Source of the DNA: Candidatus Jorgensenbacteria bacterium
GTDB taxonomy: Bacteria > Patescibacteriota > Minisyncoccia > UBA6257 > GWB1-50-10
Direction: 5' to 3'
DNA: 64,000 nucleotides
Assembly (NCBI GenBank): GCA_030648515.1
Contig: JAUSHK010000003.1
Span: 44,710 to 108,709 of the forward strand
The translations under genes were made by a program, and so were the position numbers. Shown here piece by piece: positions 1-64,000 of the stretch (its first letter is position 1; each line of letters opens with the position of its first letter). Below the pieces are notes generated by a model that worked only from the letters and a program-made list of their open reading frames with translations, did no database searches and was not told where the DNA came from.

Positions 1-46
1 GAAATCAAAGTTTATATACGAATTCATATAGCTGTAGTATTATACC

Positions 47-2581
47 CTACTGCCTTGCTTCTTTCCTCCACGTAAATTCCTCGCCTGAAACTGAAAGAAT
101 AAGCGTATCTCCACGGCCCACTTCTTTTCGTAAAATCTTTTCCGCAAGCACGCCGCGGATTTTTTCGGAAATCATCTGCCGCAGGGGGCGCGCGCCGAAT
201 ACGGGGCTGTATCCGAGCTCAGCGATTTTTTTCTGCGCGGTGTCTTCCACCTGCAACTCAATGCCGTGTGTGTCGCGAAGCAAACCAGCAACTTCATCTA
301 TAAGAAATCCGGTAACAATGTAAATTTCTTCAAGTTTCAGGTTGCGGAATACAATGACATTAGAAAAACGGTTTAAAAGCTCCGGCTTGAAGTAGTCAGT
401 GAGTTTTTTCTTGAGCTCTTCCCCTATCGCTTCAATTTGCCGCCCCTTCTCAACTTCTGTTTTTATGAACTCCGAGTGCGCGTTTGATGTCGCAATAATA
501 ATCGTGTTTTCAAAATTAACCGTGCGACCAAGACCATCCGTAAGCCGCCCATCGTCAAATACCTGTAAAAACAAATTTAAAATATCTGGATGTGCTTTTT
601 CAAATTCATCCAAAAGCACCAAACTGTACGGGTTCGCGAGAATCGCGTCGGTTAATGCGCCGGTCCTCTCCCCGTCCGGCGTGCCGATAAATTGGAAAAT
701 GCTCTGTTTGTCCTGATACTCTGACATATCAAACCGCTTCATTGCGTCACGGGTGCCAAATTGCGCCTCGGCTAAAATTTTTGCTAACTCGGTTTTCCCG
801 ACGCCAGTCGGCCCGACAAATAGAAATGTCGCAATCGGCCCGCCGCGGCGCGAGAGCCCGCTCCGATATTCACGCAACGCGCTTGAAACCGCCGCGACGG
901 CAGCATTTTGGTTCACAAGCCGCTTATGGATAATGTTTTCAAGGTTAAGAAGTTTTTCCGTTTCCACTTCGCCGGCCTGCTGGATGGGAATCTTGCTCTG
1001 CCCCTCGGCGATTTCCGCAACAATGTCGTAACTAACCGCGTCAAGTTTCCGTTCGCGCGCGACCGCGAATGCTTGTTTCAGTAAATCAACCGCGCTTCCC
1101 GGCAGAAGCTTCTGCGTAAAATAGCGGTGACCAATAGTAACCGCGCCGCGAACCGCCTGAAGCGTGGCAAAAATTCCGGATTGCCGCTCAAGCAAGAGAG
1201 CAGTGTAGATTAAAAACCTAGTTGCCTCTTCCTCTGAAATTTCATCAACGCGCACAACTTGAAACTGGTCAAGAAAATCGCTCCGCGGCTCTATATATTG
1301 TTTGAACTCGCGCGGATACGTTTCGCAAATCGTCGGTATCGCCTCTGATTTTATAACAGGCAGAAGAACATCAATGGCGTTTATACCCTTTGCCTGCGCG
1401 GTGCGGAAAAGATTATGGGCGTCGGGAATAAAAAGGACGATGTTTTGCGCGAGGAGTATTTCTTCAACGATTTTGCGCAGCCGCCCAGCCAAAATTTCGG
1501 GCGTTGCCTCCGCGATAAGTTCGCCGACATCAAGCGAGACGAGCCGCTTATCAAAAAGAATCGGCGGCACGAGGTCTTTCGTTATATTAAACGCAAGGTG
1601 TGCAATGATGGTGGATTTTCCCGCGCCCGGCTCTCCAACTAGAAGCGCGTTTGGTTTCCCAATCCGCGAGATTACATGCACGAGCGTGTCATACTCTTTT
1701 TTGTGCCCGATTAAAAATCCCGTTTTCTCCTCGCGCGCGAGGTCAGTGAGGTCGGTGCTATAGGAGTCCAAAATCGGCGTGGGGCGCGACGTCCACGCGC
1801 GGTTAATAATGCGGTGGCGCAAGAACCGCGGCCGGTGTGCGAAGCCGCCTAGAACCACCGGGATTCTCTTAAGCCACGAGAGTGTTCCGCTCCAGCGCGC
1901 AAAAATAATCGCCGCTTGCGCTTCCTCAAATGATAAGTTAATCACCTCAAAATATTTCCGCGCCGCCGGGTCCGCTGCCGCAAAAAGCGCGGCAAATATA
2001 TTGCGCGGTTCAATATAGCGCTCTCCGGATGCTTGCGCGCTTCGGAATGCCCCGCGCATTAAAATTTCCGCGTGCACTAAAAGTTCCTCGCGCGGACGCT
2101 TGCCCGCCCGTAGCCCGGCGGAGGAGGGGTTGCTCCGCGGAATATCATTTTCGTACGCATCGAGCTTTTCAAGTAGTTCTCCACTCGCGCGTCCGAGCCG
2201 CCGCACCGCGATTTTAATGCCATGTTGGGAAATAAGCCCGCGGAAAAGCGAGAGGTAAAAATTATCGCCGTGAAAAAGCGACTTTCGGAACGCTCTGCTT
2301 ATGTATCGGTATCCGCGCGGCGTGAGTGCGAGCGCGACATTCCCGTCGCCCTGATCAACTTCAATAAGTGTCCGTTCCGCTTCCCCGAAATGAAGTGCGC
2401 GGTCAGCAAGAAAAAGCAGAAGTAAAACCCCTAAGCCCTCCGAAACCGCGTTGCCAAATACAAAAAGAGCAAACGCGCAAAACGGCGCAAGTACATAAAA
2501 CGCGCAGGTTATGAAATTCAGAAAAATTTCTCCTGAGCGGGAAATGAGAAGCCGTGGTTCGCGAAATAAATAATCTTTCAT
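47..2581 (-). CDS. ClpC-type two-NBD AAA+ chaperone ATPase (Clp/Hsp100 family) with unusual hydrophobic N-terminal extension
   Basis: Two Walker A motifs (GEPGAGKST, GPTGVGKTE), Clp_N-like repeat, short middle domain, C-terminal ClpB_D2-small-like region; first ~60 aa hydrophobic. Confidence 0.8.
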   Translation of the reverse strand: MKDYLFREPRLLISRSGEIFLNFITCAFYVLAPFCAFALFVFGNAVSEGLGVLLLLFLADRALHFGEAERTLIEVDQGDGNVALALTPRGYRYISRAFRKSLFHGDNFYLSLFRGLISQHGIKIAVRRLGRASGELLEKLDAYENDIPRSNPSSAGLRAGKRPREELLVHAEILMRGAFRSAQASGERYIEPRNIFAALFAAADPAARKYFEVINLSFEEAQAAIIFARWSGTLSWLKRIPVVLGGFAHRPRFLRHRIINRAWTSRPTPILDSYSTDLTDLAREEKTGFLIGHKKEYDTLVHVISRIGKPNALLVGEPGAGKSTIIAHLAFNITKDLVPPILFDKRLVSLDVGELIAEATPEILAGRLRKIVEEILLAQNIVLFIPDAHNLFRTAQAKGINAIDVLLPVIKSEAIPTICETYPREFKQYIEPRSDFLDQFQVVRVDEISEEEATRFLIYTALLLERQSGIFATLQAVRGAVTIGHRYFTQKLLPGSAVDLLKQAFAVARERKLDAVSYDIVAEIAEGQSKIPIQQAGEVETEKLLNLENIIHKRLVNQNAAVAAVSSALREYRSGLSRRGGPIATFLFVGPTGVGKTELAKILAEAQFGTRDAMKRFDMSEYQDKQSIFQFIGTPDGERTGALTDAILANPYSLVLLDEFEKAHPDILNLFLQVFDDGRLTDGLGRTVNFENTIIIATSNAHSEFIKTEVEKGRQIEAIGEELKKKLTDYFKPELLNRFSNVIVFRNLKLEEIYIVTGFLIDEVAGLLRDTHGIELQVEDTAQKKIAELGYSPVFGARPLRQMISEKIRGVLAEKILRKEVGRGDTLILSVSGEEFTWRKEARQ

Positions 2582-2590
2582 AATATATCG

Positions 2591-2938
2591 TTATAAATAT
2601 CCGAGAAACGGACGCAGAAGCAGGTAGGGCGGAATGGCAATCCAGACAAGGTAACAAAAAACAGCAAACACAAATACTACTGCGTATACAACGGACGCGA
2701 TAATGAGCCGGAAAAAACGGAATATAAATCCAAGCACGTACCCCGTGATCGTGTAATCACCGTAAAGCGGATGAAATAAAAACCGCGCGGTTACTTTCCA
2801 CGCGAAATGCCGATCAAGCGCCTGAAGCATATCAATTATGAAGTTTGAATATATTCGCACGCTCTTTACATACCAATGGCGGAAAAACTCCGCGATGCGG
2901 TAGAGGGAGCGCTGTCCCAGGTATGTAAGCGTTAGCAT
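2591..2938 (-). CDS. hypothetical small polytopic membrane protein
   Basis: 115-aa ORF, C-terminal half strongly hydrophobic, immediately upstream and co-directional with Clp gene. Confidence 0.4.
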   Translation of the reverse strand: MLTLTYLGQRSLYRIAEFFRHWYVKSVRIYSNFIIDMLQALDRHFAWKVTARFLFHPLYGDYTITGYVLGFIFRFFRLIIASVVYAVVFVFAVFCYLVWIAIPPYLLLRPFLGYL

Positions 2939-2978
2939 TGCTTCAATTATACCTCTTATAATGGGGAGATGTTAATCA

Positions 2979-3085
2979 ATTTCTAATATCTAATTTCTAA
3001 TGTCTAATGAAAATTAAAATGTCTAATGTTTAAACACCCGAAGGGCTTATTAGAAATTAGTAATTAGGTATTAGGTATTTTTATA
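2979..3085. repeat. inverted arrays of CTAAT / ATTAG pentamer repeats (contains AGTAATTAG) flanking a GC hairpin
   Basis: ttctaatatctaatttctaatgtctaatg .. cacccgaagggc .. ttagaaattagtaattaggtattagg. Confidence 0.5.
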
Positions 3086-3776
3086 AGAGCCGCTCTTGCT
3101 CCTGTTCCAATTCCTTGTTTTGTTCCTTGCTAAGTTCCTTGTGCGGCTCTTCGTGAATATGCGGCGCGGCGACAAGCGCATCATATCGCTTGATAATCGC
3201 CGGAAGTTTCTTGAAACTTCCCTTAAGCGCTTCAAGCGTTCCGGTCCCGCGCAGCGCCGCCGCGGGGTGAAATAGTGGGACAATAAGTTTGTCTTTTATT
3301 CGGAACACTTTCCCTTGGTCGCGCGAGATTTTCGCGTCCGGAAGAAAATAGTTCATTGAAAATCTGCCGAGTGGCGCAATTATTTTCGGGTTGATAATTC
3401 GTATCTGTTCTTTCAAATATGGCTTGTACGCCTCAATCTCCTCAGGCAATGGGTCTCGGTTTTCAGGAGGCCTGCGCTTCACAATGTTTGTAATGTAAAC
3501 ATCCTCGCGTTTCCACCCAACCATAATAATGAGCTTGTCCAAAAGCTGTCCCGCTCGCCCAACAAACGGCCGTTTCAGCTGGTCTTCGTGAAACCCGGGC
3601 GCTTCGCCTATAAACATCACATCGCAGTTGATATTCCCCTCCCCAAACACAAGGTTTCCTTCCCGCAACGGAAGATTTTTGTCCTCCACTATTCTTTTTT
3701 CCAAATCTAGAAGAGCTGCTTGTTTTTCCATAAGTGCCCTTATCCAAAGCTTCTCATAACATTGTAAAAACGGCAA
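3081..3776 (-). CDS. uracil-DNA glycosylase, family 4
   Basis: GEAPGFHED..VGRAGQLL motif typical of family-4 UDG. Confidence 0.8.
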   Translation of the reverse strand: MPFLQCYEKLWIRALMEKQAALLDLEKRIVEDKNLPLREGNLVFGEGNINCDVMFIGEAPGFHEDQLKRPFVGRAGQLLDKLIIMVGWKREDVYITNIVKRRPPENRDPLPEEIEAYKPYLKEQIRIINPKIIAPLGRFSMNYFLPDAKISRDQGKVFRIKDKLIVPLFHPAAALRGTGTLEALKGSFKKLPAIIKRYDALVAAPHIHEEPHKELSKEQNKELEQEQERLL

Positions 3777-3866
3777 ATTCTTAAGAAAGTGAGAAAATCA
3801 ATGGAAAAGATTCAAGCTTTTTAGAAAGATAAAAAAATACCTTACCCTCTAAACAAAGTTTAGATA

Positions 3867-4213
3867 TTATTTATTATCATTGTTGATTTTAGTAGAAACA
3901 TCCGGAAATGGATCATTCTCCAAAGCTGGAGTGAAACATCTACACTCAGAGCACATGTCTTTTATTTCATCCGAACTTCTATTATAGCCACAGTTTGGAC
4001 AAAATTCTTTTATATTTTCTTCTTCTATGTTCTTTACTTTAAATCTGCTTCCGATTCTTCTTTTGCGTCTTCTTCAATAATATAGCCACCACAACTAATA
4101 CAAGTCTCGCCAGTGTTATGAGGAATACTTCCTTTTCTTATCTTTTTAGCAATTTCATTATTTTCACAACCAGAACACTTGCACCAATAAACTTTATTAT
4201 TCTTACTATTCAT
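3867..4213 (-). CDS. two tandem Cys4 zinc-ribbon mini-ORFs (or one frameshifted zinc-ribbon gene); first ORF ~59 aa from ATG at 4213
   Basis: Manual translation of minus strand: MNSKNNKVYWCKCSGC..CISCGG then second unit ..CPNCGYNRSSDEIKDMCSECRC; below ORF-track size cutoff; sequence display gap in line 4021 limits certainty. Confidence 0.35.
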
Positions 4214-4226
4214 AGTTTGACAATTA

Positions 4227-5372
4227 TTAATTTACTACTATTTCAATTAATTCGCCATCTACTGGTGCTATAAAAGGATCTAAGCGAGTATTGTTGCTTG
4301 GATTTGCTTGCAGGACAGACTCAGGTGTTCTTATCTCTGTAATATCAAACTGTTCTACCTGATAGAAGATGCTTGTTGTTGTCGCGGTATAAAGTCCCCT
4401 TCTCACTGTCATAACAGTAAAATAATTATCACCCTCTTCTAAAAATCTAGGAAAGCGCCCGCCAACAGTAGGGCCAATTTCAAATTGATACCTTGTTTGA
4501 CCTCCTTCATCGTAGTTATTTGCGGTTCCGCAAATGTTATTGAGTAATCCGCCAGAATAACTGACTTTCAAAAAACACCCGTTCCCAACTAAAAATACTG
4601 TTTGGGGCGCCCCTATAAAACCATTACTTGACTTTGGTGGGTGTTTGATAGAAAAAGTAATTTTTATTGGTTCTATGTCTATGCCCAATACTTTCATTTT
4701 AAACTTCGCTATGGTAAACGCTTCGGTGTCGTTATAAGCTGATGTTTTTTTAGGAGAATCTGGAGAAAGTGAGAGGATAACGGTAGGAATAGTTGGCGTA
4801 GTTACGGTTGGCCGTATCGTCACAACTGAACCCTGAACTGAGGGTGGAAGATTATCTGATACTTGTTGTGATGATATAACACTTTGTTGAGTCTGATGTT
4901 GCGCTAATGGTTGGCTTTCTGAATCATTTTTGTATTGAAGAGAAGTAATTTGTTGTCGTAACAGCCGAACTTGTTCTAAAAGCGCAGCAAGTTGCTGTTG
5001 TGTTGAATTTTGACGAGTAGGGACTATTGAAGTAGATCTAGTTTCACTAATGGCTTGGTTTTGAGCTTGATTTATTATTGTGCCAAGTTTTACATTCACA
5101 ACCGCTCTTGTTTTCGGTCCAAAATACCCAGCAGAAGGAATAATCCCTTCTCTTTCTTGAAAGTTCTTTACAGCAGTAAGTGTGAGAGAAAAGAAATTGC
5201 CCGTGATTGGACCGGAGTATATACCTTGATTAGTAAGAAATTCTTGAAGCTCGATCACGTCATCTCCCCGAGAACCGTAGGATAAATCACTCTCAAACGC
5301 CGCGAGTGTTAAAAACGGCGGTAGAAAAAATATAGTAGCCAAGAGGGTATATATAAGCGATTTTAGAATCAT
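4227..5372 (-). CDS. secreted peptidoglycan-binding (PG_binding_1-like) domain protein with Q-rich linker
   Basis: N-terminal signal/TM, GDDVIELQEFLTNQGIYSGPITGNF..AVKNFQ motif, low-complexity Q-rich middle. Confidence 0.5.
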   Translation of the reverse strand: MILKSLIYTLLATIFFLPPFLTLAAFESDLSYGSRGDDVIELQEFLTNQGIYSGPITGNFFSLTLTAVKNFQEREGIIPSAGYFGPKTRAVVNVKLGTIINQAQNQAISETRSTSIVPTRQNSTQQQLAALLEQVRLLRQQITSLQYKNDSESQPLAQHQTQQSVISSQQVSDNLPPSVQGSVVTIRPTVTTPTIPTVILSLSPDSPKKTSAYNDTEAFTIAKFKMKVLGIDIEPIKITFSIKHPPKSSNGFIGAPQTVFLVGNGCFLKVSYSGGLLNNICGTANNYDEGGQTRYQFEIGPTVGGRFPRFLEEGDNYFTVMTVRRGLYTATTTSIFYQVEQFDITEIRTPESVLQANPSNNTRLDPFIAPVDGELIEIVVN

Positions 5373-5460
5373 GTATTTATTAGATACCTATGATACAGAA
5401 AAATCAATGGAATAGGAAAAGTATTTACAAGCTAGATATTGTACCTAATTAGTAAACAAG

Positions 5461-5532
5461 TCCCCTCGTGAGGAATCGAACCTCAATTTCCAGCTTCGGA
5501 GGCCAGCGTCCTATCCGTTGAACGACGAGGGG
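5461..5532 (-). tRNA. tRNA-Arg (anticodon CCG)
   Basis: 72-nt cloverleaf folded by hand: acceptor CCCCTCG/CGAGGGG, D-loop with GG, anticodon loop CTCCGAA, T-loop TTCGATT, discriminator A; CCA not encoded. Confidence 0.75.
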
Positions 5533-5584
5533 GGAAGTAACAGTTTCATCTTATACCCAGTGCATTAAAAACGGCAATCATCCG

Positions 5585-5619
5585 TTATTAGTTATAGGTT
5601 ATTTGTTATCAGTTATTCC
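5585..5619. repeat. five tandem 7-mers TTATNNG spanning ligase-gene stop
   Basis: ttattag ttatagg ttatttg ttatcag ttattcc. Confidence 0.5.
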
Positions 5620-6915
5620 TAAAACAAGCCCAACCGAGAGCCACAACATCAATTGCCCTGCTGGCAAATCCCACGGAAAGTGGTCTACAAGTCCGAATAA
5701 GAGTGATACTGCAAGCATGCCGAGCGCAATTGCGCCTTCTGGGCCTCGTAAAAGATTTTTTCCATACCTGAATAACATCAAACCAAGAAGCGCGAGAAAG
5801 GCGAGAATTCCCTGAATACCTGTTTCTGACGCGATGAGAATATAGATATTGTGCACTGGTTGCCACAGCCAATCATGCGTAAGCCCTCTCGCCTGATACA
5901 GCCCTTCTTGAACGCTTGTAAGCTCCTGATCCCCGATTCCCACGCCCCACGGATATTTCAAAATAAGCTCCGCCCCGATTTTATTGTACGTAATCCGGTC
6001 ATTCACAGAACCTTCTCCGGGCGCAAAGCCAGCGCGAGGAATAATCGCCCAGGAAAAGATAGTGAGTAGTAAGTAGGTTGTAGTGAGTAGAACAAACAAG
6101 AGACCGAGAGTGGGACGGCGATACTCTTTATGAAAAAATCCCCACACGAGAACAAGAAGAGTGACGAGCGACGCGGTAATCCACCCGGAGCGGGAAAAAG
6201 AAACAATAAGGCCGATGCATACCGCAAATATGCCGAGAACGGAGTATATGCGGAGCGCAATGTGCTTTGCGCCCCATCCCTTGCTTGTGAGATAAAGGTA
6301 GAAGAAACACAAAAGCCCGATGACGAGAAACGCGGCAAAAATGTTCGCGTGCGACATTGTGCCAATGGCGCGCAAGTATTTTTCTCCCTCAAGCGTCATG
6401 CGCCCAACATTCGGCGTTGTCGCGTTAATTACTGATTCTCCCAAAAGCCGCAACCCGACGCTTTTCCCGTATAAAAATTGAGAAAAGCCGATGAACGCTT
6501 GAAAAATTGCGGAAGCGCTGATTGAAAAACAAATCCACCTGAAAAATTTCTGGTCGCGATGTATAAGTGTGCCAGCCACGAGCGCGAGAAGGATATAGAG
6601 TCCGAGCCGGAGCACGCGATATGCCGCAAGCCACGGGGTAAGGGCAAAAACAACCGAGAGCACCGCAAAAATCCAAAACGCGAGTGAAACTTTTTTGATT
6701 GTGGGTGGTATGCTGTAAAACCGCTGTCCTAAAAAGAAAAACAATACAAGGGATACGAGAAGCAAAATATCTGTGCCGTAGAGAAAAATAGCGTGATATT
6801 CATCAACAACGGGCGCGAATGAATATAAAAATTTCTTTGTCCCAAACGGAATTGCAAACGTGAGACAAATGAGTAACGCGCGAACATTGTTTTCGTAGCC
6901 CCGCAAAAAGTTCAT
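5599..6915 (-). CDS. O-antigen ligase/Wzy_C-like polytopic membrane protein
   Basis: 438 aa, ~10 hydrophobic helices with large loop; family assignment by overall architecture only. Confidence 0.45.
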   Translation of the reverse strand: MNFLRGYENNVRALLICLTFAIPFGTKKFLYSFAPVVDEYHAIFLYGTDILLLVSLVLFFFLGQRFYSIPPTIKKVSLAFWIFAVLSVVFALTPWLAAYRVLRLGLYILLALVAGTLIHRDQKFFRWICFSISASAIFQAFIGFSQFLYGKSVGLRLLGESVINATTPNVGRMTLEGEKYLRAIGTMSHANIFAAFLVIGLLCFFYLYLTSKGWGAKHIALRIYSVLGIFAVCIGLIVSFSRSGWITASLVTLLVLVWGFFHKEYRRPTLGLLFVLLTTTYLLLTIFSWAIIPRAGFAPGEGSVNDRITYNKIGAELILKYPWGVGIGDQELTSVQEGLYQARGLTHDWLWQPVHNIYILIASETGIQGILAFLALLGLMLFRYGKNLLRGPEGAIALGMLAVSLLFGLVDHFPWDLPAGQLMLWLSVGLVLGITDNK

Positions 6916-8027
6916 AAAATGCCCAAAAAGCTTACGACCTCATACCCGAGCGCGATTAAGAAAATCACATAGAGCAACGAGCTCCACCCGCGCCATGGAT
7001 TTTTTGGGAAAGCGCTCCTCCATATCCAGACAATAAAAATCCCCTCAAGCGCAAGGAACACACTTCCGATAAAACTCACCATCGGAAGAAACTCGCGAAA
7101 ACCGATCGCATAAAGAACGAGCGGGATAATAAGAACAACTAAGGCGCTTAAAATCCGCGAGCGACGAAGGTCGATGTGCAAAATATCGCGGACATTAATT
7201 CCGATTACAAAATACGAGGTCCATAACGTCACAAACCCTAAGATTCCTAAAAGAGACTGGGTTGCGCGCGGAAGCATATTGAGGCTATTAAGCGCCTCGG
7301 GGCCGGCAAACGGGTTGAGGCGCAAAACGCCCATGATAAACAGGAAATAAACAACGGCGGAAATCGCGGTACCCCAAAAGACAGAACTAAAGAGCGAAAA
7401 CCCGCGGCCGGCGGCTTTTGCTTTTCTATGTTCCTCTAAAACCGCCGAGAGCGCGGGGCGGCCGCTCAGGGCAAAAAGAAGCGGTCCAAACGGCAGAAAA
7501 AATGCCGTCAAATCAAACGTTTCAAAAAGCGGTGCCTCAAAGGGACGATGCAGTGAAAGTATAAAAATAAAAACGACAATGCCCGCGATGCTCAAAACTC
7601 CCAGGGCCTCGGCCCACCCAAGCCACTTGAGCCGCATGAAAATAAAAACGGATCCGAGAAACCAGAATGCGACGAGAGCGAATGTAAAATTTGCGGGCGC
7701 AACAATATTCCAGAATACCGGCGCGAGAACAAGATACGTTGCGAGCACGAAAAAGAGTTCAATGAATATGGAGCATGACGCGATGCTCCGTATTCCCCAC
7801 GGCAAATATTTTTTAGCAAGATAAAAAAACTGATGCTCTCCTTTGTTTGCTTCAAGCACGCGCGCGTACATGGCATGAACCGCAATATAGACGATTGTAA
7901 AAAGTGCGAGATATACCGTGCCAGTTGCAAACCCAACCACACGAAAGATGAACGGTAAAGAAAAAATGCCCGCGCCAATAATAGTACCCGCGAGCAAGCT
8001 CGTCGATCTAATAAAATATGTATTCAT
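6912..8027 (-). CDS. amino-acid permease-like polytopic membrane protein (HAAAP/TyrP-like N-terminal GTIIGAGIFSLP motif)
   Basis: 371 aa, 10-11 TM helices, N-terminal motif resembling aromatic amino-acid permeases; 4-nt overlap with upstream gene. Confidence 0.45.
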   Translation of the reverse strand: MNTYFIRSTSLLAGTIIGAGIFSLPFIFRVVGFATGTVYLALFTIVYIAVHAMYARVLEANKGEHQFFYLAKKYLPWGIRSIASCSIFIELFFVLATYLVLAPVFWNIVAPANFTFALVAFWFLGSVFIFMRLKWLGWAEALGVLSIAGIVVFIFILSLHRPFEAPLFETFDLTAFFLPFGPLLFALSGRPALSAVLEEHRKAKAAGRGFSLFSSVFWGTAISAVVYFLFIMGVLRLNPFAGPEALNSLNMLPRATQSLLGILGFVTLWTSYFVIGINVRDILHIDLRRSRILSALVVLIIPLVLYAIGFREFLPMVSFIGSVFLALEGIFIVWIWRSAFPKNPWRGWSSLLYVIFLIALGYEVVSFLGIL

Positions 8028-8032
8028 ATCCC

Positions 8033-8290
8033 CTACTCTATGGGATAAACCTCGTCGCCCTCGCGCACCTTCTCACTAACTTTTATACCGACCTCCTGCC
8101 CTTTCTTGGCCGCAGTTATGTCCTTGTGGTCGTATTGCATTGATTGTATCGTCTCGTCAAAATCAGTCGTCGCTCCCTGAAAATGAACTTTGGTTCCGGC
8201 AGCCATAGACATATTAAATTTTACTATCGCTACACTGAGACCGCCGAAGAAGTGCGTTACTACTCCGATTGGTTTTTTTTCTTTTGGCAT
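8033..8290 (-). CDS. small hypothetical protein, translation-factor domain-II-like beta-barrel
   Basis: 85 aa; G.V.HFF..V..V...G..V.F.G....V.SMQ...I..A..GQEVGIKV...VREGDEV pattern. Confidence 0.3.
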   Translation of the reverse strand: MPKEKKPIGVVTHFFGGLSVAIVKFNMSMAAGTKVHFQGATTDFDETIQSMQYDHKDITAAKKGQEVGIKVSEKVREGDEVYPIE

Positions 8291-8304
8291 AATAAATACT
8301 TTTC

Positions 8305-8946
8305 TTAAAGCACTCGACCTTTAGACTCATGCTTCCTCTCTTCTTCTTTTTCGATGATTGCAATAAGTTTGTCAAGCAGGTCCGACGGGTCCCGCGAAAA
8401 CACCACCTTACGGAATCCCTGGTAGGATTTTTCAAGAATTTCGCGGATCATGTCCGCCGTACCGCCCGTTCCCTCAAGGACGCCAATCGGTTTTTGGTTT
8501 TCAAAATTAATTGTGAACTCGTTTAGACTCCCCGTCCGCCCGCAAACCAAAACCATACCGTCCCCGGCGTTTGTAAGTATAAGATTTCTGCCAACATAAT
8601 TTGCTCCGGTAAAAATAATGGTGTCGTGATAATCCGTTGGTAGTTGATATGTTTTGACGTGCGCCACCCTGGACTCGGCTGGAGAAAATCCGATAACCAT
8701 TCCGCCTTCGTTGTGCGCGCCCTTCGCCGCCCAATACGGAATCCCCGTCGTCGCGCCTGTTAAAAGTATAAGGTTCCGATGTGCGACTTCTTTTCCTATA
8801 TCCTCCGCTTTCCGGACGGCATCCCGCGAGCAGTGCCCGGTTTCGGCCGCTCCAGAAATGGAAATTTTGTACGCGAGCTTCATGCCGACCTTACGCTGTT
8901 TTTTTGGAACCGGAGAATCTTTTTTCATACGTGTTATATCGTTCAT
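8305..8946 (-). CDS. LOG/SLOG (TIGR00725-like) Rossmann-fold nucleotide-binding protein
   Basis: ILLTGATTGIPYWAAKGAHNEGG and VLVCGRTGSLNEF motifs resembling LOG-family PGGxGTxxE. Confidence 0.5.
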   Translation of the reverse strand: MNDITRMKKDSPVPKKQRKVGMKLAYKISISGAAETGHCSRDAVRKAEDIGKEVAHRNLILLTGATTGIPYWAAKGAHNEGGMVIGFSPAESRVAHVKTYQLPTDYHDTIIFTGANYVGRNLILTNAGDGMVLVCGRTGSLNEFTINFENQKPIGVLEGTGGTADMIREILEKSYQGFRKVVFSRDPSDLLDKLIAIIEKEEERKHESKGRVL

Positions 8947-10301
8947 TATAACATCACTGTTTCTCCCGCAGAAGGAATTTCTGTTTTAATGCCGAACGTG
9001 CTCGTAACTTTTTCCGAAAACGGCCGCGCTTCATCGTCTTCGCCCTGTACCACAAAAACTTTTTTAAGGGTTTTCTTCATCGGTTCAAGCCACTTCAAAA
9101 GCTGGGGCTGGTCCGCGTGCGCGGAATATCCTCCTATTGCTACTACGTGCGCCCGCACCGGAACTTCTTCGCCGCGGATATGAACCATCTTCGCGTCGTC
9201 TAAAATGTTTCTGCCAAGCGACCCTCGCGCCTGATACCCGACAAAGAGAATCGTGCTTTTGGAATCGGGAAGATATCTGAGCTCGTGGTGCAATATGCGC
9301 CCGCCGTTCGACATCCCCGCTCCGGCGATGATTACCTTCGGCACTGGAACGTCGTTGATTGCCTTGGATTCCTCGGTCGTGAGCGTCATCTTGAGTCCGG
9401 GAAAATTAAAAATAAAATCTCCGCGCTTCGCCTGTTCTATGGCGCCAGCGCTGAAATAGACCGGATCGCGCGAATATTTTTGGTAAACAGCGGTAAGTTT
9501 TATCGCGAGCGGGCTGTCAATAAAAACCGGCACGCGATGAACCTGTCCGCTTTCAACAAGACTGTTGAATTCGTAGATAAGTTCCTGAGCACGCTCAAGC
9601 GCGAAAGCGGGAATCATAAGAACGCCGCCGTTTTTAATTGTTTCCGTGATGGTTTTCCGAAGCGCGGTCTTGCGTGTATCGCCGCCTTCGTGCACGCGGT
9701 TTCCGTACGTTGATTCAATGAGCGCGTAGTCCGCGTCCGTAATATAATCCGTGCCGGTAATAAACGGCGTCGGCAGATTTCCAAGATCGCCGCTAAACAC
9801 CACGCGTTTTCCTTCCGCGGAAACAACGATTGAACTTGAACCAAGAATATGGCCCGCGTTATAGAACTCAATAATGAACGGCCCAATCTTCACCGGTTCG
9901 CGATACGGGACTCCTTCCCAAAGACCACAAACTCGGTCAACGTCCGGAGTATCATAGAGCGCCGCCTCATCGCATTTCGCCGCATCTTCAAGAAGAACGT
10001 GTTCGGAATCAAGAAGAAGCGACTCGGCAAAGTCGCGCGTCGGAGGAGTTGAAATAACGCGCCCGCGAAATCCGAATTTCGTAAGCTGCGGAAGCCGTCC
10101 TGTGTGGTCAATGTGCGCGTGCGTTACAAATACCGCTTCAATTTCCTTCGGGTCGTATGGGAATGGCTTAAAATTCGGCGATTCGCAGATGCGGCCGCCT
10201 TGGTGAAGCCCGCAATCTATCATAATTTTTGTGCCACCAGATTCTAAAAGATAATTTGAGCCGGTAACCTCTCCCGCTCCGCCGTAAAATGTGAGCTTCA
10301 T
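8946..10301 (-). CDS. MBL-fold beta-CASP ribonuclease (RNase J / CPSF-like)
   Basis: HxHxDH motif (VTHAHIDHTG), beta-CASP region, C-terminal RNA-metabolising MBL motifs (GYSAHAD). Confidence 0.7.
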   Translation of the reverse strand: MKLTFYGGAGEVTGSNYLLESGGTKIMIDCGLHQGGRICESPNFKPFPYDPKEIEAVFVTHAHIDHTGRLPQLTKFGFRGRVISTPPTRDFAESLLLDSEHVLLEDAAKCDEAALYDTPDVDRVCGLWEGVPYREPVKIGPFIIEFYNAGHILGSSSIVVSAEGKRVVFSGDLGNLPTPFITGTDYITDADYALIESTYGNRVHEGGDTRKTALRKTITETIKNGGVLMIPAFALERAQELIYEFNSLVESGQVHRVPVFIDSPLAIKLTAVYQKYSRDPVYFSAGAIEQAKRGDFIFNFPGLKMTLTTEESKAINDVPVPKVIIAGAGMSNGGRILHHELRYLPDSKSTILFVGYQARGSLGRNILDDAKMVHIRGEEVPVRAHVVAIGGYSAHADQPQLLKWLEPMKKTLKKVFVVQGEDDEARPFSEKVTSTFGIKTEIPSAGETVML

Positions 10302-10418
10302 ATATGTCTAGTATACCAGTACGCATATAACTCATCATAAATTGACTTTTTAAAATAATGTGGCATGTTTAGTATTAGTTATTAATAATAAAAACACTAA
10401 GAGAAAGGAGCGTCCGCT

Positions 10419-10760
10419 ATGGAGGAACCTCTTAAGAAGTTTAGTGGCACATGGCAGAGTGAGAAGACAAAAGAAGTTCGGGGGTTTGCTAAAAGCGACC
10501 TCCAATTTAAGGTGCTTATTCTTGGGCTTTTTAATAAAGAATTCAGAGAAAGAAGAATAAGAATAAAAGTCTCGCCATTTAATGATGATGACTTCACTCT
10601 CATGGAAGTTGGGATCGAATCAGGGGAAGAAATTCCGGAGAAACCGGAGGTTTACTTTACGGGAGAAGAATTAAGAAAGTTTTCCCTGAAACTGAAATTA
10701 CAAAATCCTCCGCGAGAGAAAGGAATAGTCGTCGGTCGTCTTCCTTATAGAGACGATTAA
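10419..10760 (+). CDS. hypothetical protein
   Basis: 113-aa ORF with AAAGGAG RBS 8 nt upstream; followed by bidirectional terminator. Confidence 0.35.
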   Translation: MEEPLKKFSGTWQSEKTKEVRGFAKSDLQFKVLILGLFNKEFRERRIRIKVSPFNDDDFTLMEVGIESGEEIPEKPEVYFTGEELRKFSLKLKLQNPPREKGIVVGRLPYRDD

Positions 10761-10771
10761 TAAATCAAAAT

Positions 10772-10814
10772 AAAAAACCCTTGAGCTATCTAGTTCAAGG
10801 GTCTTAATTTTTTT
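10772..10814. terminator. bidirectional rho-independent terminator between convergent genes
   Basis: stem cccttga/tcaaggg flanked by A-run and T-run. Confidence 0.6.
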
Positions 10815-12028
10815 AGCTCTTCCTCAAAAACTCCCCGCTCATTCCAGGGAACTGTTTCTCCGTTTGCTATATGAATTGACGATTCGCTTCCCTTTCCGGT
10901 TGCAATCACGACATCGCCTGCGTGCGCGAGCGAGAGTGCTTTTCTAATTGCTTCTATGCGGTCAATAATTTCACAAACACTTGATTTAAGAAAATCTGGC
11001 GAGATACCGGAACGAATTTGCGAAATAATCTCCGTCGGATTTTCGTCATACGGGTCTTCATTTGTAAGAATTATAGTGTCGCATTTTTCGGATGCGATTT
11101 TTCCCATCTCCGGCCGTTTCCATTTATCGCGTCCCCCGCCAGCGCAGCCCAAAATACAAATCATCCGTCCGGAAGGAGTTTTATAATCTTTTCGTAAAGC
11201 GTCATATACGGCCAAAAGCGAATCCGGCGTGTGCGCATAATCAACTACAACCGCAAATGGTTCGCGCTGGATTATATCTAACCGCCCGGGTACGCCATTA
11301 AATGCCGCGAGCGCGTGTTCAACCGTCGGCCACTCAATTTTCAAAATTTGCGCGAGCGCGAACGCCGCCGACGCATTTTCAATATTAAAATCAGCCGAGA
11401 GCCAATTTCCAAGCAATTCTTTTTTCCCTTTAAGCTTTTCAGAGAGAAACTTGTTTTTGCTGAAATATATGACATCGCTCCCCTCCTTGTCTTTCACGAT
11501 GTCCAAAAAATACGCGTAGTTGCAATCTTCCGTATTAATGATGAAATACTTACGCAACTTCGGCGAATTAAGAACACTTCTAAAAAATTCAAGCTTTGCG
11601 CCGCGATATTCTTGAAACGACCCGTGTGCTTCAATATGTTCCGGCGCAATGTTTAAAAACGCCGCGACGTCCCACGCGATAAACTGGTGTCGATGCTGGA
11701 GTACGCCCTGCGAGCTCACCTCAATCAGCGCGTGCGTGCAGTGGGCATTCACGGCATCGCGCAAAAATTTCTGAATCGCGAACCTCCCCGGCATGGTGTT
11801 TCCCGCGGAGTTTCTCACTGATTTTTCTCCTACCTTCCGCCGCACCGTGGACAAGAGGGCGGTCTTTTTTTCTGACGCTTCAAGAACCGCGTTCATAAGC
11901 TCAAGCGTGGTGGACTTGCCTTTCGTCCCTGTCACGCCGATAACAAAAAGTTTTCTGCTTGGAAACCCGTACAGAATGTTTCCAAAAAACGCCCAGCACC
12001 AATGGTAGATAGAAAATAGGATATTCAT
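10790..12028 (-). CDS. Mur ligase family protein, MurE-like (lacks usual N-terminal domain)
   Basis: GVTGTKGKSTT P-loop, IAPEHIEAHGSFQEY, C-terminal Mur ligase domain. Confidence 0.6.
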   Translation of the reverse strand: MNILFSIYHWCWAFFGNILYGFPSRKLFVIGVTGTKGKSTTLELMNAVLEASEKKTALLSTVRRKVGEKSVRNSAGNTMPGRFAIQKFLRDAVNAHCTHALIEVSSQGVLQHRHQFIAWDVAAFLNIAPEHIEAHGSFQEYRGAKLEFFRSVLNSPKLRKYFIINTEDCNYAYFLDIVKDKEGSDVIYFSKNKFLSEKLKGKKELLGNWLSADFNIENASAAFALAQILKIEWPTVEHALAAFNGVPGRLDIIQREPFAVVVDYAHTPDSLLAVYDALRKDYKTPSGRMICILGCAGGGRDKWKRPEMGKIASEKCDTIILTNEDPYDENPTEIISQIRSGISPDFLKSSVCEIIDRIEAIRKALSLAHAGDVVIATGKGSESSIHIANGETVPWNERGVFEEELKKLRPLN

Positions 12029-12034
12029 AGTATC

Positions 12035-12619
12035 TTATCGCGTCGCGCGCCCGAGCTCTTTAAGCGCCGCTTTAAGCCGCGCCTCCATGCCCGTTACATC
12101 TTTCGACAAACGATCAACAACGCCGCGGATTTGGCCGCGCGCGTAACCGAGATTAAGAAGCACTTCCTCAACCTCGCGGTTTTGATCAGCTTGTTTTGTT
12201 ATCATTTCGGCGCCCGAGAGATGCAGTTTGCTTTGAAGTTCGAGTATCACCCGTTCCGCGGTTTTCTTCCCGATACCTGACGCGCGCGTAAGTAAATCAG
12301 CCCGCTTTTCAATGATCGCCGCGATGATGTTTGGCACGCTATCTATATCAAGCACGCCGAGCGCGGTTCTTGGCCCGACGCCTCCGACGGTATTTAAAAG
12401 CTCAAAAAGTTTGAGTGACTCTTCTTCCAAAAATCCGAACAAATCCTGCCGTTCTTCGCGGATAAAAAGCGATGTAAAAACTAAAATTTCCGAACCAAGT
12501 TCAGGAAGTCGCGTTAGTGTCCGCTCGCCAGCCGTTACTTTATATCCAACACCGTTGCATTCCACCACAAAAAACGTCGGCGTCCGCTCAGTAAGTTTTC
12601 CCCGAAGGGTGTGAATCAT
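12035..12619 (-). CDS. ruvA: Holliday junction DNA helicase RuvA
   Basis: N-terminal OB domain MIHTLRGKL..VVECNGVGYKV, HhH domain, C-terminal domain III. Confidence 0.85.
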   Translation of the reverse strand: MIHTLRGKLTERTPTFFVVECNGVGYKVTAGERTLTRLPELGSEILVFTSLFIREERQDLFGFLEEESLKLFELLNTVGGVGPRTALGVLDIDSVPNIIAAIIEKRADLLTRASGIGKKTAERVILELQSKLHLSGAEMITKQADQNREVEEVLLNLGYARGQIRGVVDRLSKDVTGMEARLKAALKELGRATR

Positions 12620-12686
12620 TCACGCTCAAGTATAACTCGAAGATTGACAAAAAAACAGCCGTGCCTTATTCTTTACTTCACAATAT

Positions 12687-12941
12687 ATGCCTAAAATACA
12701 AAGCGCAAAGAAAGCTCTTCGGCAAAACCGCCGGAGAAATGCGCAAAACCTCGGGCGCGACAAAATAATGAAAGACGCAATCCGCGCCTTCAAAAAACTC
12801 ATTTTGGCGAAAAAAGAACCCGAGGCGCGTGAACAGCTCAAAAAAGTTTATAAAGTTCTGGACAAGATGGCAAAAGTTGATTTTATTAAAAAGGGTAAGG
12901 CGAGCCGCCTCAAATCCCGCCTCGCAAAGAAATTAGGATAG
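12687..12941 (+). CDS. rpsT: 30S ribosomal protein S20
   Basis: MPKIQSAKKALRQNRRRNAQN.. characteristic basic S20 sequence. Confidence 0.85.
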   Translation: MPKIQSAKKALRQNRRRNAQNLGRDKIMKDAIRAFKKLILAKKEPEAREQLKKVYKVLDKMAKVDFIKKGKASRLKSRLAKKLG

Positions 12942-12943
12942 AA

Positions 12944-12976
12944 ATAAAAATCCGGCAGTTGCCGGATTTTTATTTC
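12944..12976. terminator. rho-independent terminator after rpsT (convergent with holA)
   Basis: stem atccggc/gccggat, loop agtt, flanking A- and T-runs. Confidence 0.65.
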
Positions 12977-13794
12977 AGTACGAACGCAAGAAGCGCCTCC
13001 TCATACTCCAATCCCCCGCTTTTTATGGAAACATCGTAGTCTGCGAGGCGAACGGCGTCCGCGCCGTGCACTTGGTACGCAAGCGAGTTAAAGATGTGCG
13101 CGCCCGCTTCTCGCTGGAGAAACATCCGTTCAAGCATGATAATTTTCTGTCTCCAATCTCCATATCCTGCCTGCGCAGGCGGGCCAGTAAGCTGTCTCGT
13201 GATATGGAAAACCTCATCGCGCGAGAACCATTTGATCACCGACCGTACATCGCTTAGTGAAATCGGTTGATTAAAATTCGCGAGTTCAAGTTTTAGAAGT
13301 TCCGCCATTCCGGCGCCAACACTCTCGCCCCCATTTGCGAATCCCGCAAAAAACCGCCATGCATCGGGCGCAAATGATAATCCACGCGCCTTTGCTTCTT
13401 TATAGAAAAACGCTTCGCGCATCTTGCTCTCTAGCGCCGGAAATTCCTGCGAGACCGCCGGCTTCGCGAGGAGAAACGAAAATGCTTTTACCGGTTTTTT
13501 ACACGAATCAGAAATCAGAATAAACGTCTTCGGGGTTTCCAAATGCGACTTCAAAACTTTAATCCACTCTTTTCCATCAACTGATGTCGCCTCGCGCACA
13601 AGCGCAATTTTCGCGTCCGTAAACATTGAGGGCTGGCTCAAAAAATCCCGCACTGTTTTCCAGTCGTCAGGATTACTCTCCAAATCAACGGAGCACACAT
13701 CCATCGCCGGATGCTTCCCGCGATATTGAGAAAAAAGCTCTTTGAATTTTTCAGTCCGCCGGTACCAATCCGGCCCATAGAGATAAATAACCAT
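12970..13794 (-). CDS. holA: DNA polymerase III delta subunit (HolA)-like; start placed at internal Met (track ORF extends to 13893)
   Basis: MVIYLYGPD N-terminus typical of HolA; upstream extension overlaps lipoprotein gene so shorter start preferred. Confidence 0.5.
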   Translation of the reverse strand: MVIYLYGPDWYRRTEKFKELFSQYRGKHPAMDVCSVDLESNPDDWKTVRDFLSQPSMFTDAKIALVREATSVDGKEWIKVLKSHLETPKTFILISDSCKKPVKAFSFLLAKPAVSQEFPALESKMREAFFYKEAKARGLSFAPDAWRFFAGFANGGESVGAGMAELLKLELANFNQPISLSDVRSVIKWFSRDEVFHITRQLTGPPAQAGYGDWRQKIIMLERMFLQREAGAHIFNSLAYQVHGADAVRLADYDVSIKSGGLEYEEALLAFVLK

Positions 13795-13874
13795 TACAAA
13801 AAAGTATACCCCAAACGAAAAGGCCCCGCACATAAAGCGCGGGGCAGTAAAAATTTTGATAAACCGGAATGGGC

Positions 13875-14330
13875 TTACCGGAACTGGAACCATTCTTCTG
13901 CCGACCCTCCGTTCGATTCCAAAACCCAGGATTCATCATTGGTCCCCGAGGAGCCTTCATTAAAACTCCATTGCCGGCTTGCGCTCCGAATTATCTTCCC
14001 TGCTGGGACACCATTCGGCACGGCAGTTATAGTCGTCGAATGATAACCATTCGTCATATTCCGCATCCAGCCGCGCGCGACGATTGTAAAATATTCGCCG
14101 GCCATCACCTCAGTCGGTGGAGAAAGCTCAACTCCTTGAAGCGTTCCGGGATCAATGATTACCGGATGTCTGGTCATATTTCGGATTTTCACACCAGCAA
14201 GAAACATGGGACCACGACGAACCACCATATACTCAATGTCCGAGGTTCTAATTTCGTACGTGGTGCCACAACCTCCGATAAAAAACACAACAAACATGGC
14301 GATACTTATTACTAAAAGTAATTTTTTCAT
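13875..14330 (-). CDS. hypothetical lipoprotein
   Basis: Signal peptide with lipobox-like FIGGC, 151 aa. Confidence 0.45.
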   Translation of the reverse strand: MKKLLLVISIAMFVVFFIGGCGTTYEIRTSDIEYMVVRRGPMFLAGVKIRNMTRHPVIIDPGTLQGVELSPPTEVMAGEYFTIVARGWMRNMTNGYHSTTITAVPNGVPAGKIIRSASRQWSFNEGSSGTNDESWVLESNGGSAEEWFQFR

Positions 14331-14429
14331 AACACACCTCTAAAAAGATCGAGTTATTTACCACTTAATTATTTAAAGTTTCTACCACAATTGTACCACC
14401 AAAGACACCGTTTGTCAAACTGTCAAAAG

Positions 14430-14470
14430 TTCTCTTGTGCGCCCCATAGAAACCTCTTATAATTCAAAAA
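14430..14470 (+). promoter_or_regulatory. putative pilB promoter; TATAAT -10 at 14455..14460 only ~10 nt before ATG (near-leaderless)
   Basis: perfect TATAAT hexamer, weak -35 (TTGtgc) 17 nt upstream, no SD before ATG at 14471. Confidence 0.4.
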
Positions 14471-16150
14471 ATGCCGATTTCAAAATACATTGACGCGCAG
14501 CTTCTAGCACAGCGAAAAATCGCCGAGGAAAACGACGCGAAGCGTCGTGCTGATCAGCTTGGCCTACCCTATTTAGACCTCGTCTCAACGAAGGTCCCAA
14601 CTGAAATTGACGCTATGAAGCTTGTGCCAGAAGAAGACGCGAAGAAAGCACTTCTCGCCCCGCTTCAGCTTATCGGCAAAAAACTCGTGATAGCCGTTTT
14701 TAATCCTGCGGCGCCTACGGCAAAACAAATTCTTGATTCGCTCGCGCAAAATTACGAAGTGCACGCGGTTGTCGCCTCGCGAGCCGGCCTCGCTCACGCG
14801 TGGAGTTATTACCAGTATGTGCAAACCGAAGCAAAAGACATTGCCGGCAAAGTAGAAATTGACGAAACAAATCTGCAAGGCATCACCGCTTCAATTAAAA
14901 GTCTGGACGATGTCCGCGCCGCGATTCAAAATTTCAAAAGCCCGTACGTTTCCCAAATGCTTGAAATTATTTTGGGCGGCGCGCTTGCGCTCAAAGCGTC
15001 TGATATTCACCTTGAACCAAAGGAAGACACGGGGCTTCTCCGCCTTCGTGTTGACGGCATGCTTCATCCGGCATACGAATCATTTTCAAAAACGACCTAT
15101 CACTCAATAATCACGCGCATCAAACTGCTTTCAAACGTAAAATTAAATTTAACTGATCGTCCGCAGGACGGGCGCTTCACAATCGGTCTTAAAGACCGCG
15201 ATATTGAAATCCGTGCCTCACTCATTCCATCGGAATACGGCGAAACAGCGGTGCTCCGCCTCCTAGACCCGCTCTCGCTCAAGGTAAAGCTTGAGGAATT
15301 AGGATGGCGATCGGACGATCTCGAAATTGTAAGGAAAGAAATTGAGAAACCGAACGGGCTCATTTTAAACACCGGCCCCACCGGTTCCGGGAAAACAACG
15401 ACGCTTTACGCGTTTTTGAAACACGTCGTCACGCCTGAAATTAAAGTCATCACTGTTGAGGACCCGATTGAGTACCACTTAGATGGCGTGTCGCAAACAC
15501 AAGTAGACCCGGAAGCTGGCTATACGTTTGCTTCGGGCCTGCGGTCAATCCTACGGCAGGATCCTGACGTGATTCTCGTCGGCGAAATTCGCGACGCGGA
15601 AACCGCCGAGATTGCGATGAATGCGGCGCTCACGGGCCACATGGTATTTTCAACACTTCACACGAATGATGCCGTTGGCGCCATCCCCCGTCTTATAGAT
15701 CTCGGCGCAAAACCGCAGGTAATCGGCCCGGCAGTAAGTTTAATTATTGCCCAGCGTCTTGTGCGCGTTTTGTGCCCGCACTGCAAAGAAAAAATGGAAG
15801 TAAGCGCGGTGGCGAAGAAAAAAATTGAGGAGTTTCTCTCCTCATTGCCGAAGCGAGTGAACAGCGACGGGTATAAAACAATTACCATGGCGAAACCAAA
15901 GGGGTGTGAAAAATGCGGCGGCTTAGGATACCGCGGACGAACATCAATTTTTGAATTATTTGAAGTGACTGAAAATATAGAACAGGCAATTTATCAAAAT
16001 CCGAACGAGATTGAGCTTAAGGTATTGGCAAAGAAACAAGGGATGACTACAATGCAGGAAGATGGAGTGTTAAAAATACTCCAAGGGATTACAAGCAAGG
16101 AGGAGGTGGAGCGGGCAACGGGCCCGATTGAGTGGCTAGTCCTGAGCTAG
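14471..16150 (+). CDS. pilB: type IV pilus assembly / type II secretion ATPase PilB/GspE
   Basis: Walker A GPTGSGKTTT, Asp/His boxes, tetracysteine CPHC..CEKCGG zinc motif. Confidence 0.85.
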   Translation: MPISKYIDAQLLAQRKIAEENDAKRRADQLGLPYLDLVSTKVPTEIDAMKLVPEEDAKKALLAPLQLIGKKLVIAVFNPAAPTAKQILDSLAQNYEVHAVVASRAGLAHAWSYYQYVQTEAKDIAGKVEIDETNLQGITASIKSLDDVRAAIQNFKSPYVSQMLEIILGGALALKASDIHLEPKEDTGLLRLRVDGMLHPAYESFSKTTYHSIITRIKLLSNVKLNLTDRPQDGRFTIGLKDRDIEIRASLIPSEYGETAVLRLLDPLSLKVKLEELGWRSDDLEIVRKEIEKPNGLILNTGPTGSGKTTTLYAFLKHVVTPEIKVITVEDPIEYHLDGVSQTQVDPEAGYTFASGLRSILRQDPDVILVGEIRDAETAEIAMNAALTGHMVFSTLHTNDAVGAIPRLIDLGAKPQVIGPAVSLIIAQRLVRVLCPHCKEKMEVSAVAKKKIEEFLSSLPKRVNSDGYKTITMAKPKGCEKCGGLGYRGRTSIFELFEVTENIEQAIYQNPNEIELKVLAKKQGMTTMQEDGVLKILQGITSKEEVERATGPIEWLVLS

Positions 16151-16417
16151 GTTGAGGGGTTAACCCTGAGCTTAAGCCTAAGGACTTAAGTGTAATCGCA
16201 GGCTGAGATCTGTGGGCATCAAATTGCCAGAGCAGGCAAATTAAAAAACTTTCCCGAACAAGTTCAGAAAAGAAGAGGCCTTTCCGAGGATATTTCCAGC
16301 CAAAACCAGAAAGTCCTGTACATAAGAAAGAATCCCTGTGCCCACAGGTCCCAACCCCCGATTCAACGCTCTAATGGGGGATGTTAGCATAATAGAAAGG
16401 ATTTGTCAATATAGCTT

Positions 16418-17422
16418 ATGGACCCGCTCACAAAGCCAAAAACACAGCCAGACGAGATAAATCTCGAGCTAACCCTGCGTCCGACGACGTGGGAAGAGTA
16501 TATCGGCCAGGAAAAGGTCAAAACAAACCTCCGGCTTATTATTGAGGCAGCAAAAGGGCGCAAGGAAACCTGCGACCACATCTTATTCTACGGCCAGCCG
16601 GGGCTCGGAAAAACCACACTCGCCTATCTGATTGGAAAAGAGATGGGCGTCACGGTTCGCTCAACCTCCGGTCCCGCGCTTGAAAAAGCCGGCGACGTTG
16701 CCGCGCTTCTCACGAATCTCGAACCGCACGAAATTCTCTTTATTGATGAGGCGCATCGCATCAATAAGCTCGTTGAAGAAATTCTTTATCCCGCGATGGA
16801 AAGCCGCAAGCTTCACCTTATCGTCGGAAAGGGCCCGTCGGCGCGCACATTCTCGCTTGACCTGCCGCCATTCACAATCGTCGCGGCAACAACGAAAGCA
16901 AACATGTTATCGTCTCCCCTGCGCTCGCGTTTCGGCGCGACGTTTCACCTTGATTATTACGAACCAAAAGATATTGAGAAAATTTTAGCGCGGTCGGCGC
17001 GGCTCTTGGGCGTTCAGGTTACCAAAGAGGCGCTCGCGAAACTTGCCGCCGCGGCGCGCTTCACTCCGCGCATCGCAAACAGGCTTTTAAAACGCGCGCG
17101 CGACTACGCGCAGGTTTATCAAAACAATAAAGTTGATGAAGTGGTCGCTCAAAAAACTTTAGAGATGCTTGAGATTGACGAGCTCGGGCTTGAACACACT
17201 GATCGCGAATTGCTTCTCGCTATTATCAAAAAATTTAACGGCGGCCCGGTTGGGCTTAATGCTTTGGGCGCCGCTTTAAATGAGGAGGTTGGCACCATTG
17301 AAGACGTCTACGAACCGTTTTTAATGAAGCTCGGCCTTCTCCACCGGAGTCCAACGGGCCGCGTCGCAACGCAAAACGCGTATGAGCATCTTAACGTTCA
17401 AAAGAAATCCTCGCTTGTTTAA
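16418..17422 (+). CDS. ruvB: Holliday junction branch-migration helicase RuvB
   Basis: LRP..EYIGQEKVK..., Walker A GQPGLGKTTLA, typical RuvB length. Confidence 0.9.
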   Translation: MDPLTKPKTQPDEINLELTLRPTTWEEYIGQEKVKTNLRLIIEAAKGRKETCDHILFYGQPGLGKTTLAYLIGKEMGVTVRSTSGPALEKAGDVAALLTNLEPHEILFIDEAHRINKLVEEILYPAMESRKLHLIVGKGPSARTFSLDLPPFTIVAATTKANMLSSPLRSRFGATFHLDYYEPKDIEKILARSARLLGVQVTKEALAKLAAAARFTPRIANRLLKRARDYAQVYQNNKVDEVVAQKTLEMLEIDELGLEHTDRELLLAIIKKFNGGPVGLNALGAALNEEVGTIEDVYEPFLMKLGLLHRSPTGRVATQNAYEHLNVQKKSSLV

Positions 17423-17882
17423 AATCAGATTCGCGAGCGGCTCAGCGGGAAAAACGCGAAAATTAGGCGAAGCGTTAGGCGCGGAACTTCGTAAGGGGTT
17501 TCCTAAAAGCCGGCGCGGAATTATTATCCGCCTCAAGGGCAATCTCGGCTCGGGCAAAACAACATTCATCCAGGGCATAGCGCGAGGGCTCGGACTGAGG
17601 CACCGGATCGTTAGCCCGACGTTTCTTCTCATGCGCGTCTATCCGTTTACAAAACAGGGCAGGAGCAAGAAACTGCTTCACATTGATGCGTACCGCATCG
17701 CGACAAAAAAGGACGCGGCGATACTTGAAAATAAAAAGTTTTTTGAAAATCCATTGCACATAATTGTCGTTGAATGGCCAGAGCGCATCCCCGCCCTCGT
17801 GCGCGGCCCGGCAATCCAAATTAATTTCCTGCATGGCGCGCGGGAGAATGAACGGAGTATTATTATACAAACGAAACCGTGA
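17382..17882 (+). CDS. tsaE: tRNA t6A37 biosynthesis ATPase TsaE (YjeE)
   Basis: GNLGSGKTTFIQGIARGLG P-loop and SPTF motif; overlaps ruvB 3' end. Confidence 0.75.
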   Translation: MSILTFKRNPRLFKIRFASGSAGKTRKLGEALGAELRKGFPKSRRGIIIRLKGNLGSGKTTFIQGIARGLGLRHRIVSPTFLLMRVYPFTKQGRSKKLLHIDAYRIATKKDAAILENKKFFENPLHIIVVEWPERIPALVRGPAIQINFLHGARENERSIIIQTKP

Positions 17883-20338
17883 AAAAACTTATTCTTATCG
17901 ATGCGCACGGATTGATTCATCGCGCCTATCACGCCCTCCCGCCACTTACAACGCCGAAGGGCGAACCAATCGGCGCGATTTACGGACTCGCAACAATGCT
18001 CTTAAAAATCATAAAAGAGCACGACCCGGATTATATCGCCGCGGCTTTTGACCGCCCCGAACCGACGTTCCGCAAACAAAAATTTGAGGCCTATAAGGCG
18101 CATCGTCCGCCGGCGCCCGACGAACTCGTGGGCCAGTTTACAAAAGCGCGCGAACTTTTCGGCGTTCTGAATATTCCTGTTTTTGAAAAAGCGGGCTACG
18201 AAGCCGACGACATTATAGCAACACTCGTAAAGCGCTTCGCTGGAAAAGAGGCGTCGGTTGTCGTTGTGACCGGCGACTATGACACCATGCAGCTTGTGCA
18301 CGATCCGGATGTGAGAGTTGAGACCCCCAAAAAAGGCGTCGGCGAAACGATGCTCTATGACGAAAAAGCCGTGCGCGAGCGTTTCGGCGTGCCGCCCGAA
18401 AAAATGACGGACTATAAGGGACTTGTCGGGGATCCGTCCGACAACATCCCCGGCGTGCCGGGTGTGGGCCCAAAAACCGCGGTCGCGGCGATTGAAAAAT
18501 TTAATTCAATCGAAGAGATGTATAAAAAAATGAAACCCGATGATCCGCTTGCAAAAAAATTCCTTCCGCACAAAAAAACAGCGCTTTTTTCAAAAGAACT
18601 TTCAATTCTTGATAAAGACGTTCCAGTCGCCGTAAATCTTGCCGACCTCGCGTTTGTAAAACCGTCCCCCGAAGCCATCGCCCGCCACTTTTCCGAACTT
18701 GGATTTAAAAGCCTTCTTGCGCGGCTCGGGTTCACAAAAAATTCCGTACCCGAACAGGAAGCGCTCATCGGTTTTCCCGCGCAAGAAAACCGCGCAAAAG
18801 AAATCGCGATGGACAGCGAAAGCGCGCTGGTAATTACAGAATCTTCAAACCCGAAACTTCTCGCGGAGAAAAAACTGAAGATTGCGTTTGACTGGAAGGC
18901 GCTTCTTAAAACGTTTGGCGCGCGCGGACTCTCAATCCAGAATCCCCTTTTTGATATTCACATCGCCACGTGGCTCCTGAATCCGGAACGCAAAATGCTC
19001 ACCGTTGAAGAAATTTCATTATTTTTAAGGGCGCGCGACAGCGACGAAGAAAAACTTTTAAGGACACTCTACGCGGCGACAAAGCACAAGCTTGAACATT
19101 ACAAACTTACAAAAATCTTTGAAGAAATCGAGATGCCGCTCGTGCGGGTTTTGGCGCAAATGGAATTGTGGGGCATTGGAGTAAATAAAGAAAAACTGAA
19201 AAAACTTCACGGAGAAGTAAAAAAAGAAACGTCGGCGCTTGAAAAGAAAATTTACGCGCAAGCAAAAACAACTTTCAATATTAATTCCCCGGCGCAAATC
19301 GCGCAGGTGCTTTCGGAAAAACTTGGCATTAAAGAGCTCGCGAAGCGTAAAACTTCAAGCGGCCAGTTAAAAACAGGGAGGGACGTCCTGGAAGAAATCG
19401 CGGACGCGCATCCGATTATTCCCCTGATTCTGAGCTATCGCGAGAACTTCAAAATCCTTTCGAGCTTCATTGAGCCGCTTCAAAGCCTCATTGGTGAAGA
19501 TGGGAGAATCCACACGACGTATCTTCAGACCGGCACAGCAACCGGTCGGCTTTCATCGGAAAAACCGAACCTTCAAAACATCCCGCAGGAATCGCAGTGG
19601 TCGGAAAAGCTCCGCTCCGCGTTTGAGGCAAAGCGTGGCTGGAGCTTGCTTTCATTTGATTACGCCCAGATGGAACTCCGTCTTTTGGCGCACGTCTCGG
19701 GGGACGAAGAGTTTAAAAAAGCATTCCGCGGAAATTATGACGTCCACACTGAGACAGCATCCCGTATTTTTAACGTCCCCTCCGAGAAAGTCACGAAGGC
19801 GATGCGACGGATTGGTAAAACCCTGAACTTCGGCGTCATTTACGGCATGGGCGCGAGGTCATTTGCAAAAACTAGCGGCGTCACGCTTGAGGAAGCGAAG
19901 AAAGCGATTGAAAAATATTACAGTGATTTCCCGGACATAAAACGGTGGCAGGAAAAAACCCTCGCGGAGGTAAAAGAAAAGGGGTACGCGGAAAACATTC
20001 ATGGAAGAAAACGGTGGTTTGATTTGCAACACTCGCAGCGGGGAGAGTACGAGCGCGCGGCGGTCAATATGCCAATCCAGAGCTTTGAGGCGGACATCAT
20101 AAAAATCGCGATGATCAACTCGGAAACCGTGCTTGAAGAAAAAGGGCTTTTTAGAGAGCACGTTCGCCTACTCCTCTCCACTCACGACGAATTGCTCTTC
20201 GAGGTGGAGGATGATAAGGTAAAAAGCGTAGTACCGCTTATCGCGCGCGTTATGGAATCGGCGGCAAAAATTTCAGTGCCCCTCCGCGTTGAAGCAAAAA
20301 TCGGAAAAAACTGGGGTAGCATGAAAGTATTTGAGTAA
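17879..20338 (+). CDS. polA: DNA polymerase I (5'-3' exonuclease + family-A polymerase)
   Basis: GTG start; N-terminal FEN-like domain, motif A/B/C of family A pol (RRIGKTLNFGVIYG, LLSTHDELLFEV). Confidence 0.9.
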   Translation: MKKLILIDAHGLIHRAYHALPPLTTPKGEPIGAIYGLATMLLKIIKEHDPDYIAAAFDRPEPTFRKQKFEAYKAHRPPAPDELVGQFTKARELFGVLNIPVFEKAGYEADDIIATLVKRFAGKEASVVVVTGDYDTMQLVHDPDVRVETPKKGVGETMLYDEKAVRERFGVPPEKMTDYKGLVGDPSDNIPGVPGVGPKTAVAAIEKFNSIEEMYKKMKPDDPLAKKFLPHKKTALFSKELSILDKDVPVAVNLADLAFVKPSPEAIARHFSELGFKSLLARLGFTKNSVPEQEALIGFPAQENRAKEIAMDSESALVITESSNPKLLAEKKLKIAFDWKALLKTFGARGLSIQNPLFDIHIATWLLNPERKMLTVEEISLFLRARDSDEEKLLRTLYAATKHKLEHYKLTKIFEEIEMPLVRVLAQMELWGIGVNKEKLKKLHGEVKKETSALEKKIYAQAKTTFNINSPAQIAQVLSEKLGIKELAKRKTSSGQLKTGRDVLEEIADAHPIIPLILSYRENFKILSSFIEPLQSLIGEDGRIHTTYLQTGTATGRLSSEKPNLQNIPQESQWSEKLRSAFEAKRGWSLLSFDYAQMELRLLAHVSGDEEFKKAFRGNYDVHTETASRIFNVPSEKVTKAMRRIGKTLNFGVIYGMGARSFAKTSGVTLEEAKKAIEKYYSDFPDIKRWQEKTLAEVKEKGYAENIHGRKRWFDLQHSQRGEYERAAVNMPIQSFEADIIKIAMINSETVLEEKGLFREHVRLLLSTHDELLFEVEDDKVKSVVPLIARVMESAAKISVPLRVEAKIGKNWGSMKVFE

Positions 20339-20365
20339 AACAATTTGATACATTCACCTTGAGTT

Positions 20366-21670
20366 ATGGAAGAAGTTTTTGAAATTATAAAAACCACAAT
20401 AAAAAATGTCGCTCATCCGGCATTTAGGCCGCTTGTAGCGGTTATTATCGTAGAAGTTGCTCTTTTTGTTGTTTACCTCCTTGCGTTTACGGTGTCATCG
20501 TGGCTTGTACTGCTTACCATTCTTGTCGGAATTGGAACGGCCGCGATTACCGCGCAAGCGTACGTTAAGCTTATCTCAACCCACAGTGAAACAGCATTCA
20601 ACGAGGAGATGCTTTTGGCGCTTACTGAGTATCTCAAAGACGCGGTTATAATTTACGACACGAATTTTAAAATCATCTCGATTAATCCGGCAGCAGAAAC
20701 ACTTTTTAGCGTCGCGAAAGAATCGGTTATAAACGCGACCGTAGATCCTGGATCAGTAAAACAGCGCAACCTAAAACTTTTCGCTCAAATTCTTTTCCCG
20801 TCGCTCGCACCGGCAGTCGCGCAAATTTCCGAAGCAAACGCGTGGCCGCAAGTGGTGCGCATTTCAATAAGCGAGCCAAACCTTAGCCTCCTCGTCACCA
20901 CGAATCGAATCGCGGACAGGAACGGTGGCGTCATTGGTTTTGTAAAACTCGTAAAGGACGAGACGCACGAGGAATCAATTCTAAAAGCCAAGAATGAGTT
21001 TATTGATGTCGCGGCGCACCAGCTCCGCACGCCGCTTACGGCGCTTCACTGGACGCTCGAGAGCATGACAAAAATGACCGAGGGCGCCCCAGATCTTCAT
21101 GAGCTCTCGCAACAAGGGCTTCTGGTCGCGGAACGCGCCTTAAAAATCACAAACGATCTTCTCGATGTTTCAAAAATTGAAGAGGGGCGGTTCGGCTATG
21201 CCCCGCAGCGCACAGACATCATTGGGCTAATAAAAACAGTGCTGCGTGAAACGAACTCGCTCGCCAAACAATATAACGTGGAACTCGCCGACGCGACGAG
21301 AGAACAAAATATTCCCGTATATATAGACGTAAACAGTATCGGCATGGTGCTTATGAACCTCGTTGATAATGCCATCAAATATAATACGAAAAATGGAAAA
21401 GTGGTGGTGTCCGCGGAACAGGCGGCCAACAACAGATCTGTGCGCGTCTCAGTCACTGATACCGGCATCGGAATTACGGAAGAAGATATGAAAAAACTTT
21501 TTGAAAAGCTCCATCGCGGAGCAAACGCCGCACAGATAGAACCGAATGGAAGCGGCTTAGGGCTCTATATCGCAAAAAATATTGTGGAACGCAATAATGG
21601 AAAAATCGGCGTTGAATCAACACTGAACCGTGGAAGCACATTTTGGTTCACACTGCCGATAGTCGCTTAA
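20366..21670 (+). CDS. membrane sensor histidine kinase (2 TM, PAS-like, HisKA, HATPase_c)
   Basis: H-box AAHQLRTPLT, N-box LVDNAIKY, G-boxes DTGIGI and GSGLGL; no response regulator adjacent. Confidence 0.8.
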   Translation: MEEVFEIIKTTIKNVAHPAFRPLVAVIIVEVALFVVYLLAFTVSSWLVLLTILVGIGTAAITAQAYVKLISTHSETAFNEEMLLALTEYLKDAVIIYDTNFKIISINPAAETLFSVAKESVINATVDPGSVKQRNLKLFAQILFPSLAPAVAQISEANAWPQVVRISISEPNLSLLVTTNRIADRNGGVIGFVKLVKDETHEESILKAKNEFIDVAAHQLRTPLTALHWTLESMTKMTEGAPDLHELSQQGLLVAERALKITNDLLDVSKIEEGRFGYAPQRTDIIGLIKTVLRETNSLAKQYNVELADATREQNIPVYIDVNSIGMVLMNLVDNAIKYNTKNGKVVVSAEQAANNRSVRVSVTDTGIGITEEDMKKLFEKLHRGANAAQIEPNGSGLGLYIAKNIVERNNGKIGVESTLNRGSTFWFTLPIVA

Positions 21671-21673
21671 AAT

Positions 21674-22150
21674 ATGATAATCCTGGGTATTGATCCGGGG
21701 ACAACGCGGATTGGGTACGGAGCCGTTGAGAAAACCGGCGGGACACTCACCCACCACGCATCGGGGCTTATAGAATGCGCCTCCGGTAATCTCGCGGAAC
21801 AACTGCATATTATTGAAAAAAGGGTTGAGGATGTTATTAAAAAAACAAAACCGGCAAAAGCCGGAGTTGAAAAGCTTTTCTTTTCAAAAAACAAGAAGAC
21901 CGCCCTTACTACCGCCCATGCCCGAGGCGTTATCTTAAGCGCGCTCCGCAAGCACAATATAGAAATTGTGGAGCTTTCCCCGGTTGAGGTAAAACTAGGG
22001 GTCACGGGCTACGGCTCTGCGTCAAAACAGGCGGTCGCAGCGATGGTTTCGCGGATTCTAAACATCTCAACAAAAAACGTGATTGACGATACAACTGATG
22101 CCCTCGCAATCGCTATTACCGCAGCATATACCAGCATTAATGGGCGATAA
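21674..22150 (+). CDS. ruvC: Holliday junction resolvase RuvC
   Basis: MIILGIDPGTTRIGYG N-terminus with catalytic Asp, RuvC length. Confidence 0.85.
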   Translation: MIILGIDPGTTRIGYGAVEKTGGTLTHHASGLIECASGNLAEQLHIIEKRVEDVIKKTKPAKAGVEKLFFSKNKKTALTTAHARGVILSALRKHNIEIVELSPVEVKLGVTGYGSASKQAVAAMVSRILNISTKNVIDDTTDALAIAITAAYTSINGR

Positions 22151-22190
22151 AGTTATCCACGTTTGACATATAAAATCCCTTCGTTATACT

Positions 22191-22421
22191 GTGGCTACAA
22201 TTCCCACTCAGGAATGGGAAAGGTCGTTTAAAATCATGAGCGATACAATGACCGACTTGAAATTAAAGAAGCCCTACCAAAGGAAAGATGACGATGAGAA
22301 TCTTGGTGTTGAGCTCGGAGAAGAAATTGAAGAGCTCGATGCGGAAACGCCGGAGGAAAAAGCTCTCCTCCCGGAAGAGGAATTGGATGGCGGCGACGAG
22401 ACAGAGAAAGAAGAAGAATAA
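22191..22421 (+). CDS. small highly acidic hypothetical protein
   Basis: 76 aa, C-terminal half ~50% D/E; followed by terminator. Confidence 0.35.
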   Translation: MATIPTQEWERSFKIMSDTMTDLKLKKPYQRKDDDENLGVELGEEIEELDAETPEEKALLPEEELDGGDETEKEEE

Positions 22422-22445
22422 TTAATAAGGATAATAAAAACAAAG

Positions 22446-22480
22446 GCCCCCGGCGATTTATGCCGGAGGGTTTTTGTTTG
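22446..22480 (+). terminator. rho-independent terminator
   Basis: stem ccggc/gccgg with flanking c/g pairs, loop gatttat, then TTTTTGTTTG. Confidence 0.55.
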
Positions 22481-24651
22481 AGACAAAAACCGATATACTT
22501 ATAATAATGACGTATAACAAAATACATCTTAAGAGGTCGGGGCGCCGGCTCCGCTTTTTTTTCTGGGTTGTGTCTATATTTGTCGCCGCATGCGCGGTAT
22601 TTGCGTTGTATCTTATAATCCTCATAACAACACTCCCATCCCCGGCGCAATTCTCAACACGAAGCGTAAGTCAATCTACAAAGCTTTACGACCGTACGGG
22701 AAAAACGCTCCTCTATGAAATCTTCAGCGGCGAGAAGCGCACCATTATTCCATTCAATGAAATTCCGGAACAAGTAAAACTCGCGACGCTCGCCGCGGAG
22801 AATGTTAATTTTTATAATGAGCCGGCCATCAGCTGGCGCGGCATGCTGCGCGCGCTCTATGTTGATGTTACACAGGGCCAAATCACGCAAGGCGGTTCAA
22901 CGATTACCCAACAACTTGTAAAAACAGTGCTTCTCACGCCGGAACGGACCGTGACGAGAAAAATTAAGGAGGTTGCGCTCTCAATTGAATTAGAATCAAA
23001 ATATTCAAAAGAAGAAATCTTCTTCCATTATTTAAATCAGATTCCTTACGGGTCAAATGCGTACGGCGTTGAGGCCGCAAGCCAAATTTATTTCAATAAA
23101 TCAGTCAAAGATTTGACACTCGCGGAATCCGCGATTCTCGCCTCGCTTATTAAGGCGCCAAGCTACTACTCCCCGTGGGGAGACCGCCAAAAGGAACTTT
23201 TTGAACGTCAGCAGTACATATTAAAACAAATGAAGGACCACGACTTCATCTCCGCGAAAGAGTATGACGGCGCGCTTAAAGAAAAAGTTGTATTCATTCC
23301 GCAATCGATCGGTTCAATACAAGCGCCACATTTTTCATTTCTTGTAAAAGATTACTTAATCAACCAGTACGGCGAGTATATGGTCATGAATGGAGGGCTC
23401 AGAGTTATGACAACGCTTGATGCTAATCTTGAAAAAATTGCCGAGAAAGCGGTTGAGGACGGCGCTAAACGGAATGAGGAGCTCTATAGCGGTACAAACG
23501 CGGCGCTCGTCGCGCAAGACCCCAAGACGGGGCAAATTTTGGCGTACGTCGGGTCGCGCGACTACTTTAATGATGCGGTGCAGGGAAAATTTAATTTGCC
23601 CGTGCAGGGCTTGCGGCAACCAGGATCGGCTCTGAAGCCATTTGTATATCTCACAGCATTCCAGAAAGGCTATACGCCGCAATCCGTAGTCTTTGACGTC
23701 CCCACGGAGTTCGATACGCGCGGCAACGAAGAAACGAGCTATAAGCCGGAAAACTTTGACGAAAAGTTTATCGGACCAGTTGCGCTTCAAGACGCGCTCG
23801 CGCAATCACGCAACGTTCCCGCTGTTAAGGTACTCTACCTCGCAGGCATTGACGCAGTTATTAATAATCTTAAAAATTTCGGCATAACAACACTTAAGGA
23901 TCCGTCGCGGTATGGATTATCTCTAACGCTCGGCGGAGGAGAAGTAAAACTCATGGATCTTATAAGCGCCTACGCAACACTCTCGCAAGAAGGTATTAAG
24001 CATGAACAAAAAATTGTCTTGAAAGTTGAGGATAGCTCAGGAAATGTTCTTGAAGAATACAACGACGACAGCAAGCGAGTTATTGACCCTGAATATCCTC
24101 GAATAATCTCAAAAATTCTCTCAAACCAGGATCTTCGCGCGCCAATTTTTACAGCGAGCCTACCACTTACAGTGTTCCCGGGATACCAGGTCGCTCTAAA
24201 AACAGGGACGTCGCAGGATTACCGCGATGCGTGGGCCTTTGGCTACACGCCGTCGCTTGCCATTGGTGTCTGGGCTGGAAACAATGACAACAAACCAATG
24301 AAGCGGAGTGGATCAAGCATCTTGGCCGCTGTGCCTATTTGGAATTCATTCCTGAGTGAAGCGCTTCTTAAATTTCCAAGTGAATCGTTTACCGAGCCGG
24401 ACCAACTTCCCCTTCCGGCAAAACCAATGCTGAACGGAGAATACCAAACAACAATTACCGTTGGAGGGAAACAATACCCGCAAATACATTCAATCCTTTA
24501 CTACGTTGATAAAAATGACCCATTAGGGCCGGTTCCAAGCGACCCGGGACAGGACCCGCAATTCTATAACTGGGAATTGGGTATGATAGAGTGGGCGCGC
24601 GCAAATCTTCCAAACTTTTTCAGCTACAATATTTCAGTTCCGAAAAGTTAG
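22474..24651 (+). CDS. class A penicillin-binding protein (glycosyltransferase + transpeptidase), PBP1A-like
   Basis: N-terminal TM, GT51 motif GGSTITQQLVK, transpeptidase SxxK (SALKP), KTGT. Confidence 0.85.
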   Translation: MFETKTDILIIMTYNKIHLKRSGRRLRFFFWVVSIFVAACAVFALYLIILITTLPSPAQFSTRSVSQSTKLYDRTGKTLLYEIFSGEKRTIIPFNEIPEQVKLATLAAENVNFYNEPAISWRGMLRALYVDVTQGQITQGGSTITQQLVKTVLLTPERTVTRKIKEVALSIELESKYSKEEIFFHYLNQIPYGSNAYGVEAASQIYFNKSVKDLTLAESAILASLIKAPSYYSPWGDRQKELFERQQYILKQMKDHDFISAKEYDGALKEKVVFIPQSIGSIQAPHFSFLVKDYLINQYGEYMVMNGGLRVMTTLDANLEKIAEKAVEDGAKRNEELYSGTNAALVAQDPKTGQILAYVGSRDYFNDAVQGKFNLPVQGLRQPGSALKPFVYLTAFQKGYTPQSVVFDVPTEFDTRGNEETSYKPENFDEKFIGPVALQDALAQSRNVPAVKVLYLAGIDAVINNLKNFGITTLKDPSRYGLSLTLGGGEVKLMDLISAYATLSQEGIKHEQKIVLKVEDSSGNVLEEYNDDSKRVIDPEYPRIISKILSNQDLRAPIFTASLPLTVFPGYQVALKTGTSQDYRDAWAFGYTPSLAIGVWAGNNDNKPMKRSGSSILAAVPIWNSFLSEALLKFPSESFTEPDQLPLPAKPMLNGEYQTTITVGGKQYPQIHSILYYVDKNDPLGPVPSDPGQDPQFYNWELGMIEWARANLPNFFSYNISVPKS

Positions 24652-24657
24652 TAAAAA

Positions 24658-25767
24658 TTATTTTCGAATCGGCATCACAACATAAAGAAGTGATGGTTCT
24701 TTTGGATCGCGGATTACCGCCGGCTTATCTGGCGTGTTCACGCCTAAAATAATTTCATCACTTGAGTAAATCCGAAGTCCGTCGTAAAGATATTTCCAGT
24801 TAAAAACAACGGAGAATATCTCGCCCTTCACTTTACTGGGAACTTTGTAAACACTTGACCCAAGCGATCCTTCCTGTGAAGAAATTTCAATAAATTTTTT
24901 ATTTTCACCTACCGAAATAGTTATATCATTTGTTCTTCCCGAGAATGAACTTACAAGTTTTATAGCATTCAGAAGCTCTTGCCTGTTTATTGAAATTTCA
25001 TTCTCTGTTGATTTTGGAATAATCGGCTGATATTCCGGGAATCTCCCATCGACGGTTCGTGATGTTACGAACTTTGTTTTTGTTATAAAAAATACCTGGT
25101 TTTGGTCGGTGTGAATCGTAACCTCATCGTCTGATTTTTGAATTACTCTCATAAGCTCTTCTGCTGTTTGAAGCGGGATAATGAATGAAACCTCGTCAAA
25201 CGTAGAAGCAACGCCTGATCCGCTTATTATTTTTTCAGCAAGCCGAAAACTATCAGTCCCTACAAATGTAAGTTTTTCATTTGAGTATGTAAAAAACACC
25301 CCACTGATTTCAGGACGGATATCAGAGTATTGTGTTGCAATAATAGTACTTCCAAGACTCTCAAGAAAAACATCAACGGCGACCCGAATTGAATTTTTTA
25401 CATCACTTACGTGCGGAATAATCGGAAAATCTTTTTCGTTTCCGCCCTGAATCGTCGCCTCATAATTATCAGTTATAACCCGTACAGTATTCTCATTTGT
25501 TTCAATGGTTATTCTCTCGGAATTTAAATTTTTTATTACAGAACCAAATAATACAGCTGGCATCACGGCGCGGCCATTTTCTATAATTTTCCCCTGAATT
25601 GTGTGAGTAATTGCAAGTTCAAGATTTGTCGCGGTTATTGAAATTTTATTATTCTGCGCCGAAAGAAGAATGTTTTTAAGAACAGGAAGATTTGTATTAA
25701 TACCAGTAGCTCTCTCAACAGAGAAGAGTCCTTCTACTATATTAGTCTTAAGAAGAATTAATTTCAT
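24658..25767 (-). CDS. dnaN: DNA polymerase III beta sliding clamp
   Basis: three-domain clamp, N-terminus MKLILLKTNIVEGL..; adjacent to dnaA. Confidence 0.85.
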   Translation of the reverse strand: MKLILLKTNIVEGLFSVERATGINTNLPVLKNILLSAQNNKISITATNLELAITHTIQGKIIENGRAVMPAVLFGSVIKNLNSERITIETNENTVRVITDNYEATIQGGNEKDFPIIPHVSDVKNSIRVAVDVFLESLGSTIIATQYSDIRPEISGVFFTYSNEKLTFVGTDSFRLAEKIISGSGVASTFDEVSFIIPLQTAEELMRVIQKSDDEVTIHTDQNQVFFITKTKFVTSRTVDGRFPEYQPIIPKSTENEISINRQELLNAIKLVSSFSGRTNDITISVGENKKFIEISSQEGSLGSSVYKVPSKVKGEIFSVVFNWKYLYDGLRIYSSDEIILGVNTPDKPAVIRDPKEPSLLYVVMPIRK

Positions 25768-25940
25768 AGTAGTGGTGATAATAGTGTGGATTAGTGGATA
25801 AGTCTATTTTTCTTTTAGTAGTAACGTTTTTCCGTGGCGATTTTTATTGTTGGGTGTTGATAGTGTTGTGTGTAATGTCTAATAAGTTTCATAGGTTGTG
25901 TTAATTGTTCCTAGTTGTTAACAATATAATTAGTACTTAT
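25768..25940. other. candidate chromosomal replication origin (DnaA-box cluster + AT-rich stretch) between dnaA and dnaN
   Basis: TGTGGATtA 25785..25793, aGTGGATAA 25793..25801, TTATCtACA 25923..25931 and AT-rich runs; flanked by dnaA/dnaN and rpmH-rnpA-yidC-jag. Confidence 0.5.
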
Positions 25941-27308
25941 CTACACCTTATTCAAGTTTTCTTTTATAAGAAGAATTTTTTGATTAAGGTTTGAATCTTG
26001 TGTCATCTCTTTTTGTATTTTTTCATACGCGTGAATAACTGTGGTGTGGTCCCGCTTCCCTAGTTTCTCGCCGATATGCGGGTACGACATCTTTAAGAAC
26101 TCACGCATAAGATACATCGCAATCTGTCGCGGTTCAACAACCTCCTGCTTTCTACCCTTGTTTATTAAATCATTTAATGGGATTTCAAAAAAATCAGAAA
26201 CAGATTTCAAGACGTCATTTGCTGTAATGTTTTTAGTGGAAACAGTGCTTGTCTCTTGGATAATTTCATCAACTTTTTTAATATCAATCTTTTTATTCTT
26301 GCATTGCTGGAAAAACGCGATTTTATTTAAGACCCCATCAAGCTCGCGTATGTTTTTCTGAACTTTAGCGGCAATGTGCTCAGTAACAGCATCCTCAATA
26401 TCAAGTCCTTGGTTCTGAATCTTTGTTTTAAGTATTGCAAGTCGCATCTCATAGTCCGGGTACGTGATATCGGCAATCATGCCCCCCTCAAAGCGGGATC
26501 GTAGGCGTTCTTCTAGTGTTGGAATCGCTGCCGGGGGCCTATCAGAGGAAAGAATAATCTGCTTGTTGTTTTCATGGAGGGCGTTAAAGGTGTGAAAGAA
26601 CTCAAGTTCTGTAGCCGGTTTCCCGCCGATAAATTGAATGTCGTCAATAATAAGGACGTCAACGTCGCGGTGTTTCTTCTTCATGTCCTCCATCCGCTTA
26701 TTCCGCACTGACCAGACGACATCATTGATGAATTTCTCGGAAGTTGTGTAAAGGACATTTACCTTCCCGCTGTATTTCTCGTGAATCGCGTTTCCAACAG
26801 CTTGCATAAGATGCGTTTTCCCGAGTCCGACGCCGCCGTAGATAAAGAGCGGGTTATACTTTTTTCCGACATCATTAACAACGGCTTGAGCCGCGGCATG
26901 GGCGAGTTCATTTGAGGACCCAATGATATATGAAGCAAATGTATATTTGGGGTTAAGGTTCGTTCGCGGGTCAACTCTTGATTCAACGAGCGGTAATTGC
27001 GGCTTTCCTAAATCCTCGGTCTTTTTAGCTTTCGCACATTGTATCTGATTTGGCGTACCGCTAATCACGGTGTAGTTTACTGATCGCACCGAAGTGTCAA
27101 AGTTTCTGAGGGACCCAAGGATAAGTTTGTGATACCGGTTTTTCACCCACTCTTTTGCAAAATTATTCGGCAGGCCGACAAGCGCTACGCCGTCCTTCTC
27201 ATTCTTTCCCATGAGCTGGCTGTTCTTAAGCCATGTAAGAAAGTTCGGCCGTGAAATTTGAACCTCAACTTCTCCTAAAACATTTTGCCAAAGCTCGTTG
27301 TGGTCCAT
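25941..27308 (-). CDS. dnaA: chromosomal replication initiator DnaA
   Basis: AAA+ Walker A GGVGLGKTHL, C-terminal DnaA-box binding HTH (IAMYLMRE..HTTV). Confidence 0.9.
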   Translation of the reverse strand: MDHNELWQNVLGEVEVQISRPNFLTWLKNSQLMGKNEKDGVALVGLPNNFAKEWVKNRYHKLILGSLRNFDTSVRSVNYTVISGTPNQIQCAKAKKTEDLGKPQLPLVESRVDPRTNLNPKYTFASYIIGSSNELAHAAAQAVVNDVGKKYNPLFIYGGVGLGKTHLMQAVGNAIHEKYSGKVNVLYTTSEKFINDVVWSVRNKRMEDMKKKHRDVDVLIIDDIQFIGGKPATELEFFHTFNALHENNKQIILSSDRPPAAIPTLEERLRSRFEGGMIADITYPDYEMRLAILKTKIQNQGLDIEDAVTEHIAAKVQKNIRELDGVLNKIAFFQQCKNKKIDIKKVDEIIQETSTVSTKNITANDVLKSVSDFFEIPLNDLINKGRKQEVVEPRQIAMYLMREFLKMSYPHIGEKLGKRDHTTVIHAYEKIQKEMTQDSNLNQKILLIKENLNKV

Positions 27309-27454
27309 AGGTATCGTAATGATAGATGTATTTACATACTTTACAACAGCGGCAAAACAGCAAAAAGTTACTTACCTGTGTATGATGTGTTGATAACTCA
27401 TAAAATGCAAGCGCATATTGATTTTTTAAGCGATTCGGGTAGAATATAAAGGAT

Positions 27455-27589
27455 ATGAGTAGGACTTATCAGCCAAAAAAGAGGAAAAGGGCGCGTACGC
27501 ACGGCTTTTTAGTGCGCGGGCGAAAGGCGAAGGGGCGCGATGTAATCAGACGGCGCAGACAGAAGGGTCGGCGCAAGCTCGCTGTTTAA
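27455..27589 (+). CDS. rpmH: 50S ribosomal protein L34
   Basis: Manually translated 44-aa [47 protein letters not shown]; absent from ORF track (below size cutoff). Confidence 0.8.
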
Positions 27590-27598
27590 GCCTGTCCC

Positions 27599-27871
27599 TT
27601 GGCCTATTCTATGCCACAGGCCGTCCTGGTTAAGAAATTTAGAAAGGGCTTTCAGAAAAAGCCATTATTTATTATTGCAGGGACGTCGGTTTCAAAAAAA
27701 GCCACCGATCGCAACCGCATAAGGCGTCGTATTCGGGTGATAATGACGCCAATAATGAAAGAACAGCGGAATGACTATGCGATTATTGTGAAACGCGGCG
27801 CGCTCGCGCTTTCCTATAAAAACCTTAAAGAAGAAATTTTAAAATTCATACACCATGATAGAACTGTATAA
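27599..27871 (+). CDS. rnpA: RNase P protein component
   Basis: basic 90-aa protein downstream of rpmH with RNR-motif region (DRNRIRRRIR). Confidence 0.75.
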   Translation: MAYSMPQAVLVKKFRKGFQKKPLFIIAGTSVSKKATDRNRIRRRIRVIMTPIMKEQRNDYAIIVKRGALALSYKNLKEEILKFIHHDRTV

Positions 27872-28550
27872 TTATTTTCTCTACCACCCGATTCTCTGGC
27901 TCCTTGTTGAAATTTATAACACTGTGGCTTTTCATGATTTGGGGATAGCAATCATTCTCCTTACTATTCTTGTGCGCGTGGTGCTTCTTCCCCTCTTTTA
28001 CAAGGGAGCGAAGGACCAAGTGATTATGCAGCGCCTACAGCCCAAGATAAAAGAGATTCAGGAAACGCATCGTGAAAACAAGGAACGGCAGGCGCGGGAG
28101 CTGATGAGTCTGTATCGCGAGCACCGCGTAAATCCCCTCTCGAGCATCCTCCTTGTTGCTATACAACTCCCCATTCTTATCGCGCTTTATCAAGTGTTTG
28201 GTAAGGAGGCGCTTTCTGCAACATTTGACAATCTCTCGTTTCTAAGCTTAATTAACCTAGGGGAAAAGAGCGTCGCTCTAGTAGCTATTGCGGCAATTCT
28301 CCAGTATATTCAAGGGAAACTAGCCCTTCCGAAGCAATCCCCGGCCGACGGACCGAATCCGGTAGCAGCGATTGGGAAAACGATGGTGTATGTGGGACCG
28401 CTCCTTACACTTGTTATTCTTGTAAATCTCCCGTCAGCACTCGGTCTCTATTGGGCGATTTCGACGGCCTTTTCAGTCATTCAGCAGATTTACATCAATA
28501 AACACGTACATATTCAAATAACACCAACAACAAACGAAAAAACCATATGA
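27855..28550 (+). CDS. yidC: membrane protein insertase YidC (short form)
   Basis: ILLTILVRVVLLPL..QRLQPKIKEIQ..SSILLVAIQLPILIALY typical YidC/Oxa1 core. Confidence 0.8.
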   Translation: MIELYNYFLYHPILWLLVEIYNTVAFHDLGIAIILLTILVRVVLLPLFYKGAKDQVIMQRLQPKIKEIQETHRENKERQARELMSLYREHRVNPLSSILLVAIQLPILIALYQVFGKEALSATFDNLSFLSLINLGEKSVALVAIAAILQYIQGKLALPKQSPADGPNPVAAIGKTMVYVGPLLTLVILVNLPSALGLYWAISTAFSVIQQIYINKHVHIQITPTTNEKTI

Positions 28551-28981
28551 ACGAAATTCATACAAAAACAAAAAAACTGCTTGACCTCATTGGGTTCGGA
28601 GGCGCCAATATAAGCATTGATGAAGAGCACCGGAAAATTTCAATTTTTGTGGACGACGAGATTATTAAAGAAAATATCTCGGTAATTCTGCAAACATTTG
28701 ATCATCTTTTAAACCTTATGCTCCGGAGGGAGGGCGACAGGATGTTTGTCGTTGATCTTAATAACTACCGCAAGGAACGCGAGCGGATTATTGCCGACCT
28801 TGCCCGCGCCGCGGCGCACAAGGCGATGCTTACCAAAGCGGATGTGGAGCTTCCTCCAATGAACGCGTACGAGCGCCGATTGGTGCATATGGAGATTGCA
28901 AGCCATCCGGAATTAAAAACCGAAAGCATTGGCGTTGGAAAAGACCGGCGAACAGTAATAAAACACATTGTAAATAGTTAA
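28547..28981 (+). CDS. jag: Jag/KhpB-like RNA-binding protein (KH + R3H)
   Basis: C-terminal R3H motif LPPMNAYERRLVHMEI; position after yidC. Confidence 0.7.
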   Translation: MNEIHTKTKKLLDLIGFGGANISIDEEHRKISIFVDDEIIKENISVILQTFDHLLNLMLRREGDRMFVVDLNNYRKERERIIADLARAAAHKAMLTKADVELPPMNAYERRLVHMEIASHPELKTESIGVGKDRRTVIKHIVNS

Positions 28982-29010
28982 AAAACTCCGACTTTAGTCG
29001 GAGTTTTTTG
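28981..29010. terminator. bidirectional rho-independent terminator
   Basis: stem ctccgac/gtcggag, loop ttta, A-run upstream and T-run downstream. Confidence 0.65.
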
Positions 29011-29011
29011 T

Positions 29012-30181
29012 TTACTGCCCTGTCGTGAGGCGATAAAGCCCGTTATCCAGTTTGTTTATGAAGTAAAGATAATTCCCTGTGATTCGTGGGTTTTTTGCGT
29101 CGACGGGCTTGCTGTTGTTAAGATCCGAAACAGAGATCTGCTGCATTGAGTCCGCCGCGGTATTCATAAGATAGAGTGCGTCATTAAAGTAGGTTTTATT
29201 GGTAAGATATGCGTCAATGAGGTCCGAATCTTGCGGTACGCTCTCCGCGTTCTGCGGTACAAAACACGCGATAGTAGAGCCAAGTGAGGCGCACTTTTGC
29301 GGAACGGTCTTAAACGGTGTTGGAAAAATACTGGTAAGCATGAGGCCGGTAAAAATTTGGAATTGCGACGCGCTTCCTAAGAAAGTTTTTGTTCTATCCT
29401 GCGACATCCGCAGTACAAGATCATTACCCCCTCTCTGCAATGTATTTACCGCGAGTGTTTTGGTGTCAAAAAGCCAGGCGCGGCTCTGATATGACGGCGA
29501 TGGGAGTTCTGTAATGTATAGGCTTGTCGGCGGAACAAGTGTGAGGCGCACATCGCCGAGGCGGAAGTCTTGGAGAATGGCCTTAAACGCCGGCGGAGTT
29601 TTGGAGACATCATACGTTCCAAGTGTTCTTGCGTCGCCGGATGTTCCGGTGATTGCAATAATCTCATTATCTTTCGCGCCCCATGTTGCGGTTATAATTC
29701 CTGAAGGAAGCGGTCGCCATATTTTATCAACCGCGTCAAAAACGCCCCACTGTAGCGAGCGCGGATTGCCGAACGCCACAAGTGCCCTATCGCCCTTACT
29801 GTTCGGCTCAAGTGAATTTAGTGCCGTAAGCGGCTGGGAAGAAACCTCGGTATCGTCCGCTTCTTTCGCTAAATACACCACCCCGTCCGCGGTAAGATAA
29901 TACGCTTCAAGCGTTCCTGTATTTACCCAATAATCAAAAACTGGTTTGTCGCTTAATTTAACAAACTTTTGCTCAACGGCATTCGTCGCCCCACCTGTCC
30001 CCGGCGACAAAACCTCCGTGGAGGTGGTATTTTCCACAGGCAACGGAAGCATTCCGGTTACCGGCGTCTGCTCGGGGGGTGTTACTGGAGTGCCAGAATT
30101 TCTGAACCAGATTGCATAAACAAGGAGCGCAAGAATAATAACAACAAGCGACGCAATTATGATTTTATAAGAACGGCTCAT
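29012..30181 (-). CDS. hypothetical membrane-anchored extracytoplasmic protein (last gene of T4SS-like operon)
   Basis: single N-terminal TM helix, 360-aa beta-rich exported domain. Confidence 0.4.
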   Translation of the reverse strand: MSRSYKIIIASLVVIILALLVYAIWFRNSGTPVTPPEQTPVTGMLPLPVENTTSTEVLSPGTGGATNAVEQKFVKLSDKPVFDYWVNTGTLEAYYLTADGVVYLAKEADDTEVSSQPLTALNSLEPNSKGDRALVAFGNPRSLQWGVFDAVDKIWRPLPSGIITATWGAKDNEIIAITGTSGDARTLGTYDVSKTPPAFKAILQDFRLGDVRLTLVPPTSLYITELPSPSYQSRAWLFDTKTLAVNTLQRGGNDLVLRMSQDRTKTFLGSASQFQIFTGLMLTSIFPTPFKTVPQKCASLGSTIACFVPQNAESVPQDSDLIDAYLTNKTYFNDALYLMNTAADSMQQISVSDLNNSKPVDAKNPRITGNYLYFINKLDNGLYRLTTGQ

Positions 30182-30197
30182 GATAATAGAACATTTT

Positions 30198-31523
30198 TTA
30201 TTGAGCTAACTGAACATGGAAGTGTCGATCTGCGCCAGTTTCTCTGCATAACTTACCAACTTTACTAGGCGAAGCATAAGCTTTGAGATTATTAAAATCC
30301 TTATCATTTGCAACGCATAATTTAGTAACCCTTGGATTGTCAATAAGGTATTTACCGAGTACGTCCCACGCAAGCTCATTGCTTCTATTTTTAGGAACGA
30401 CGTCAAAAATTGGCTCGCCGGGGCCATGCGTGTTGTGCCCCTCCTCGGTTCCTCCGGTTACTTCAATTTGGCACGGGGGCCATCCACTAAGCGGTTTTGT
30501 CCCAACTTGTATTTCGCAATTTTGCGGGATTTCCTTAAGAAAAGTAATAACGCTATTAGGCATTCCACTAAGAGACGTGCAGTTAGTGGCTTTAGCGGTC
30601 GGACAATCTAGTTTGTTTATGGTAATATTTTTATTTACTTCTAGTTCAGCTCTTAAAGCTGCGTCCGAAGAATAACTTGCTTCCCCTTGTAAACTTGTAA
30701 TTTGTTGCCCTTCAATAATACAAGCGCTCAAATCATCCCGTAGCTGCACTGATTGCACAGATTGCTTCCCGTCATTATAGTCAGGCGGCTGATAAGCGTA
30801 TATGAGACACTTCGCGCTTTCCGAAGGTGTCACAGAGCCTTTTATAAAATACGGATAACTCCACACGATTGAACTTATGGGAATTGAAATATTATAGGTA
30901 GTCAGCCCAAGATAATAATACTTTTTATCCCCAGCGTTTGCGCTGAGCGTTATCTGTTTTGTGGTTACCGTCTTTCGGAATTGGCATCCGTCAACTTCCC
31001 CGGGGACTTCGCTTAAATACAGAATACTAGCTGGATCTCCGCAACTTTTACTCTCAGCCCCGAGCGAAAGGGATGACGACGCTACTGTTTTTTGCGGAGC
31101 GTACGGCTCTTTAAGCGTCACAAGTTCCGGATTGATGGTATTTAAGATGAGATAAGTGCCGAAGAGCAGGACAATCCCCCAAATGGCAGAGGTAATCATC
31201 TCTCTTCCAAGCCCGGCTTTTGTAACATCGCCTGTCGTCGCGGAAATATAAATGCCGCCGGCAATAATCATTCCGACCGCGAGAATGCCCGCTATCGCGA
31301 TGCCGAATTGGTAAATCTTTTTAATGTAATCAATGAACGATGTATCGCTGCTTACGCCAACAGTGCAGTCTTGCCCGAGTTGCCCGGCTGGACACGGAAA
31401 ATTAATGTCTACGATTTGCGATGTGGCAGACGGATCAGTTTTTTCTTGTCCGTATGCCAGCGCGCCAGACATTGTAAACATCACAGTGAATACAAGCAGA
31501 AGAAGAACTAAAAATTTTTTCAT
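30198..31523 (-). CDS. VirB2/TrbC-like pilin module fused to large Cys-containing extracellular domain
   Basis: signal peptide, helix-loop(SATTGD..GREM)-helix identical in architecture to paralogs at 53657..55426, then ~310-aa domain with 10 Cys. Confidence 0.45.
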   Translation of the reverse strand: MKKFLVLLLLVFTVMFTMSGALAYGQEKTDPSATSQIVDINFPCPAGQLGQDCTVGVSSDTSFIDYIKKIYQFGIAIAGILAVGMIIAGGIYISATTGDVTKAGLGREMITSAIWGIVLLFGTYLILNTINPELVTLKEPYAPQKTVASSSLSLGAESKSCGDPASILYLSEVPGEVDGCQFRKTVTTKQITLSANAGDKKYYYLGLTTYNISIPISSIVWSYPYFIKGSVTPSESAKCLIYAYQPPDYNDGKQSVQSVQLRDDLSACIIEGQQITSLQGEASYSSDAALRAELEVNKNITINKLDCPTAKATNCTSLSGMPNSVITFLKEIPQNCEIQVGTKPLSGWPPCQIEVTGGTEEGHNTHGPGEPIFDVVPKNRSNELAWDVLGKYLIDNPRVTKLCVANDKDFNNLKAYASPSKVGKLCRETGADRHFHVQLAQ

Positions 31524-31538
31524 ACGTTTAATAACTGA

Positions 31539-32219
31539 TTATTGAACCATTAATTTCGCACGACCGTTCGCAAATTCCGCAAGGTTACTTTGATTTTGAA
31601 CTGTTCCCGTTATGCGCAGTGTTTGCTGTCCGGACGTCTGAAGCGCCCCAAGTTTTAAAGACAATGCATTGTCCCCGGTTGATTGCTGACGGGTATCATT
31701 AATTTGCCAGAAAAAAATAAGGTCGTTGAGTGAGGAGTTTGTAAAAAAGTACGGAATAGATTTCAAAAATATGTCGCTCTGTGCTTGCACAATACCATTT
31801 GGATATGGCGCTTCAATCACGACTCGCGGCGCCGTGATTGGAATTTGGAGAGATGTTACGAGCGTCCCCTCTGCGCGCTCAATTTCTGCCCGTATGGTGT
31901 GCGTTCCGCTGTCTTTCTGCCGAGCCGTGAACGTTACACTCTTTTTCCCGTGCCCCTCACTCACAAAATTATCATCAAGGTACCACGCGATATTAGAGCC
32001 GCTAATGTTTAAGAATTTCCCTCCGCGCACTACTTCAACGAGCGCTGTCACGGGCGTGCCGGGAGTTACGAGCGGTTTCCCTAGAAAATTCGCCGGATAA
32101 AAATTGTTCGCTTCCCATGTAATAATGACCTGGTCAGTTGTTTGCGCAAGAGCAGTTTGAACAAGTGTAGCGACCGCAAGTATTGCTAAAATAACAATGG
32201 TAAAACGTGCTAAATTCAT
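31539..32219 (-). CDS. hypothetical secreted protein
   Basis: cleavable-type signal peptide (..ALA/QT), beta-rich 200-aa domain. Confidence 0.4.
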   Translation of the reverse strand: MNLARFTIVILAILAVATLVQTALAQTTDQVIITWEANNFYPANFLGKPLVTPGTPVTALVEVVRGGKFLNISGSNIAWYLDDNFVSEGHGKKSVTFTARQKDSGTHTIRAEIERAEGTLVTSLQIPITAPRVVIEAPYPNGIVQAQSDIFLKSIPYFFTNSSLNDLIFFWQINDTRQQSTGDNALSLKLGALQTSGQQTLRITGTVQNQSNLAEFANGRAKLMVQ

Positions 32220-32251
32220 CCCGTTTATTATAACCTATTTAACAGTCGTGC

Positions 32252-32563
32252 TCACGTCTTCTCATGTGGCGCCGCGCGATTATGCATAATCGCGCTGACG
32301 ACAAACACAACAAACGTTGTTGGTATCACAGGAAGTATATTCGCGGCGTACTTAGCTATTTGTCTCCCGATCTTTTTTGAGTCGGCGTCTCCCTTGTTTT
32401 TAAACCAAAACCACGTTGCCGCAGTCACGCCCGCTTGTATAAGCGGGCTCACAATAATGCCGATAGCAAATGCGTCGAGAATCCCGCAAGCAAAGTCAAT
32501 AAAGAACGTGACTAATCCCCCAATAAGGATTTCGGCCTCCGAAAACTTTTTATACTCGCCCAT
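32252..32563 (-). CDS. small 3-TM membrane protein (possible VirB3-like accessory)
   Basis: 103 aa, three hydrophobic segments, directly upstream neighbour of VirB4-like ATPase. Confidence 0.35.
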   Translation of the reverse strand: MGEYKKFSEAEILIGGLVTFFIDFACGILDAFAIGIIVSPLIQAGVTAATWFWFKNKGDADSKKIGRQIAKYAANILPVIPTTFVVFVVSAIMHNRAAPHEKT

Positions 32564-32566
32564 CGA

Positions 32567-34324
32567 TTATTGCTTTTCAATCCCCTTCATCTCGAGCATT
32601 TGCTCCGGATTTGTCGTGATAATCTGGTCCTCGGTGTACGACGCAATAACCTTAAGCGCGACGTGTTTCAATCCAGCGAAGAAAAGCCCTTCGCCGACGT
32701 TTGCTTCAAGGAGAAACGCCTTCTCGCCTTCCGTAAGGCCGAATGTCTGCGCGACCGGCGCGATGCTCGCGGGTGATTGTTTCATAAGAAGCTGGAGCGA
32801 AGAGTTTGTAATGATTGGCCGGCCGTAGTCCGACTTAATGAAATCCTCAACGTCTTGCGTAATCGTTGTAATGCCGAGATAGTATTTGCGCGAGCGTTTT
32901 ACGAGACCAAAGAGGAACGCCGCGCTGTCCTTATACTTCATCATCCACCACGCCTCATCAATGACGAGGATTCTTGGTTTTAGCTGCGAGCGGATGAGGT
33001 TCCAGACGAAGTTTAAAACAATATACATTGCAATCGGCCGCAACTCTTCCTCAAGATCGCGGATTGAAAAAACAATCAGGCGGTTTTTAACATCAACATT
33101 GGTCGGGGCATTCGTAAATCCGGCGTATGAGCCGTTCACGAACTTTTCAAGCCGCTGGCCGATTCCGCGCCCGCCCTCGGTGTTTTGAAGAATTGTCTGG
33201 AGGTCTCCCAAAAGCGGCGGATTAAGCTCTTTCATTGAGCCGAAATTTTCCGCCGTAATGTCGCGCGAGGCATAGGTTTCTGTAATCACGCGGTCAAGGA
33301 TCGCGTCCTCCTCGGGCGTTACGACTCCCAGCATAAGTTTTACAAGGCCGGTAAGGTTCAAGATGTGGGATTTAAACACGTCCGCCGGCTCCTCCCCTTC
33401 CGGTATCACTGGAATATCAAACGGGTTGATGTGGCTCTCGGACGTAAGAGAAATTTTAAAGTAGCTGCCGCCGATCGCGTTTGAAAGATTTTCATACTCA
33501 TTCTCGGGGTCAATGATGATTACGTCATTCCCGAGCATGAGCGATCGGAGAATTTCAAGCTTTGTTGCGTATGATTTCCCGGCACCTGCTTTCGCGAACA
33601 CAACCTGGTTCGCGTTTTCAAGCGAGAAGCGGTCAAAGATGACAAGTCCGTTATTGTGAAGATTTATCCCGTAAAGAATGCCCTTGTCCGATGAAAGATT
33701 TGGCGAGACAAATGGAAAAAGAGACGACGCAGGTCCCGAATTGAGGGGCGTGTGAATCTGAATCTGGTCCTGATTCAGCGGGAGGACCGAATTAAATCCC
33801 TCAATCTGGCGGAAAAGCGCTGGCTTTATGTAGACAAGCTTGCTTTCTAAAACGTTTTCAACGGTGTGCTCAAGCCGGTTTAATTCCTCAATGCTTGCGC
33901 CATAAAACGTGATATAAACCCCGACTTTAAAAAGATGTTCTTGTGCTTGCATCAGCATATCGCGAAGATTCTCTACGTCTTCCTGCGCGGTTTCAAGCGC
34001 CGGGTCGCGCACAAGCCCTTTCTCCTCCTTTTCTGAAAGTTCCACCTCAATTTGCGTAATTTTCTTTTTAAGGCCGCGAAGCGCGAGCGCTGTGTCCATT
34101 GGGTGTATGAAAATTGAGATGTCCATCATTTGCGCCATATTAATAATAGGAGAGAACCACCCGCTTGATATGTATCGCGGATAAGTGAAGATGAAGACGG
34201 TTTTCGCGTAGTAATCGCCGATTTTAAGATAGTTCGAGCTTACCTCAAGGCCGGCGGGGGCGATAATATTTGGAATGTCTTCCTCGGGAGACGCTTTGTA
34301 AGCTTTCGGAATTTTAATATCCAT
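32567..34324 (-). CDS. VirB4/TrbE-like (Gram-positive type) conjugation/secretion ATPase
   Basis: Walker A AKAGAGKSY, Walker B ILVIDEAWWM, N-terminal region with conserved hydrophobic block typical of VirB4-family. Confidence 0.7.
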   Translation of the reverse strand: MDIKIPKAYKASPEEDIPNIIAPAGLEVSSNYLKIGDYYAKTVFIFTYPRYISSGWFSPIINMAQMMDISIFIHPMDTALALRGLKKKITQIEVELSEKEEKGLVRDPALETAQEDVENLRDMLMQAQEHLFKVGVYITFYGASIEELNRLEHTVENVLESKLVYIKPALFRQIEGFNSVLPLNQDQIQIHTPLNSGPASSLFPFVSPNLSSDKGILYGINLHNNGLVIFDRFSLENANQVVFAKAGAGKSYATKLEILRSLMLGNDVIIIDPENEYENLSNAIGGSYFKISLTSESHINPFDIPVIPEGEEPADVFKSHILNLTGLVKLMLGVVTPEEDAILDRVITETYASRDITAENFGSMKELNPPLLGDLQTILQNTEGGRGIGQRLEKFVNGSYAGFTNAPTNVDVKNRLIVFSIRDLEEELRPIAMYIVLNFVWNLIRSQLKPRILVIDEAWWMMKYKDSAAFLFGLVKRSRKYYLGITTITQDVEDFIKSDYGRPIITNSSLQLLMKQSPASIAPVAQTFGLTEGEKAFLLEANVGEGLFFAGLKHVALKVIASYTEDQIITTNPEQMLEMKGIEKQ

Positions 34325-34352
34325 GTAAATAATTAGTAATTAAGGGTTAATG

Positions 34353-34994
34353 CTATTGTTTTCGCGTGGCCTCCAAATTTTTCTTTTCGGTAAGCTGCGG
34401 ATTGTAGAGATTGTAAAAAAGCTCGACCATTTCATCGTCCGCGAGTTCAGCTGTCCGAAGCCCGATTTGCCCAAGGCCGCTAGTGACTTGCGACACCCTC
34501 TGCTCAAGCTGTTCTGCGTTTTCTTTTTCGGTATTCTCCTTTTGTTTCTGATTTGGTTTTTGTCCAAGGACTCCGCTTAAGAAACCGCGCGCTTCAGAAA
34601 CAAGAATAAGTGGCTCGTACGGGACGATTACAAAGAAAGCCTTATCAATAATAGCGTTTTGCTCGACAAATGACTTAATGAACTCAACATATTCCGCAAT
34701 CTGGATTTTGAGGAGTTCATTTGTTTCCTCGTTTTTACGCGCAAGCATGCGCTCAAGATAACTCTCAATATTCACTTTCCTTGAATGGATGAAAAATTGT
34801 ATTGGGAAGTCAAGTCCGTTCAGAAAATTCTGGAACGTACCGAGAATCATTTCCTGTTCTTCCTCTGATTTGAGATCGAAATTAATTCCGCTTACAATTA
34901 AAATTTTTCGCAGCCCGCCCTTTTTTAAATAGACGATGCTGTTTTTAACCTCTTTAATTTCTACGAATTTTTGCGTCGGCAAAGATGGCTCCAT
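34353..34994 (-). CDS. hypothetical cytoplasmic protein of T4SS-like operon
   Basis: 213 aa, no TM; no recognisable motif. Confidence 0.4.
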   Translation of the reverse strand: MEPSLPTQKFVEIKEVKNSIVYLKKGGLRKILIVSGINFDLKSEEEQEMILGTFQNFLNGLDFPIQFFIHSRKVNIESYLERMLARKNEETNELLKIQIAEYVEFIKSFVEQNAIIDKAFFVIVPYEPLILVSEARGFLSGVLGQKPNQKQKENTEKENAEQLEQRVSQVTSGLGQIGLRTAELADDEMVELFYNLYNPQLTEKKNLEATRKQ

Positions 34995-35006
34995 GTGTTT
35001 ATTATA

Positions 35007-35489
35007 TTAGTAATCTATGCGCTTTGCCACAACTTTTTCTCCGGTTATCCGCGTAACGACCTGAAGTCGCTCCCCCGAGGATTCCTTGCTCTCGGTAAAT
35101 ATTTTTCCCGTTGCGATATTCATAGTAATAGATTTCAACTTTTCCTGGATGCTCATCGTGTTCCGCACTGCCTTAATCCGCTCAATATCGGAAACGTCAA
35201 CGTCTTTTGATATTCTCTGCCACGTGTAGACGCGCGGCTGCCACATATATGAGAGTCCAGAGAGAAGTGCCTGCGTGGCGTCTTGCCCATTGATTTTTAT
35301 AAACGCGAGCGCCGCGGCGGCTCCGCCCACGATAATCGTAATCAAAATCCAGAAAAACATGTTGAAAATGTTATATGAGATAACACTAATAAGGAACGCG
35401 CCCGCGATAAAGAAAAACTGCCGGAGCGTAAGTGGTCCGATGATTTTTGCCTTTTCTTCAATGAATTGTGGGACTTGGAATGTTGCCAT
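35007..35489 (-). CDS. 2-TM membrane protein (possible PrgI/VirB3-like)
   Basis: 160 aa, two adjacent TM helices near N-terminus then soluble tail. Confidence 0.35.
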   Translation of the reverse strand: MATFQVPQFIEEKAKIIGPLTLRQFFFIAGAFLISVISYNIFNMFFWILITIIVGGAAAALAFIKINGQDATQALLSGLSYMWQPRVYTWQRISKDVDVSDIERIKAVRNTMSIQEKLKSITMNIATGKIFTESKESSGERLQVVTRITGEKVVAKRIDY

Positions 35490-35490
35490 G

Positions 35491-36459
35491 TTATTGCTTG
35501 AGATTTACGATGTTGCCGTCTAAAAGTACACCCCCTTTCATTGTATCCTCTCCTTGTTTTTGAGGCGAACTTATTTGTTGCGCGGGTAATGGAGCCGGAA
35601 TCGGCGAGATTGGCGGAACTGGCGCGTTAGGCGCCTTAATTGACTGCGGCGCGGAGCTTGGAGCCGCTCCACGGGCACCTCCGCCGAAAGTTTCTAGATT
35701 AATAAACTCCCCTCCGCGCGACACTGGAGAAATCGGCGTGCGGAATTCGCTGTAGTGCACTACGCGCTTATCCTGAGCGGAGCCGAAGGATTTCTCCGGC
35801 TGTGGCTTGCTCTGAACTTGCCGATTTTCGTCAGGCGCCTCGATTTTGGCTTTTACCGGATTTTGTATTTCTTGCGGCGTGATTTTTTGCGCGAAGAAAC
35901 TGAATGATTTAGAAAGGTCCTTGAACGGAACTTTTGTACGTTCACTTGCGCCGGGTCCGAGTGGGCGCATCTCGTGAAGAATAAGCGGCGCGCCTTCCTC
36001 GCCCATCGTTTGTTTTGAGGCACCTTCGCGGATTGGTATTTGGGCTGTCTTTTCTTCGGATCTTTTTCCCTGAGCGGGAACATTTTGCAATAAACTTCCT
36101 CCCTGACGCGAAAGTGCTAACTCTTCATCAGCTGGCATATATATCTGCGCGAGGTCGCTTTTTACGGGGTTGAAAATTTCAGAAGCGAGCTCGTTTGAAA
36201 GCGCGGTCGCATGCTCAAAGTTCATATAAAGCCGGTCAACAAGTTCCTGCTTCAAGTCGCGCATATCAAGAAATCCAAGGAGCACGAGCCCGACGAGCTG
36301 TTCAAGAAGTCCGATTTTCTCGCGGCTCAAGTAATGCGATTTTCCAATTTGTGTTACAAGTTTTTCCGTGTGTTCGCTCGCAAGTAATTCCTGAATATGC
36401 TCAGGTAACGTATCAAATCGGTCTGAAATAATTTCTTGTGTGAGAAGTGAGTAATCCAT
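35491..36459 (-). CDS. hypothetical protein with Pro/Ala-rich disordered C-terminus
   Basis: 322 aa, structured N-terminal ~120 aa, low-complexity remainder. Confidence 0.4.
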   Translation of the reverse strand: MDYSLLTQEIISDRFDTLPEHIQELLASEHTEKLVTQIGKSHYLSREKIGLLEQLVGLVLLGFLDMRDLKQELVDRLYMNFEHATALSNELASEIFNPVKSDLAQIYMPADEELALSRQGGSLLQNVPAQGKRSEEKTAQIPIREGASKQTMGEEGAPLILHEMRPLGPGASERTKVPFKDLSKSFSFFAQKITPQEIQNPVKAKIEAPDENRQVQSKPQPEKSFGSAQDKRVVHYSEFRTPISPVSRGGEFINLETFGGGARGAAPSSAPQSIKAPNAPVPPISPIPAPLPAQQISSPQKQGEDTMKGGVLLDGNIVNLKQ

Positions 36460-36462
36460 ATA

Positions 36463-38514
36463 TTACACCGTGTTTGGAGGTATTGTATTGCCGCTTTGGC
36501 CCTGTCCTGGCTGTTGCTGACTTTGTGTTGGGCTTGTTGAGGCGGTAGGTGGTTGTTGTGATTGTCCGCGTCTATTTCTCCCAGTGACCCCCATTGCCTT
36601 ATTCATGGCGCCTTGTTCTTTGTCTTTTTGAACCGCTACACTCGCATACGTCTTTATCCTAAAGTTGAGATCAGTAAGCGCTCCTTCTGTTTCCTTAAAT
36701 TTCTTTTTTGCGGTAGCTTTATCAGTCTTAGAAGCTTTCTCATCATCTTTAACCCTATCCCAATCCGCTTTAGCGGCACTAAATTCGCTTTGTAATTCGT
36801 TTTGTCCCTTGTTTTTCTTGCCATTATCATCAGTAAACCCATCAATAATCTTCTTAAGATTTGCATTTACTTCATCCATCCCCTTGCCTCCTAAATCTAC
36901 ACGAATCTCGTTCTCAATAATTCTATTGAGTTCTCCTTTTAGCCGTTTAACATCTGTATCAATTCCCATAACTTCTTTTGAATCCTCCTTGTATCCCGCC
37001 TGTATCATATTTTCCTTGAGATTTTCCCTTGTTTTAATATCTTCCGTAATTTCCCCCTTGGATTTTCTTTCTTGCGGTTTTTCTTCTTTCTTTTCAATAG
37101 CTCCGATACTTTCAAGACCACCTCTTGTAAGTATTCCGATTATGCCCTTAGCCTTAATATCCGGCGCTTTTGCGAGGTCCTGCATTGTCTTAGCCCGTCC
37201 GGAAAGCAGTTCCCCTGTTGCACCACTCAAGGAAGAAAATCCAGTGGCCTTAGTGGCAACATTGGCCGCGCGCTTACTCCAACGTTTCATAAATCCATCA
37301 TCCGGTTTCACCTTCCAATAATCACCAGCGACTCCTTGTAGTGCCTTGCCGCCGCCCTGAAGCCTTTTTGCAACATTCTGTCCAAACCTAGTCCGTGCCG
37401 TTGCTTGAGTGCTGCGGCGCGCAATATTCCCCGCCCATTTTTTTGTGCTGTTTCCAAGGCTTTGTGCCGCGCCGAGCGCTGCCTTTGCACCAGTAGCTCC
37501 CATCGACTGTGCTGTTATAAGCCCCATCATGAGGATGCCGCACAACACAATCAAATTAAGGCCATTAGAAATAGTTTCTCGTATAGCGCCAAGCGCTGTT
37601 CCGCCAACTATGCCCGTTGGAGGGTTTTCTGCAAACTGCTGTGCGGCGACAACCGCCAAGTAAACAAAGAACGACATTGCCGGAGCAAATAATAACTGCT
37701 CAGTAAACTTTTTCCACCACTTACTCCAGTGTTCGGAAAGCGCAGGAAACGCGAGTGTGAGGCACGCCATCGGCGCGAGAATCAATAAAACAGAAAGATA
37801 AAGATATCTTGCAAGGAGCATGAATGCAAACCCAAGCATCGTAATCGCGGCAATCATTGTAAACGCGACATTGAATACGAGCGTGGTAAGTCCCACAAGC
37901 ACCGCTGTTCCAAATGTCGCAAGTCCGCCCCCTTGTTCCGCGGGATCCGGCGGTGGCGGGTCGGCTGGCGGCGTAAGAAACTTCTGCGGGTTTATAACCC
38001 TTCCTATCGTGTCGGATAATAGAAGGCTGGTACCCTCAGGGACGGTTCTTCTGATAAAGAATTTTGTGAGAACATTCGAAAACTGGATGAGTGAGCCGGC
38101 GATGGTGAGCGAGAAATTCACAAGAATCGCGACTGCTATGAGTTTTCCGAGAAGTTTATTATTGCCGTAGCTCTGGTATCTTACGATGGTTGCGATGGCG
38201 ATGATAATCGCAAGGAGCACAAAGCCGAGGTTCGCAAGGTCGCGGGTGATTGTCCACCCTATCTGCACTACTTTATTGGTGGAATTTAAAATATCAAAGT
38301 TCAACTGAAGCGCGATATCAACAAGCCACCCTCCTAAAATGAGAAGCGCTCCGGAAATAAAATTAAAGAGGTACCCAATGTAATAGAAAAAACCGCCGAC
38401 AATTTCCGAGGTGCTCCATCCTAGCGCGCTCGCCTGATGCGGGATAATAAATACGATAAATGATACAAAGAAAACTGTGAAAAGTATTTTTTTGTTGAAA
38501 AATTTCATGAGCAT
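36463..38514 (-). CDS. VirB6/TrbL-like polytopic membrane protein with long charged/Q-P-rich C-terminal tail
   Basis: N-terminal signal-like segment, >=5 TM helices over ~450 aa, then K/E-rich coiled-coil-like and Gln/Pro-rich terminus. Confidence 0.55.
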   Translation of the reverse strand: MLMKFFNKKILFTVFFVSFIVFIIPHQASALGWSTSEIVGGFFYYIGYLFNFISGALLILGGWLVDIALQLNFDILNSTNKVVQIGWTITRDLANLGFVLLAIIIAIATIVRYQSYGNNKLLGKLIAVAILVNFSLTIAGSLIQFSNVLTKFFIRRTVPEGTSLLLSDTIGRVINPQKFLTPPADPPPPDPAEQGGGLATFGTAVLVGLTTLVFNVAFTMIAAITMLGFAFMLLARYLYLSVLLILAPMACLTLAFPALSEHWSKWWKKFTEQLLFAPAMSFFVYLAVVAAQQFAENPPTGIVGGTALGAIRETISNGLNLIVLCGILMMGLITAQSMGATGAKAALGAAQSLGNSTKKWAGNIARRSTQATARTRFGQNVAKRLQGGGKALQGVAGDYWKVKPDDGFMKRWSKRAANVATKATGFSSLSGATGELLSGRAKTMQDLAKAPDIKAKGIIGILTRGGLESIGAIEKKEEKPQERKSKGEITEDIKTRENLKENMIQAGYKEDSKEVMGIDTDVKRLKGELNRIIENEIRVDLGGKGMDEVNANLKKIIDGFTDDNGKKNKGQNELQSEFSAAKADWDRVKDDEKASKTDKATAKKKFKETEGALTDLNFRIKTYASVAVQKDKEQGAMNKAMGVTGRNRRGQSQQPPTASTSPTQSQQQPGQGQSGNTIPPNTV

Positions 38515-38525
38515 TCAGGAAGCGC

Positions 38526-40505
38526 CTATTGGCTCATAAACGATTCGCTTGTTGTCGCTGTTCGCGCGCCCGACCCGGTCGCCGACGCAGTTGCGGAAAT
38601 CGCCGATGTATTAAGGGCCGACTGCGCCGGACATATATATTCCTTTGCCCGATTTTCGCAGAGAACTTTCTCGTCGCTGAACTGTTTTATCGTTAACTGA
38701 AGCTGTGTTTTAAGCGTTCCAAGTGCTTGAACATTGCTTTGGAGACTACTAAGAACGGAATTTAATGATGTGATAAGTGAAATGAGCGTATTATCATCTG
38801 AACTTTCGGCACTGGATTGAATGTTTCTCGCTTGCGCGATTATAGCGGTCGCCTGGTCGAGGTCGCTTTGCATTGTGGAAAGCGACGTCGCTAAATTTTT
38901 CGCGCTCGAAACCGCGGTATTAGTATTTGCGCATCCATCCCCCGACATTATCCCGTTCAGCGTGCGGTCTTTTTGGCAGACGAGCAACTTTTCTGTCATG
39001 GTGTCTGCGGCATCATTATTGGCAACACGCGCATTAAGTGCGATAACCTCTGGCAGAAGCGCATTTTCATCTTGCCACGCCTGCGTGGTGCTCGCGATAA
39101 GATTATTTACTGTTTGAACAAGCGATGCGCCTAAGTTGCCGGCGTTTCGATAATCAGTTGCGCCCTGTAAAAGCCCCGCTGTTCCCGCGGCACTCGCTGT
39201 AAGTGGTGTTGATTTTCTCCCCGTGGTGGTTTCGCTAAAGATATCGCTTGCCGAATTTTTGATTCCCTTCACTCCTGATGAGATAAGCCGGTTTACCGCC
39301 GCGTCAAAAATCATAGACATATACGGAGTAAGATCGTCGGCGCTCAAGAGATAATCAGTGTCAGAGGTAAATGCCTTATTAGTAGCAGCTTCTTTTACAG
39401 TGTAAGGTAACGTCGTTTCAGTGTTCTTGCAATTCCAGCGAAGATTTCTAGCGTTACTAAAGTTTTCAGGAACAAGGTCCTGAGACGGATCGGACGGATT
39501 GTATGTAGGTGGTTTTGTCGGATCAGGGAATTTACTTGTGTTAAGTGTGGGACCAAGGATTTCCTGCTCGAAGCCATTAAAAGTTCCAAGGAGTCGCCAC
39601 TGAGTACACTGTTCTGTTGGGGTAAATCCAGCGCTTACGTTAAATTGTGCTTGTTTTTTAGCTTCTTCTTCCGCTTTTTTCTTTTGGTAATCCTCGTACG
39701 TCATATACGCGAGGCCATACTGGTTATTCTGCGGTTTTAGAAGTTCGTAATACCCGAGCCATCCTCCGGTTGTGAAATTGTCGCGAAACCCCGCCGCATT
39801 ATCCATAACTTGCGAAAGCGTACAGCTGTATCGTTCCGCGGGAGGTACTGATTGTTGAAGTTGTAAGTTAATATTGAAACGAAACGCATTGCCATAACAA
39901 AGGTTTCCCAAGCCGATGTCGATGAGTGTATCGCCGGCCGCTTTATCTGCCGCATCCCTCATAAATCCCGTGAAATTCGTGACAAACTGAGGCTTTCCGC
40001 CATCTCCCCTGATCCACGAGATGGTCTGGTCAGTCATGCGGTCCAATAGGCGCTTCTTGAAATTATAGAGGGCAATCTTTCCGGCCTGATTCATTATGTC
40101 GGTGATACATGTCTGGATGGACTGTGTATTCACAATATCTCTAAGTCCAGTTTCTTTTACACGCTGCTCGCCCCCAATGATTCCTCCAGTGAGAAAGCTG
40201 AGGCCACTTGATATGCCGCTTGATATAAGTCCGGTAACTTCTTGGAGAAGCATGTTCATGCCCGTTTTTATAAAACATTTATTTGTAGAAGCTTTTTTCT
40301 CATCTATAAGCTTTTCAGCCGTTGGAGCTGGAGCAATGATATTATTGGGATTTGCGAGATCCGGCGATGGTACGAGGTTTCTTGTTGCCGGAGTGTTAGC
40401 GTCGTCCCCGCTCGTTTGGGCATAGGAAATAAACGGCAAGCTAGCGCCTAAAACAATTGTCGCGGAGAGCAATATCGCAATGAATTTTAATCCTTTAGAA
40501 TCCAT
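38526..40505 (-). CDS. large secreted hypothetical protein
   Basis: signal peptide, 659 aa, Thr/Ser/Asn-rich, no motif. Confidence 0.4.
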   Translation of the reverse strand: MDSKGLKFIAILLSATIVLGASLPFISYAQTSGDDANTPATRNLVPSPDLANPNNIIAPAPTAEKLIDEKKASTNKCFIKTGMNMLLQEVTGLISSGISSGLSFLTGGIIGGEQRVKETGLRDIVNTQSIQTCITDIMNQAGKIALYNFKKRLLDRMTDQTISWIRGDGGKPQFVTNFTGFMRDAADKAAGDTLIDIGLGNLCYGNAFRFNINLQLQQSVPPAERYSCTLSQVMDNAAGFRDNFTTGGWLGYYELLKPQNNQYGLAYMTYEDYQKKKAEEEAKKQAQFNVSAGFTPTEQCTQWRLLGTFNGFEQEILGPTLNTSKFPDPTKPPTYNPSDPSQDLVPENFSNARNLRWNCKNTETTLPYTVKEAATNKAFTSDTDYLLSADDLTPYMSMIFDAAVNRLISSGVKGIKNSASDIFSETTTGRKSTPLTASAAGTAGLLQGATDYRNAGNLGASLVQTVNNLIASTTQAWQDENALLPEVIALNARVANNDAADTMTEKLLVCQKDRTLNGIMSGDGCANTNTAVSSAKNLATSLSTMQSDLDQATAIIAQARNIQSSAESSDDNTLISLITSLNSVLSSLQSNVQALGTLKTQLQLTIKQFSDEKVLCENRAKEYICPAQSALNTSAISATASATGSGARTATTSESFMSQ

Positions 40506-40520
40506 GTTTTATTGTTACGA

Positions 40521-41330
40521 TTAAAGTTTGCTAAGTGTATTTTGAAATGACGCGAGTAACTGTTCCTCATTATTTACCGCATCCGAAAGTCCTTGAAGCG
40601 CGGCAAGCGGTTTTAAACTATCTTGATTGCCATCAAGGACAGCTTTTCCTAGCTCGTAGCGCTCGTTCCACGCGTTTATAAAATCAAGATGAAACGAGGC
40701 GAGATTAGGCGGCGCGGTAATCGCAAGAAGATCAGTGATTTGGTCAGAAGTCGTAGTTAGATAGCCCTGAAGCTTTTCCGCGCTCTGGTTTATAACAGCA
40801 TCAGCGACCATCGCTAAGTATTGGTCATCCTGTCCGTGAAAATTTTTTATGTACGTGTTTTGGATATTTTTAAGATACGCGAGCGCGGCTTCCTTACTGA
40901 AATCGTTTGAGATTTTTATATCTTTTGTTTCGTAGTGTTTTATTGCAATACCACGAGAAAGTTCGTCGCTTATAATATTGCCCAGCGTCGCCTCATTCGG
41001 CACGGTGATTGGAGAGCTTGTGCCCACGCCAAACTTATTTGCATTAAAAATTTCCTGCTGATAGCGCTGAATAACCCGCTCGGTAATACTATTAGGATTT
41101 TGCTGTACCGCGGAATCGGTGTTGGTCGCGACCACGCTTGAAGTCGCAAAACGTCCAGAATCAACTCCGGACCGGATGATTTCAAAAAGCGACGCAACGT
41201 TCCCGGTTTTGGACTTTGAATTTACAATCCAGAATGAAATCCCTGCTCCGATAAGAACAATAAAAATTGCAATGACAAACCGCCTGTTTTGAAACATTTT
41301 TGTCCTCTTATTATACACTATCGCGGGCAA
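40521..41330 (-). CDS. bitopic membrane protein (candidate VirB8-like scaffold)
   Basis: single TM near N-terminus, ~220-aa extracytoplasmic domain; overlaps rsmA 3' end by 20 nt. Confidence 0.35.
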   Translation of the reverse strand: MPAIVYNKRTKMFQNRRFVIAIFIVLIGAGISFWIVNSKSKTGNVASLFEIIRSGVDSGRFATSSVVATNTDSAVQQNPNSITERVIQRYQQEIFNANKFGVGTSSPITVPNEATLGNIISDELSRGIAIKHYETKDIKISNDFSKEAALAYLKNIQNTYIKNFHGQDDQYLAMVADAVINQSAEKLQGYLTTTSDQITDLLAITAPPNLASFHLDFINAWNERYELGKAVLDGNQDSLKPLAALQGLSDAVNNEEQLLASFQNTLSKL

Positions 41331-42093
41331 GATTTTTAATAATTTGGACGCCTAAATCTTGCGGGCGCGAGTGAGGATCAACCCCGTACTGTTTAAGCAG
41401 CCCCAAAAGAGTTTCTTGAGGAATTTCGAGGGTCTTTAAATTGTTTAAAACCGTCTTTCGTGGCTGCTTAAAAAGCGCGCGGATGAACGGGTAATACGAT
41501 TCAGTAATAATGCTTTTATCTTTGGGGAGCATGACAAGTTTAATGATGGCCGAATCAACTTTTGGCTGAGGCGAGAAATCGCTTCGCGGAATTATTTCAA
41601 TGATTTTGGGTTCCGCCCACACTTGCACGCTCGCCGCGAGAAGATTCATCTTGGGAGGATGCGCCGCAAGGCGTTCAGCGACCTCTTTTTGAACGGTAAG
41701 CACTATAACGCTCGGTTTTTTAGGAAGCTCGCCGAGTATCCGCAGGAGATGCCCGGTAATGTAATACGGAATGTTCCCCACTAGTTTGTAGTGAGTAGTT
41801 TGTAGTGAGTAGTCGGAGATAATTTTAGGCAGTACTTTGAGAGCATCCCCGCAAACAATCTCAATATTCCGATTTTTTTGAAACCTCTTTTTTAGTTCTG
41901 CGGCAAGTCTCATATCCTTTTCTACCCCCATAATTCGTACTTCATAATTCATAATTCTCTCCGTGAGCTCTCCGTGACCGGGCCCGATTTCAACAACAAT
42001 ATCGCCTGGTTGGATATCGAGCGACTCAACGATATGCCTGATTTTTTCAGGGTTTTTAAGAAAGTTTTGACCGTAGCGTTTTTGCGCGCGCAT
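41311..42093 (-). CDS. rsmA: 16S rRNA (adenine1518/1519-N6)-dimethyltransferase RsmA/KsgA
   Basis: QNFL, VVEIGPGHGELT SAM motif, NIPYYI; contains 14-nt tandem duplication. Confidence 0.85.
   Translation of the reverse strand: MRAQKRYGQNFLKNPEKIRHIVESLDIQPGDIVVEIGPGHGELTERIMNYEVRIMGVEKDMRLAAELKKRFQKNRNIEIVCGDALKVLPKIISDYSLQTTHYKLVGNIPYYITGHLLRILGELPKKPSVIVLTVQKEVAERLAAHPPKMNLLAASVQVWAEPKIIEIIPRSDFSPQPKVDSAIIKLVMLPKDKSIITESYYPFIRALFKQPRKTVLNNLKTLEIPQETLLGLLKQYGVDPHSRPQDLGVQIIKNLARDSV
41782..41809. repeat. perfect 14-nt tandem duplication inside rsmA
   Basis: tagtttgtagtgag x2; 13-mer ttgtagtgagtag also at 6078..6090. Confidence 0.6.
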
Positions 42094-42137
42094 AATGTTT
42101 ATGGTATACTGGTTTCATTCGTATTCTACTACACATT

Positions 42138-42821
42138 TTGACCTTTATTAAGAAGGGTGCCTGCCTGCGCAGGCAGGTTTTGAAGGCGGCCATGCCCCAA
42201 ATAAAGACCGGATCGGCGTGGCTTGTCATTTTTGCGATATCCGCAATTGCGGCGCATCAAATCGCTGTATATACGCTTGCGCACGCAGGAGAGCGTGACA
42301 GCGCAAAAACTATAAGCGAAGAAATTGGAAAATATAATCTTGATGCAAGCCTTCTCGCTGTTGCCGGCCAGTTTTCGTCCGCGGCCAGTAAAACAGAGCA
42401 GGTTATTGCCACAAACGGGTCCGCAATGATGGGCACGCTCGATCCGTTTACGACGCTTATAAAAAAAGAAGGCGGCGCGCAGACGTATAAAGTAAAACGC
42501 GGAGAAACTCTGCAAGGCATCGCAAAAAAGTTCGGAATCTCGGTGGAAACAATAAAAACGACAAATCCGAGCATCAGCTCGAAAGTTGCTATGGGCCAAA
42601 CGCTATCAATTTTGCCGGTTTCGGGGATTCTCTACCCTGTTTCCGAGAATGACACGCTTCAGCTTATCGCAGAACGTTACAACGTTGATTCGAACCTCGT
42701 AAAAATTTACAATCCTAACTACATTGATGTTCTTACATCAGGTAACGGCACGCTTATCTTGCCCAACGCTATTTCGCCAGTTGTAACTATGAAGCTGGCG
42801 GCCACGTCTACAAATAAATAA
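42138..42821 (+). CDS. membrane-anchored protein with two LysM peptidoglycan-binding domains
   Basis: YKVKRGETLQGIAKKFGISVETI and YPVSENDTLQLIAERYNVDSNLV LysM motifs. Confidence 0.7.
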   Translation: MTFIKKGACLRRQVLKAAMPQIKTGSAWLVIFAISAIAAHQIAVYTLAHAGERDSAKTISEEIGKYNLDASLLAVAGQFSSAASKTEQVIATNGSAMMGTLDPFTTLIKKEGGAQTYKVKRGETLQGIAKKFGISVETIKTTNPSISSKVAMGQTLSILPVSGILYPVSENDTLQLIAERYNVDSNLVKIYNPNYIDVLTSGNGTLILPNAISPVVTMKLAATSTNK

Positions 42822-42822
42822 T

Positions 42823-44355
42823 CTACTCCCCTGTTTTGACGCGGTATTGAAACGCTTCCGCGAGGTGGTTTTGTGAAACGCGTTCAGATTGTTCTAAGTC
42901 GGCAATCGTGCGCGCAACTTTTAAAATTCGGTAATATCCGCGCGGCGAAACGAAATTTTTCTCAAGCACGCGTTTCAAGAATTGTTCGCCCGCCGAATCA
43001 AGCGCGGCATATCCTTCCGCGAGTTTTGAGCTCATATCGGCATTCGCGTATACGCCGGAAACTGTTTTAAACCGTTCGTACTGGCGCGCCCGCGCGCTTC
43101 GCACGCGCGTCCGGTACTCATCATCATTTGACGCCGCGCTTTGTTTCCGTAATTCCTCAATTGGAATTCTTGGAACTTCAAGTTGAATATCAAAGCGGTC
43201 AAGTAATGGTCCCGAAATTTTCTTTTGATAGCGCATAATTTCATGTGCCGTGCATCGGCATTCTTTTTCGGAATCTTCAAAATATCCGCACGGGCACGGA
43301 TTCATCGCGGCAAGAAGCGCGAAGCGCGCCGGAAACGTAAGCGTCCGCTTCGCGCGCGCGACATGAATTTTCCCGTCCTCAAGCGGTTGGCGAAGCCCCT
43401 CAAGTACGTCGCGATGGAACTCAGGGATTTCGTCCAAGAACAGCACGCCGCGGTGCGCCAAACTTATCTCGCCTGGCCTCGGGTTTGCTCCACCGCCCAT
43501 GAGTGAAACGAGCGACGCCGAGTGGTGCGGTGAGCGAAACGGGCGCCAGCTCATGAACGGTTGGCTTGCAGTGAGTCCTGCAGCGCTGTAGATTTGCGTA
43601 ATCTCAATTGCCTCGTCAATTGACGGTGGTGGAAGGATTGAAGCGAACGCCTGCGCAAGCATCGTCTTGCCGGTTCCCGGCGGCCCCGAGAAAAGCACAT
43701 TGTGTCCGCCGGCAGCCGCGACAAGCAGTGCCCGCTTTGCGGCCTCGTGTCCCTTGATGTCTGAAAGCGAAACAGATGATGGCGGATGTCCCGGTACAAT
43801 TTCCGTAAACGGCTGTGGCGTAATCAGTTTCGCTCCCTCAAGATGCTCAATAAGTTCGCGCACATTACCAACCGGAATTACTTGTATATTTTTAATAACG
43901 GCGGCTTCGCGCGCATTTTCGCGCGGGACAAAGACAATGGGAATTTTTTTGCGCTGCGCGAGCCGGGCGATATTCAATGTGCCCGCGACCGGTCGCACAC
44001 TCCCATCAAGCGACAACTCGCCGATAAAAATTTTGTCGTCGGTTTTAAAAGGCTTTAATTGGTCGCTCGCGAGAAGGTACGCGACGGCAATCGGAAGGTC
44101 AAAATGCGCCCCGCTCTTTTTTACGTCGGCCGGCGCGAGGTTAATAGTAATCCGCCGGTTTTCTTTCGTCGGCGGTTTGATGCCGGAATTCTTTAGAGCA
44201 GAGTTAACCCGCTCTTTCGCCTCAGAAACCGCCTTATCAGCAAGCCCGACAATATTAAATGAGTGGAGGCCGACGTTAAGATCGGCCTCCACTTCGATGA
44301 GTTCCGCGGTGATGCCGTCAAGTTCTGCGGCATAAAGCTTCGGAACCGAGCTCAT
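42823..44355 (-). CDS. comM: Mg-chelatase-like AAA+ ATPase YifB/ComM
   Basis: N-terminal Lon-like domain, Walker A GPPGTGKT, Mg_chelatase C-terminus. Confidence 0.85.
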   Translation of the reverse strand: MSSVPKLYAAELDGITAELIEVEADLNVGLHSFNIVGLADKAVSEAKERVNSALKNSGIKPPTKENRRITINLAPADVKKSGAHFDLPIAVAYLLASDQLKPFKTDDKIFIGELSLDGSVRPVAGTLNIARLAQRKKIPIVFVPRENAREAAVIKNIQVIPVGNVRELIEHLEGAKLITPQPFTEIVPGHPPSSVSLSDIKGHEAAKRALLVAAAGGHNVLFSGPPGTGKTMLAQAFASILPPPSIDEAIEITQIYSAAGLTASQPFMSWRPFRSPHHSASLVSLMGGGANPRPGEISLAHRGVLFLDEIPEFHRDVLEGLRQPLEDGKIHVARAKRTLTFPARFALLAAMNPCPCGYFEDSEKECRCTAHEIMRYQKKISGPLLDRFDIQLEVPRIPIEELRKQSAASNDDEYRTRVRSARARQYERFKTVSGVYANADMSSKLAEGYAALDSAGEQFLKRVLEKNFVSPRGYYRILKVARTIADLEQSERVSQNHLAEAFQYRVKTGE

Positions 44356-44357
44356 AG

Positions 44358-44627
44358 TTACTTCTTGCCTGCCCGCGGTTTGGCGGAAGAATTTCCCTTC
44401 TTTGATTTTTTAAGCGATTCAAGCGTTTTATTAATTTCTTTAAGCTGATTCTCAAACACGCGCTTCACGCCCATGCGATTTGATTTTTCTTCGCTTTCCT
44501 CGGTTTCCTCGTCTGGATCAACGTCGTTTCCAAAATCAACAAAACCGCTGCCGAGTTTTTTGAGCTGCGTCTCAATTTCTTTTTTATGCTTCAAAAGGCT
44601 TTTTTCTCTGTCCGCTGTTGTATTCAT
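44358..44627 (-). CDS. small charged hypothetical protein
   Basis: 89 aa, K/E-rich, co-directional and 2 nt after comM. Confidence 0.3.
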   Translation of the reverse strand: MNTTADREKSLLKHKKEIETQLKKLGSGFVDFGNDVDPDEETEESEEKSNRMGVKRVFENQLKEINKTLESLKKSKKGNSSAKPRAGKK

Positions 44628-44865
44628 CCCGTTAGAGAAAGGAAGCGCCTTACGCGATTCCTAACGTTATTACTCGAACCTTTTTGTTTAAAATCAAACC
44701 TAGTACACCAATTATATCAGAAAGGGCGCTTCCGTATTTGCTAGGTATAATAAATATATTATTTTTAATCTTTGTTATTTTATGAAACATATGCTTTAAA
44801 CATTGCCTTCTCTAACGGGATTCATTATTTCCAGTATATCATGCCGAAAATGCTCTGCAAGATAC

Positions 44866-44904
44866 AAGAAAGCGGCACTATTTAGGCCGCTTTCTTTGTT
44901 TCTT
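44866..44904. terminator. strong 11-bp-stem rho-independent terminator
   Basis: aagaaagcggc/gccgctttctt stem, 9-nt loop, T-rich 3' on plus strand; also serves minus-strand gene ending at 44929. Confidence 0.6.
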
Positions 44905-44928
44905 AATACTAAATACTAGATACTTTCT

Positions 44929-46200
44929 TTAATATCCCAATCTATTTACTGCCTCTTTCATTCCCGTGTAGCTCGTGCTCATAAGAAGCGAATTATTGGG
45001 AAGCCATGCGTAGTTGAAAGAAGCGCCGGTTTGCGAGAACGATGCGTACCGTGTTACGAGAGAATTTATTTTTCCATCCTTCCATCCTGTCGTTGTGCCG
45101 GGGTCTGAAAGATAAAATCCTTTTGCTTCTCCGCTTGTTTCAATATTTTGAACACTTGTTTTAAGCGTTGCGATAGTTGCATCGGCTTTTGGTTTCGCGA
45201 TTATACCTGGCCATGAACCCGTTTTGTCGGTATAAATAAAGAATGTGAAGTCCGATTCAAAGCTTTTAACTATTTCGGGATTAAATGTCAGTGGTGCGAA
45301 CATTTGCGCTAATCTATTGAAGGGTTCAATCGTGCCTCCACCATCCGGTTCGCCTGTTCTGATTACGATTTCTTTAAGAATTGGCACCTCGGCAGTTGAA
45401 AATTGAATAGCCGTTTTTAGAGTATCGGGTGTAAGTTGGCGAAGCTGAGCCTCTGTTGTCGCGTCCGCCGCAATATTGAAGAGTGATGAATGTGTTGGAA
45501 CCTCAGGCGGCGGAACAATGGGCTGTTGTGTAACTTCGGGTGTTGTTACTGGGGGCGGAGTTGTTACTGCGGCAGGCGGCGTAACAACAGGAGTTGATGG
45601 GGAAAGATATGGATAAACGAAGAAGTAACCAGCAAGGCCTAGCGCGACAATAACAAGAAAAACGATAATTCCCGTTACCGCGGCATGCCCGGATTTTTTC
45701 GGGGCCTCTGGCGGAAACTGGCTTGTTGGGGGCATTGGTTGCGGAGCTTGCGGTTGTGGCCTAATGCTCGGAGGCGTAACAACCGGAGGCCGCTGTGGAA
45801 TCCCTCCTCCAAACTGCGGTGCGCCAAATTGCCCGGACGGCAAATTTGTCGGAGGAGCCGGCGGAGCCGGGGGTCTTGGTGGCATACTGCTGACCTGAGG
45901 AGTGTAAGGCGTAGGCGCGCCTCCCCCGCTCTGTTGCATTGACTTTATATCCGAGCCCATCGTACGCATCGTGACATTTTGAATTGGCGGAGCAAGCGGA
46001 ACTTCGCCTTCGCCTGTACCGATTGAACGAGTTGGCGTTGGGACAGTCGGACTTTTGCTTTGCGGAATCCCCCCGCCAGGGAATGTATTGTTTTCCATTG
46101 CAGTTATTATACCACTCTGGGATTTTACGATATCTGTGGATAGTCCTTCGGCGAGCTCAGGACGTAAATTCTTCAAATTAAGCGGGATAGTGAATAGCAT
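44929..46200 (-). CDS. membrane-anchored protein with Pro-rich N-terminal region and globular C-terminal domain
   Basis: 423 aa, PPxP repeats, single TM (IIVFLVIVALGLAGYFFVY). Confidence 0.4.
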   Translation of the reverse strand: MLFTIPLNLKNLRPELAEGLSTDIVKSQSGIITAMENNTFPGGGIPQSKSPTVPTPTRSIGTGEGEVPLAPPIQNVTMRTMGSDIKSMQQSGGGAPTPYTPQVSSMPPRPPAPPAPPTNLPSGQFGAPQFGGGIPQRPPVVTPPSIRPQPQAPQPMPPTSQFPPEAPKKSGHAAVTGIIVFLVIVALGLAGYFFVYPYLSPSTPVVTPPAAVTTPPPVTTPEVTQQPIVPPPEVPTHSSLFNIAADATTEAQLRQLTPDTLKTAIQFSTAEVPILKEIVIRTGEPDGGGTIEPFNRLAQMFAPLTFNPEIVKSFESDFTFFIYTDKTGSWPGIIAKPKADATIATLKTSVQNIETSGEAKGFYLSDPGTTTGWKDGKINSLVTRYASFSQTGASFNYAWLPNNSLLMSTSYTGMKEAVNRLGY

Positions 46201-46244
46201 AAAAAGCCCGCCAGTGCGGCGGGCTTTTTATAAACTAAGAAAAA

Positions 46245-48311
46245 TTAACTGGCCGGCTTCCCCATTGCTTTAAGCGAAAGGCCGATCTTACCTTCGGGAT
46301 CTACGCGGATAACTTTTGCCGTTACGCGGTCTCCGATGTGCAGTACATCCTCCACTCGTTTTGTGAATCCTTCCTTAAGTTCCGAAACGTGAATCATACC
46401 GTCTTTCCCGCCGCCCAAGTCAACAATCGCGCCGAACTCAAGAATTCTCACAATCGGGCCTTCAATAATTTCGCCGACCGTGTATTCCCTCGTGAGTCCC
46501 TTAACTATCGCGAATGCTTTTTCAACCGCGACGCGATCAGTGCCAGACACAAACACGTATCCTTCCGCCTGCCCGTTTTCTTGTTCAATATCAATCGCGA
46601 CGTTTTCGCCGACATCTGAAATAATTCCTTTGATAGTCCGTCCGCCCGGCCCGATGAGCAAGCCGATTTTATCCTGAGGAATCGGAATCTTCATAATAAT
46701 CGGCGCGTAGCTTGAAACGGTTTCGCGGTATTTGGGAAGTGTCTTTTCCATCACGTCCAAAATATGGAATCGCGCTTTCTGTGCCGCGGCGAGCCCGTCG
46801 GCAAAAATTTTTGCGTCAATGCCGTTGATTTTCACGTCCATCTGAATCGCAGTTATTCCGTCGCGTGTTCCGGCAATCTTAAGATCCATGTCGCCATAGT
46901 GGTCCTCCGGTCCTTGAATGTCGGTAAGTATTTTATATTCGCGCTCGTCAGACATAAGGCCAATCGCGATTCCGGCGACGAGTTTTTTGATCGGCACGCC
47001 GGCATCCATAAGCGAAAGGCACGCGGCGCACGTTGATGCCATTGATGACGATCCGTTTGAAGAAAGTGTTTCAGCAACGACGCGGATTGCGTACGGAAAC
47101 TCGTCCTTTGACGGAATCATATTAATAAGCGCTTTGAGCGCGAGCGCGCCGTGCCCAATTTCTCTTCGTCCTGGACCGCGCGATTGCTTTATCTCCCCCG
47201 TCGCGAAGCTCGGGAAGTTGTAGTGGAGCATAAACCGTTTCTTTCCCGAAAACTCAATCGTCTCAATTAGTTGTTCGGCGGCCGGCGAGCCGAGAGTTGT
47301 AACCGCGAGAATTTGCGTTGTGCCGCGCATGAAAATCGCCGAGCCGTGTGTCCGTTCTAAAATTCCAACCTCAGCATAAAGATCGCGCACTTCGTCAAAT
47401 TTCCGTCCGTCGGGGCGCTTTCCTTTTTTGATTGCTTCTGTGTGCACGAATGCGTCAATGTAATCTTCAAAGATTCCAAGCATGAGCGCTTTATTGAGCC
47501 CGGTTTCTGATTCTGCCTGTTTGAAAAGCTCGTCCTTCAAAGCATCAAGCGTTTTTTCCCGCATCGCTGTTTCGAGTTTGTCGCTCAAAAACTTTTGCAC
47601 GAAAGAAAGCGTCTCTTGGTCGGGCTCGGGAAGCGCGACGTTCTCTTTCGGTTTTCCGATTTCCTTAATGATTGCTTTCTGGAATGTTACAAGTTCGCCG
47701 ATTTTTTTCTGGGCGTCGGCAAAAAGCTTAGCCGCAAGATTTTCCTGGATTTCTTTTCCTTCAAGCTCAATCATATTGATCTGAGTTTCCGTGCCGGCAA
47801 ACGTTGATGTGTAAAAAGCATCGGATTCGCGCGGTTCTGACGACGCGAGTTTCACGCCGGCAACCGGCCCGCCCCACGGAATATTTGAAACTCCGAGCGC
47901 GGCGGATGCCGCAATGAGCGAAATGATATCGGGGTCGTTTTTCTCATCGTACGCGAGAACCGTCACGACGATTTTAACTTCGCGCCGCAAACGCGGGTCA
48001 AAAAGCGGCCGCATAGTGCGGTCAATAAGGCGGCCCGAAAGAATCGCGTCATCCGACGCCTTTCCTTCGCGCCGTATAAACCTGCTTCCCAATATTTTCC
48101 CGGCCGCGTAAAACCGCTCTTCGTAATCAACGGAAAGCGGGAAAAAATCTCCGCTTACGTCATTTTTCCCCATCACCGCGGTTACTAAAACTGCGGTCTG
48201 CCCCAATCTCCCGATAACGGCCGCGTTTGCCTGTCCCGCAAGTTCTGAAAACTCCAAGCTCAGATCCTCGCCGTCAAGCGTGGTTTTATATGTCTTCCGG
48301 TTTAAGTTCAT
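46245..48311 (-). CDS. pnp: polyribonucleotide nucleotidyltransferase (PNPase)
   Basis: two RNase PH domains, KH and S1 C-terminal domains. Confidence 0.9.
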   Translation of the reverse strand: MNLNRKTYKTTLDGEDLSLEFSELAGQANAAVIGRLGQTAVLVTAVMGKNDVSGDFFPLSVDYEERFYAAGKILGSRFIRREGKASDDAILSGRLIDRTMRPLFDPRLRREVKIVVTVLAYDEKNDPDIISLIAASAALGVSNIPWGGPVAGVKLASSEPRESDAFYTSTFAGTETQINMIELEGKEIQENLAAKLFADAQKKIGELVTFQKAIIKEIGKPKENVALPEPDQETLSFVQKFLSDKLETAMREKTLDALKDELFKQAESETGLNKALMLGIFEDYIDAFVHTEAIKKGKRPDGRKFDEVRDLYAEVGILERTHGSAIFMRGTTQILAVTTLGSPAAEQLIETIEFSGKKRFMLHYNFPSFATGEIKQSRGPGRREIGHGALALKALINMIPSKDEFPYAIRVVAETLSSNGSSSMASTCAACLSLMDAGVPIKKLVAGIAIGLMSDEREYKILTDIQGPEDHYGDMDLKIAGTRDGITAIQMDVKINGIDAKIFADGLAAAQKARFHILDVMEKTLPKYRETVSSYAPIIMKIPIPQDKIGLLIGPGGRTIKGIISDVGENVAIDIEQENGQAEGYVFVSGTDRVAVEKAFAIVKGLTREYTVGEIIEGPIVRILEFGAIVDLGGGKDGMIHVSELKEGFTKRVEDVLHIGDRVTAKVIRVDPEGKIGLSLKAMGKPAS

Positions 48312-48335
48312 TTATTTGTTGTTTTTATTCGCTGA

Positions 48336-48863
48336 TTACTTTCTTTCTTGTTTCCGCTTGTTTATCTTCAAAAGAATCTTTTGGATTTTTTCAATTTCAA
48401 TAAACGTGTCAGCCGCTTCTTTGAGCCGGCTCGACGTCGTGCGCGAAAAGGCCGCGACTTCAACCTGCTTGCCCATCCCCCACTTGAGGTATTCGACGAG
48501 CGGCACGAAGTCGCCGTCGCCGGTCACGAGAATCACGACATCAAGCGCAGGCGCCATGCGGATCGCGTCAACCGCGAGCCCTACGTCCCAATCGCCTTTT
48601 TTGACGCCTCCCGCGAATATCTGCAAATCTTTTACGCGCAAATCAATGCCGGTTTTTTCAAGCGCGTCAAAAAACGACTCTTCGCCAAGCGCCGTTTCGC
48701 TCTTCACGACATACGCGAACGCCCGGACAAGCGGGCGATCCGAAACGAGTGACTTCATCAACTCCTGAAAATTAACGCGCGAGCCGTAAAGGTTTTTCGC
48801 GGAGTGATAAATGTTTTGGACGTCTATAAAAATTCCTACGCGGTGGTTTGGATAAATGTGCAT
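48336..48863 (-). CDS. NYN/LabA-like nuclease-fold domain protein
   Basis: VGIFIDVQN..VILVTGDGDF motifs of NYN domain; between rpsO and pnp. Confidence 0.6.
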   Translation of the reverse strand: MHIYPNHRVGIFIDVQNIYHSAKNLYGSRVNFQELMKSLVSDRPLVRAFAYVVKSETALGEESFFDALEKTGIDLRVKDLQIFAGGVKKGDWDVGLAVDAIRMAPALDVVILVTGDGDFVPLVEYLKWGMGKQVEVAAFSRTTSSRLKEAADTFIEIEKIQKILLKINKRKQERK

Positions 48864-48872
48864 GAATTGCTG

Positions 48873-49148
48873 TTACGCCTCAATCGCGAGTTTCTTCGCG
48901 AGCTTTTCGTATTTCTTCTCGTTCGTGTGTTTTAAATATTCCAAAAACTTCCTCCGCTTCCCTACCATCATAATAAGCCCGCGGCGCGAGTGATGATCCT
49001 TCGCGTTTTTCTTTAAATGGTTCGCGAGTTCGCTGATACGCTTCGTAAGAATGCCGATTTGCACCTCCGCCGAGCCGGTATCCCGATCGTGTTTTTGGTG
49101 TTCTTTTATGACCGTCTGCTTTTTACGTTTAGTAAGCATATATCTCAA
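48873..49148 (-). CDS. rpsO: 30S ribosomal protein S15 (true start probably at second Met, 49139)
   Basis: DTGSAEVQIGILT..HLKKNAKDHHSRRGL conserved S15 core. Confidence 0.8.
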   Translation of the reverse strand: MRYMLTKRKKQTVIKEHQKHDRDTGSAEVQIGILTKRISELANHLKKNAKDHHSRRGLIMMVGKRRKFLEYLKHTNEKKYEKLAKKLAIEA

Positions 49149-49242
49149 TCGTACCGCAAATATGTTTGATTGTCAAAATTCCGTCCGAAATGGTGCCTGC
49201 CCCGTTTCCAACGGGTGTCGCACAATAATGTACAATAAAGAT

Positions 49243-50139
49243 ATGACAGAGATTGAAAAATTGATGCAGGATTACCTTTCCTATCTTGAAATTGAAAAAA
49301 ACCGCTCCCGAAAAACGCAGGAAAATTATGGGCGCTACCTCAAGGTTTTCATAAAGGAATCAGGAATACGATCGGCGCGCGACATAACGCAGGACACGGT
49401 CCGCAATTTCCGATTGAAACTCGCAAAAGGAGATACTAAAAAAATAACGCAGAGCTATTACGTTATCGCGATACGCAGCTTCTTAAAATATCTCATAAAG
49501 CGCGGGATGAAAGCGCTCTCTCCTGAGATGATTGAACTGCCTAAGGTAACGCGGCGGGAAATAGAAGTATTGAGTTATGACGAGCTTGAGCGGCTCGTTG
49601 GCACTCCTGCCGGAAGCGATATTCGTTCGCTCCGCGACAGGGCGATTTTAGAAACGCTGTTTTCAACCGGCCTCCGCCTTTCGGAGCTCTGCTCGCTTGA
49701 TAGGTATATTGATTGGAAACGCGGCGAGATTTCAATCCGCGGAAAAGGCGACAAATTGCGCGTTGTGTTCCTCTCCCCTACCGCGAAGGAAAAACTCAAA
49801 GCGTATCTTGATAAGCGCACCGACACGGAAGAAGCGCTCTTTGTAAGCATTTCAAAAGCCAAAGTCCCGAAAGTTTTGGGACGCGTAATTCCGCGCGCGG
49901 TGGAGCGCCTTGTTGATTTTTATGCGCGCAAAGCCGGTATCGCTAAAAAAGTGCATCCGCATCTCTTGCGTCACTCGTTTGCCACCGACTTATTAGTAAA
50001 CGGCGCCGATCTCCGCTCGGTGCAGGAACTCCTTGGCCACGCGAATATCGCGACAACCCAAATCTACACACATCTCACAAATAAAGAGCTCCGCGAAGTC
50101 CACTCCGCCTTTCACGGCGTAAGGAGAAAGGAGAAATAG
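49243..50139 (+). CDS. tyrosine site-specific recombinase XerC/XerD family (start at internal Met; track ORF extends to 49051)
   Basis: R..H..R..Y catalytic motifs (LLRHSFAT, LLGHANIATTQIYTHL). Confidence 0.75.
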   Translation: MTEIEKLMQDYLSYLEIEKNRSRKTQENYGRYLKVFIKESGIRSARDITQDTVRNFRLKLAKGDTKKITQSYYVIAIRSFLKYLIKRGMKALSPEMIELPKVTRREIEVLSYDELERLVGTPAGSDIRSLRDRAILETLFSTGLRLSELCSLDRYIDWKRGEISIRGKGDKLRVVFLSPTAKEKLKAYLDKRTDTEEALFVSISKAKVPKVLGRVIPRAVERLVDFYARKAGIAKKVHPHLLRHSFATDLLVNGADLRSVQELLGHANIATTQIYTHLTNKELREVHSAFHGVRRKEK

Positions 50140-50165
50140 CTTTGGTACTTGTGGTTAACCCTTAA

Positions 50166-50759
50166 TTAAGCTTTAGCATCCTTATCATTTTCTTCTTTTG
50201 TTTTTTGCAAGATAGACCGCAATTGTTCTGTATATCCATTTATTCTTTCATATTCTTGACCATCCGTTGTTCTTGTTTTTCCCTCAATGAAATCATATCT
50301 GATATCTGCAAAATCTTCTATATAAATTTCTTTTTTATCGGTAGTTATAAATATATATTTATCCCCATTCTTGGTGATTGTATTTATGCCTAATTTTAGT
50401 AATTCGGCATTTCCTATGTCCTTGCCCATTTTTTCTATGTTATGCAATAAAGCTTTCAATTTTTTATTGACTTCATTTTTATTCAAAAAATTATCCTTCA
50501 TTACAATTCTGGATTTTAAGATTAATTCGGTGTTATAAGACAATAAAATATAAAGGGATCTTAAATAAGCTGAACCGTCGAGCCGACATCTTTCTGAGTC
50601 TAAGTAGTTTTTTATAAAAGAAAGTCCAGTAGAAGCCCTGGTTGCCATACGAAACGCAATATCATATTTTTCTTTTTTATTCATTTTTTCTTTTATTATT
50701 TTAAATCTTATGAGTAAAATAAAGGCAAAAGTTATTATTGCGTCTTTTACTTTTTTCAC
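50166..50759 (-). CDS. hypothetical protein in low-GC cassette
   Basis: 197-aa ORF in ~30% GC segment, 4-nt overlap with upstream partner gene. Confidence 0.4.
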   Translation of the reverse strand: MKKVKDAIITFAFILLIRFKIIKEKMNKKEKYDIAFRMATRASTGLSFIKNYLDSERCRLDGSAYLRSLYILLSYNTELILKSRIVMKDNFLNKNEVNKKLKALLHNIEKMGKDIGNAELLKLGINTITKNGDKYIFITTDKKEIYIEDFADIRYDFIEGKTRTTDGQEYERINGYTEQLRSILQKTKEENDKDAKA

Positions 50760-51067
50760 ACCTTTAAATTTACTAAAAAGGAAACCAGCTCAACTTTTGT
50801 CTTAAATCTTTTAATAATATCCAACGCTATTTGTTCAAGTGGACTACCTAAAAAATCAGTTTTCAGTATGGGAAAACATTTTTCAATAACCGATGGATTA
50901 TCGCATCTCCAAATTAATTTAGGAAAAATAAAAAATATTTGCTCATAAATTTTGATTCCAGAAATTGAATTGCCAATCGTTACCTTTTCATTACTGTCTA
51001 AAAGTAATTCTATTTCGCTGGGATAAATTGATGTGCTGTCTTGATATGTGTGAATAATTTTGCCCAT
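50756..51067 (-). CDS. hypothetical protein in low-GC cassette
   Basis: 103-aa ORF, translationally coupled to 50166..50759. Confidence 0.4.
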   Translation of the reverse strand: MGKIIHTYQDSTSIYPSEIELLLDSNEKVTIGNSISGIKIYEQIFFIFPKLIWRCDNPSVIEKCFPILKTDFLGSPLEQIALDIIKRFKTKVELVSFLVNLKV

Positions 51068-51111
51068 GTTTTTGAAATTATTTTTTTACTAATGTTAATT
51101 ATTTCTTCCTG

Positions 51112-51193
51112 TGCCTCCGAGAGGATTTGAACCTCTAACCCTTGCGGGACAGCGTCCTAAGCGCTGCGCGTATGCCAGTTCCGCCACGGAGGC
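51112..51193 (-). tRNA. tRNA-Leu (anticodon TAG), long variable arm
   Basis: 82-nt cloverleaf by hand: acceptor GCCTCCG/CGGAGGC, 3-bp D stem, anticodon loop CTTAGGA, 13-nt variable arm hairpin, T-loop TTCAAAT. Confidence 0.8.
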
Positions 51194-51280
51194 ATGAACC
51201 CCGTGTAGTTACATAACTATTTACGGGGTAACCCTGATTTCATGGGCTAATTCCCCTCATAATACCAGCGTTTCTGCTAT

Positions 51281-51309
51281 TTGACAAATAAAGTTTTTCG
51301 CGGTATTAT
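51281..51309 (+). promoter_or_regulatory. near-consensus sigma70 promoter TTGACA-N17-TATTAT
   Basis: exact -35, 17-nt spacer, 5/6 -10; ~58 nt upstream of ATG 51368 with AAAGGAG RBS. Confidence 0.6.
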
Positions 51310-51367
51310 TTTAATAGAAACTTAATTCATTAAATACGAGACAAAATTATAAGAAAGGAGTTGTGCT

Positions 51368-51769
51368 ATGGAAAAGGTAAACATGGGTTTTTCAAAACTG
51401 TTAAAACTACTAACAATGACTGACTGTAAGAAAGATATCGAAAAATTTAAGGAAGAAATGTTGATACTCGGTCTCTCTATAGAATTCATATGCAATCCAA
51501 CCGTTTTATCAGAGTTGACAATTGATGGTTCAGGCAACAACCCAGAGATTGATCGTGGTTCAATAAATTCTTCCGACCTCGATGATAGAATCCTTCCATG
51601 TATTACTTTAGGAAGTGCGGAGAAAATCCAGAAGTTTTTAGAAGAAAATCACGCAGATGGGGCGTTGGTACTTTCGGGACTAATAAATGGAAATAGGTAT
51701 GACGGATATATATTTTCCATTACAATCCAGCCATATAAGTTAATTCGCCAAGGCGGAAAAGATTCATAA
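51368..51769 (+). CDS. hypothetical protein
   Basis: 133 aa, strong RBS and consensus promoter, followed by terminator. Confidence 0.45.
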   Translation: MEKVNMGFSKLLKLLTMTDCKKDIEKFKEEMLILGLSIEFICNPTVLSELTIDGSGNNPEIDRGSINSSDLDDRILPCITLGSAEKIQKFLEENHADGALVLSGLINGNRYDGYIFSITIQPYKLIRQGGKDS

Positions 51770-51843
51770 CGGCCTTTTGTGTAGAGTTAGGATACAATTT
51801 TATTCATGGTATAAATTAGTAGTAGTGCTAACTTTCTAAAATA

Positions 51844-51872
51844 CTCCCTTGTTAACAGCAAGGGAGTTTTTA
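51844..51872 (+). terminator. rho-independent terminator
   Basis: stem ctcccttg/caagggag, then TTTTTATT. Confidence 0.65.
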
Positions 51873-51957
51873 TTAGTAAATTCTACTATTTCAGTTGCGC
51901 CATAAAATACCGCATTTTTCCTAGGTTTTCTACATAATAACACCAATTTTTCGCTGT

Positions 51958-51986
51958 TTGACAAATCCGTGCTCTCGTGCTAGAAT
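51958..51986 (+). promoter_or_regulatory. consensus sigma70 promoter TTGACA-N17-TAGAAT
   Basis: exact -35, 17-nt spacer, 5/6 -10; upstream sequence duplicates that of promoter at 51281. Confidence 0.6.
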
Positions 51987-52037
51987 ATGACCAGTTATTA
52001 AACAATTAAAAACTCTAATTTAAGAAAGGAAAAATCA

Positions 52038-53138
52038 ATGAAAGCAGAGATAATAAATTTTCTGAAAGGAACGCTTTCGAAAGTTGTTACAAGCGGCGAA
52101 AAGTTTCTGGAGAAACCAAGGCCGCTTTTGCTGCCAGGAACAATCTTTTTTGCAGTAGCGGGTATTCTTGAGGTATGTATTTACTACGCGGCAAACGTGT
52201 TTGGCCTCCCGTGGTTTGTTGAATTAATGTGTCTTGTGGGCGGCGTAATTATTATAATTATTGCCACACTTTTTCTCACTATAAGCATCCCAGCGTACAA
52301 CTTCGGAGTAGTTGAACGATTTGGAAAACGTACAAGAGTGTTGTATGAAGGACTAAATCTTCGCTTACCATTTGAGGAGGTAAAATTTATTTCCATGGAG
52401 GTTATCTCCGTAGAAGTAAAAACTGGATTTACCACTTTTGATAAGCTTCACTTAACATGTGTTGGTTCGCTTCAATATAGGGCAAATCCAGATGTTAGGG
52501 ATGAAGAAAATCGTAATGTTTTCGTAACAATGTCGGAAAGCATTATTAAGAGTGGTATTGTGGCCGGAATAGAAGCGAAGTTAGGAGCGTTGGGTGGTGT
52601 ATATAAAGGAGAGGATTTCATACAATCGCGCCACGCAATTGCCGACATTATCAACGCTTTTCTTCGTCTGGGAACACTTCCACATGAAGAACATCAAAAA
52701 AACGGTTGTGGTGTTCAAGATTGTAAATTTATAGGGCAGAGAGTGGAAGCAAAAGATCTAATAGAATTCTACAATTCTCACTGGGATTGGATCAAGAAAA
52801 TGCTTTCTGAAACGCAGGGAAGTTCTCAGTCGGGAATCGAAACGTTGTACGGAATTGATATTAGGAAGTTTGAACTTTCCGACATTTCTTTCGAGAAAGA
52901 AACAAAAGAAGCGTTTGAGAAAGAACAACAGGTAAAAGCTAAGAAAAATGCATACCTGACCAAATTAGCAATGGCTAAAATCACTATGCGTAAACTTGGC
53001 GCATCACCTCAAGTTGCCTTGAATAGCGTGGATGTTGCGCTTGATCCTCAGGTAAAGAAAAGCGTAGTTTCTGTGGAAGGAGAAATTGGGGTATTGGGTG
53101 GATTACTTGGAAAATTAACAAATGAAGGAGGGAGGTAA
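52038..53138 (+). CDS. SPFH/Band-7 (stomatin/HflK-like) domain membrane protein
   Basis: N-terminal TM helices then YNFGVVERFGK..LNLRLPFEEV SPFH core. Confidence 0.6.
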   Translation: MKAEIINFLKGTLSKVVTSGEKFLEKPRPLLLPGTIFFAVAGILEVCIYYAANVFGLPWFVELMCLVGGVIIIIIATLFLTISIPAYNFGVVERFGKRTRVLYEGLNLRLPFEEVKFISMEVISVEVKTGFTTFDKLHLTCVGSLQYRANPDVRDEENRNVFVTMSESIIKSGIVAGIEAKLGALGGVYKGEDFIQSRHAIADIINAFLRLGTLPHEEHQKNGCGVQDCKFIGQRVEAKDLIEFYNSHWDWIKKMLSETQGSSQSGIETLYGIDIRKFELSDISFEKETKEAFEKEQQVKAKKNAYLTKLAMAKITMRKLGASPQVALNSVDVALDPQVKKSVVSVEGEIGVLGGLLGKLTNEGGR

Positions 53139-53140
53139 TT

Positions 53141-53548
53141 ATGTCTCACGTCATTAATGGGAAAGGAAATGCTTCCCCAAAAGCACTCAAGGTACTAATC
53201 GGAAGCCTCGTGATTATTATAATCGCGGTTGTGGTAATAATGTGGATTTACAGTGCGGCAAATAATCAAAAATCAAGCGCACAGCAACCATTCGAACAGG
53301 CGGAAATTGTTTTAGCGCTGGGACAATTCAAGGACTTTAAGTTAAGTTCGGCGTGGACGCCACGGATTAGTACGCCGCCAGGAAGTCGGTACCTCTTTTA
53401 CATCGAAGACTCCACATTTATTTTGTTTGCGAACGGAAAATTAGACACATTAGTTCCGGGAAACATAAATGTTAATCTTGGAACAAAGAGAGGAATCTTT
53501 AGGTTAAGCGGTAAGGGTGTAACAACAGTAGAGGCGCGCAATATGTAG
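53141..53548 (+). CDS. small membrane-anchored beta-rich protein, NfeD-like partner of SPFH protein
   Basis: one TM then ~90-aa beta-rich domain; 2-nt spacing after SPFH gene with GGAGG RBS. Confidence 0.35.
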   Translation: MSHVINGKGNASPKALKVLIGSLVIIIIAVVVIMWIYSAANNQKSSAQQPFEQAEIVLALGQFKDFKLSSAWTPRISTPPGSRYLFYIEDSTFILFANGKLDTLVPGNINVNLGTKRGIFRLSGKGVTTVEARNM

Positions 53549-53560
53549 TAAAAAATTAAC

Positions 53561-53598
53561 CCCCAAGAAAGGCAGGATCTTTCTTGGGGCGTTTTATT
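53561..53598 (+). terminator. rho-independent terminator of SPFH operon
   Basis: 11-bp stem ccccaagaaag/ctttcttgggg then TTTTATTT. Confidence 0.65.
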
Positions 53599-53600
53599 TA

Positions 53601-53640
53601 GCGACAAATAAAAACCCCCGAAAGGAATTTCGGGGGTTTC
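53601..53640 (-). terminator. rho-independent terminator of minus-strand pilin-like operon
   Basis: stem cccccgaaa/tttcggggg, GGAA loop; on minus strand followed by TTTTTATTT. Confidence 0.6.
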
Positions 53641-53656
53641 AACTTACAAAACCGGT

Positions 53657-54100
53657 CTAGAAACTTGGTCCGCCAGGTACTCCTCTTTGATCGGGTGGGG
53701 TTGCATTAAAATTTCCTGGCTGGCCTAGTATAGGCGAACCAAAGTTGTTAATAGAAGGTTGCGATGTGTCCGCAGTGCCCGCCCCTAAAATGTTTTGCGT
53801 AAACGCAATAATGCCTTTTGCAAGAATTGCGATCGCAACCGCAATCACGGCATACACAATTTGTTTCTTTGCTTTCTCAAGCTTCTCTGTGTCCCCTTGC
53901 GAAAAAAGAAACATATACGCGGCGTATACAATAAAGAGTACCGCAAGAATGAGAAGAAGATAATACGCCCAATTGGTTATGCTTACGATTAGATTAACGA
54001 CTCCTTGTGGCGTATCAACTGCATGAGAAACCTGCGCCAACGCGAACGTTGGCGCAGATAACGCAAGAAACGTAATACTGTTTTTTATGCCTTTCAACAT
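53657..54100 (-). CDS. VirB2/TrbC-like pilin-family small secreted double-helix protein (paralog 4)
   Basis: signal peptide, hydrophobic helix, SQGDTEK loop, second helix; Gly/Pro/Asn-rich mature N-terminus. Confidence 0.45.
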   Translation of the reverse strand: MLKGIKNSITFLALSAPTFALAQVSHAVDTPQGVVNLIVSITNWAYYLLLILAVLFIVYAAYMFLFSQGDTEKLEKAKKQIVYAVIAVAIAILAKGIIAFTQNILGAGTADTSQPSINNFGSPILGQPGNFNATPPDQRGVPGGPSF

Positions 54101-54113
54101 CGAGGAATTTTAT

Positions 54114-54482
54114 TTATCGGCCAAGCGGTGTTGCTGTGCCCTGGCCAAAGAAATTAAGGACAAAACCGACCATTCCTTTCGCGAGAATCGCGATTGCTAT
54201 TGCAATGACAGCGGCAATAATCATCTGCCTCGCCTTTCCTGTTTTTTCTTCATCACCTCCGGAGGTGAGATAGAGGAATGCTGCATAAACAATGAAAATG
54301 ACGGCGAGAATGAGAAGGATGTAAAACATCCAATTCACTATGGCATTACCAAGGCTTGAGATTTGGCCAGACGTGCCATAATCCGCTGTGTTTGGGAGAT
54401 TGAAGCCCCCCGGACCTGCCTGCGCGCCCGCAATAACCGGCAAAACAGCCGCTCCCAGCCCCCACATAATTTTTTTAAACAT
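54114..54482 (-). CDS. VirB2/TrbC-like pilin-family protein (paralog 3)
   Basis: same module: ..IVYAAFLYLTSGGDEEKTGKARQMIIAAVIAIAIAILAKG. Confidence 0.45.
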   Translation of the reverse strand: MFKKIMWGLGAAVLPVIAGAQAGPGGFNLPNTADYGTSGQISSLGNAIVNWMFYILLILAVIFIVYAAFLYLTSGGDEEKTGKARQMIIAAVIAIAIAILAKGMVGFVLNFFGQGTATPLGR

Positions 54483-54534
54483 TTTTTTGATTTTTATTAG
54501 TGTAATCCTCGACCTTTCAGGATTATTTCAATTA

Positions 54535-55002
54535 CTATGATACATTCAGCATGTATTGAATAAGCGAAGTAATGCTTTTTGCAAGTATGATTATACCATA
54601 CCCTATCACGGTGTATAGAATCGTCTGCCTGCCCCTTTTAAACCGTTCAGGATCGCCGCCAGAAAAAAGCATCTGAAAAGCGCCGATGATAATCATAAGC
54701 ACAGCGATTGCCCCGCCGAGTGTTATAAGCCAGCCGACAATTGAATCAAGAAGAGAATAAATTGTGGTGTTTTGACCGAGAGGGTTTTGGAGTCCCTGTA
54801 AAGCGCTTGAGTTTGTCCCATAACCAGCTGCGGGAGGGTTTGTTCTGTAGCCAGTTGCAGGCGGATTTACACCGCCGCCCGCAGCGGGCGGATTTGTCAA
54901 GTAGCCAGTTTGTGCCAAAACAAAACTTGGGCCAATGACTATTAAAATTGTCAATGCTGTAAGGAAAACAACAAAACTACTTTTTTTTGCACCGCACTTC
55001 AT
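54535..55002 (-). CDS. VirB2/TrbC-like pilin-family protein (paralog 2)
   Basis: same module with PPAAG repeats in mature N-terminal region; hairpin downstream at 54485..54510. Confidence 0.45.
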   Translation of the reverse strand: MKCGAKKSSFVVFLTALTILIVIGPSFVLAQTGYLTNPPAAGGGVNPPATGYRTNPPAAGYGTNSSALQGLQNPLGQNTTIYSLLDSIVGWLITLGGAIAVLMIIIGAFQMLFSGGDPERFKRGRQTILYTVIGYGIIILAKSITSLIQYMLNVS

Positions 55003-55015
55003 TGGTTAGATTATA

Positions 55016-55426
55016 TCACTCGCACCTTACTTGCGACCATGGGACATTAGCTCCGCCGGTAAGAATATGAAAAACCTCATTTACAAGAAGCCATGCGAGA
55101 ACAACAATCACGAGCCCTATAATCGCGCTTGTAATCTTTGACCTCCCGCTTCCAAACCTGCTGGTATCTCCGGCGGATGTCATCATTAAAATTGCGCCAT
55201 AAACAATCATTACGATTGTGACTAAAATCGCGATTTGAACCATGTAGTTGATAATATTCGAAGTTACGATAATGCCGTCGCAAAAACTGCACGGCCCAGT
55301 AGGCCCGCCGGTTGTGATTTTTGGCGCGTTAGGATTAGAACTGCAGGTAGCGCCTGCCCAAATATTCTGCGCCCCCGCGACGAAGGGAAGGAAGTAAGCT
55401 AAAGCAATAAATAAATATTTTTTCAT
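55016..55426 (-). CDS. VirB2/TrbC-like pilin-family protein (paralog 1)
   Basis: same module: ..IVYGAILMMTSAGDTSRFGSGRSKITSAIIGLVIVVLA; Cys pairs in mature N-terminal part. Confidence 0.45.
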   Translation of the reverse strand: MKKYLFIALAYFLPFVAGAQNIWAGATCSSNPNAPKITTGGPTGPCSFCDGIIVTSNIINYMVQIAILVTIVMIVYGAILMMTSAGDTSRFGSGRSKITSAIIGLVIVVLAWLLVNEVFHILTGGANVPWSQVRCE

Positions 55427-55427
55427 T

Positions 55428-56735
55428 TTATTTTCTTCCCATTAGCGCCGTAACCGCATCCTGCGCCTTGCGGAGCGCCGTCTCGGCAATCGCGGCATTT
55501 GTGTTTACCTCCATAATAGCCTGCGAAAGCGCCGCGCTGATTGTGTCCTCGTCAATTTGCGGCCATGAGCGGGCGGTAAGCGTCTGTCGCGCGAACGCCC
55601 CAAGTTCTACGTCGTTCTGGTCAGTAATCGCAACGCTCTTTAATGCGGGCGGTTTGCGAGTTGCGGCAAAATACTGCTGCGCCGCAGTCGGGCTCATTGT
55701 AACGTCCATTATAAATTCCCACGCGAGCGCCTGTTGCTGCGATTGGCGGGAAACCGCGAGGCCGTAATATTGCGGGAACGAAACTCTGTTTGCGACCGCC
55801 GCATTTGCCGGCTGAGGCGCGGGGATGACTCCGAAGTTTAAGAAAGCATTCCGCGCCTTGATGTCAGGAATCGCCGAGGCAAACCCGAACATCATTGCGG
55901 TTTTTTCCTGCGCAAACGCGTCGCGATCATTCGCGAAGCCGTCGTTCCACGCATATGTCTTGCTGCGCGTATCTGAAAATTGTGTATAGAATTTCAAGGC
56001 GTTCACGCCCTCGGGGGAATTCGCGAATGTCGCGTTTGAAAAATCCGGCGAGACCATCGCGGTGCCGTTCTGAAGCATTAAAAGTTCAAGAATTGAAGGC
56101 GCGTCCGTAATGCTTTTCACCGAGCTTCCGATTGCCGCGCCCGACTGCGTTATCTTCCCCGACGAATCGTACTTGGTAAGTTTAGGAATAATCGCCGAAA
56201 AATCTTCCCATGTCTGCGGCGCGGCGACTGTCGCTTGGTCAAGAAGATTGCGGTTGTAATAGAGCGCGAGCGTGTCAATTGAAAGCGGCAGCGCGTACGT
56301 ATAATTTTGCTGAACAAAATCCTGTCGGACGACCTGCGGGAACGCGTCAAGAAGCGTAGCAGCAGGAAGCGCATCGCTTCCGATTGGCACAATTTTATTA
56401 ATCATCCTCGGCAAGTCCGTGTTGCGAATCATGAAAATGTCCGGGCCGGATATGGAAGCAAGCGCCTCAAGAAGCGCCTGCTGGTATTCGCCGTACGTCT
56501 CAAAGTTGCGGTAGGAAACGGTAACCTTGGGATAAACGGCGTTGAAACTCGCAATCACGGTATCAAGCTCGCTGCGCGATTTTGAAACGCCCCAAATTGA
56601 AAGCGCCCCCGTGATTTTTGTTTTGTCGTTGCCGCCGCCTTTTTGGAAAGCTGGAACAACGGCGATACCGATAAGCACAAGCACGATTAAAAGCGCCGCG
56701 CCCATGAGAATGATTTGATTTTTACTGAAGTTCAT
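55428..56735 (-). CDS. extracellular solute-binding protein family 1 (MalE-like) homolog, orphan (no ABC permease/ATPase adjacent)
   Basis: N-terminal TM/signal anchor, SBP_bac_1-like two-lobe sequence; stop overlaps within 2 nt of first pilin-like gene. Confidence 0.6.
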   Translation of the reverse strand: MNFSKNQIILMGAALLIVLVLIGIAVVPAFQKGGGNDKTKITGALSIWGVSKSRSELDTVIASFNAVYPKVTVSYRNFETYGEYQQALLEALASISGPDIFMIRNTDLPRMINKIVPIGSDALPAATLLDAFPQVVRQDFVQQNYTYALPLSIDTLALYYNRNLLDQATVAAPQTWEDFSAIIPKLTKYDSSGKITQSGAAIGSSVKSITDAPSILELLMLQNGTAMVSPDFSNATFANSPEGVNALKFYTQFSDTRSKTYAWNDGFANDRDAFAQEKTAMMFGFASAIPDIKARNAFLNFGVIPAPQPANAAVANRVSFPQYYGLAVSRQSQQQALAWEFIMDVTMSPTAAQQYFAATRKPPALKSVAITDQNDVELGAFARQTLTARSWPQIDEDTISAALSQAIMEVNTNAAIAETALRKAQDAVTALMGRK

Positions 56736-56775
56736 TAGGGGTAGTAATTAGAAATTAGGAATTAGTAATTAACAG
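56736..56775. repeat. AGTAATTAG-family motif array immediately upstream of SBP/pilin-like operon
   Basis: ggggtagtaattagaaattaggaattagtaattaac. Confidence 0.5.
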
Positions 56776-56802
56776 AAACCAGAACGAAGACTTAAAAATT
56801 CT

Positions 56803-59289
56803 CTAGAGGCATACGATGCCGATGAGGCTGTCCCCTTCTTCAAGGTTCATGACTTTGACTCCTTGCGTCGCGCGTCCGGCAATTCTAATTTGCCCTATCT
56901 TGCTTCGTATCGCCTGTCCCTTTGAAGAAAACGCGATTACTTCTTCCATTTCTTCGCCTACAATCCGCGCATCAATTACGACGCCGGTTTTTGGCGTAAC
57001 TTTCGCGGTTTTAATTCCGGACCCTCCGCGGTGCTGAACCTTATATTCCTTGAGCGGTGTTTGTTTTCCGAAGCCGTGCGCCATTACAACAAGCAGTTTC
57101 GCTCCCTGTACTTTCTTGTCACTTCTTATTATATCAAGTCCCGCGACGATGTCGCCCTTCTTGAGGCGCATTGAGTGAATACCGGCAGCGGTTCTTCCCA
57201 TTTGCCGCACATCTTTCTCTTTAAACCGAATAGATTGTCCTTGCGCCGTAACCATAATTATTTCATCCACTCCTATTGAACGCCGCACCCACCGAAGCGA
57301 ATCGTCTGGCTTAATCTTTAAAGCGATAATGCCGCTCCGTCTCACGTTTTCAAAATCTTTGAGCGCGGTCTTTTTAATGACGCCGCCGCGCGTTGCCATT
57401 ACGAGATAGCCGGATTTTTTCTCTTCGCTGGAATATGTCACGATTGCCGCAATTTTTTCCTCCTGCGAAAGCGTAAGGAAATTATGCACGGACTTGCCCT
57501 TCGCGGTGCGGCTTGCGACCGGAATTTCGTGCACTTTTGTCTGGAACGCGCGCCCGCGGTCGGTGAAGAAGAGCGCGTTGTCGTGCGTGTTCGCGGAGAG
57601 AATATCGTAGATCTGGTCTTCTTCCTTGAGTTCAATGCCGATAAGCCCCTTCCCGCCGCGCTTCTGAGCGCGGAAAGATGTCGGCGGCATGCGTTTTATG
57701 TAACCATCTTTCGTAAGCGTCACGATGACTTCCTCCTGCGGAATCAAATCTTCCTCATTGAATTCTTTGAGTCCCGACGCGATAAGTTTTGTTTTTCGCG
57801 CGCTCGGGTACGCCGCCCGCATCTCCCCCGCTTCGTGTTTTATAATCTCCGCGATTTTCTTCGGGCTCTTTAAAATTATCTCGCACTCCGTAATAAATGT
57901 TTTCTTTTCTTTGAGTTCGTCCTCAATCTTGTGCCGCTCAAGCGCCGCGAGCGTCTGGAGTCGCATCTCAAGAATCGCGTTTGCCTGAATCTCCGTAAGA
58001 GTAAACTTTTTCATCAGGTTTGTCCGCGCGTCATCCTTGTCTTTTGATTTCTTAATCGTCTCAATAACTCTATCTATCGCGTCAAGCGCTTTTACGAGCC
58101 CCTCCAATATATGCGCCCGCTCCTTCGCTTTCTTTAAATCAAACTCGGTCCGCCTGCGGACCACGACCGTCCGGTGCTTCAGGTATTCGCTCAAAATTTC
58201 TTTGAGTGACAGTACCTGTGGCTGAATGCCGTCAACCAAGGCAAGCATATTGAAATGGAAATTTTTCTGAAGTTCGGTGTAGCTGTAAAACTGGTTTAAA
58301 ACTTTTTGCGGAGCGCCGTCTTGTTTCAGCTCAACCACAATGCGGAATCCCTCGCGGTCGGACTCGTCGCGTATGTCGCGAACGCCCTCAACTTTTTTTG
58401 AAACTACAAGGTCCGCCATTTTTGAAATGAGGTCTGACTTGTTCACCTGATACGGAATTTCCGTGATGACGATCTGGAACCCGCCGGCTGCCTGCCCTGA
58501 GCTTGTCGAACGGGTTCGTTCCTCAATTTCCGCAACGGCGCGCATCGTAACGGAACCGTGTCCAGTCGCATACGCTTCCTCAAGCGCTTTTTTGTCGTAG
58601 ACGACTCCACCAGTCGGGAAATCAGGTCCAGGGATAAACTGCATAAGCTCTTTCGTGTCAGCGTCCGGATGCTCGGCAAGATGCATAATCGCGTCAAGCA
58701 CTTCAACTAAATTGTGCGGAGGAATTGAAGTCGCCATGCCGACCGCGATGCCGACGACGCCGTTCAAGAGCAAGTTCGGAAGTTTTGCGGGAAGATATTT
58801 CGGCTCTTCGCGCGAGCTGTCGTAGTTCGGCTGCCACTCAACCGTTTCTTTTTCAATGTCCAAAAGAAGTTCCTCGGAAATTTTTGTAAGCCGCGCTTCG
58901 GTGTAACGCATCGCGGCGGGCGCGTCGCCGTCAACCGAACCCCAGTTTCCCTGACCGTCAATAAGCGGATAGCGCAGAGAAAAATCCTGCGCCATGCGGG
59001 CGAGCGTGTCATAAATCGCGGAGTCCCCGTGCGGATGGTACTTGCCCATCACTTCTCCGACTACGTTCGCTGACTTGCGGAATTTCGCGGTGTGGAGAAG
59101 GCCGGTGTCCCACATAGCCCAGAGAATTCTCCGTTGAACAGGCTTCATCCCGTCGCGCACATCAGGCAGCGCGCGCGCGATGATGACGGACATCGCGTAA
59201 TCAAGATATGACTCGCGAAGCTCGTCTGTAATTTCGCGCGGCTCAATGCGCTCAATGCTCACTGGTGGTTTTTCTTTTGATTTATCCAT
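56803..59289 (-). CDS. gyrA: DNA gyrase subunit A
   Basis: active-site region HPHGD..Y, QRR motif, C-terminal beta-pinwheel repeats. Confidence 0.9.
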
Positions 59290-59308
59290 GGTTTTTTCTA
59301 TTTACGAT

Positions 59309-59338
59309 ATGTCCCTTCGGGACATCTCCCGTAGGGAG
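59309..59338 (-). promoter_or_regulatory. two adjacent short GC hairpins in gyrA 5' leader
   Basis: atgtccc-ttc-gggacat and ctccc-gta-gggag, 20 nt upstream of gyrA start codon. Confidence 0.4.
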
Positions 59339-59347
59339 ACAAACTAT

Positions 59348-59833
59348 TTATTGTTCCGGTTTAAATTGCGTGCTTGTCGCGGTTATTGAAAATTCGCGGC
59401 TCTGTCCTAAAAATTCCATAAGCCGCCCGATGCGGTCCCCCGCCTCGCCTTTTGCGAGACCCACTTTTCCAATGAAAGAACTCCAGATATTTATAGCACC
59501 TCGCGAGATAACACTAAAGAATGAATCGTTCTCTTCCGATGCTGACGCATTTTCCGGAGAGTTTGTTTGTTCGGCGGACATGCTTGTTTCTGACGGATTT
59601 ACTTGTCCTGAGCTTGCCGAATGGGCCGAATCCATTGTTGAAGTTGCCCCACTCGCGCTCACGTCTGGTTTCCCTTGGATAAGTGCCGGAATACTCACGT
59701 TTAGATATAAAAACCAGAGACCGATGACAATAATCATAGCAGCAGAAGAAAGAATGATAAGCCACCGGCGCTTCACATCATCATTAGCCCGCTGGATTTC
59801 TCGAATGCGGTTATGAAGAGTTTCAAGCGCCAT
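59348..59833 (-). CDS. hypothetical bitopic membrane protein with Ser/Thr-rich segment
   Basis: 161 aa, one TM helix (WLIILSSAAMIIVIGLWFLYL). Confidence 0.4.
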   Translation of the reverse strand: MALETLHNRIREIQRANDDVKRRWLIILSSAAMIIVIGLWFLYLNVSIPALIQGKPDVSASGATSTMDSAHSASSGQVNPSETSMSAEQTNSPENASASEENDSFFSVISRGAINIWSSFIGKVGLAKGEAGDRIGRLMEFLGQSREFSITATSTQFKPEQ

Positions 59834-59834
59834 A

Positions 59835-60401
59835 TTATGAAGAAAGAAGCACTACTTTCATTGCGTGCGGCACAAGATCCTTTTTCTTTATCGTAAGCTT
59901 TTCCTCTTTTGTTTCATCTCCGCCGAATTCTTTAATAAACGGCTTCGGGTCTTTAAATAATGAAGGGATTACAATGCTCGGTTCGATTTGCCGGACAAGT
60001 TTTGCGGCTGATGATTGTAGAATGTTCGGACTTCCGCCCGCGGGAATGATTACGACGTCGCAGCCGTTTAAAGCGAGAAGAATTTTGGGGTCCGGCTCTT
60101 TGGCGAGATATCCTAAAATTCCGATTACAACATCATCCCACCTGATGCGATAAATAGTTTTTTCTGTTCTGTTGTCTTGTCCTACGCTCCAACCCTCAAT
60201 ATGAATGCCTTTTGTTTCGTACTCGCCCTGATGTTCAACAACGAGGCCGCCCTCAAGGCTCACTGGTAAAACCGGCGGGAGCGTGGTTAAAACCACCGCC
60301 GTCGCGCCTTTAAGCGACCGCGCGTTTGTCGGGTCTATAAGAATCACATCGTTGCCATTTTGAATTTTAAAGTAATTATCCCCCTGATAACTGATTGTCA
60401 T
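59835..60401 (-). CDS. MBL-fold metal-dependent hydrolase (UPF0173-like)
   Basis: 188 aa, DVILIDP..., small beta-lactamase-fold family pattern. Confidence 0.45.
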   Translation of the reverse strand: MTISYQGDNYFKIQNGNDVILIDPTNARSLKGATAVVLTTLPPVLPVSLEGGLVVEHQGEYETKGIHIEGWSVGQDNRTEKTIYRIRWDDVVIGILGYLAKEPDPKILLALNGCDVVIIPAGGSPNILQSSAAKLVRQIEPSIVIPSLFKDPKPFIKEFGGDETKEEKLTIKKKDLVPHAMKVVLLSS

Positions 60402-60464
60402 ATGTAATAAGTATACGTCGGTTTCGCTTGATTTTCAACCGCGGGTATAGTATCTTTCCCCTGT

Positions 60465-61559
60465 ATGATAAACACAGACTATAAACAAGACGCGCTTATC
60501 CTGCCACTCGCAATTAAATCGGATCCGCGGCTTTTTGCCTTTTTAAAGGCGGGAGATCTTATCTCGGGCGCGCTCATAAAAAAAGGCGCAAACATTGCTT
60601 TTATTGATTTGGGAAAATACGGAACCGGCGTGGTGTATCACGATGAAATGTTAAACGCGCGGGAACTGTTGCGGAACTTGAATCCCGGCGACACGGTGCA
60701 GGCGAAAATAGTTGATACTGATAACGAGCAGGGATTTGTGGAACTCTCGCTCTCCGAAGCCGGACGGCAGAAAGCATGGGGCGAAATTACCGAGCTTAGG
60801 GAAAAAGACGAGCCGATTGCCATTAAAATCATGAGCGCTAATAAGGGCGGGCTAATCTCCGAAATCCGCGGCATTCCTGCCTTTTTGCCGGTTTCCCAGC
60901 TTTCAAACGACCATTATCCAAAGGCCACGTTTGAGGAAAAAGAGAAAATACTTGAAGAGCTCCAGAAGCTTGTCGGCGAAGAAATCAAAGTGAAAATTAT
61001 TGACGCGAATTCGCGCTCAAATAAATTGGTTGTTTCCGAACGCGAGGCGTCCGAGGTTTCAAGCCGCGAGTTCGTGAAGAATTATTCCGTCGGACAGATT
61101 GTTGAGGGAATTATTTCGGGCGTTGCCGACTTCGGCGCGTTTATGAAGTTTACCGACAATCCGGCTGTTGAAGGTTTGATACACGTCTCGGAACTTGATT
61201 GGCGTACTGTTGATAACCCGAAAGAAATCGTGAAAATTGACGACGTTGTCAGGGTAAAAATTATTGAAATCAAGGACGGCAAGATTTCGCTCTCGCTCAA
61301 AGCGTTGAAGTCCGACCCGTGGCAGACGGTCGGCGAGCTTTTCCGCGAAGGCCAGGAAGTTAAAGGAACTATTTATGCCACGAACCCGTTCGGCGCGATT
61401 ATCAATCTCGGCGGTTCTTTCCAGGGGCAATTGCACGTTACGGAATTTGGCAGCATTGAAGAAATGAAAAAGCGGTTAAGCGGAGACAAGGAACACGTCT
61501 TTATTATTGAAAGCATAAAGCCCGAGGAACGGAGAATCGCGCTGAAGCTCAAAGCATAA
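60465..61559 (+). CDS. S1 RNA-binding multi-domain protein (ribosomal protein S1-like)
   Basis: four repeats with S1 OB-fold signatures (G..V.G.V......G.FV.L....G..H.SE). Confidence 0.65.
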   Translation: MINTDYKQDALILPLAIKSDPRLFAFLKAGDLISGALIKKGANIAFIDLGKYGTGVVYHDEMLNARELLRNLNPGDTVQAKIVDTDNEQGFVELSLSEAGRQKAWGEITELREKDEPIAIKIMSANKGGLISEIRGIPAFLPVSQLSNDHYPKATFEEKEKILEELQKLVGEEIKVKIIDANSRSNKLVVSEREASEVSSREFVKNYSVGQIVEGIISGVADFGAFMKFTDNPAVEGLIHVSELDWRTVDNPKEIVKIDDVVRVKIIEIKDGKISLSLKALKSDPWQTVGELFREGQEVKGTIYATNPFGAIINLGGSFQGQLHVTEFGSIEEMKKRLSGDKEHVFIIESIKPEERRIALKLKA

Positions 61560-61560
61560 C

Positions 61561-61650
61561 GCAGGTAATTAGCAATTAGTAAATAGTAATTAGGAAATAA
61601 AAAGAATTGCCACTAGTCGTTGGATAATTCGATTAATTACTAATTACCAA
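61561..61650. repeat. AGTAATTAG-family motif arrays (direct and inverted) upstream of ftsH
   Basis: ggtaattagcaattagtaaatagtaattagg ... taattactaattacc. Confidence 0.5.
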
Positions 61651-61660
61651 TTTCCATTTT

Positions 61661-63499
61661 ATGAAAAATCTTAGTAAAAAACTCATCATAGTAATTGTTT
61701 TCTTCGTGTTGCTCGCGATCGCTTTTTCATCGGTTGAGATGAATGGCGAAAAACCGAAACAGCTTTCTTTAAACGCGCTCGCGCAAAAAATCGGCACTGG
61801 AGAAGTAAAAAGCATTGAGGTTTCCGGCAACGACGTAAACGTGGTGCTTAACAGCGGGGACAAGGTTTTGGCGCAGAAAGAAGCCGAGTCCGGGCTCGTT
61901 GAAACGCTTAAGAATTACGGCGTAGATCCGAAACAGCTTCAATCCATAGATGTTTCCGTAAAGGGGCCGGGCGGAACGCAATATTGGCTTGAAATTTTAA
62001 TTCCGACGCTTCTCCCGCTCATTGTAATAGCGATAATCTTTTTCTGGCTTTTCCGTCAGGCAAAAACAGGCGCGAATCAGGCGTTCTCATTTGGAAAAAT
62101 AAACGCGCGGCTCTTCGCAGTTTCTCGTGACCGCATTTTATTTAAAGACATCGCGGGACTCAAGGAGGCGAAAGAAGAATTGCGCGAAGTCGTGGACTTT
62201 CTTAAAAATCCAAAAAAGTTTTTGGATATCGGCGCAAAAATCCCGCGTGGAGTTCTTCTTATTGGATATCCGGGAACTGGCAAAACACTTCTTGCGCGCG
62301 CGGTCGCGGGTGAGAGTAATGTCCCCTTCCTTCACATCTCGGCATCCGAATTTGTTGAAATGTTTGTCGGTGTTGGCGCCTCCCGCGTGCGCGATCTTTT
62401 CCAGACCGCAAAGCGCGCCGCGCCGGCGATTATCTTCATTGATGAAATTGACGCCGTCGGCCGCGAGCGCGGCACTGGTTTAGGCGGCGGGCACGATGAG
62501 CGCGAACAGACATTAAACCAAATCCTCGTTGAAATGGACGGCTTTGACCGCGACACGAACGTGATTGTGATTGCGGCGACGAACCGCCCTGACGTGCTTG
62601 ACGCCGCGCTTCTCCGCCCAGGCCGCTTTGATCGGCGCGTGATGCTTGACATGCCGGACATTCAGGACAGGAAAGCGGTTCTCGAAATTCATAGCGAAGG
62701 AAAGCCACTCGATAAAGACGTTGATTTACGGACAATCGCGGTTCGCACGCCGGGATTTTCAGGTGCAGATCTCGCAAACCTCATGAACGAAGCAGCAATC
62801 TTGGCCGCTCGGCGCAATAAGAAAATTGTGAGCCAGGCGGAAATCATTCATTCAATTGAAAAAGTTATGCTTGGTCCGGAGCGAAGAAGCCGCGTGATAT
62901 CCGAGCGAGAAAAGAAAATCACTGCGTACCATGAAGCCGGCCACGCGCTCGTCTCGGCAGCGTTAAAGGACGCCGACCCGGTGCATAAAATTTCAATCGT
63001 GAGCCGCGGATTTGCCGGCGGATATACCTTAAAGCTTCCAACCGAAGAGCGCCGACTCAAAACGCGCGCGCAGTTTCTCGCGGAACTTGCCGTCGCTTTC
63101 GGCGGATACGCTTCTGAACTTCAGGAATTCAAAGACATCACAACCGGCTCATCAAGCGACATTCAGCAAGCGACTGACATCGCGCACGACCTCGTTGCTC
63201 GCTACGGAATGAGTGAAAAGCTTGGGCCGCGCGCGTTCGGCAAGCACAGCGATCTTGTGTTTCTTGGGCGCGAGATTTCTTCTGCGCGCGATTACTCCGA
63301 GAGCGTCGGCACGAAAATAGACGAAGAAATTAGCGCGGTTATCCAGAAAACGCTCGGTATGGCGAAAAAGATTGTCTTGGGAAACAAGGAAATTCTTGAT
63401 GCAATCGCAAAAGAACTGATTGAAAAAGAAACGATTGAGCACGAGGAGTTTAATAAATTAATAAAGAACTTTAATCTGAAACCGATTGCGATAAAGTAG
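61661..63499 (+). CDS. ftsH: ATP-dependent zinc metalloprotease FtsH
   Basis: N-terminal TM pair, AAA Walker [17 protein letters not shown] zinc site. Confidence 0.9.
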
Positions 63500-63543
63500 C
63501 CGGCTTGACACGCCCGTGTCTACGCCCGATTATTTTATAGACG

Positions 63544-63615
63544 CGGTCCGTAGCTCAACGGTAGAGCAATCGTCTTATACACGATTGGTTGTAGGTTCGA
63601 ATCCTACCGGACCGA
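63544..63615 (+). tRNA. tRNA with anticodon TAT (Ile2/UAU-type)
   Basis: 72-nt perfect cloverleaf by hand: acceptor CGGTCCG/CGGACCG, D-loop AACGGTA, anticodon stem ATCGT/ACGAT, loop CTTATAC, T-loop TTCGAAT, discriminator A. Confidence 0.7.
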
Positions 63616-63630
63616 CTGTTAGGTACTATT

Positions 63631-64000
63631 ATGGGCCGTTTTCAAAATTTATTTTTCAAGGCGCGGGAATGTAAGGATTGTGGTCCCCTGCCGGAAAACC
63701 ACTGGCATAATTTTCTGGATGATCCGGTTAATTTGGTTTTAAGGCGATATATCAAACTGCCGAGCGGTGTTACTCACCTGTGCACAAAATATATAACGAA
63801 TATTTTTGAGTCGTTCGGGCTAATTTCTTTTGTCCGTGATTTTGAGCCCGGCGCTATTTCCCTGCGAACAACCGTTTTTACGGATGAAGGGAAAAAACGC
63901 GGGTGGAATTTTCAGTACGCAAAAGGCCCCGCCGGATACCTCAACGATTTTTATATGGCAATTGGCGGGAAAAAATATTTGTGCGAAGGTCTGCCGCACG
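63631..64000 (+). CDS. hypothetical protein, partial (runs off window end)
   Basis: ATG at 63631, open frame to end of window; CxxC motif near N-terminus. Confidence 0.3.
   Translation, partial: MGRFQNLFFKARECKDCGPLPENHWHNFLDDPVNLVLRRYIKLPSGVTHLCTKYITNIFESFGLISFVRDFEPGAISLRTTVFTDEGKKRGWNFQYAKGPAGYLNDFYMAIGGKKYLCEGLPH

What the first reader, a model, noticed from the sequence alone, without database searches (positions are those of the whole stretch)
63544..63615. tRNA gene with UAU anticodon (tRNA-Ile2 type) and C1-G72 acceptor pair
Seen: a perfect 72-nt cloverleaf with anticodon loop CTTATAC (U33, anticodon TAT, A37). All four stems are fully Watson-Crick. Established: most bacteria read AUA with a CAU-encoded tRNA modified to lysidine by TilS. 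A genomically encoded UAU tRNA-Ile is rare and usually correlates with absence of tilS. The tRNA-Arg(CCG) at 5461..5532 also begins with C1-G72.
Basis: partly seen in the sequence, partly recalled or inferred. Interest (0 to 1): 0.5.

Follow-up and report, generated by a model that had tools for sequence, protein, structure and literature searches.

The report
Lysidine-independent AUA-reading isoleucine tRNA (anticodon UAU)
This is a genuine, well-conserved isoleucine tRNA that reads the AUA codon directly with a UAU anticodon; it is considered rare in bacteria, but it is the normal arrangement in the ultra-small Paceibacteria (CPR) that this DNA comes from, so the gene is ordinary for its lineage.

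Summary
Window 63544-63615 (+) is a 72-nt tRNA with anticodon UAU, four fully Watson-Crick stems, C1-G72 and A73 (ARAGORN; Rfam 74.5 bits). The window is a Paceibacteria (Patescibacteria/CPR) chromosome containing dnaA, dnaN, gyrA and ftsH. The tRNA lies 44 nt downstream of ftsH, behind a promoter-like TTGACA-17-GATTAT.

Of the 80 closest ftsH loci from other genomes, 70 carry a tRNA-Ile(UAU) within 5.3 kb downstream of ftsH. These tRNAs show an invariant CUUAUA loop, A73 throughout, and compensatory changes in 19 of 21 stem pairs. AUA is frequent in the window (16.9 per 1000 codons) and aligns with Ile codons, not Met or Lys.

No TilS homologue is present in the window or in the related loci. 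Published tRNA counts for 95 complete Patescibacteria genomes show two complementary states: 1 Ile plus 3 CAU tRNAs, or 2 Ile plus 2 CAU tRNAs. Fourteen of 20 Paceibacteria are in the second state.

The best reading is that this tRNA is the lineage's AUA decoder and replaces tRNAIle2(CAU)/TilS. C1-G72 is not unique to this gene: 31 of 70 orthologues have it, and the pair has flipped repeatedly. Absence of tilS from this particular genome could not be tested. This is a new member of a known kind, of moderate to low interest.

The parts
63544..63615 (+). tRNA-Ile(UAU), 72 nt, positions 1-73 by standard numbering; C1-G72, A73; no encoded CCA
   Evidence: ARAGORN; Rfam RF00005 74.5 bits; sequence; 69 orthologues plus L082; covariation
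63576..63578 (+). Anticodon TAT (U34 A35 U36) within the loop CTTATAC (63574-63580)
   Evidence: CTTATA is invariant in 70/70 orthologues; position 38 is C in 57, A in 11 and T in 2
63505..63533 (+). Sigma-70-like promoter candidate TTGACA-17-GATTAT in the 44-nt ftsH-tRNA spacer; it ends 10 nt before tRNA position 1
   Evidence: Consensus scan, 10 of 12 matches. This is a pattern match only, and function is inferred
61661..63499 (+). ftsH (612 aa), the conserved upstream neighbour of the tRNA
   Evidence: TIGR01241 770.9 bits. The tRNA lies downstream of ftsH in 70 of 80 related loci
   Evidence: The tRNA-Arg(CCG) genes in L009 and L082 start with G

Best explanation
The gene encodes a functional elongator tRNA-Ile whose unedited UAU anticodon reads the frequent AUA codon. 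In this Paceibacteria lineage it takes the place of the usual bacterial pair of tRNAIle2(CAU) and the lysidine synthetase TilS. It is probably transcribed from its own promoter just after ftsH, trimmed by RNase P, given CCA by the CCA-adding enzyme (CCA is not encoded), modified to t6A37, and charged by IleRS. That IleRS is probably the eukaryote-like type 2 enzyme, which tolerates U34. Shown here: the gene, its structure, its conservation and covariation, its synteny, and AUA = Ile. Inferred: absence of tilS and tRNAIle2(CAU) from this genome, the IleRS type, the modification state of U34, and the way AUG misreading is avoided (competition with tRNA-Met and/or ribosomal discrimination, as in Mycoplasma mobile). 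The confidence of 0.8 is for the whole statement, including sole-decoder status; that it is a functional AUA-reading tRNA-Ile I put at about 0.95.
For: The tRNA calls are strong. The organism is identified by its genes and relatives: dnaA, dnaN, gyrA, ftsH and a short S1 protein, and the 80 best FtsH relatives, nearly all of them labelled as Paceibacteria/Parcubacteria-type or other Patescibacteria MAGs. Seventy of 80 related loci have tRNA-Ile(UAU) 8-5322 nt downstream of ftsH, and 6 of the 10 loci without a complete gene have under 1 kb of downstream sequence. All 70 tRNAs have A73 and CUUAUA, and 19 of 21 pairs carry compensatory changes. AUA makes up 333 of 19,701 codons in the window, or 16.9 per 1000. 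AUA columns in FtsH are 46.6% Ile, 16.6% Val, 15.2% Leu and 3.2% Met. No PF01171/TilS appears among all 29 window ORFs of at least 300 aa. There is no SGGxDS PP-loop ORF, and no phmmer hit to E. coli TilS in 3,063 ORFs from 1.31 Mb. Table S2 of PMC13011429, as tabulated, gives 14 of 20 complete Paceibacteria genomes with 2 Ile tRNAs and only 2 CAU tRNAs, whereas 33 of 36 Saccharimonadia have 1 Ile tRNA and 3 CAU tRNAs. IleRS of two Paceibacteria carries PF19302, which I take from my own knowledge to be the C-terminal domain typical of type 2 IleRS (supplements). Taniguchi 2013 links tilS-less UAU bacteria to eukaryote-type IleRS.
Against: Only 64 kb of the genome was seen, so a tilS gene and a CAU tRNAIle2 elsewhere cannot be excluded. 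One of 15 UAU-type complete Paceibacteria genomes in the published table has 3 CAU tRNAs, and bacteria that carry both systems are known, such as L. casei and Cyanothece. The published table gives counts per amino acid, not anticodons, so reading the second Ile gene as UAU is my inference from the loci. The E. coli IleRS determinants C4-G69 and A38 are not present in the window tRNA. The nearest E. coli tRNA by raw sequence is tRNA-Lys at 77%. No aminoacylation, modification or expression data exist.
Confidence: 0.8

Rival explanations
1. Redundant decoder: the genome also keeps tilS and tRNAIle2(CAU), and the UAU tRNA is an extra AUA reader, as reported for Lactobacillus casei/plantarum, Cyanothece and Ferrimonas.
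For: Such dual-system bacteria exist. Five of 95 complete Patescibacteria genomes, one of them a Paceibacteria genome, show 2 Ile tRNAs plus 3 CAU tRNAs. The rest of this genome was not seen.
Against: Fourteen of the 15 UAU-type complete Paceibacteria genomes have only 2 CAU tRNAs. The near-universal retention and strong purifying selection on the UAU gene fit an essential, non-redundant role. No TilS is found near ftsH in any of the 80 loci, although from my own knowledge many other bacteria (for example B. subtilis, tilS-hprT-ftsH) keep tilS next to ftsH.
Confidence: 0.1
2. Codon reassignment or a different identity: the UAU tRNA is charged with Met (as in mitochondria, where AUA = Met) or with Lys (its body resembles tRNA-Lys).
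For: The best E. coli match by sequence is tRNA-Lys, at 77% identity. C1-G72 is not a typical bacterial tRNA-Ile feature.
Against: In FtsH alignments, AUA codons sit in Ile/Val/Leu columns (78% together), with Met at 3.2% and Lys at 2.4%. This profile mirrors that of ATT/ATC and differs from that of ATG. A35 is incompatible with the U35 that LysRS requires, and MetRS needs CAU (established identity rules, from my own knowledge).
Confidence: 0.02
3. Non-functional or foreign copy: a pseudogene, a tRNA carried by a phage or mobile element, or a chance cloverleaf.
For: A tyrosine recombinase gene lies next to tRNA-Leu(UAG) elsewhere in the window (49051-50139), so mobile DNA may be present in the region.
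Against: The Rfam score is 74.5 bits with perfect stems. The chromosomal position after ftsH is conserved in 70 of 80 relatives whose FtsH is only 52-68% identical to the window's. Covariation is pervasive. A promoter-like site lies upstream.
Confidence: 0.01

Closest known systems
Mycoplasma mobile tRNAIle2(UAU) (Taniguchi et al. 2013, PMC3575796)
   Same: A bacterial, genomically encoded UAU anticodon that reads AUA without lysidine, in a small genome. It has A37 (t6A in M. mobile) and an A73 elongator cloverleaf.
   Different: M. mobile has a type 1 IleRS adapted by Arg865 and derives from a tilS-containing ancestor within Tenericutes. Here the trait spans a whole class, and probably several CPR classes. 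The IleRS seen in two Paceibacteria annotations is type 2. The acceptor stem often has C1-G72. U34 status and ribosomal discrimination are untested.
Bifidobacterium and Neorickettsia tRNAIle(UAU) with eukaryote-type IleRS, no tilS (PMC3575796; PMC8450103)
   Same: A UAU tRNA combined with a type 2 (eukaryote-like) IleRS and loss of the TilS system. This is the combination inferred for Paceibacteria.
   Different: These are different phyla with independent origins. For this window neither ileS nor tilS status could be examined.
Canonical bacterial tRNAIle2(CAU) + TilS (lysidine; ava2C in some, PMC11938285)
   Same: The same decoding task (AUA = Ile), the same minor isoacceptor role, and A73/A37.
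   Different: The gene encodes T, not C, at position 34, so no C34 editing is needed. No TilS homologue was found in any sequence examined.
Archaeal tRNAIle(UAU) of Nanoarchaeum equitans and Korarchaeum cryptofilum (cited in PMC8450103)
   Same: The UAU tRNA replaces the CAU/agmatidine system in ultra-small or reduced genomes. This parallels the episymbiotic CPR lifestyle.
   Different: A different domain, with TiaS rather than TilS as the lost enzyme.
C1-G72 tRNAs: bacterial tRNA-Pro, archaeal/eukaryal tRNA-Tyr (own knowledge)
   Same: A C1-G72 first pair.
   Different: In those tRNAs the pair is a fixed identity element. Here it alternates with G1-C72 among close relatives, which argues against a strict identity role.

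Membership tests
Bacterial tRNA-Ile(UAU) AUA decoder (lysidine-independent) | Canonical cloverleaf with U34-A35-U36 in a 7-nt loop, U33 and A37 | tested here: met
Bacterial tRNA-Ile(UAU) AUA decoder (lysidine-independent) | AUA is used and means isoleucine in the organism | tested here: met
   AUA is 16.9 per 1000 codons. AUA columns are 46.6% Ile and 3.2% Met
Bacterial tRNA-Ile(UAU) AUA decoder (lysidine-independent) | The gene is under purifying selection and conserved in relatives | tested here: met
   Present in 70/80 loci; 19/21 pairs are compensatory; the loop is invariant
Bacterial tRNA-Ile(UAU) AUA decoder (lysidine-independent) | No tilS and no tRNAIle2(CAU) in the same genome | tested here: inconclusive
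   Both are absent from the 64-kb window and from 80 related loci. Published counts give 2 Ile + 2 CAU tRNAs in 14/20 complete Paceibacteria genomes. The rest of this genome is unavailable
Bacterial tRNA-Ile(UAU) AUA decoder (lysidine-independent) | An IleRS able to accept U34 (Arg at the E. coli W905 site, or type 2 IleRS) | not testable with these tools
   ileS is not in the window or in any held locus. The supplements of PMC12281837 and PMC10936435 list PF19302 on Paceibacteria IleRS
Bacterial tRNA-Ile(UAU) AUA decoder (lysidine-independent) | E. coli-type IleRS determinants A73, U12-A23, C29-G41, C4-G69, A38 (own knowledge, Nureki 1994) | tested here: inconclusive
   A73, U12-A23 and C29-G41 are present in the window tRNA. 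Position 4:69 is U-A and position 38 is C. Across orthologues only A73 and the D stem are constant
Canonical tRNAIle2(CAU)/TilS system | The gene encodes C34 (anticodon CAT) | tested here: not met
   The anticodon is TAT
Eukaryote-type tRNAIle(UAU) | An intron 3' of the anticodon and a psi-A-psi anticodon | tested here: not met
   The gene is a continuous 72 nt with no intron. Pseudouridylation is not testable
tRNA-Lys (nearest E. coli sequence) | Anticodon UUU/CUU with U35 | tested here: not met
   Position 35 is A. Lys is only 2.4% in AUA columns

The most novel reading that the evidence does not exclude
Direct UAU decoding of AUA, without TilS or lysidine, may be the default state of most CPR classes: most Paceibacteria, and by published tRNA counts also Dojkabacteria, Microgenomatia, ABY1, WWE3, UBA1384 and Doudnabacteria. 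Saccharimonadia, JAEDAM01 and some Gracilibacteria would keep the CAU/TilS system. If so, 'lysidine is near-universal in bacteria' is a sampling artefact, and CPR would be a natural test bed for whether UAU decoding is ancestral (the model in Taniguchi 2013). A tRNA-specific, repeatedly flipping 1:72 pair (G-C <-> C-G) would then point to an unusual relaxation or re-tuning of acceptor-end recognition.
Probability: 0.4. Interest if true: 0.55.

Novelty: new member of a known kind. Interest (0 to 1): 0.35.

Why it matters
Papers as recent as 2025-2026 treat tilS as conserved in about 98% of annotated bacterial genomes (PMC12514573) and describe tRNAIle(UAU) as a rare case (bioRxiv 10.64898/2026.02.03.703510). 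This gene is one example of a pattern in which a very large uncultured radiation decodes AUA without lysidine. I could not find that pattern discussed in any held paper: no paper combines lysidine with Patescibacteria, Parcubacteria or CPR, and the six papers holding 'tilS' and Patescibacteria use TILs in the tumour sense.

It has three practical consequences. It affects annotation, because tilS and Ile2 should not be counted as missing markers in these MAGs. It bears on ideas about how the AUA/AUG split evolved. It also bears on TilS as a proposed antibacterial target. For the single gene itself, the result is that it is normal for its lineage.

Tried and rejected
- **Finding the source genome.** The exact FtsH and GyrA proteins are not on record. 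The S1 protein occurs only on a 3-kb Logan contig from SRR13727527.
- **TilS next to ftsH.** The SGGxDS motif gave one hit, in L040, which is an M3 oligoendopeptidase (HEAGH motif) and not a PP-loop enzyme. phmmer with E. coli TilS found only the positive control.
- **IleRS typing in held loci.** phmmer hits to E. coli IleRS turned out to be LeuRS (L006) and C-terminal fragments that I read as ValRS (L013, L079).
- **Supplementary annotation tables of two Paceibacteria.** The Minisyncoccus table is cut after about 603 of roughly 1,306 rows. Its lack of tilS (K04075), mnmE and mnmG is therefore weak evidence. A Prokka 'lysidine synthase' in PMX_810 is really an N-acetyl sugar amidotransferase. 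That bin also lacks ftsH, so its lack of tRNA-Ile(tat) is uninformative.
- **Rejected readings.** AUA = Met or Lys is rejected. A pseudogene or mobile tRNA is rejected. C1-G72 as a fixed identity element is rejected. The Rfam 'Plastid-ycf2' hit on the minus strand, at 31 bits against a gathering score of 65.7, is the reverse complement of the tRNA.

Full report
**Observation**

ARAGORN finds three tRNAs in the window. One is tRNA-Ile with anticodon tat at 63544-63616 on the plus strand. Rfam's tRNA model matches 63544-63615 over its full length at 74.5 bits, against a gathering score of 29.

Reading the sequence gives CGGUCCG-UA-GCUC-AACGGUA-GAGC-A-AUCGU-CUUAUAC-ACGAU-UGGUU-GUAGG-UUCGAAU-CCUAC-CGGACCG-A. 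All 21 stem pairs are Watson-Crick. The first pair is C1-G72 and the discriminator is A73. The anticodon U34-A35-U36 lies at 63576-63578, flanked by U33 and A37. CCA is not encoded.

tRNA-Arg(CCG) at 5461-5532 (minus strand) begins with C1-G72.

**Context**

The window is a bacterial chromosome segment, not a phage or plasmid. It carries:
- dnaA (25941-27308) and dnaN;
- polA, a class A penicillin-binding protein and PNPase;
- gyrA, a short four-domain S1 protein and ftsH at 61661-63499.

Many ORFs have no Pfam match. The 80 closest FtsH relatives in one-genome-per-species GTDB contigs are 52-68% identical to the window's FtsH. Nearly all are labelled as Paceibacteria/Parcubacteria-type or other Patescibacteria MAGs. 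The species itself is not in that collection.

The tRNA starts 44 nt after the ftsH stop codon. That spacer holds a promoter-like TTGACA-17-GATTAT at 63505-63533.

**Conservation**

Scanning the 80 loci shows a complete tRNA-Ile(UAU) in 69 of them and a truncated one at a contig end in L048. It always lies on the downstream side of ftsH. It is on the same strand in 46 cases, including the window (8-4246 nt away), and on the opposite strand in 24 (12-5322 nt away).

Of the 10 loci without a complete gene (this count includes L048), six have less than 1 kb of downstream sequence. A metagenome contig (L082) with FtsH at 58% identity carries the same tRNA body 240 nt downstream of ftsH, with a compensatory U4-A69 to C4-G69 change.

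All 70 full-length genes have A73 and an invariant CUUAUA. Position 38 is C in 57, A in 11 and U in 2. In an alignment of 51 distinct sequences, 19 of 21 pairs show compensatory double changes, and only a handful of cells break pairing. This is a functional tRNA under strong selection.

**What it decodes**

AUA accounts for 333 of 19,701 codons in the window's non-overlapping ORFs. That is 16.9 per 1000 and about a fifth of Ile codons, which falls in the 'high use' class of PMC12514573.

Across 81 aligned FtsH genes, I tallied what the other genomes hold in columns where one genome has AUA:

| Residue in other genomes | Share of AUA columns |
|---|---|
| Ile (ATT/ATC) | 46.6% |
| Val | 16.6% |
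| Leu | 15.2% |
| Met | 3.2% |
| Lys | 2.4% |

This profile matches that of ATT/ATC and differs from that of ATG. AUA therefore means isoleucine. A Met or Lys identity is rejected, even though the nearest E. coli tRNA by raw sequence is tRNA-Lys at 77% identity.

**Does it replace the lysidine system?**

This could not be tested for the source genome, which is not retrievable. What could be tested is as follows.
- None of the 29 window ORFs of at least 300 aa has a TilS domain.
- No TilS-like PP-loop ORF (SGGxDS motif), and no phmmer hit to E. coli TilS, exists among 3,063 ORFs from 1.31 Mb of window plus loci. From my own knowledge, many other bacteria keep tilS next to ftsH, as in B. subtilis tilS-hprT-ftsH.
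- Table S2 of PMC13011429 gives per-amino-acid tRNA counts for 95 complete Patescibacteria genomes. I tabulated them.

The tabulation shows two complementary states. In 48 genomes there is 1 Ile tRNA with 3 CAU tRNAs; this group holds 33 of 36 Saccharimonadia, 6 of 7 JAEDAM01 (the seventh has 4 CAU tRNAs) and 5 of 20 Paceibacteria. In 33 genomes there are 2 Ile tRNAs with 2 CAU tRNAs; this group holds 14 of 20 Paceibacteria, 7 of 7 Dojkabacteria and 6 of 12 Microgenomatia. Only 5 genomes have 2 Ile tRNAs and 3 CAU tRNAs.

That the extra Ile gene is the UAU one is my inference from the loci. With that inference, the UAU gene substitutes for the CAU Ile2 gene. The paper itself never mentions UAU, TAT or tilS.

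**Mechanism**

Known tilS-less bacteria with tRNAIle(UAU) use one of two routes: a type 1 IleRS adapted at one residue (M. mobile Arg865), or a eukaryote-like type 2 IleRS (Bifidobacterium, Neorickettsia). ileS is not in any sequence I hold.

Annotation tables for two Paceibacteria list IleRS with PF19302. I take this, from my own knowledge, to be the C-terminal domain typical of type 2 IleRS. The stored half of the Minisyncoccus table has mnmA but no mnmE, mnmG or tilS entries, which is weak evidence because the table is cut.

I therefore infer type 2 IleRS charging, t6A37, and an unmodified or minimally modified U34. AUG misreading would be limited by tRNA-Met competition and/or ribosomal discrimination, as shown for M. 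mobile. None of these steps is shown here.

**C1-G72**

Thirty-one of the 70 orthologues have C1-G72, and 29 of those also have C2-G71. The window, L003 and L082 share the CGG... form. On an FtsH neighbour-joining tree the 1:72 state switches between G-C and C-G at least about seven times, and the window's nearest relative, L001, has G1-C72.

Among 76 other tRNAs in the same loci, only tRNA-Pro and the window's own tRNA-Arg(CCG) start with C. The tRNA-Arg(CCG) genes of L009 and L082 start with G. The pair is therefore real and specific to this tRNA, but evolutionarily labile. It is not a fixed identity mark. Its meaning is unexplained.

**Comparison and novelty**

Bacterial tRNAIle(UAU) is a known kind. 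Reports cover nine tilS-less species in three clades (PMC3575796), 19 species (PMC4013482) and 17 genomes (PMC8450103). This gene is a new member from a lineage where it is the norm.

I found no held paper that connects lysidine with Patescibacteria, Parcubacteria or CPR. Broader term searches found nothing relevant either, and the six papers holding 'tilS' and Patescibacteria use TILs in the tumour sense. The lineage-wide pattern therefore seems undiscussed, although it is implicit in published tables. Subscription literature was not searchable.

**Verdict**

The gene is ordinary for Paceibacteria. Interest is moderate to low for the gene and higher for the lineage-level pattern.

Noticed in passing
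window 61661-63615; loci L001-L080: ftsH and tRNA-Ile(UAU) are syntenic across Paceibacteria. The tRNA is always on the downstream side of ftsH (46 same strand including the window, 24 opposite). In many other bacteria tilS-hpt sits upstream of ftsH (own knowledge), so the AUA-decoding determinant is ftsH-linked in both systems. This may be coincidence.
   Followed up: partly
tRNA position 1:72 in window 63544/63614 and 69 loci: The first acceptor pair flips between G-C and C-G at least about 7 times on the FtsH tree (31/70 are C-G). Other tRNAs in the same loci almost never start with C. Unexplained.
   Followed up: partly
window 5461-5532 (-): tRNA-Arg(CCG) has C1-G72 and, by my reading of the sequence, G-U pairs in its D and anticodon stems. 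The tRNA-Arg(CCG) genes in L009 and L082 start with G, so this is specific to the window's organism.
   Followed up: partly
window 49051-50139 (+) and 51111-51193 (-): A tyrosine recombinase (phage-integrase family with an N-terminal SAM-like domain) lies about 1 kb from tRNA-Leu(UAG), in the lowest-GC stretch apart from the dnaA region (0.41). It could be XerC/D or the edge of an integrated element.
   Followed up: no
window 29012-41330 (-): A run of large same-strand ORFs mostly lacks Pfam matches (389, 441, 322, 683, 659 and 269 aa). It flanks a TraG/VirB4-like P-loop ATPase (32567-34324), possibly a secretion, pilus or conjugation-like module typical of CPR.
   Followed up: no
window 25941-27308 (-), 24658-25767 (-): dnaA-dnaN with a low-GC region (0.41) at 24-28 kb. 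The window probably spans the replication origin.
   Followed up: no
window 60465-61559 (+): The ribosomal protein S1 homologue is only 364 aa and scores below every NCBIfam S1 cut-off. Its exact sequence occurs on a 3-kb Logan contig from SRR13727527, the only trace of this organism found in public assemblies.
   Followed up: partly
PMC13011429 Table S2 (95 complete Patescibacteria genomes): Published tRNA counts split cleanly into 1 Ile + 3 CAU (48 genomes) and 2 Ile + 2 CAU (33 genomes), by class. Five of 20 Paceibacteria are of the CAU type, so the class is not uniform. The paper does not comment on this.
   Followed up: yes
L013 1-891 (+), L079 3-671 (+): A class I aminoacyl-tRNA synthetase (Pfam tRNA-synt_1 plus Anticodon_1), read here as ValRS, ends right after a partial anticodon-binding domain. 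It appears to have a shortened C-terminus in these Minisyncoccales-type contigs.
   Followed up: no
L013, L035, L079 downstream of ftsH: In one subclade tRNA-Ile(UAU) heads a conserved tRNA array (Ile-Val-Leu-Val-Phe-Gly, then Leu-Cys on the other strand). L079 is labelled Humimicrobiaceae but looks like a Paceibacteria contig, so it may be mis-binned.
   Followed up: no
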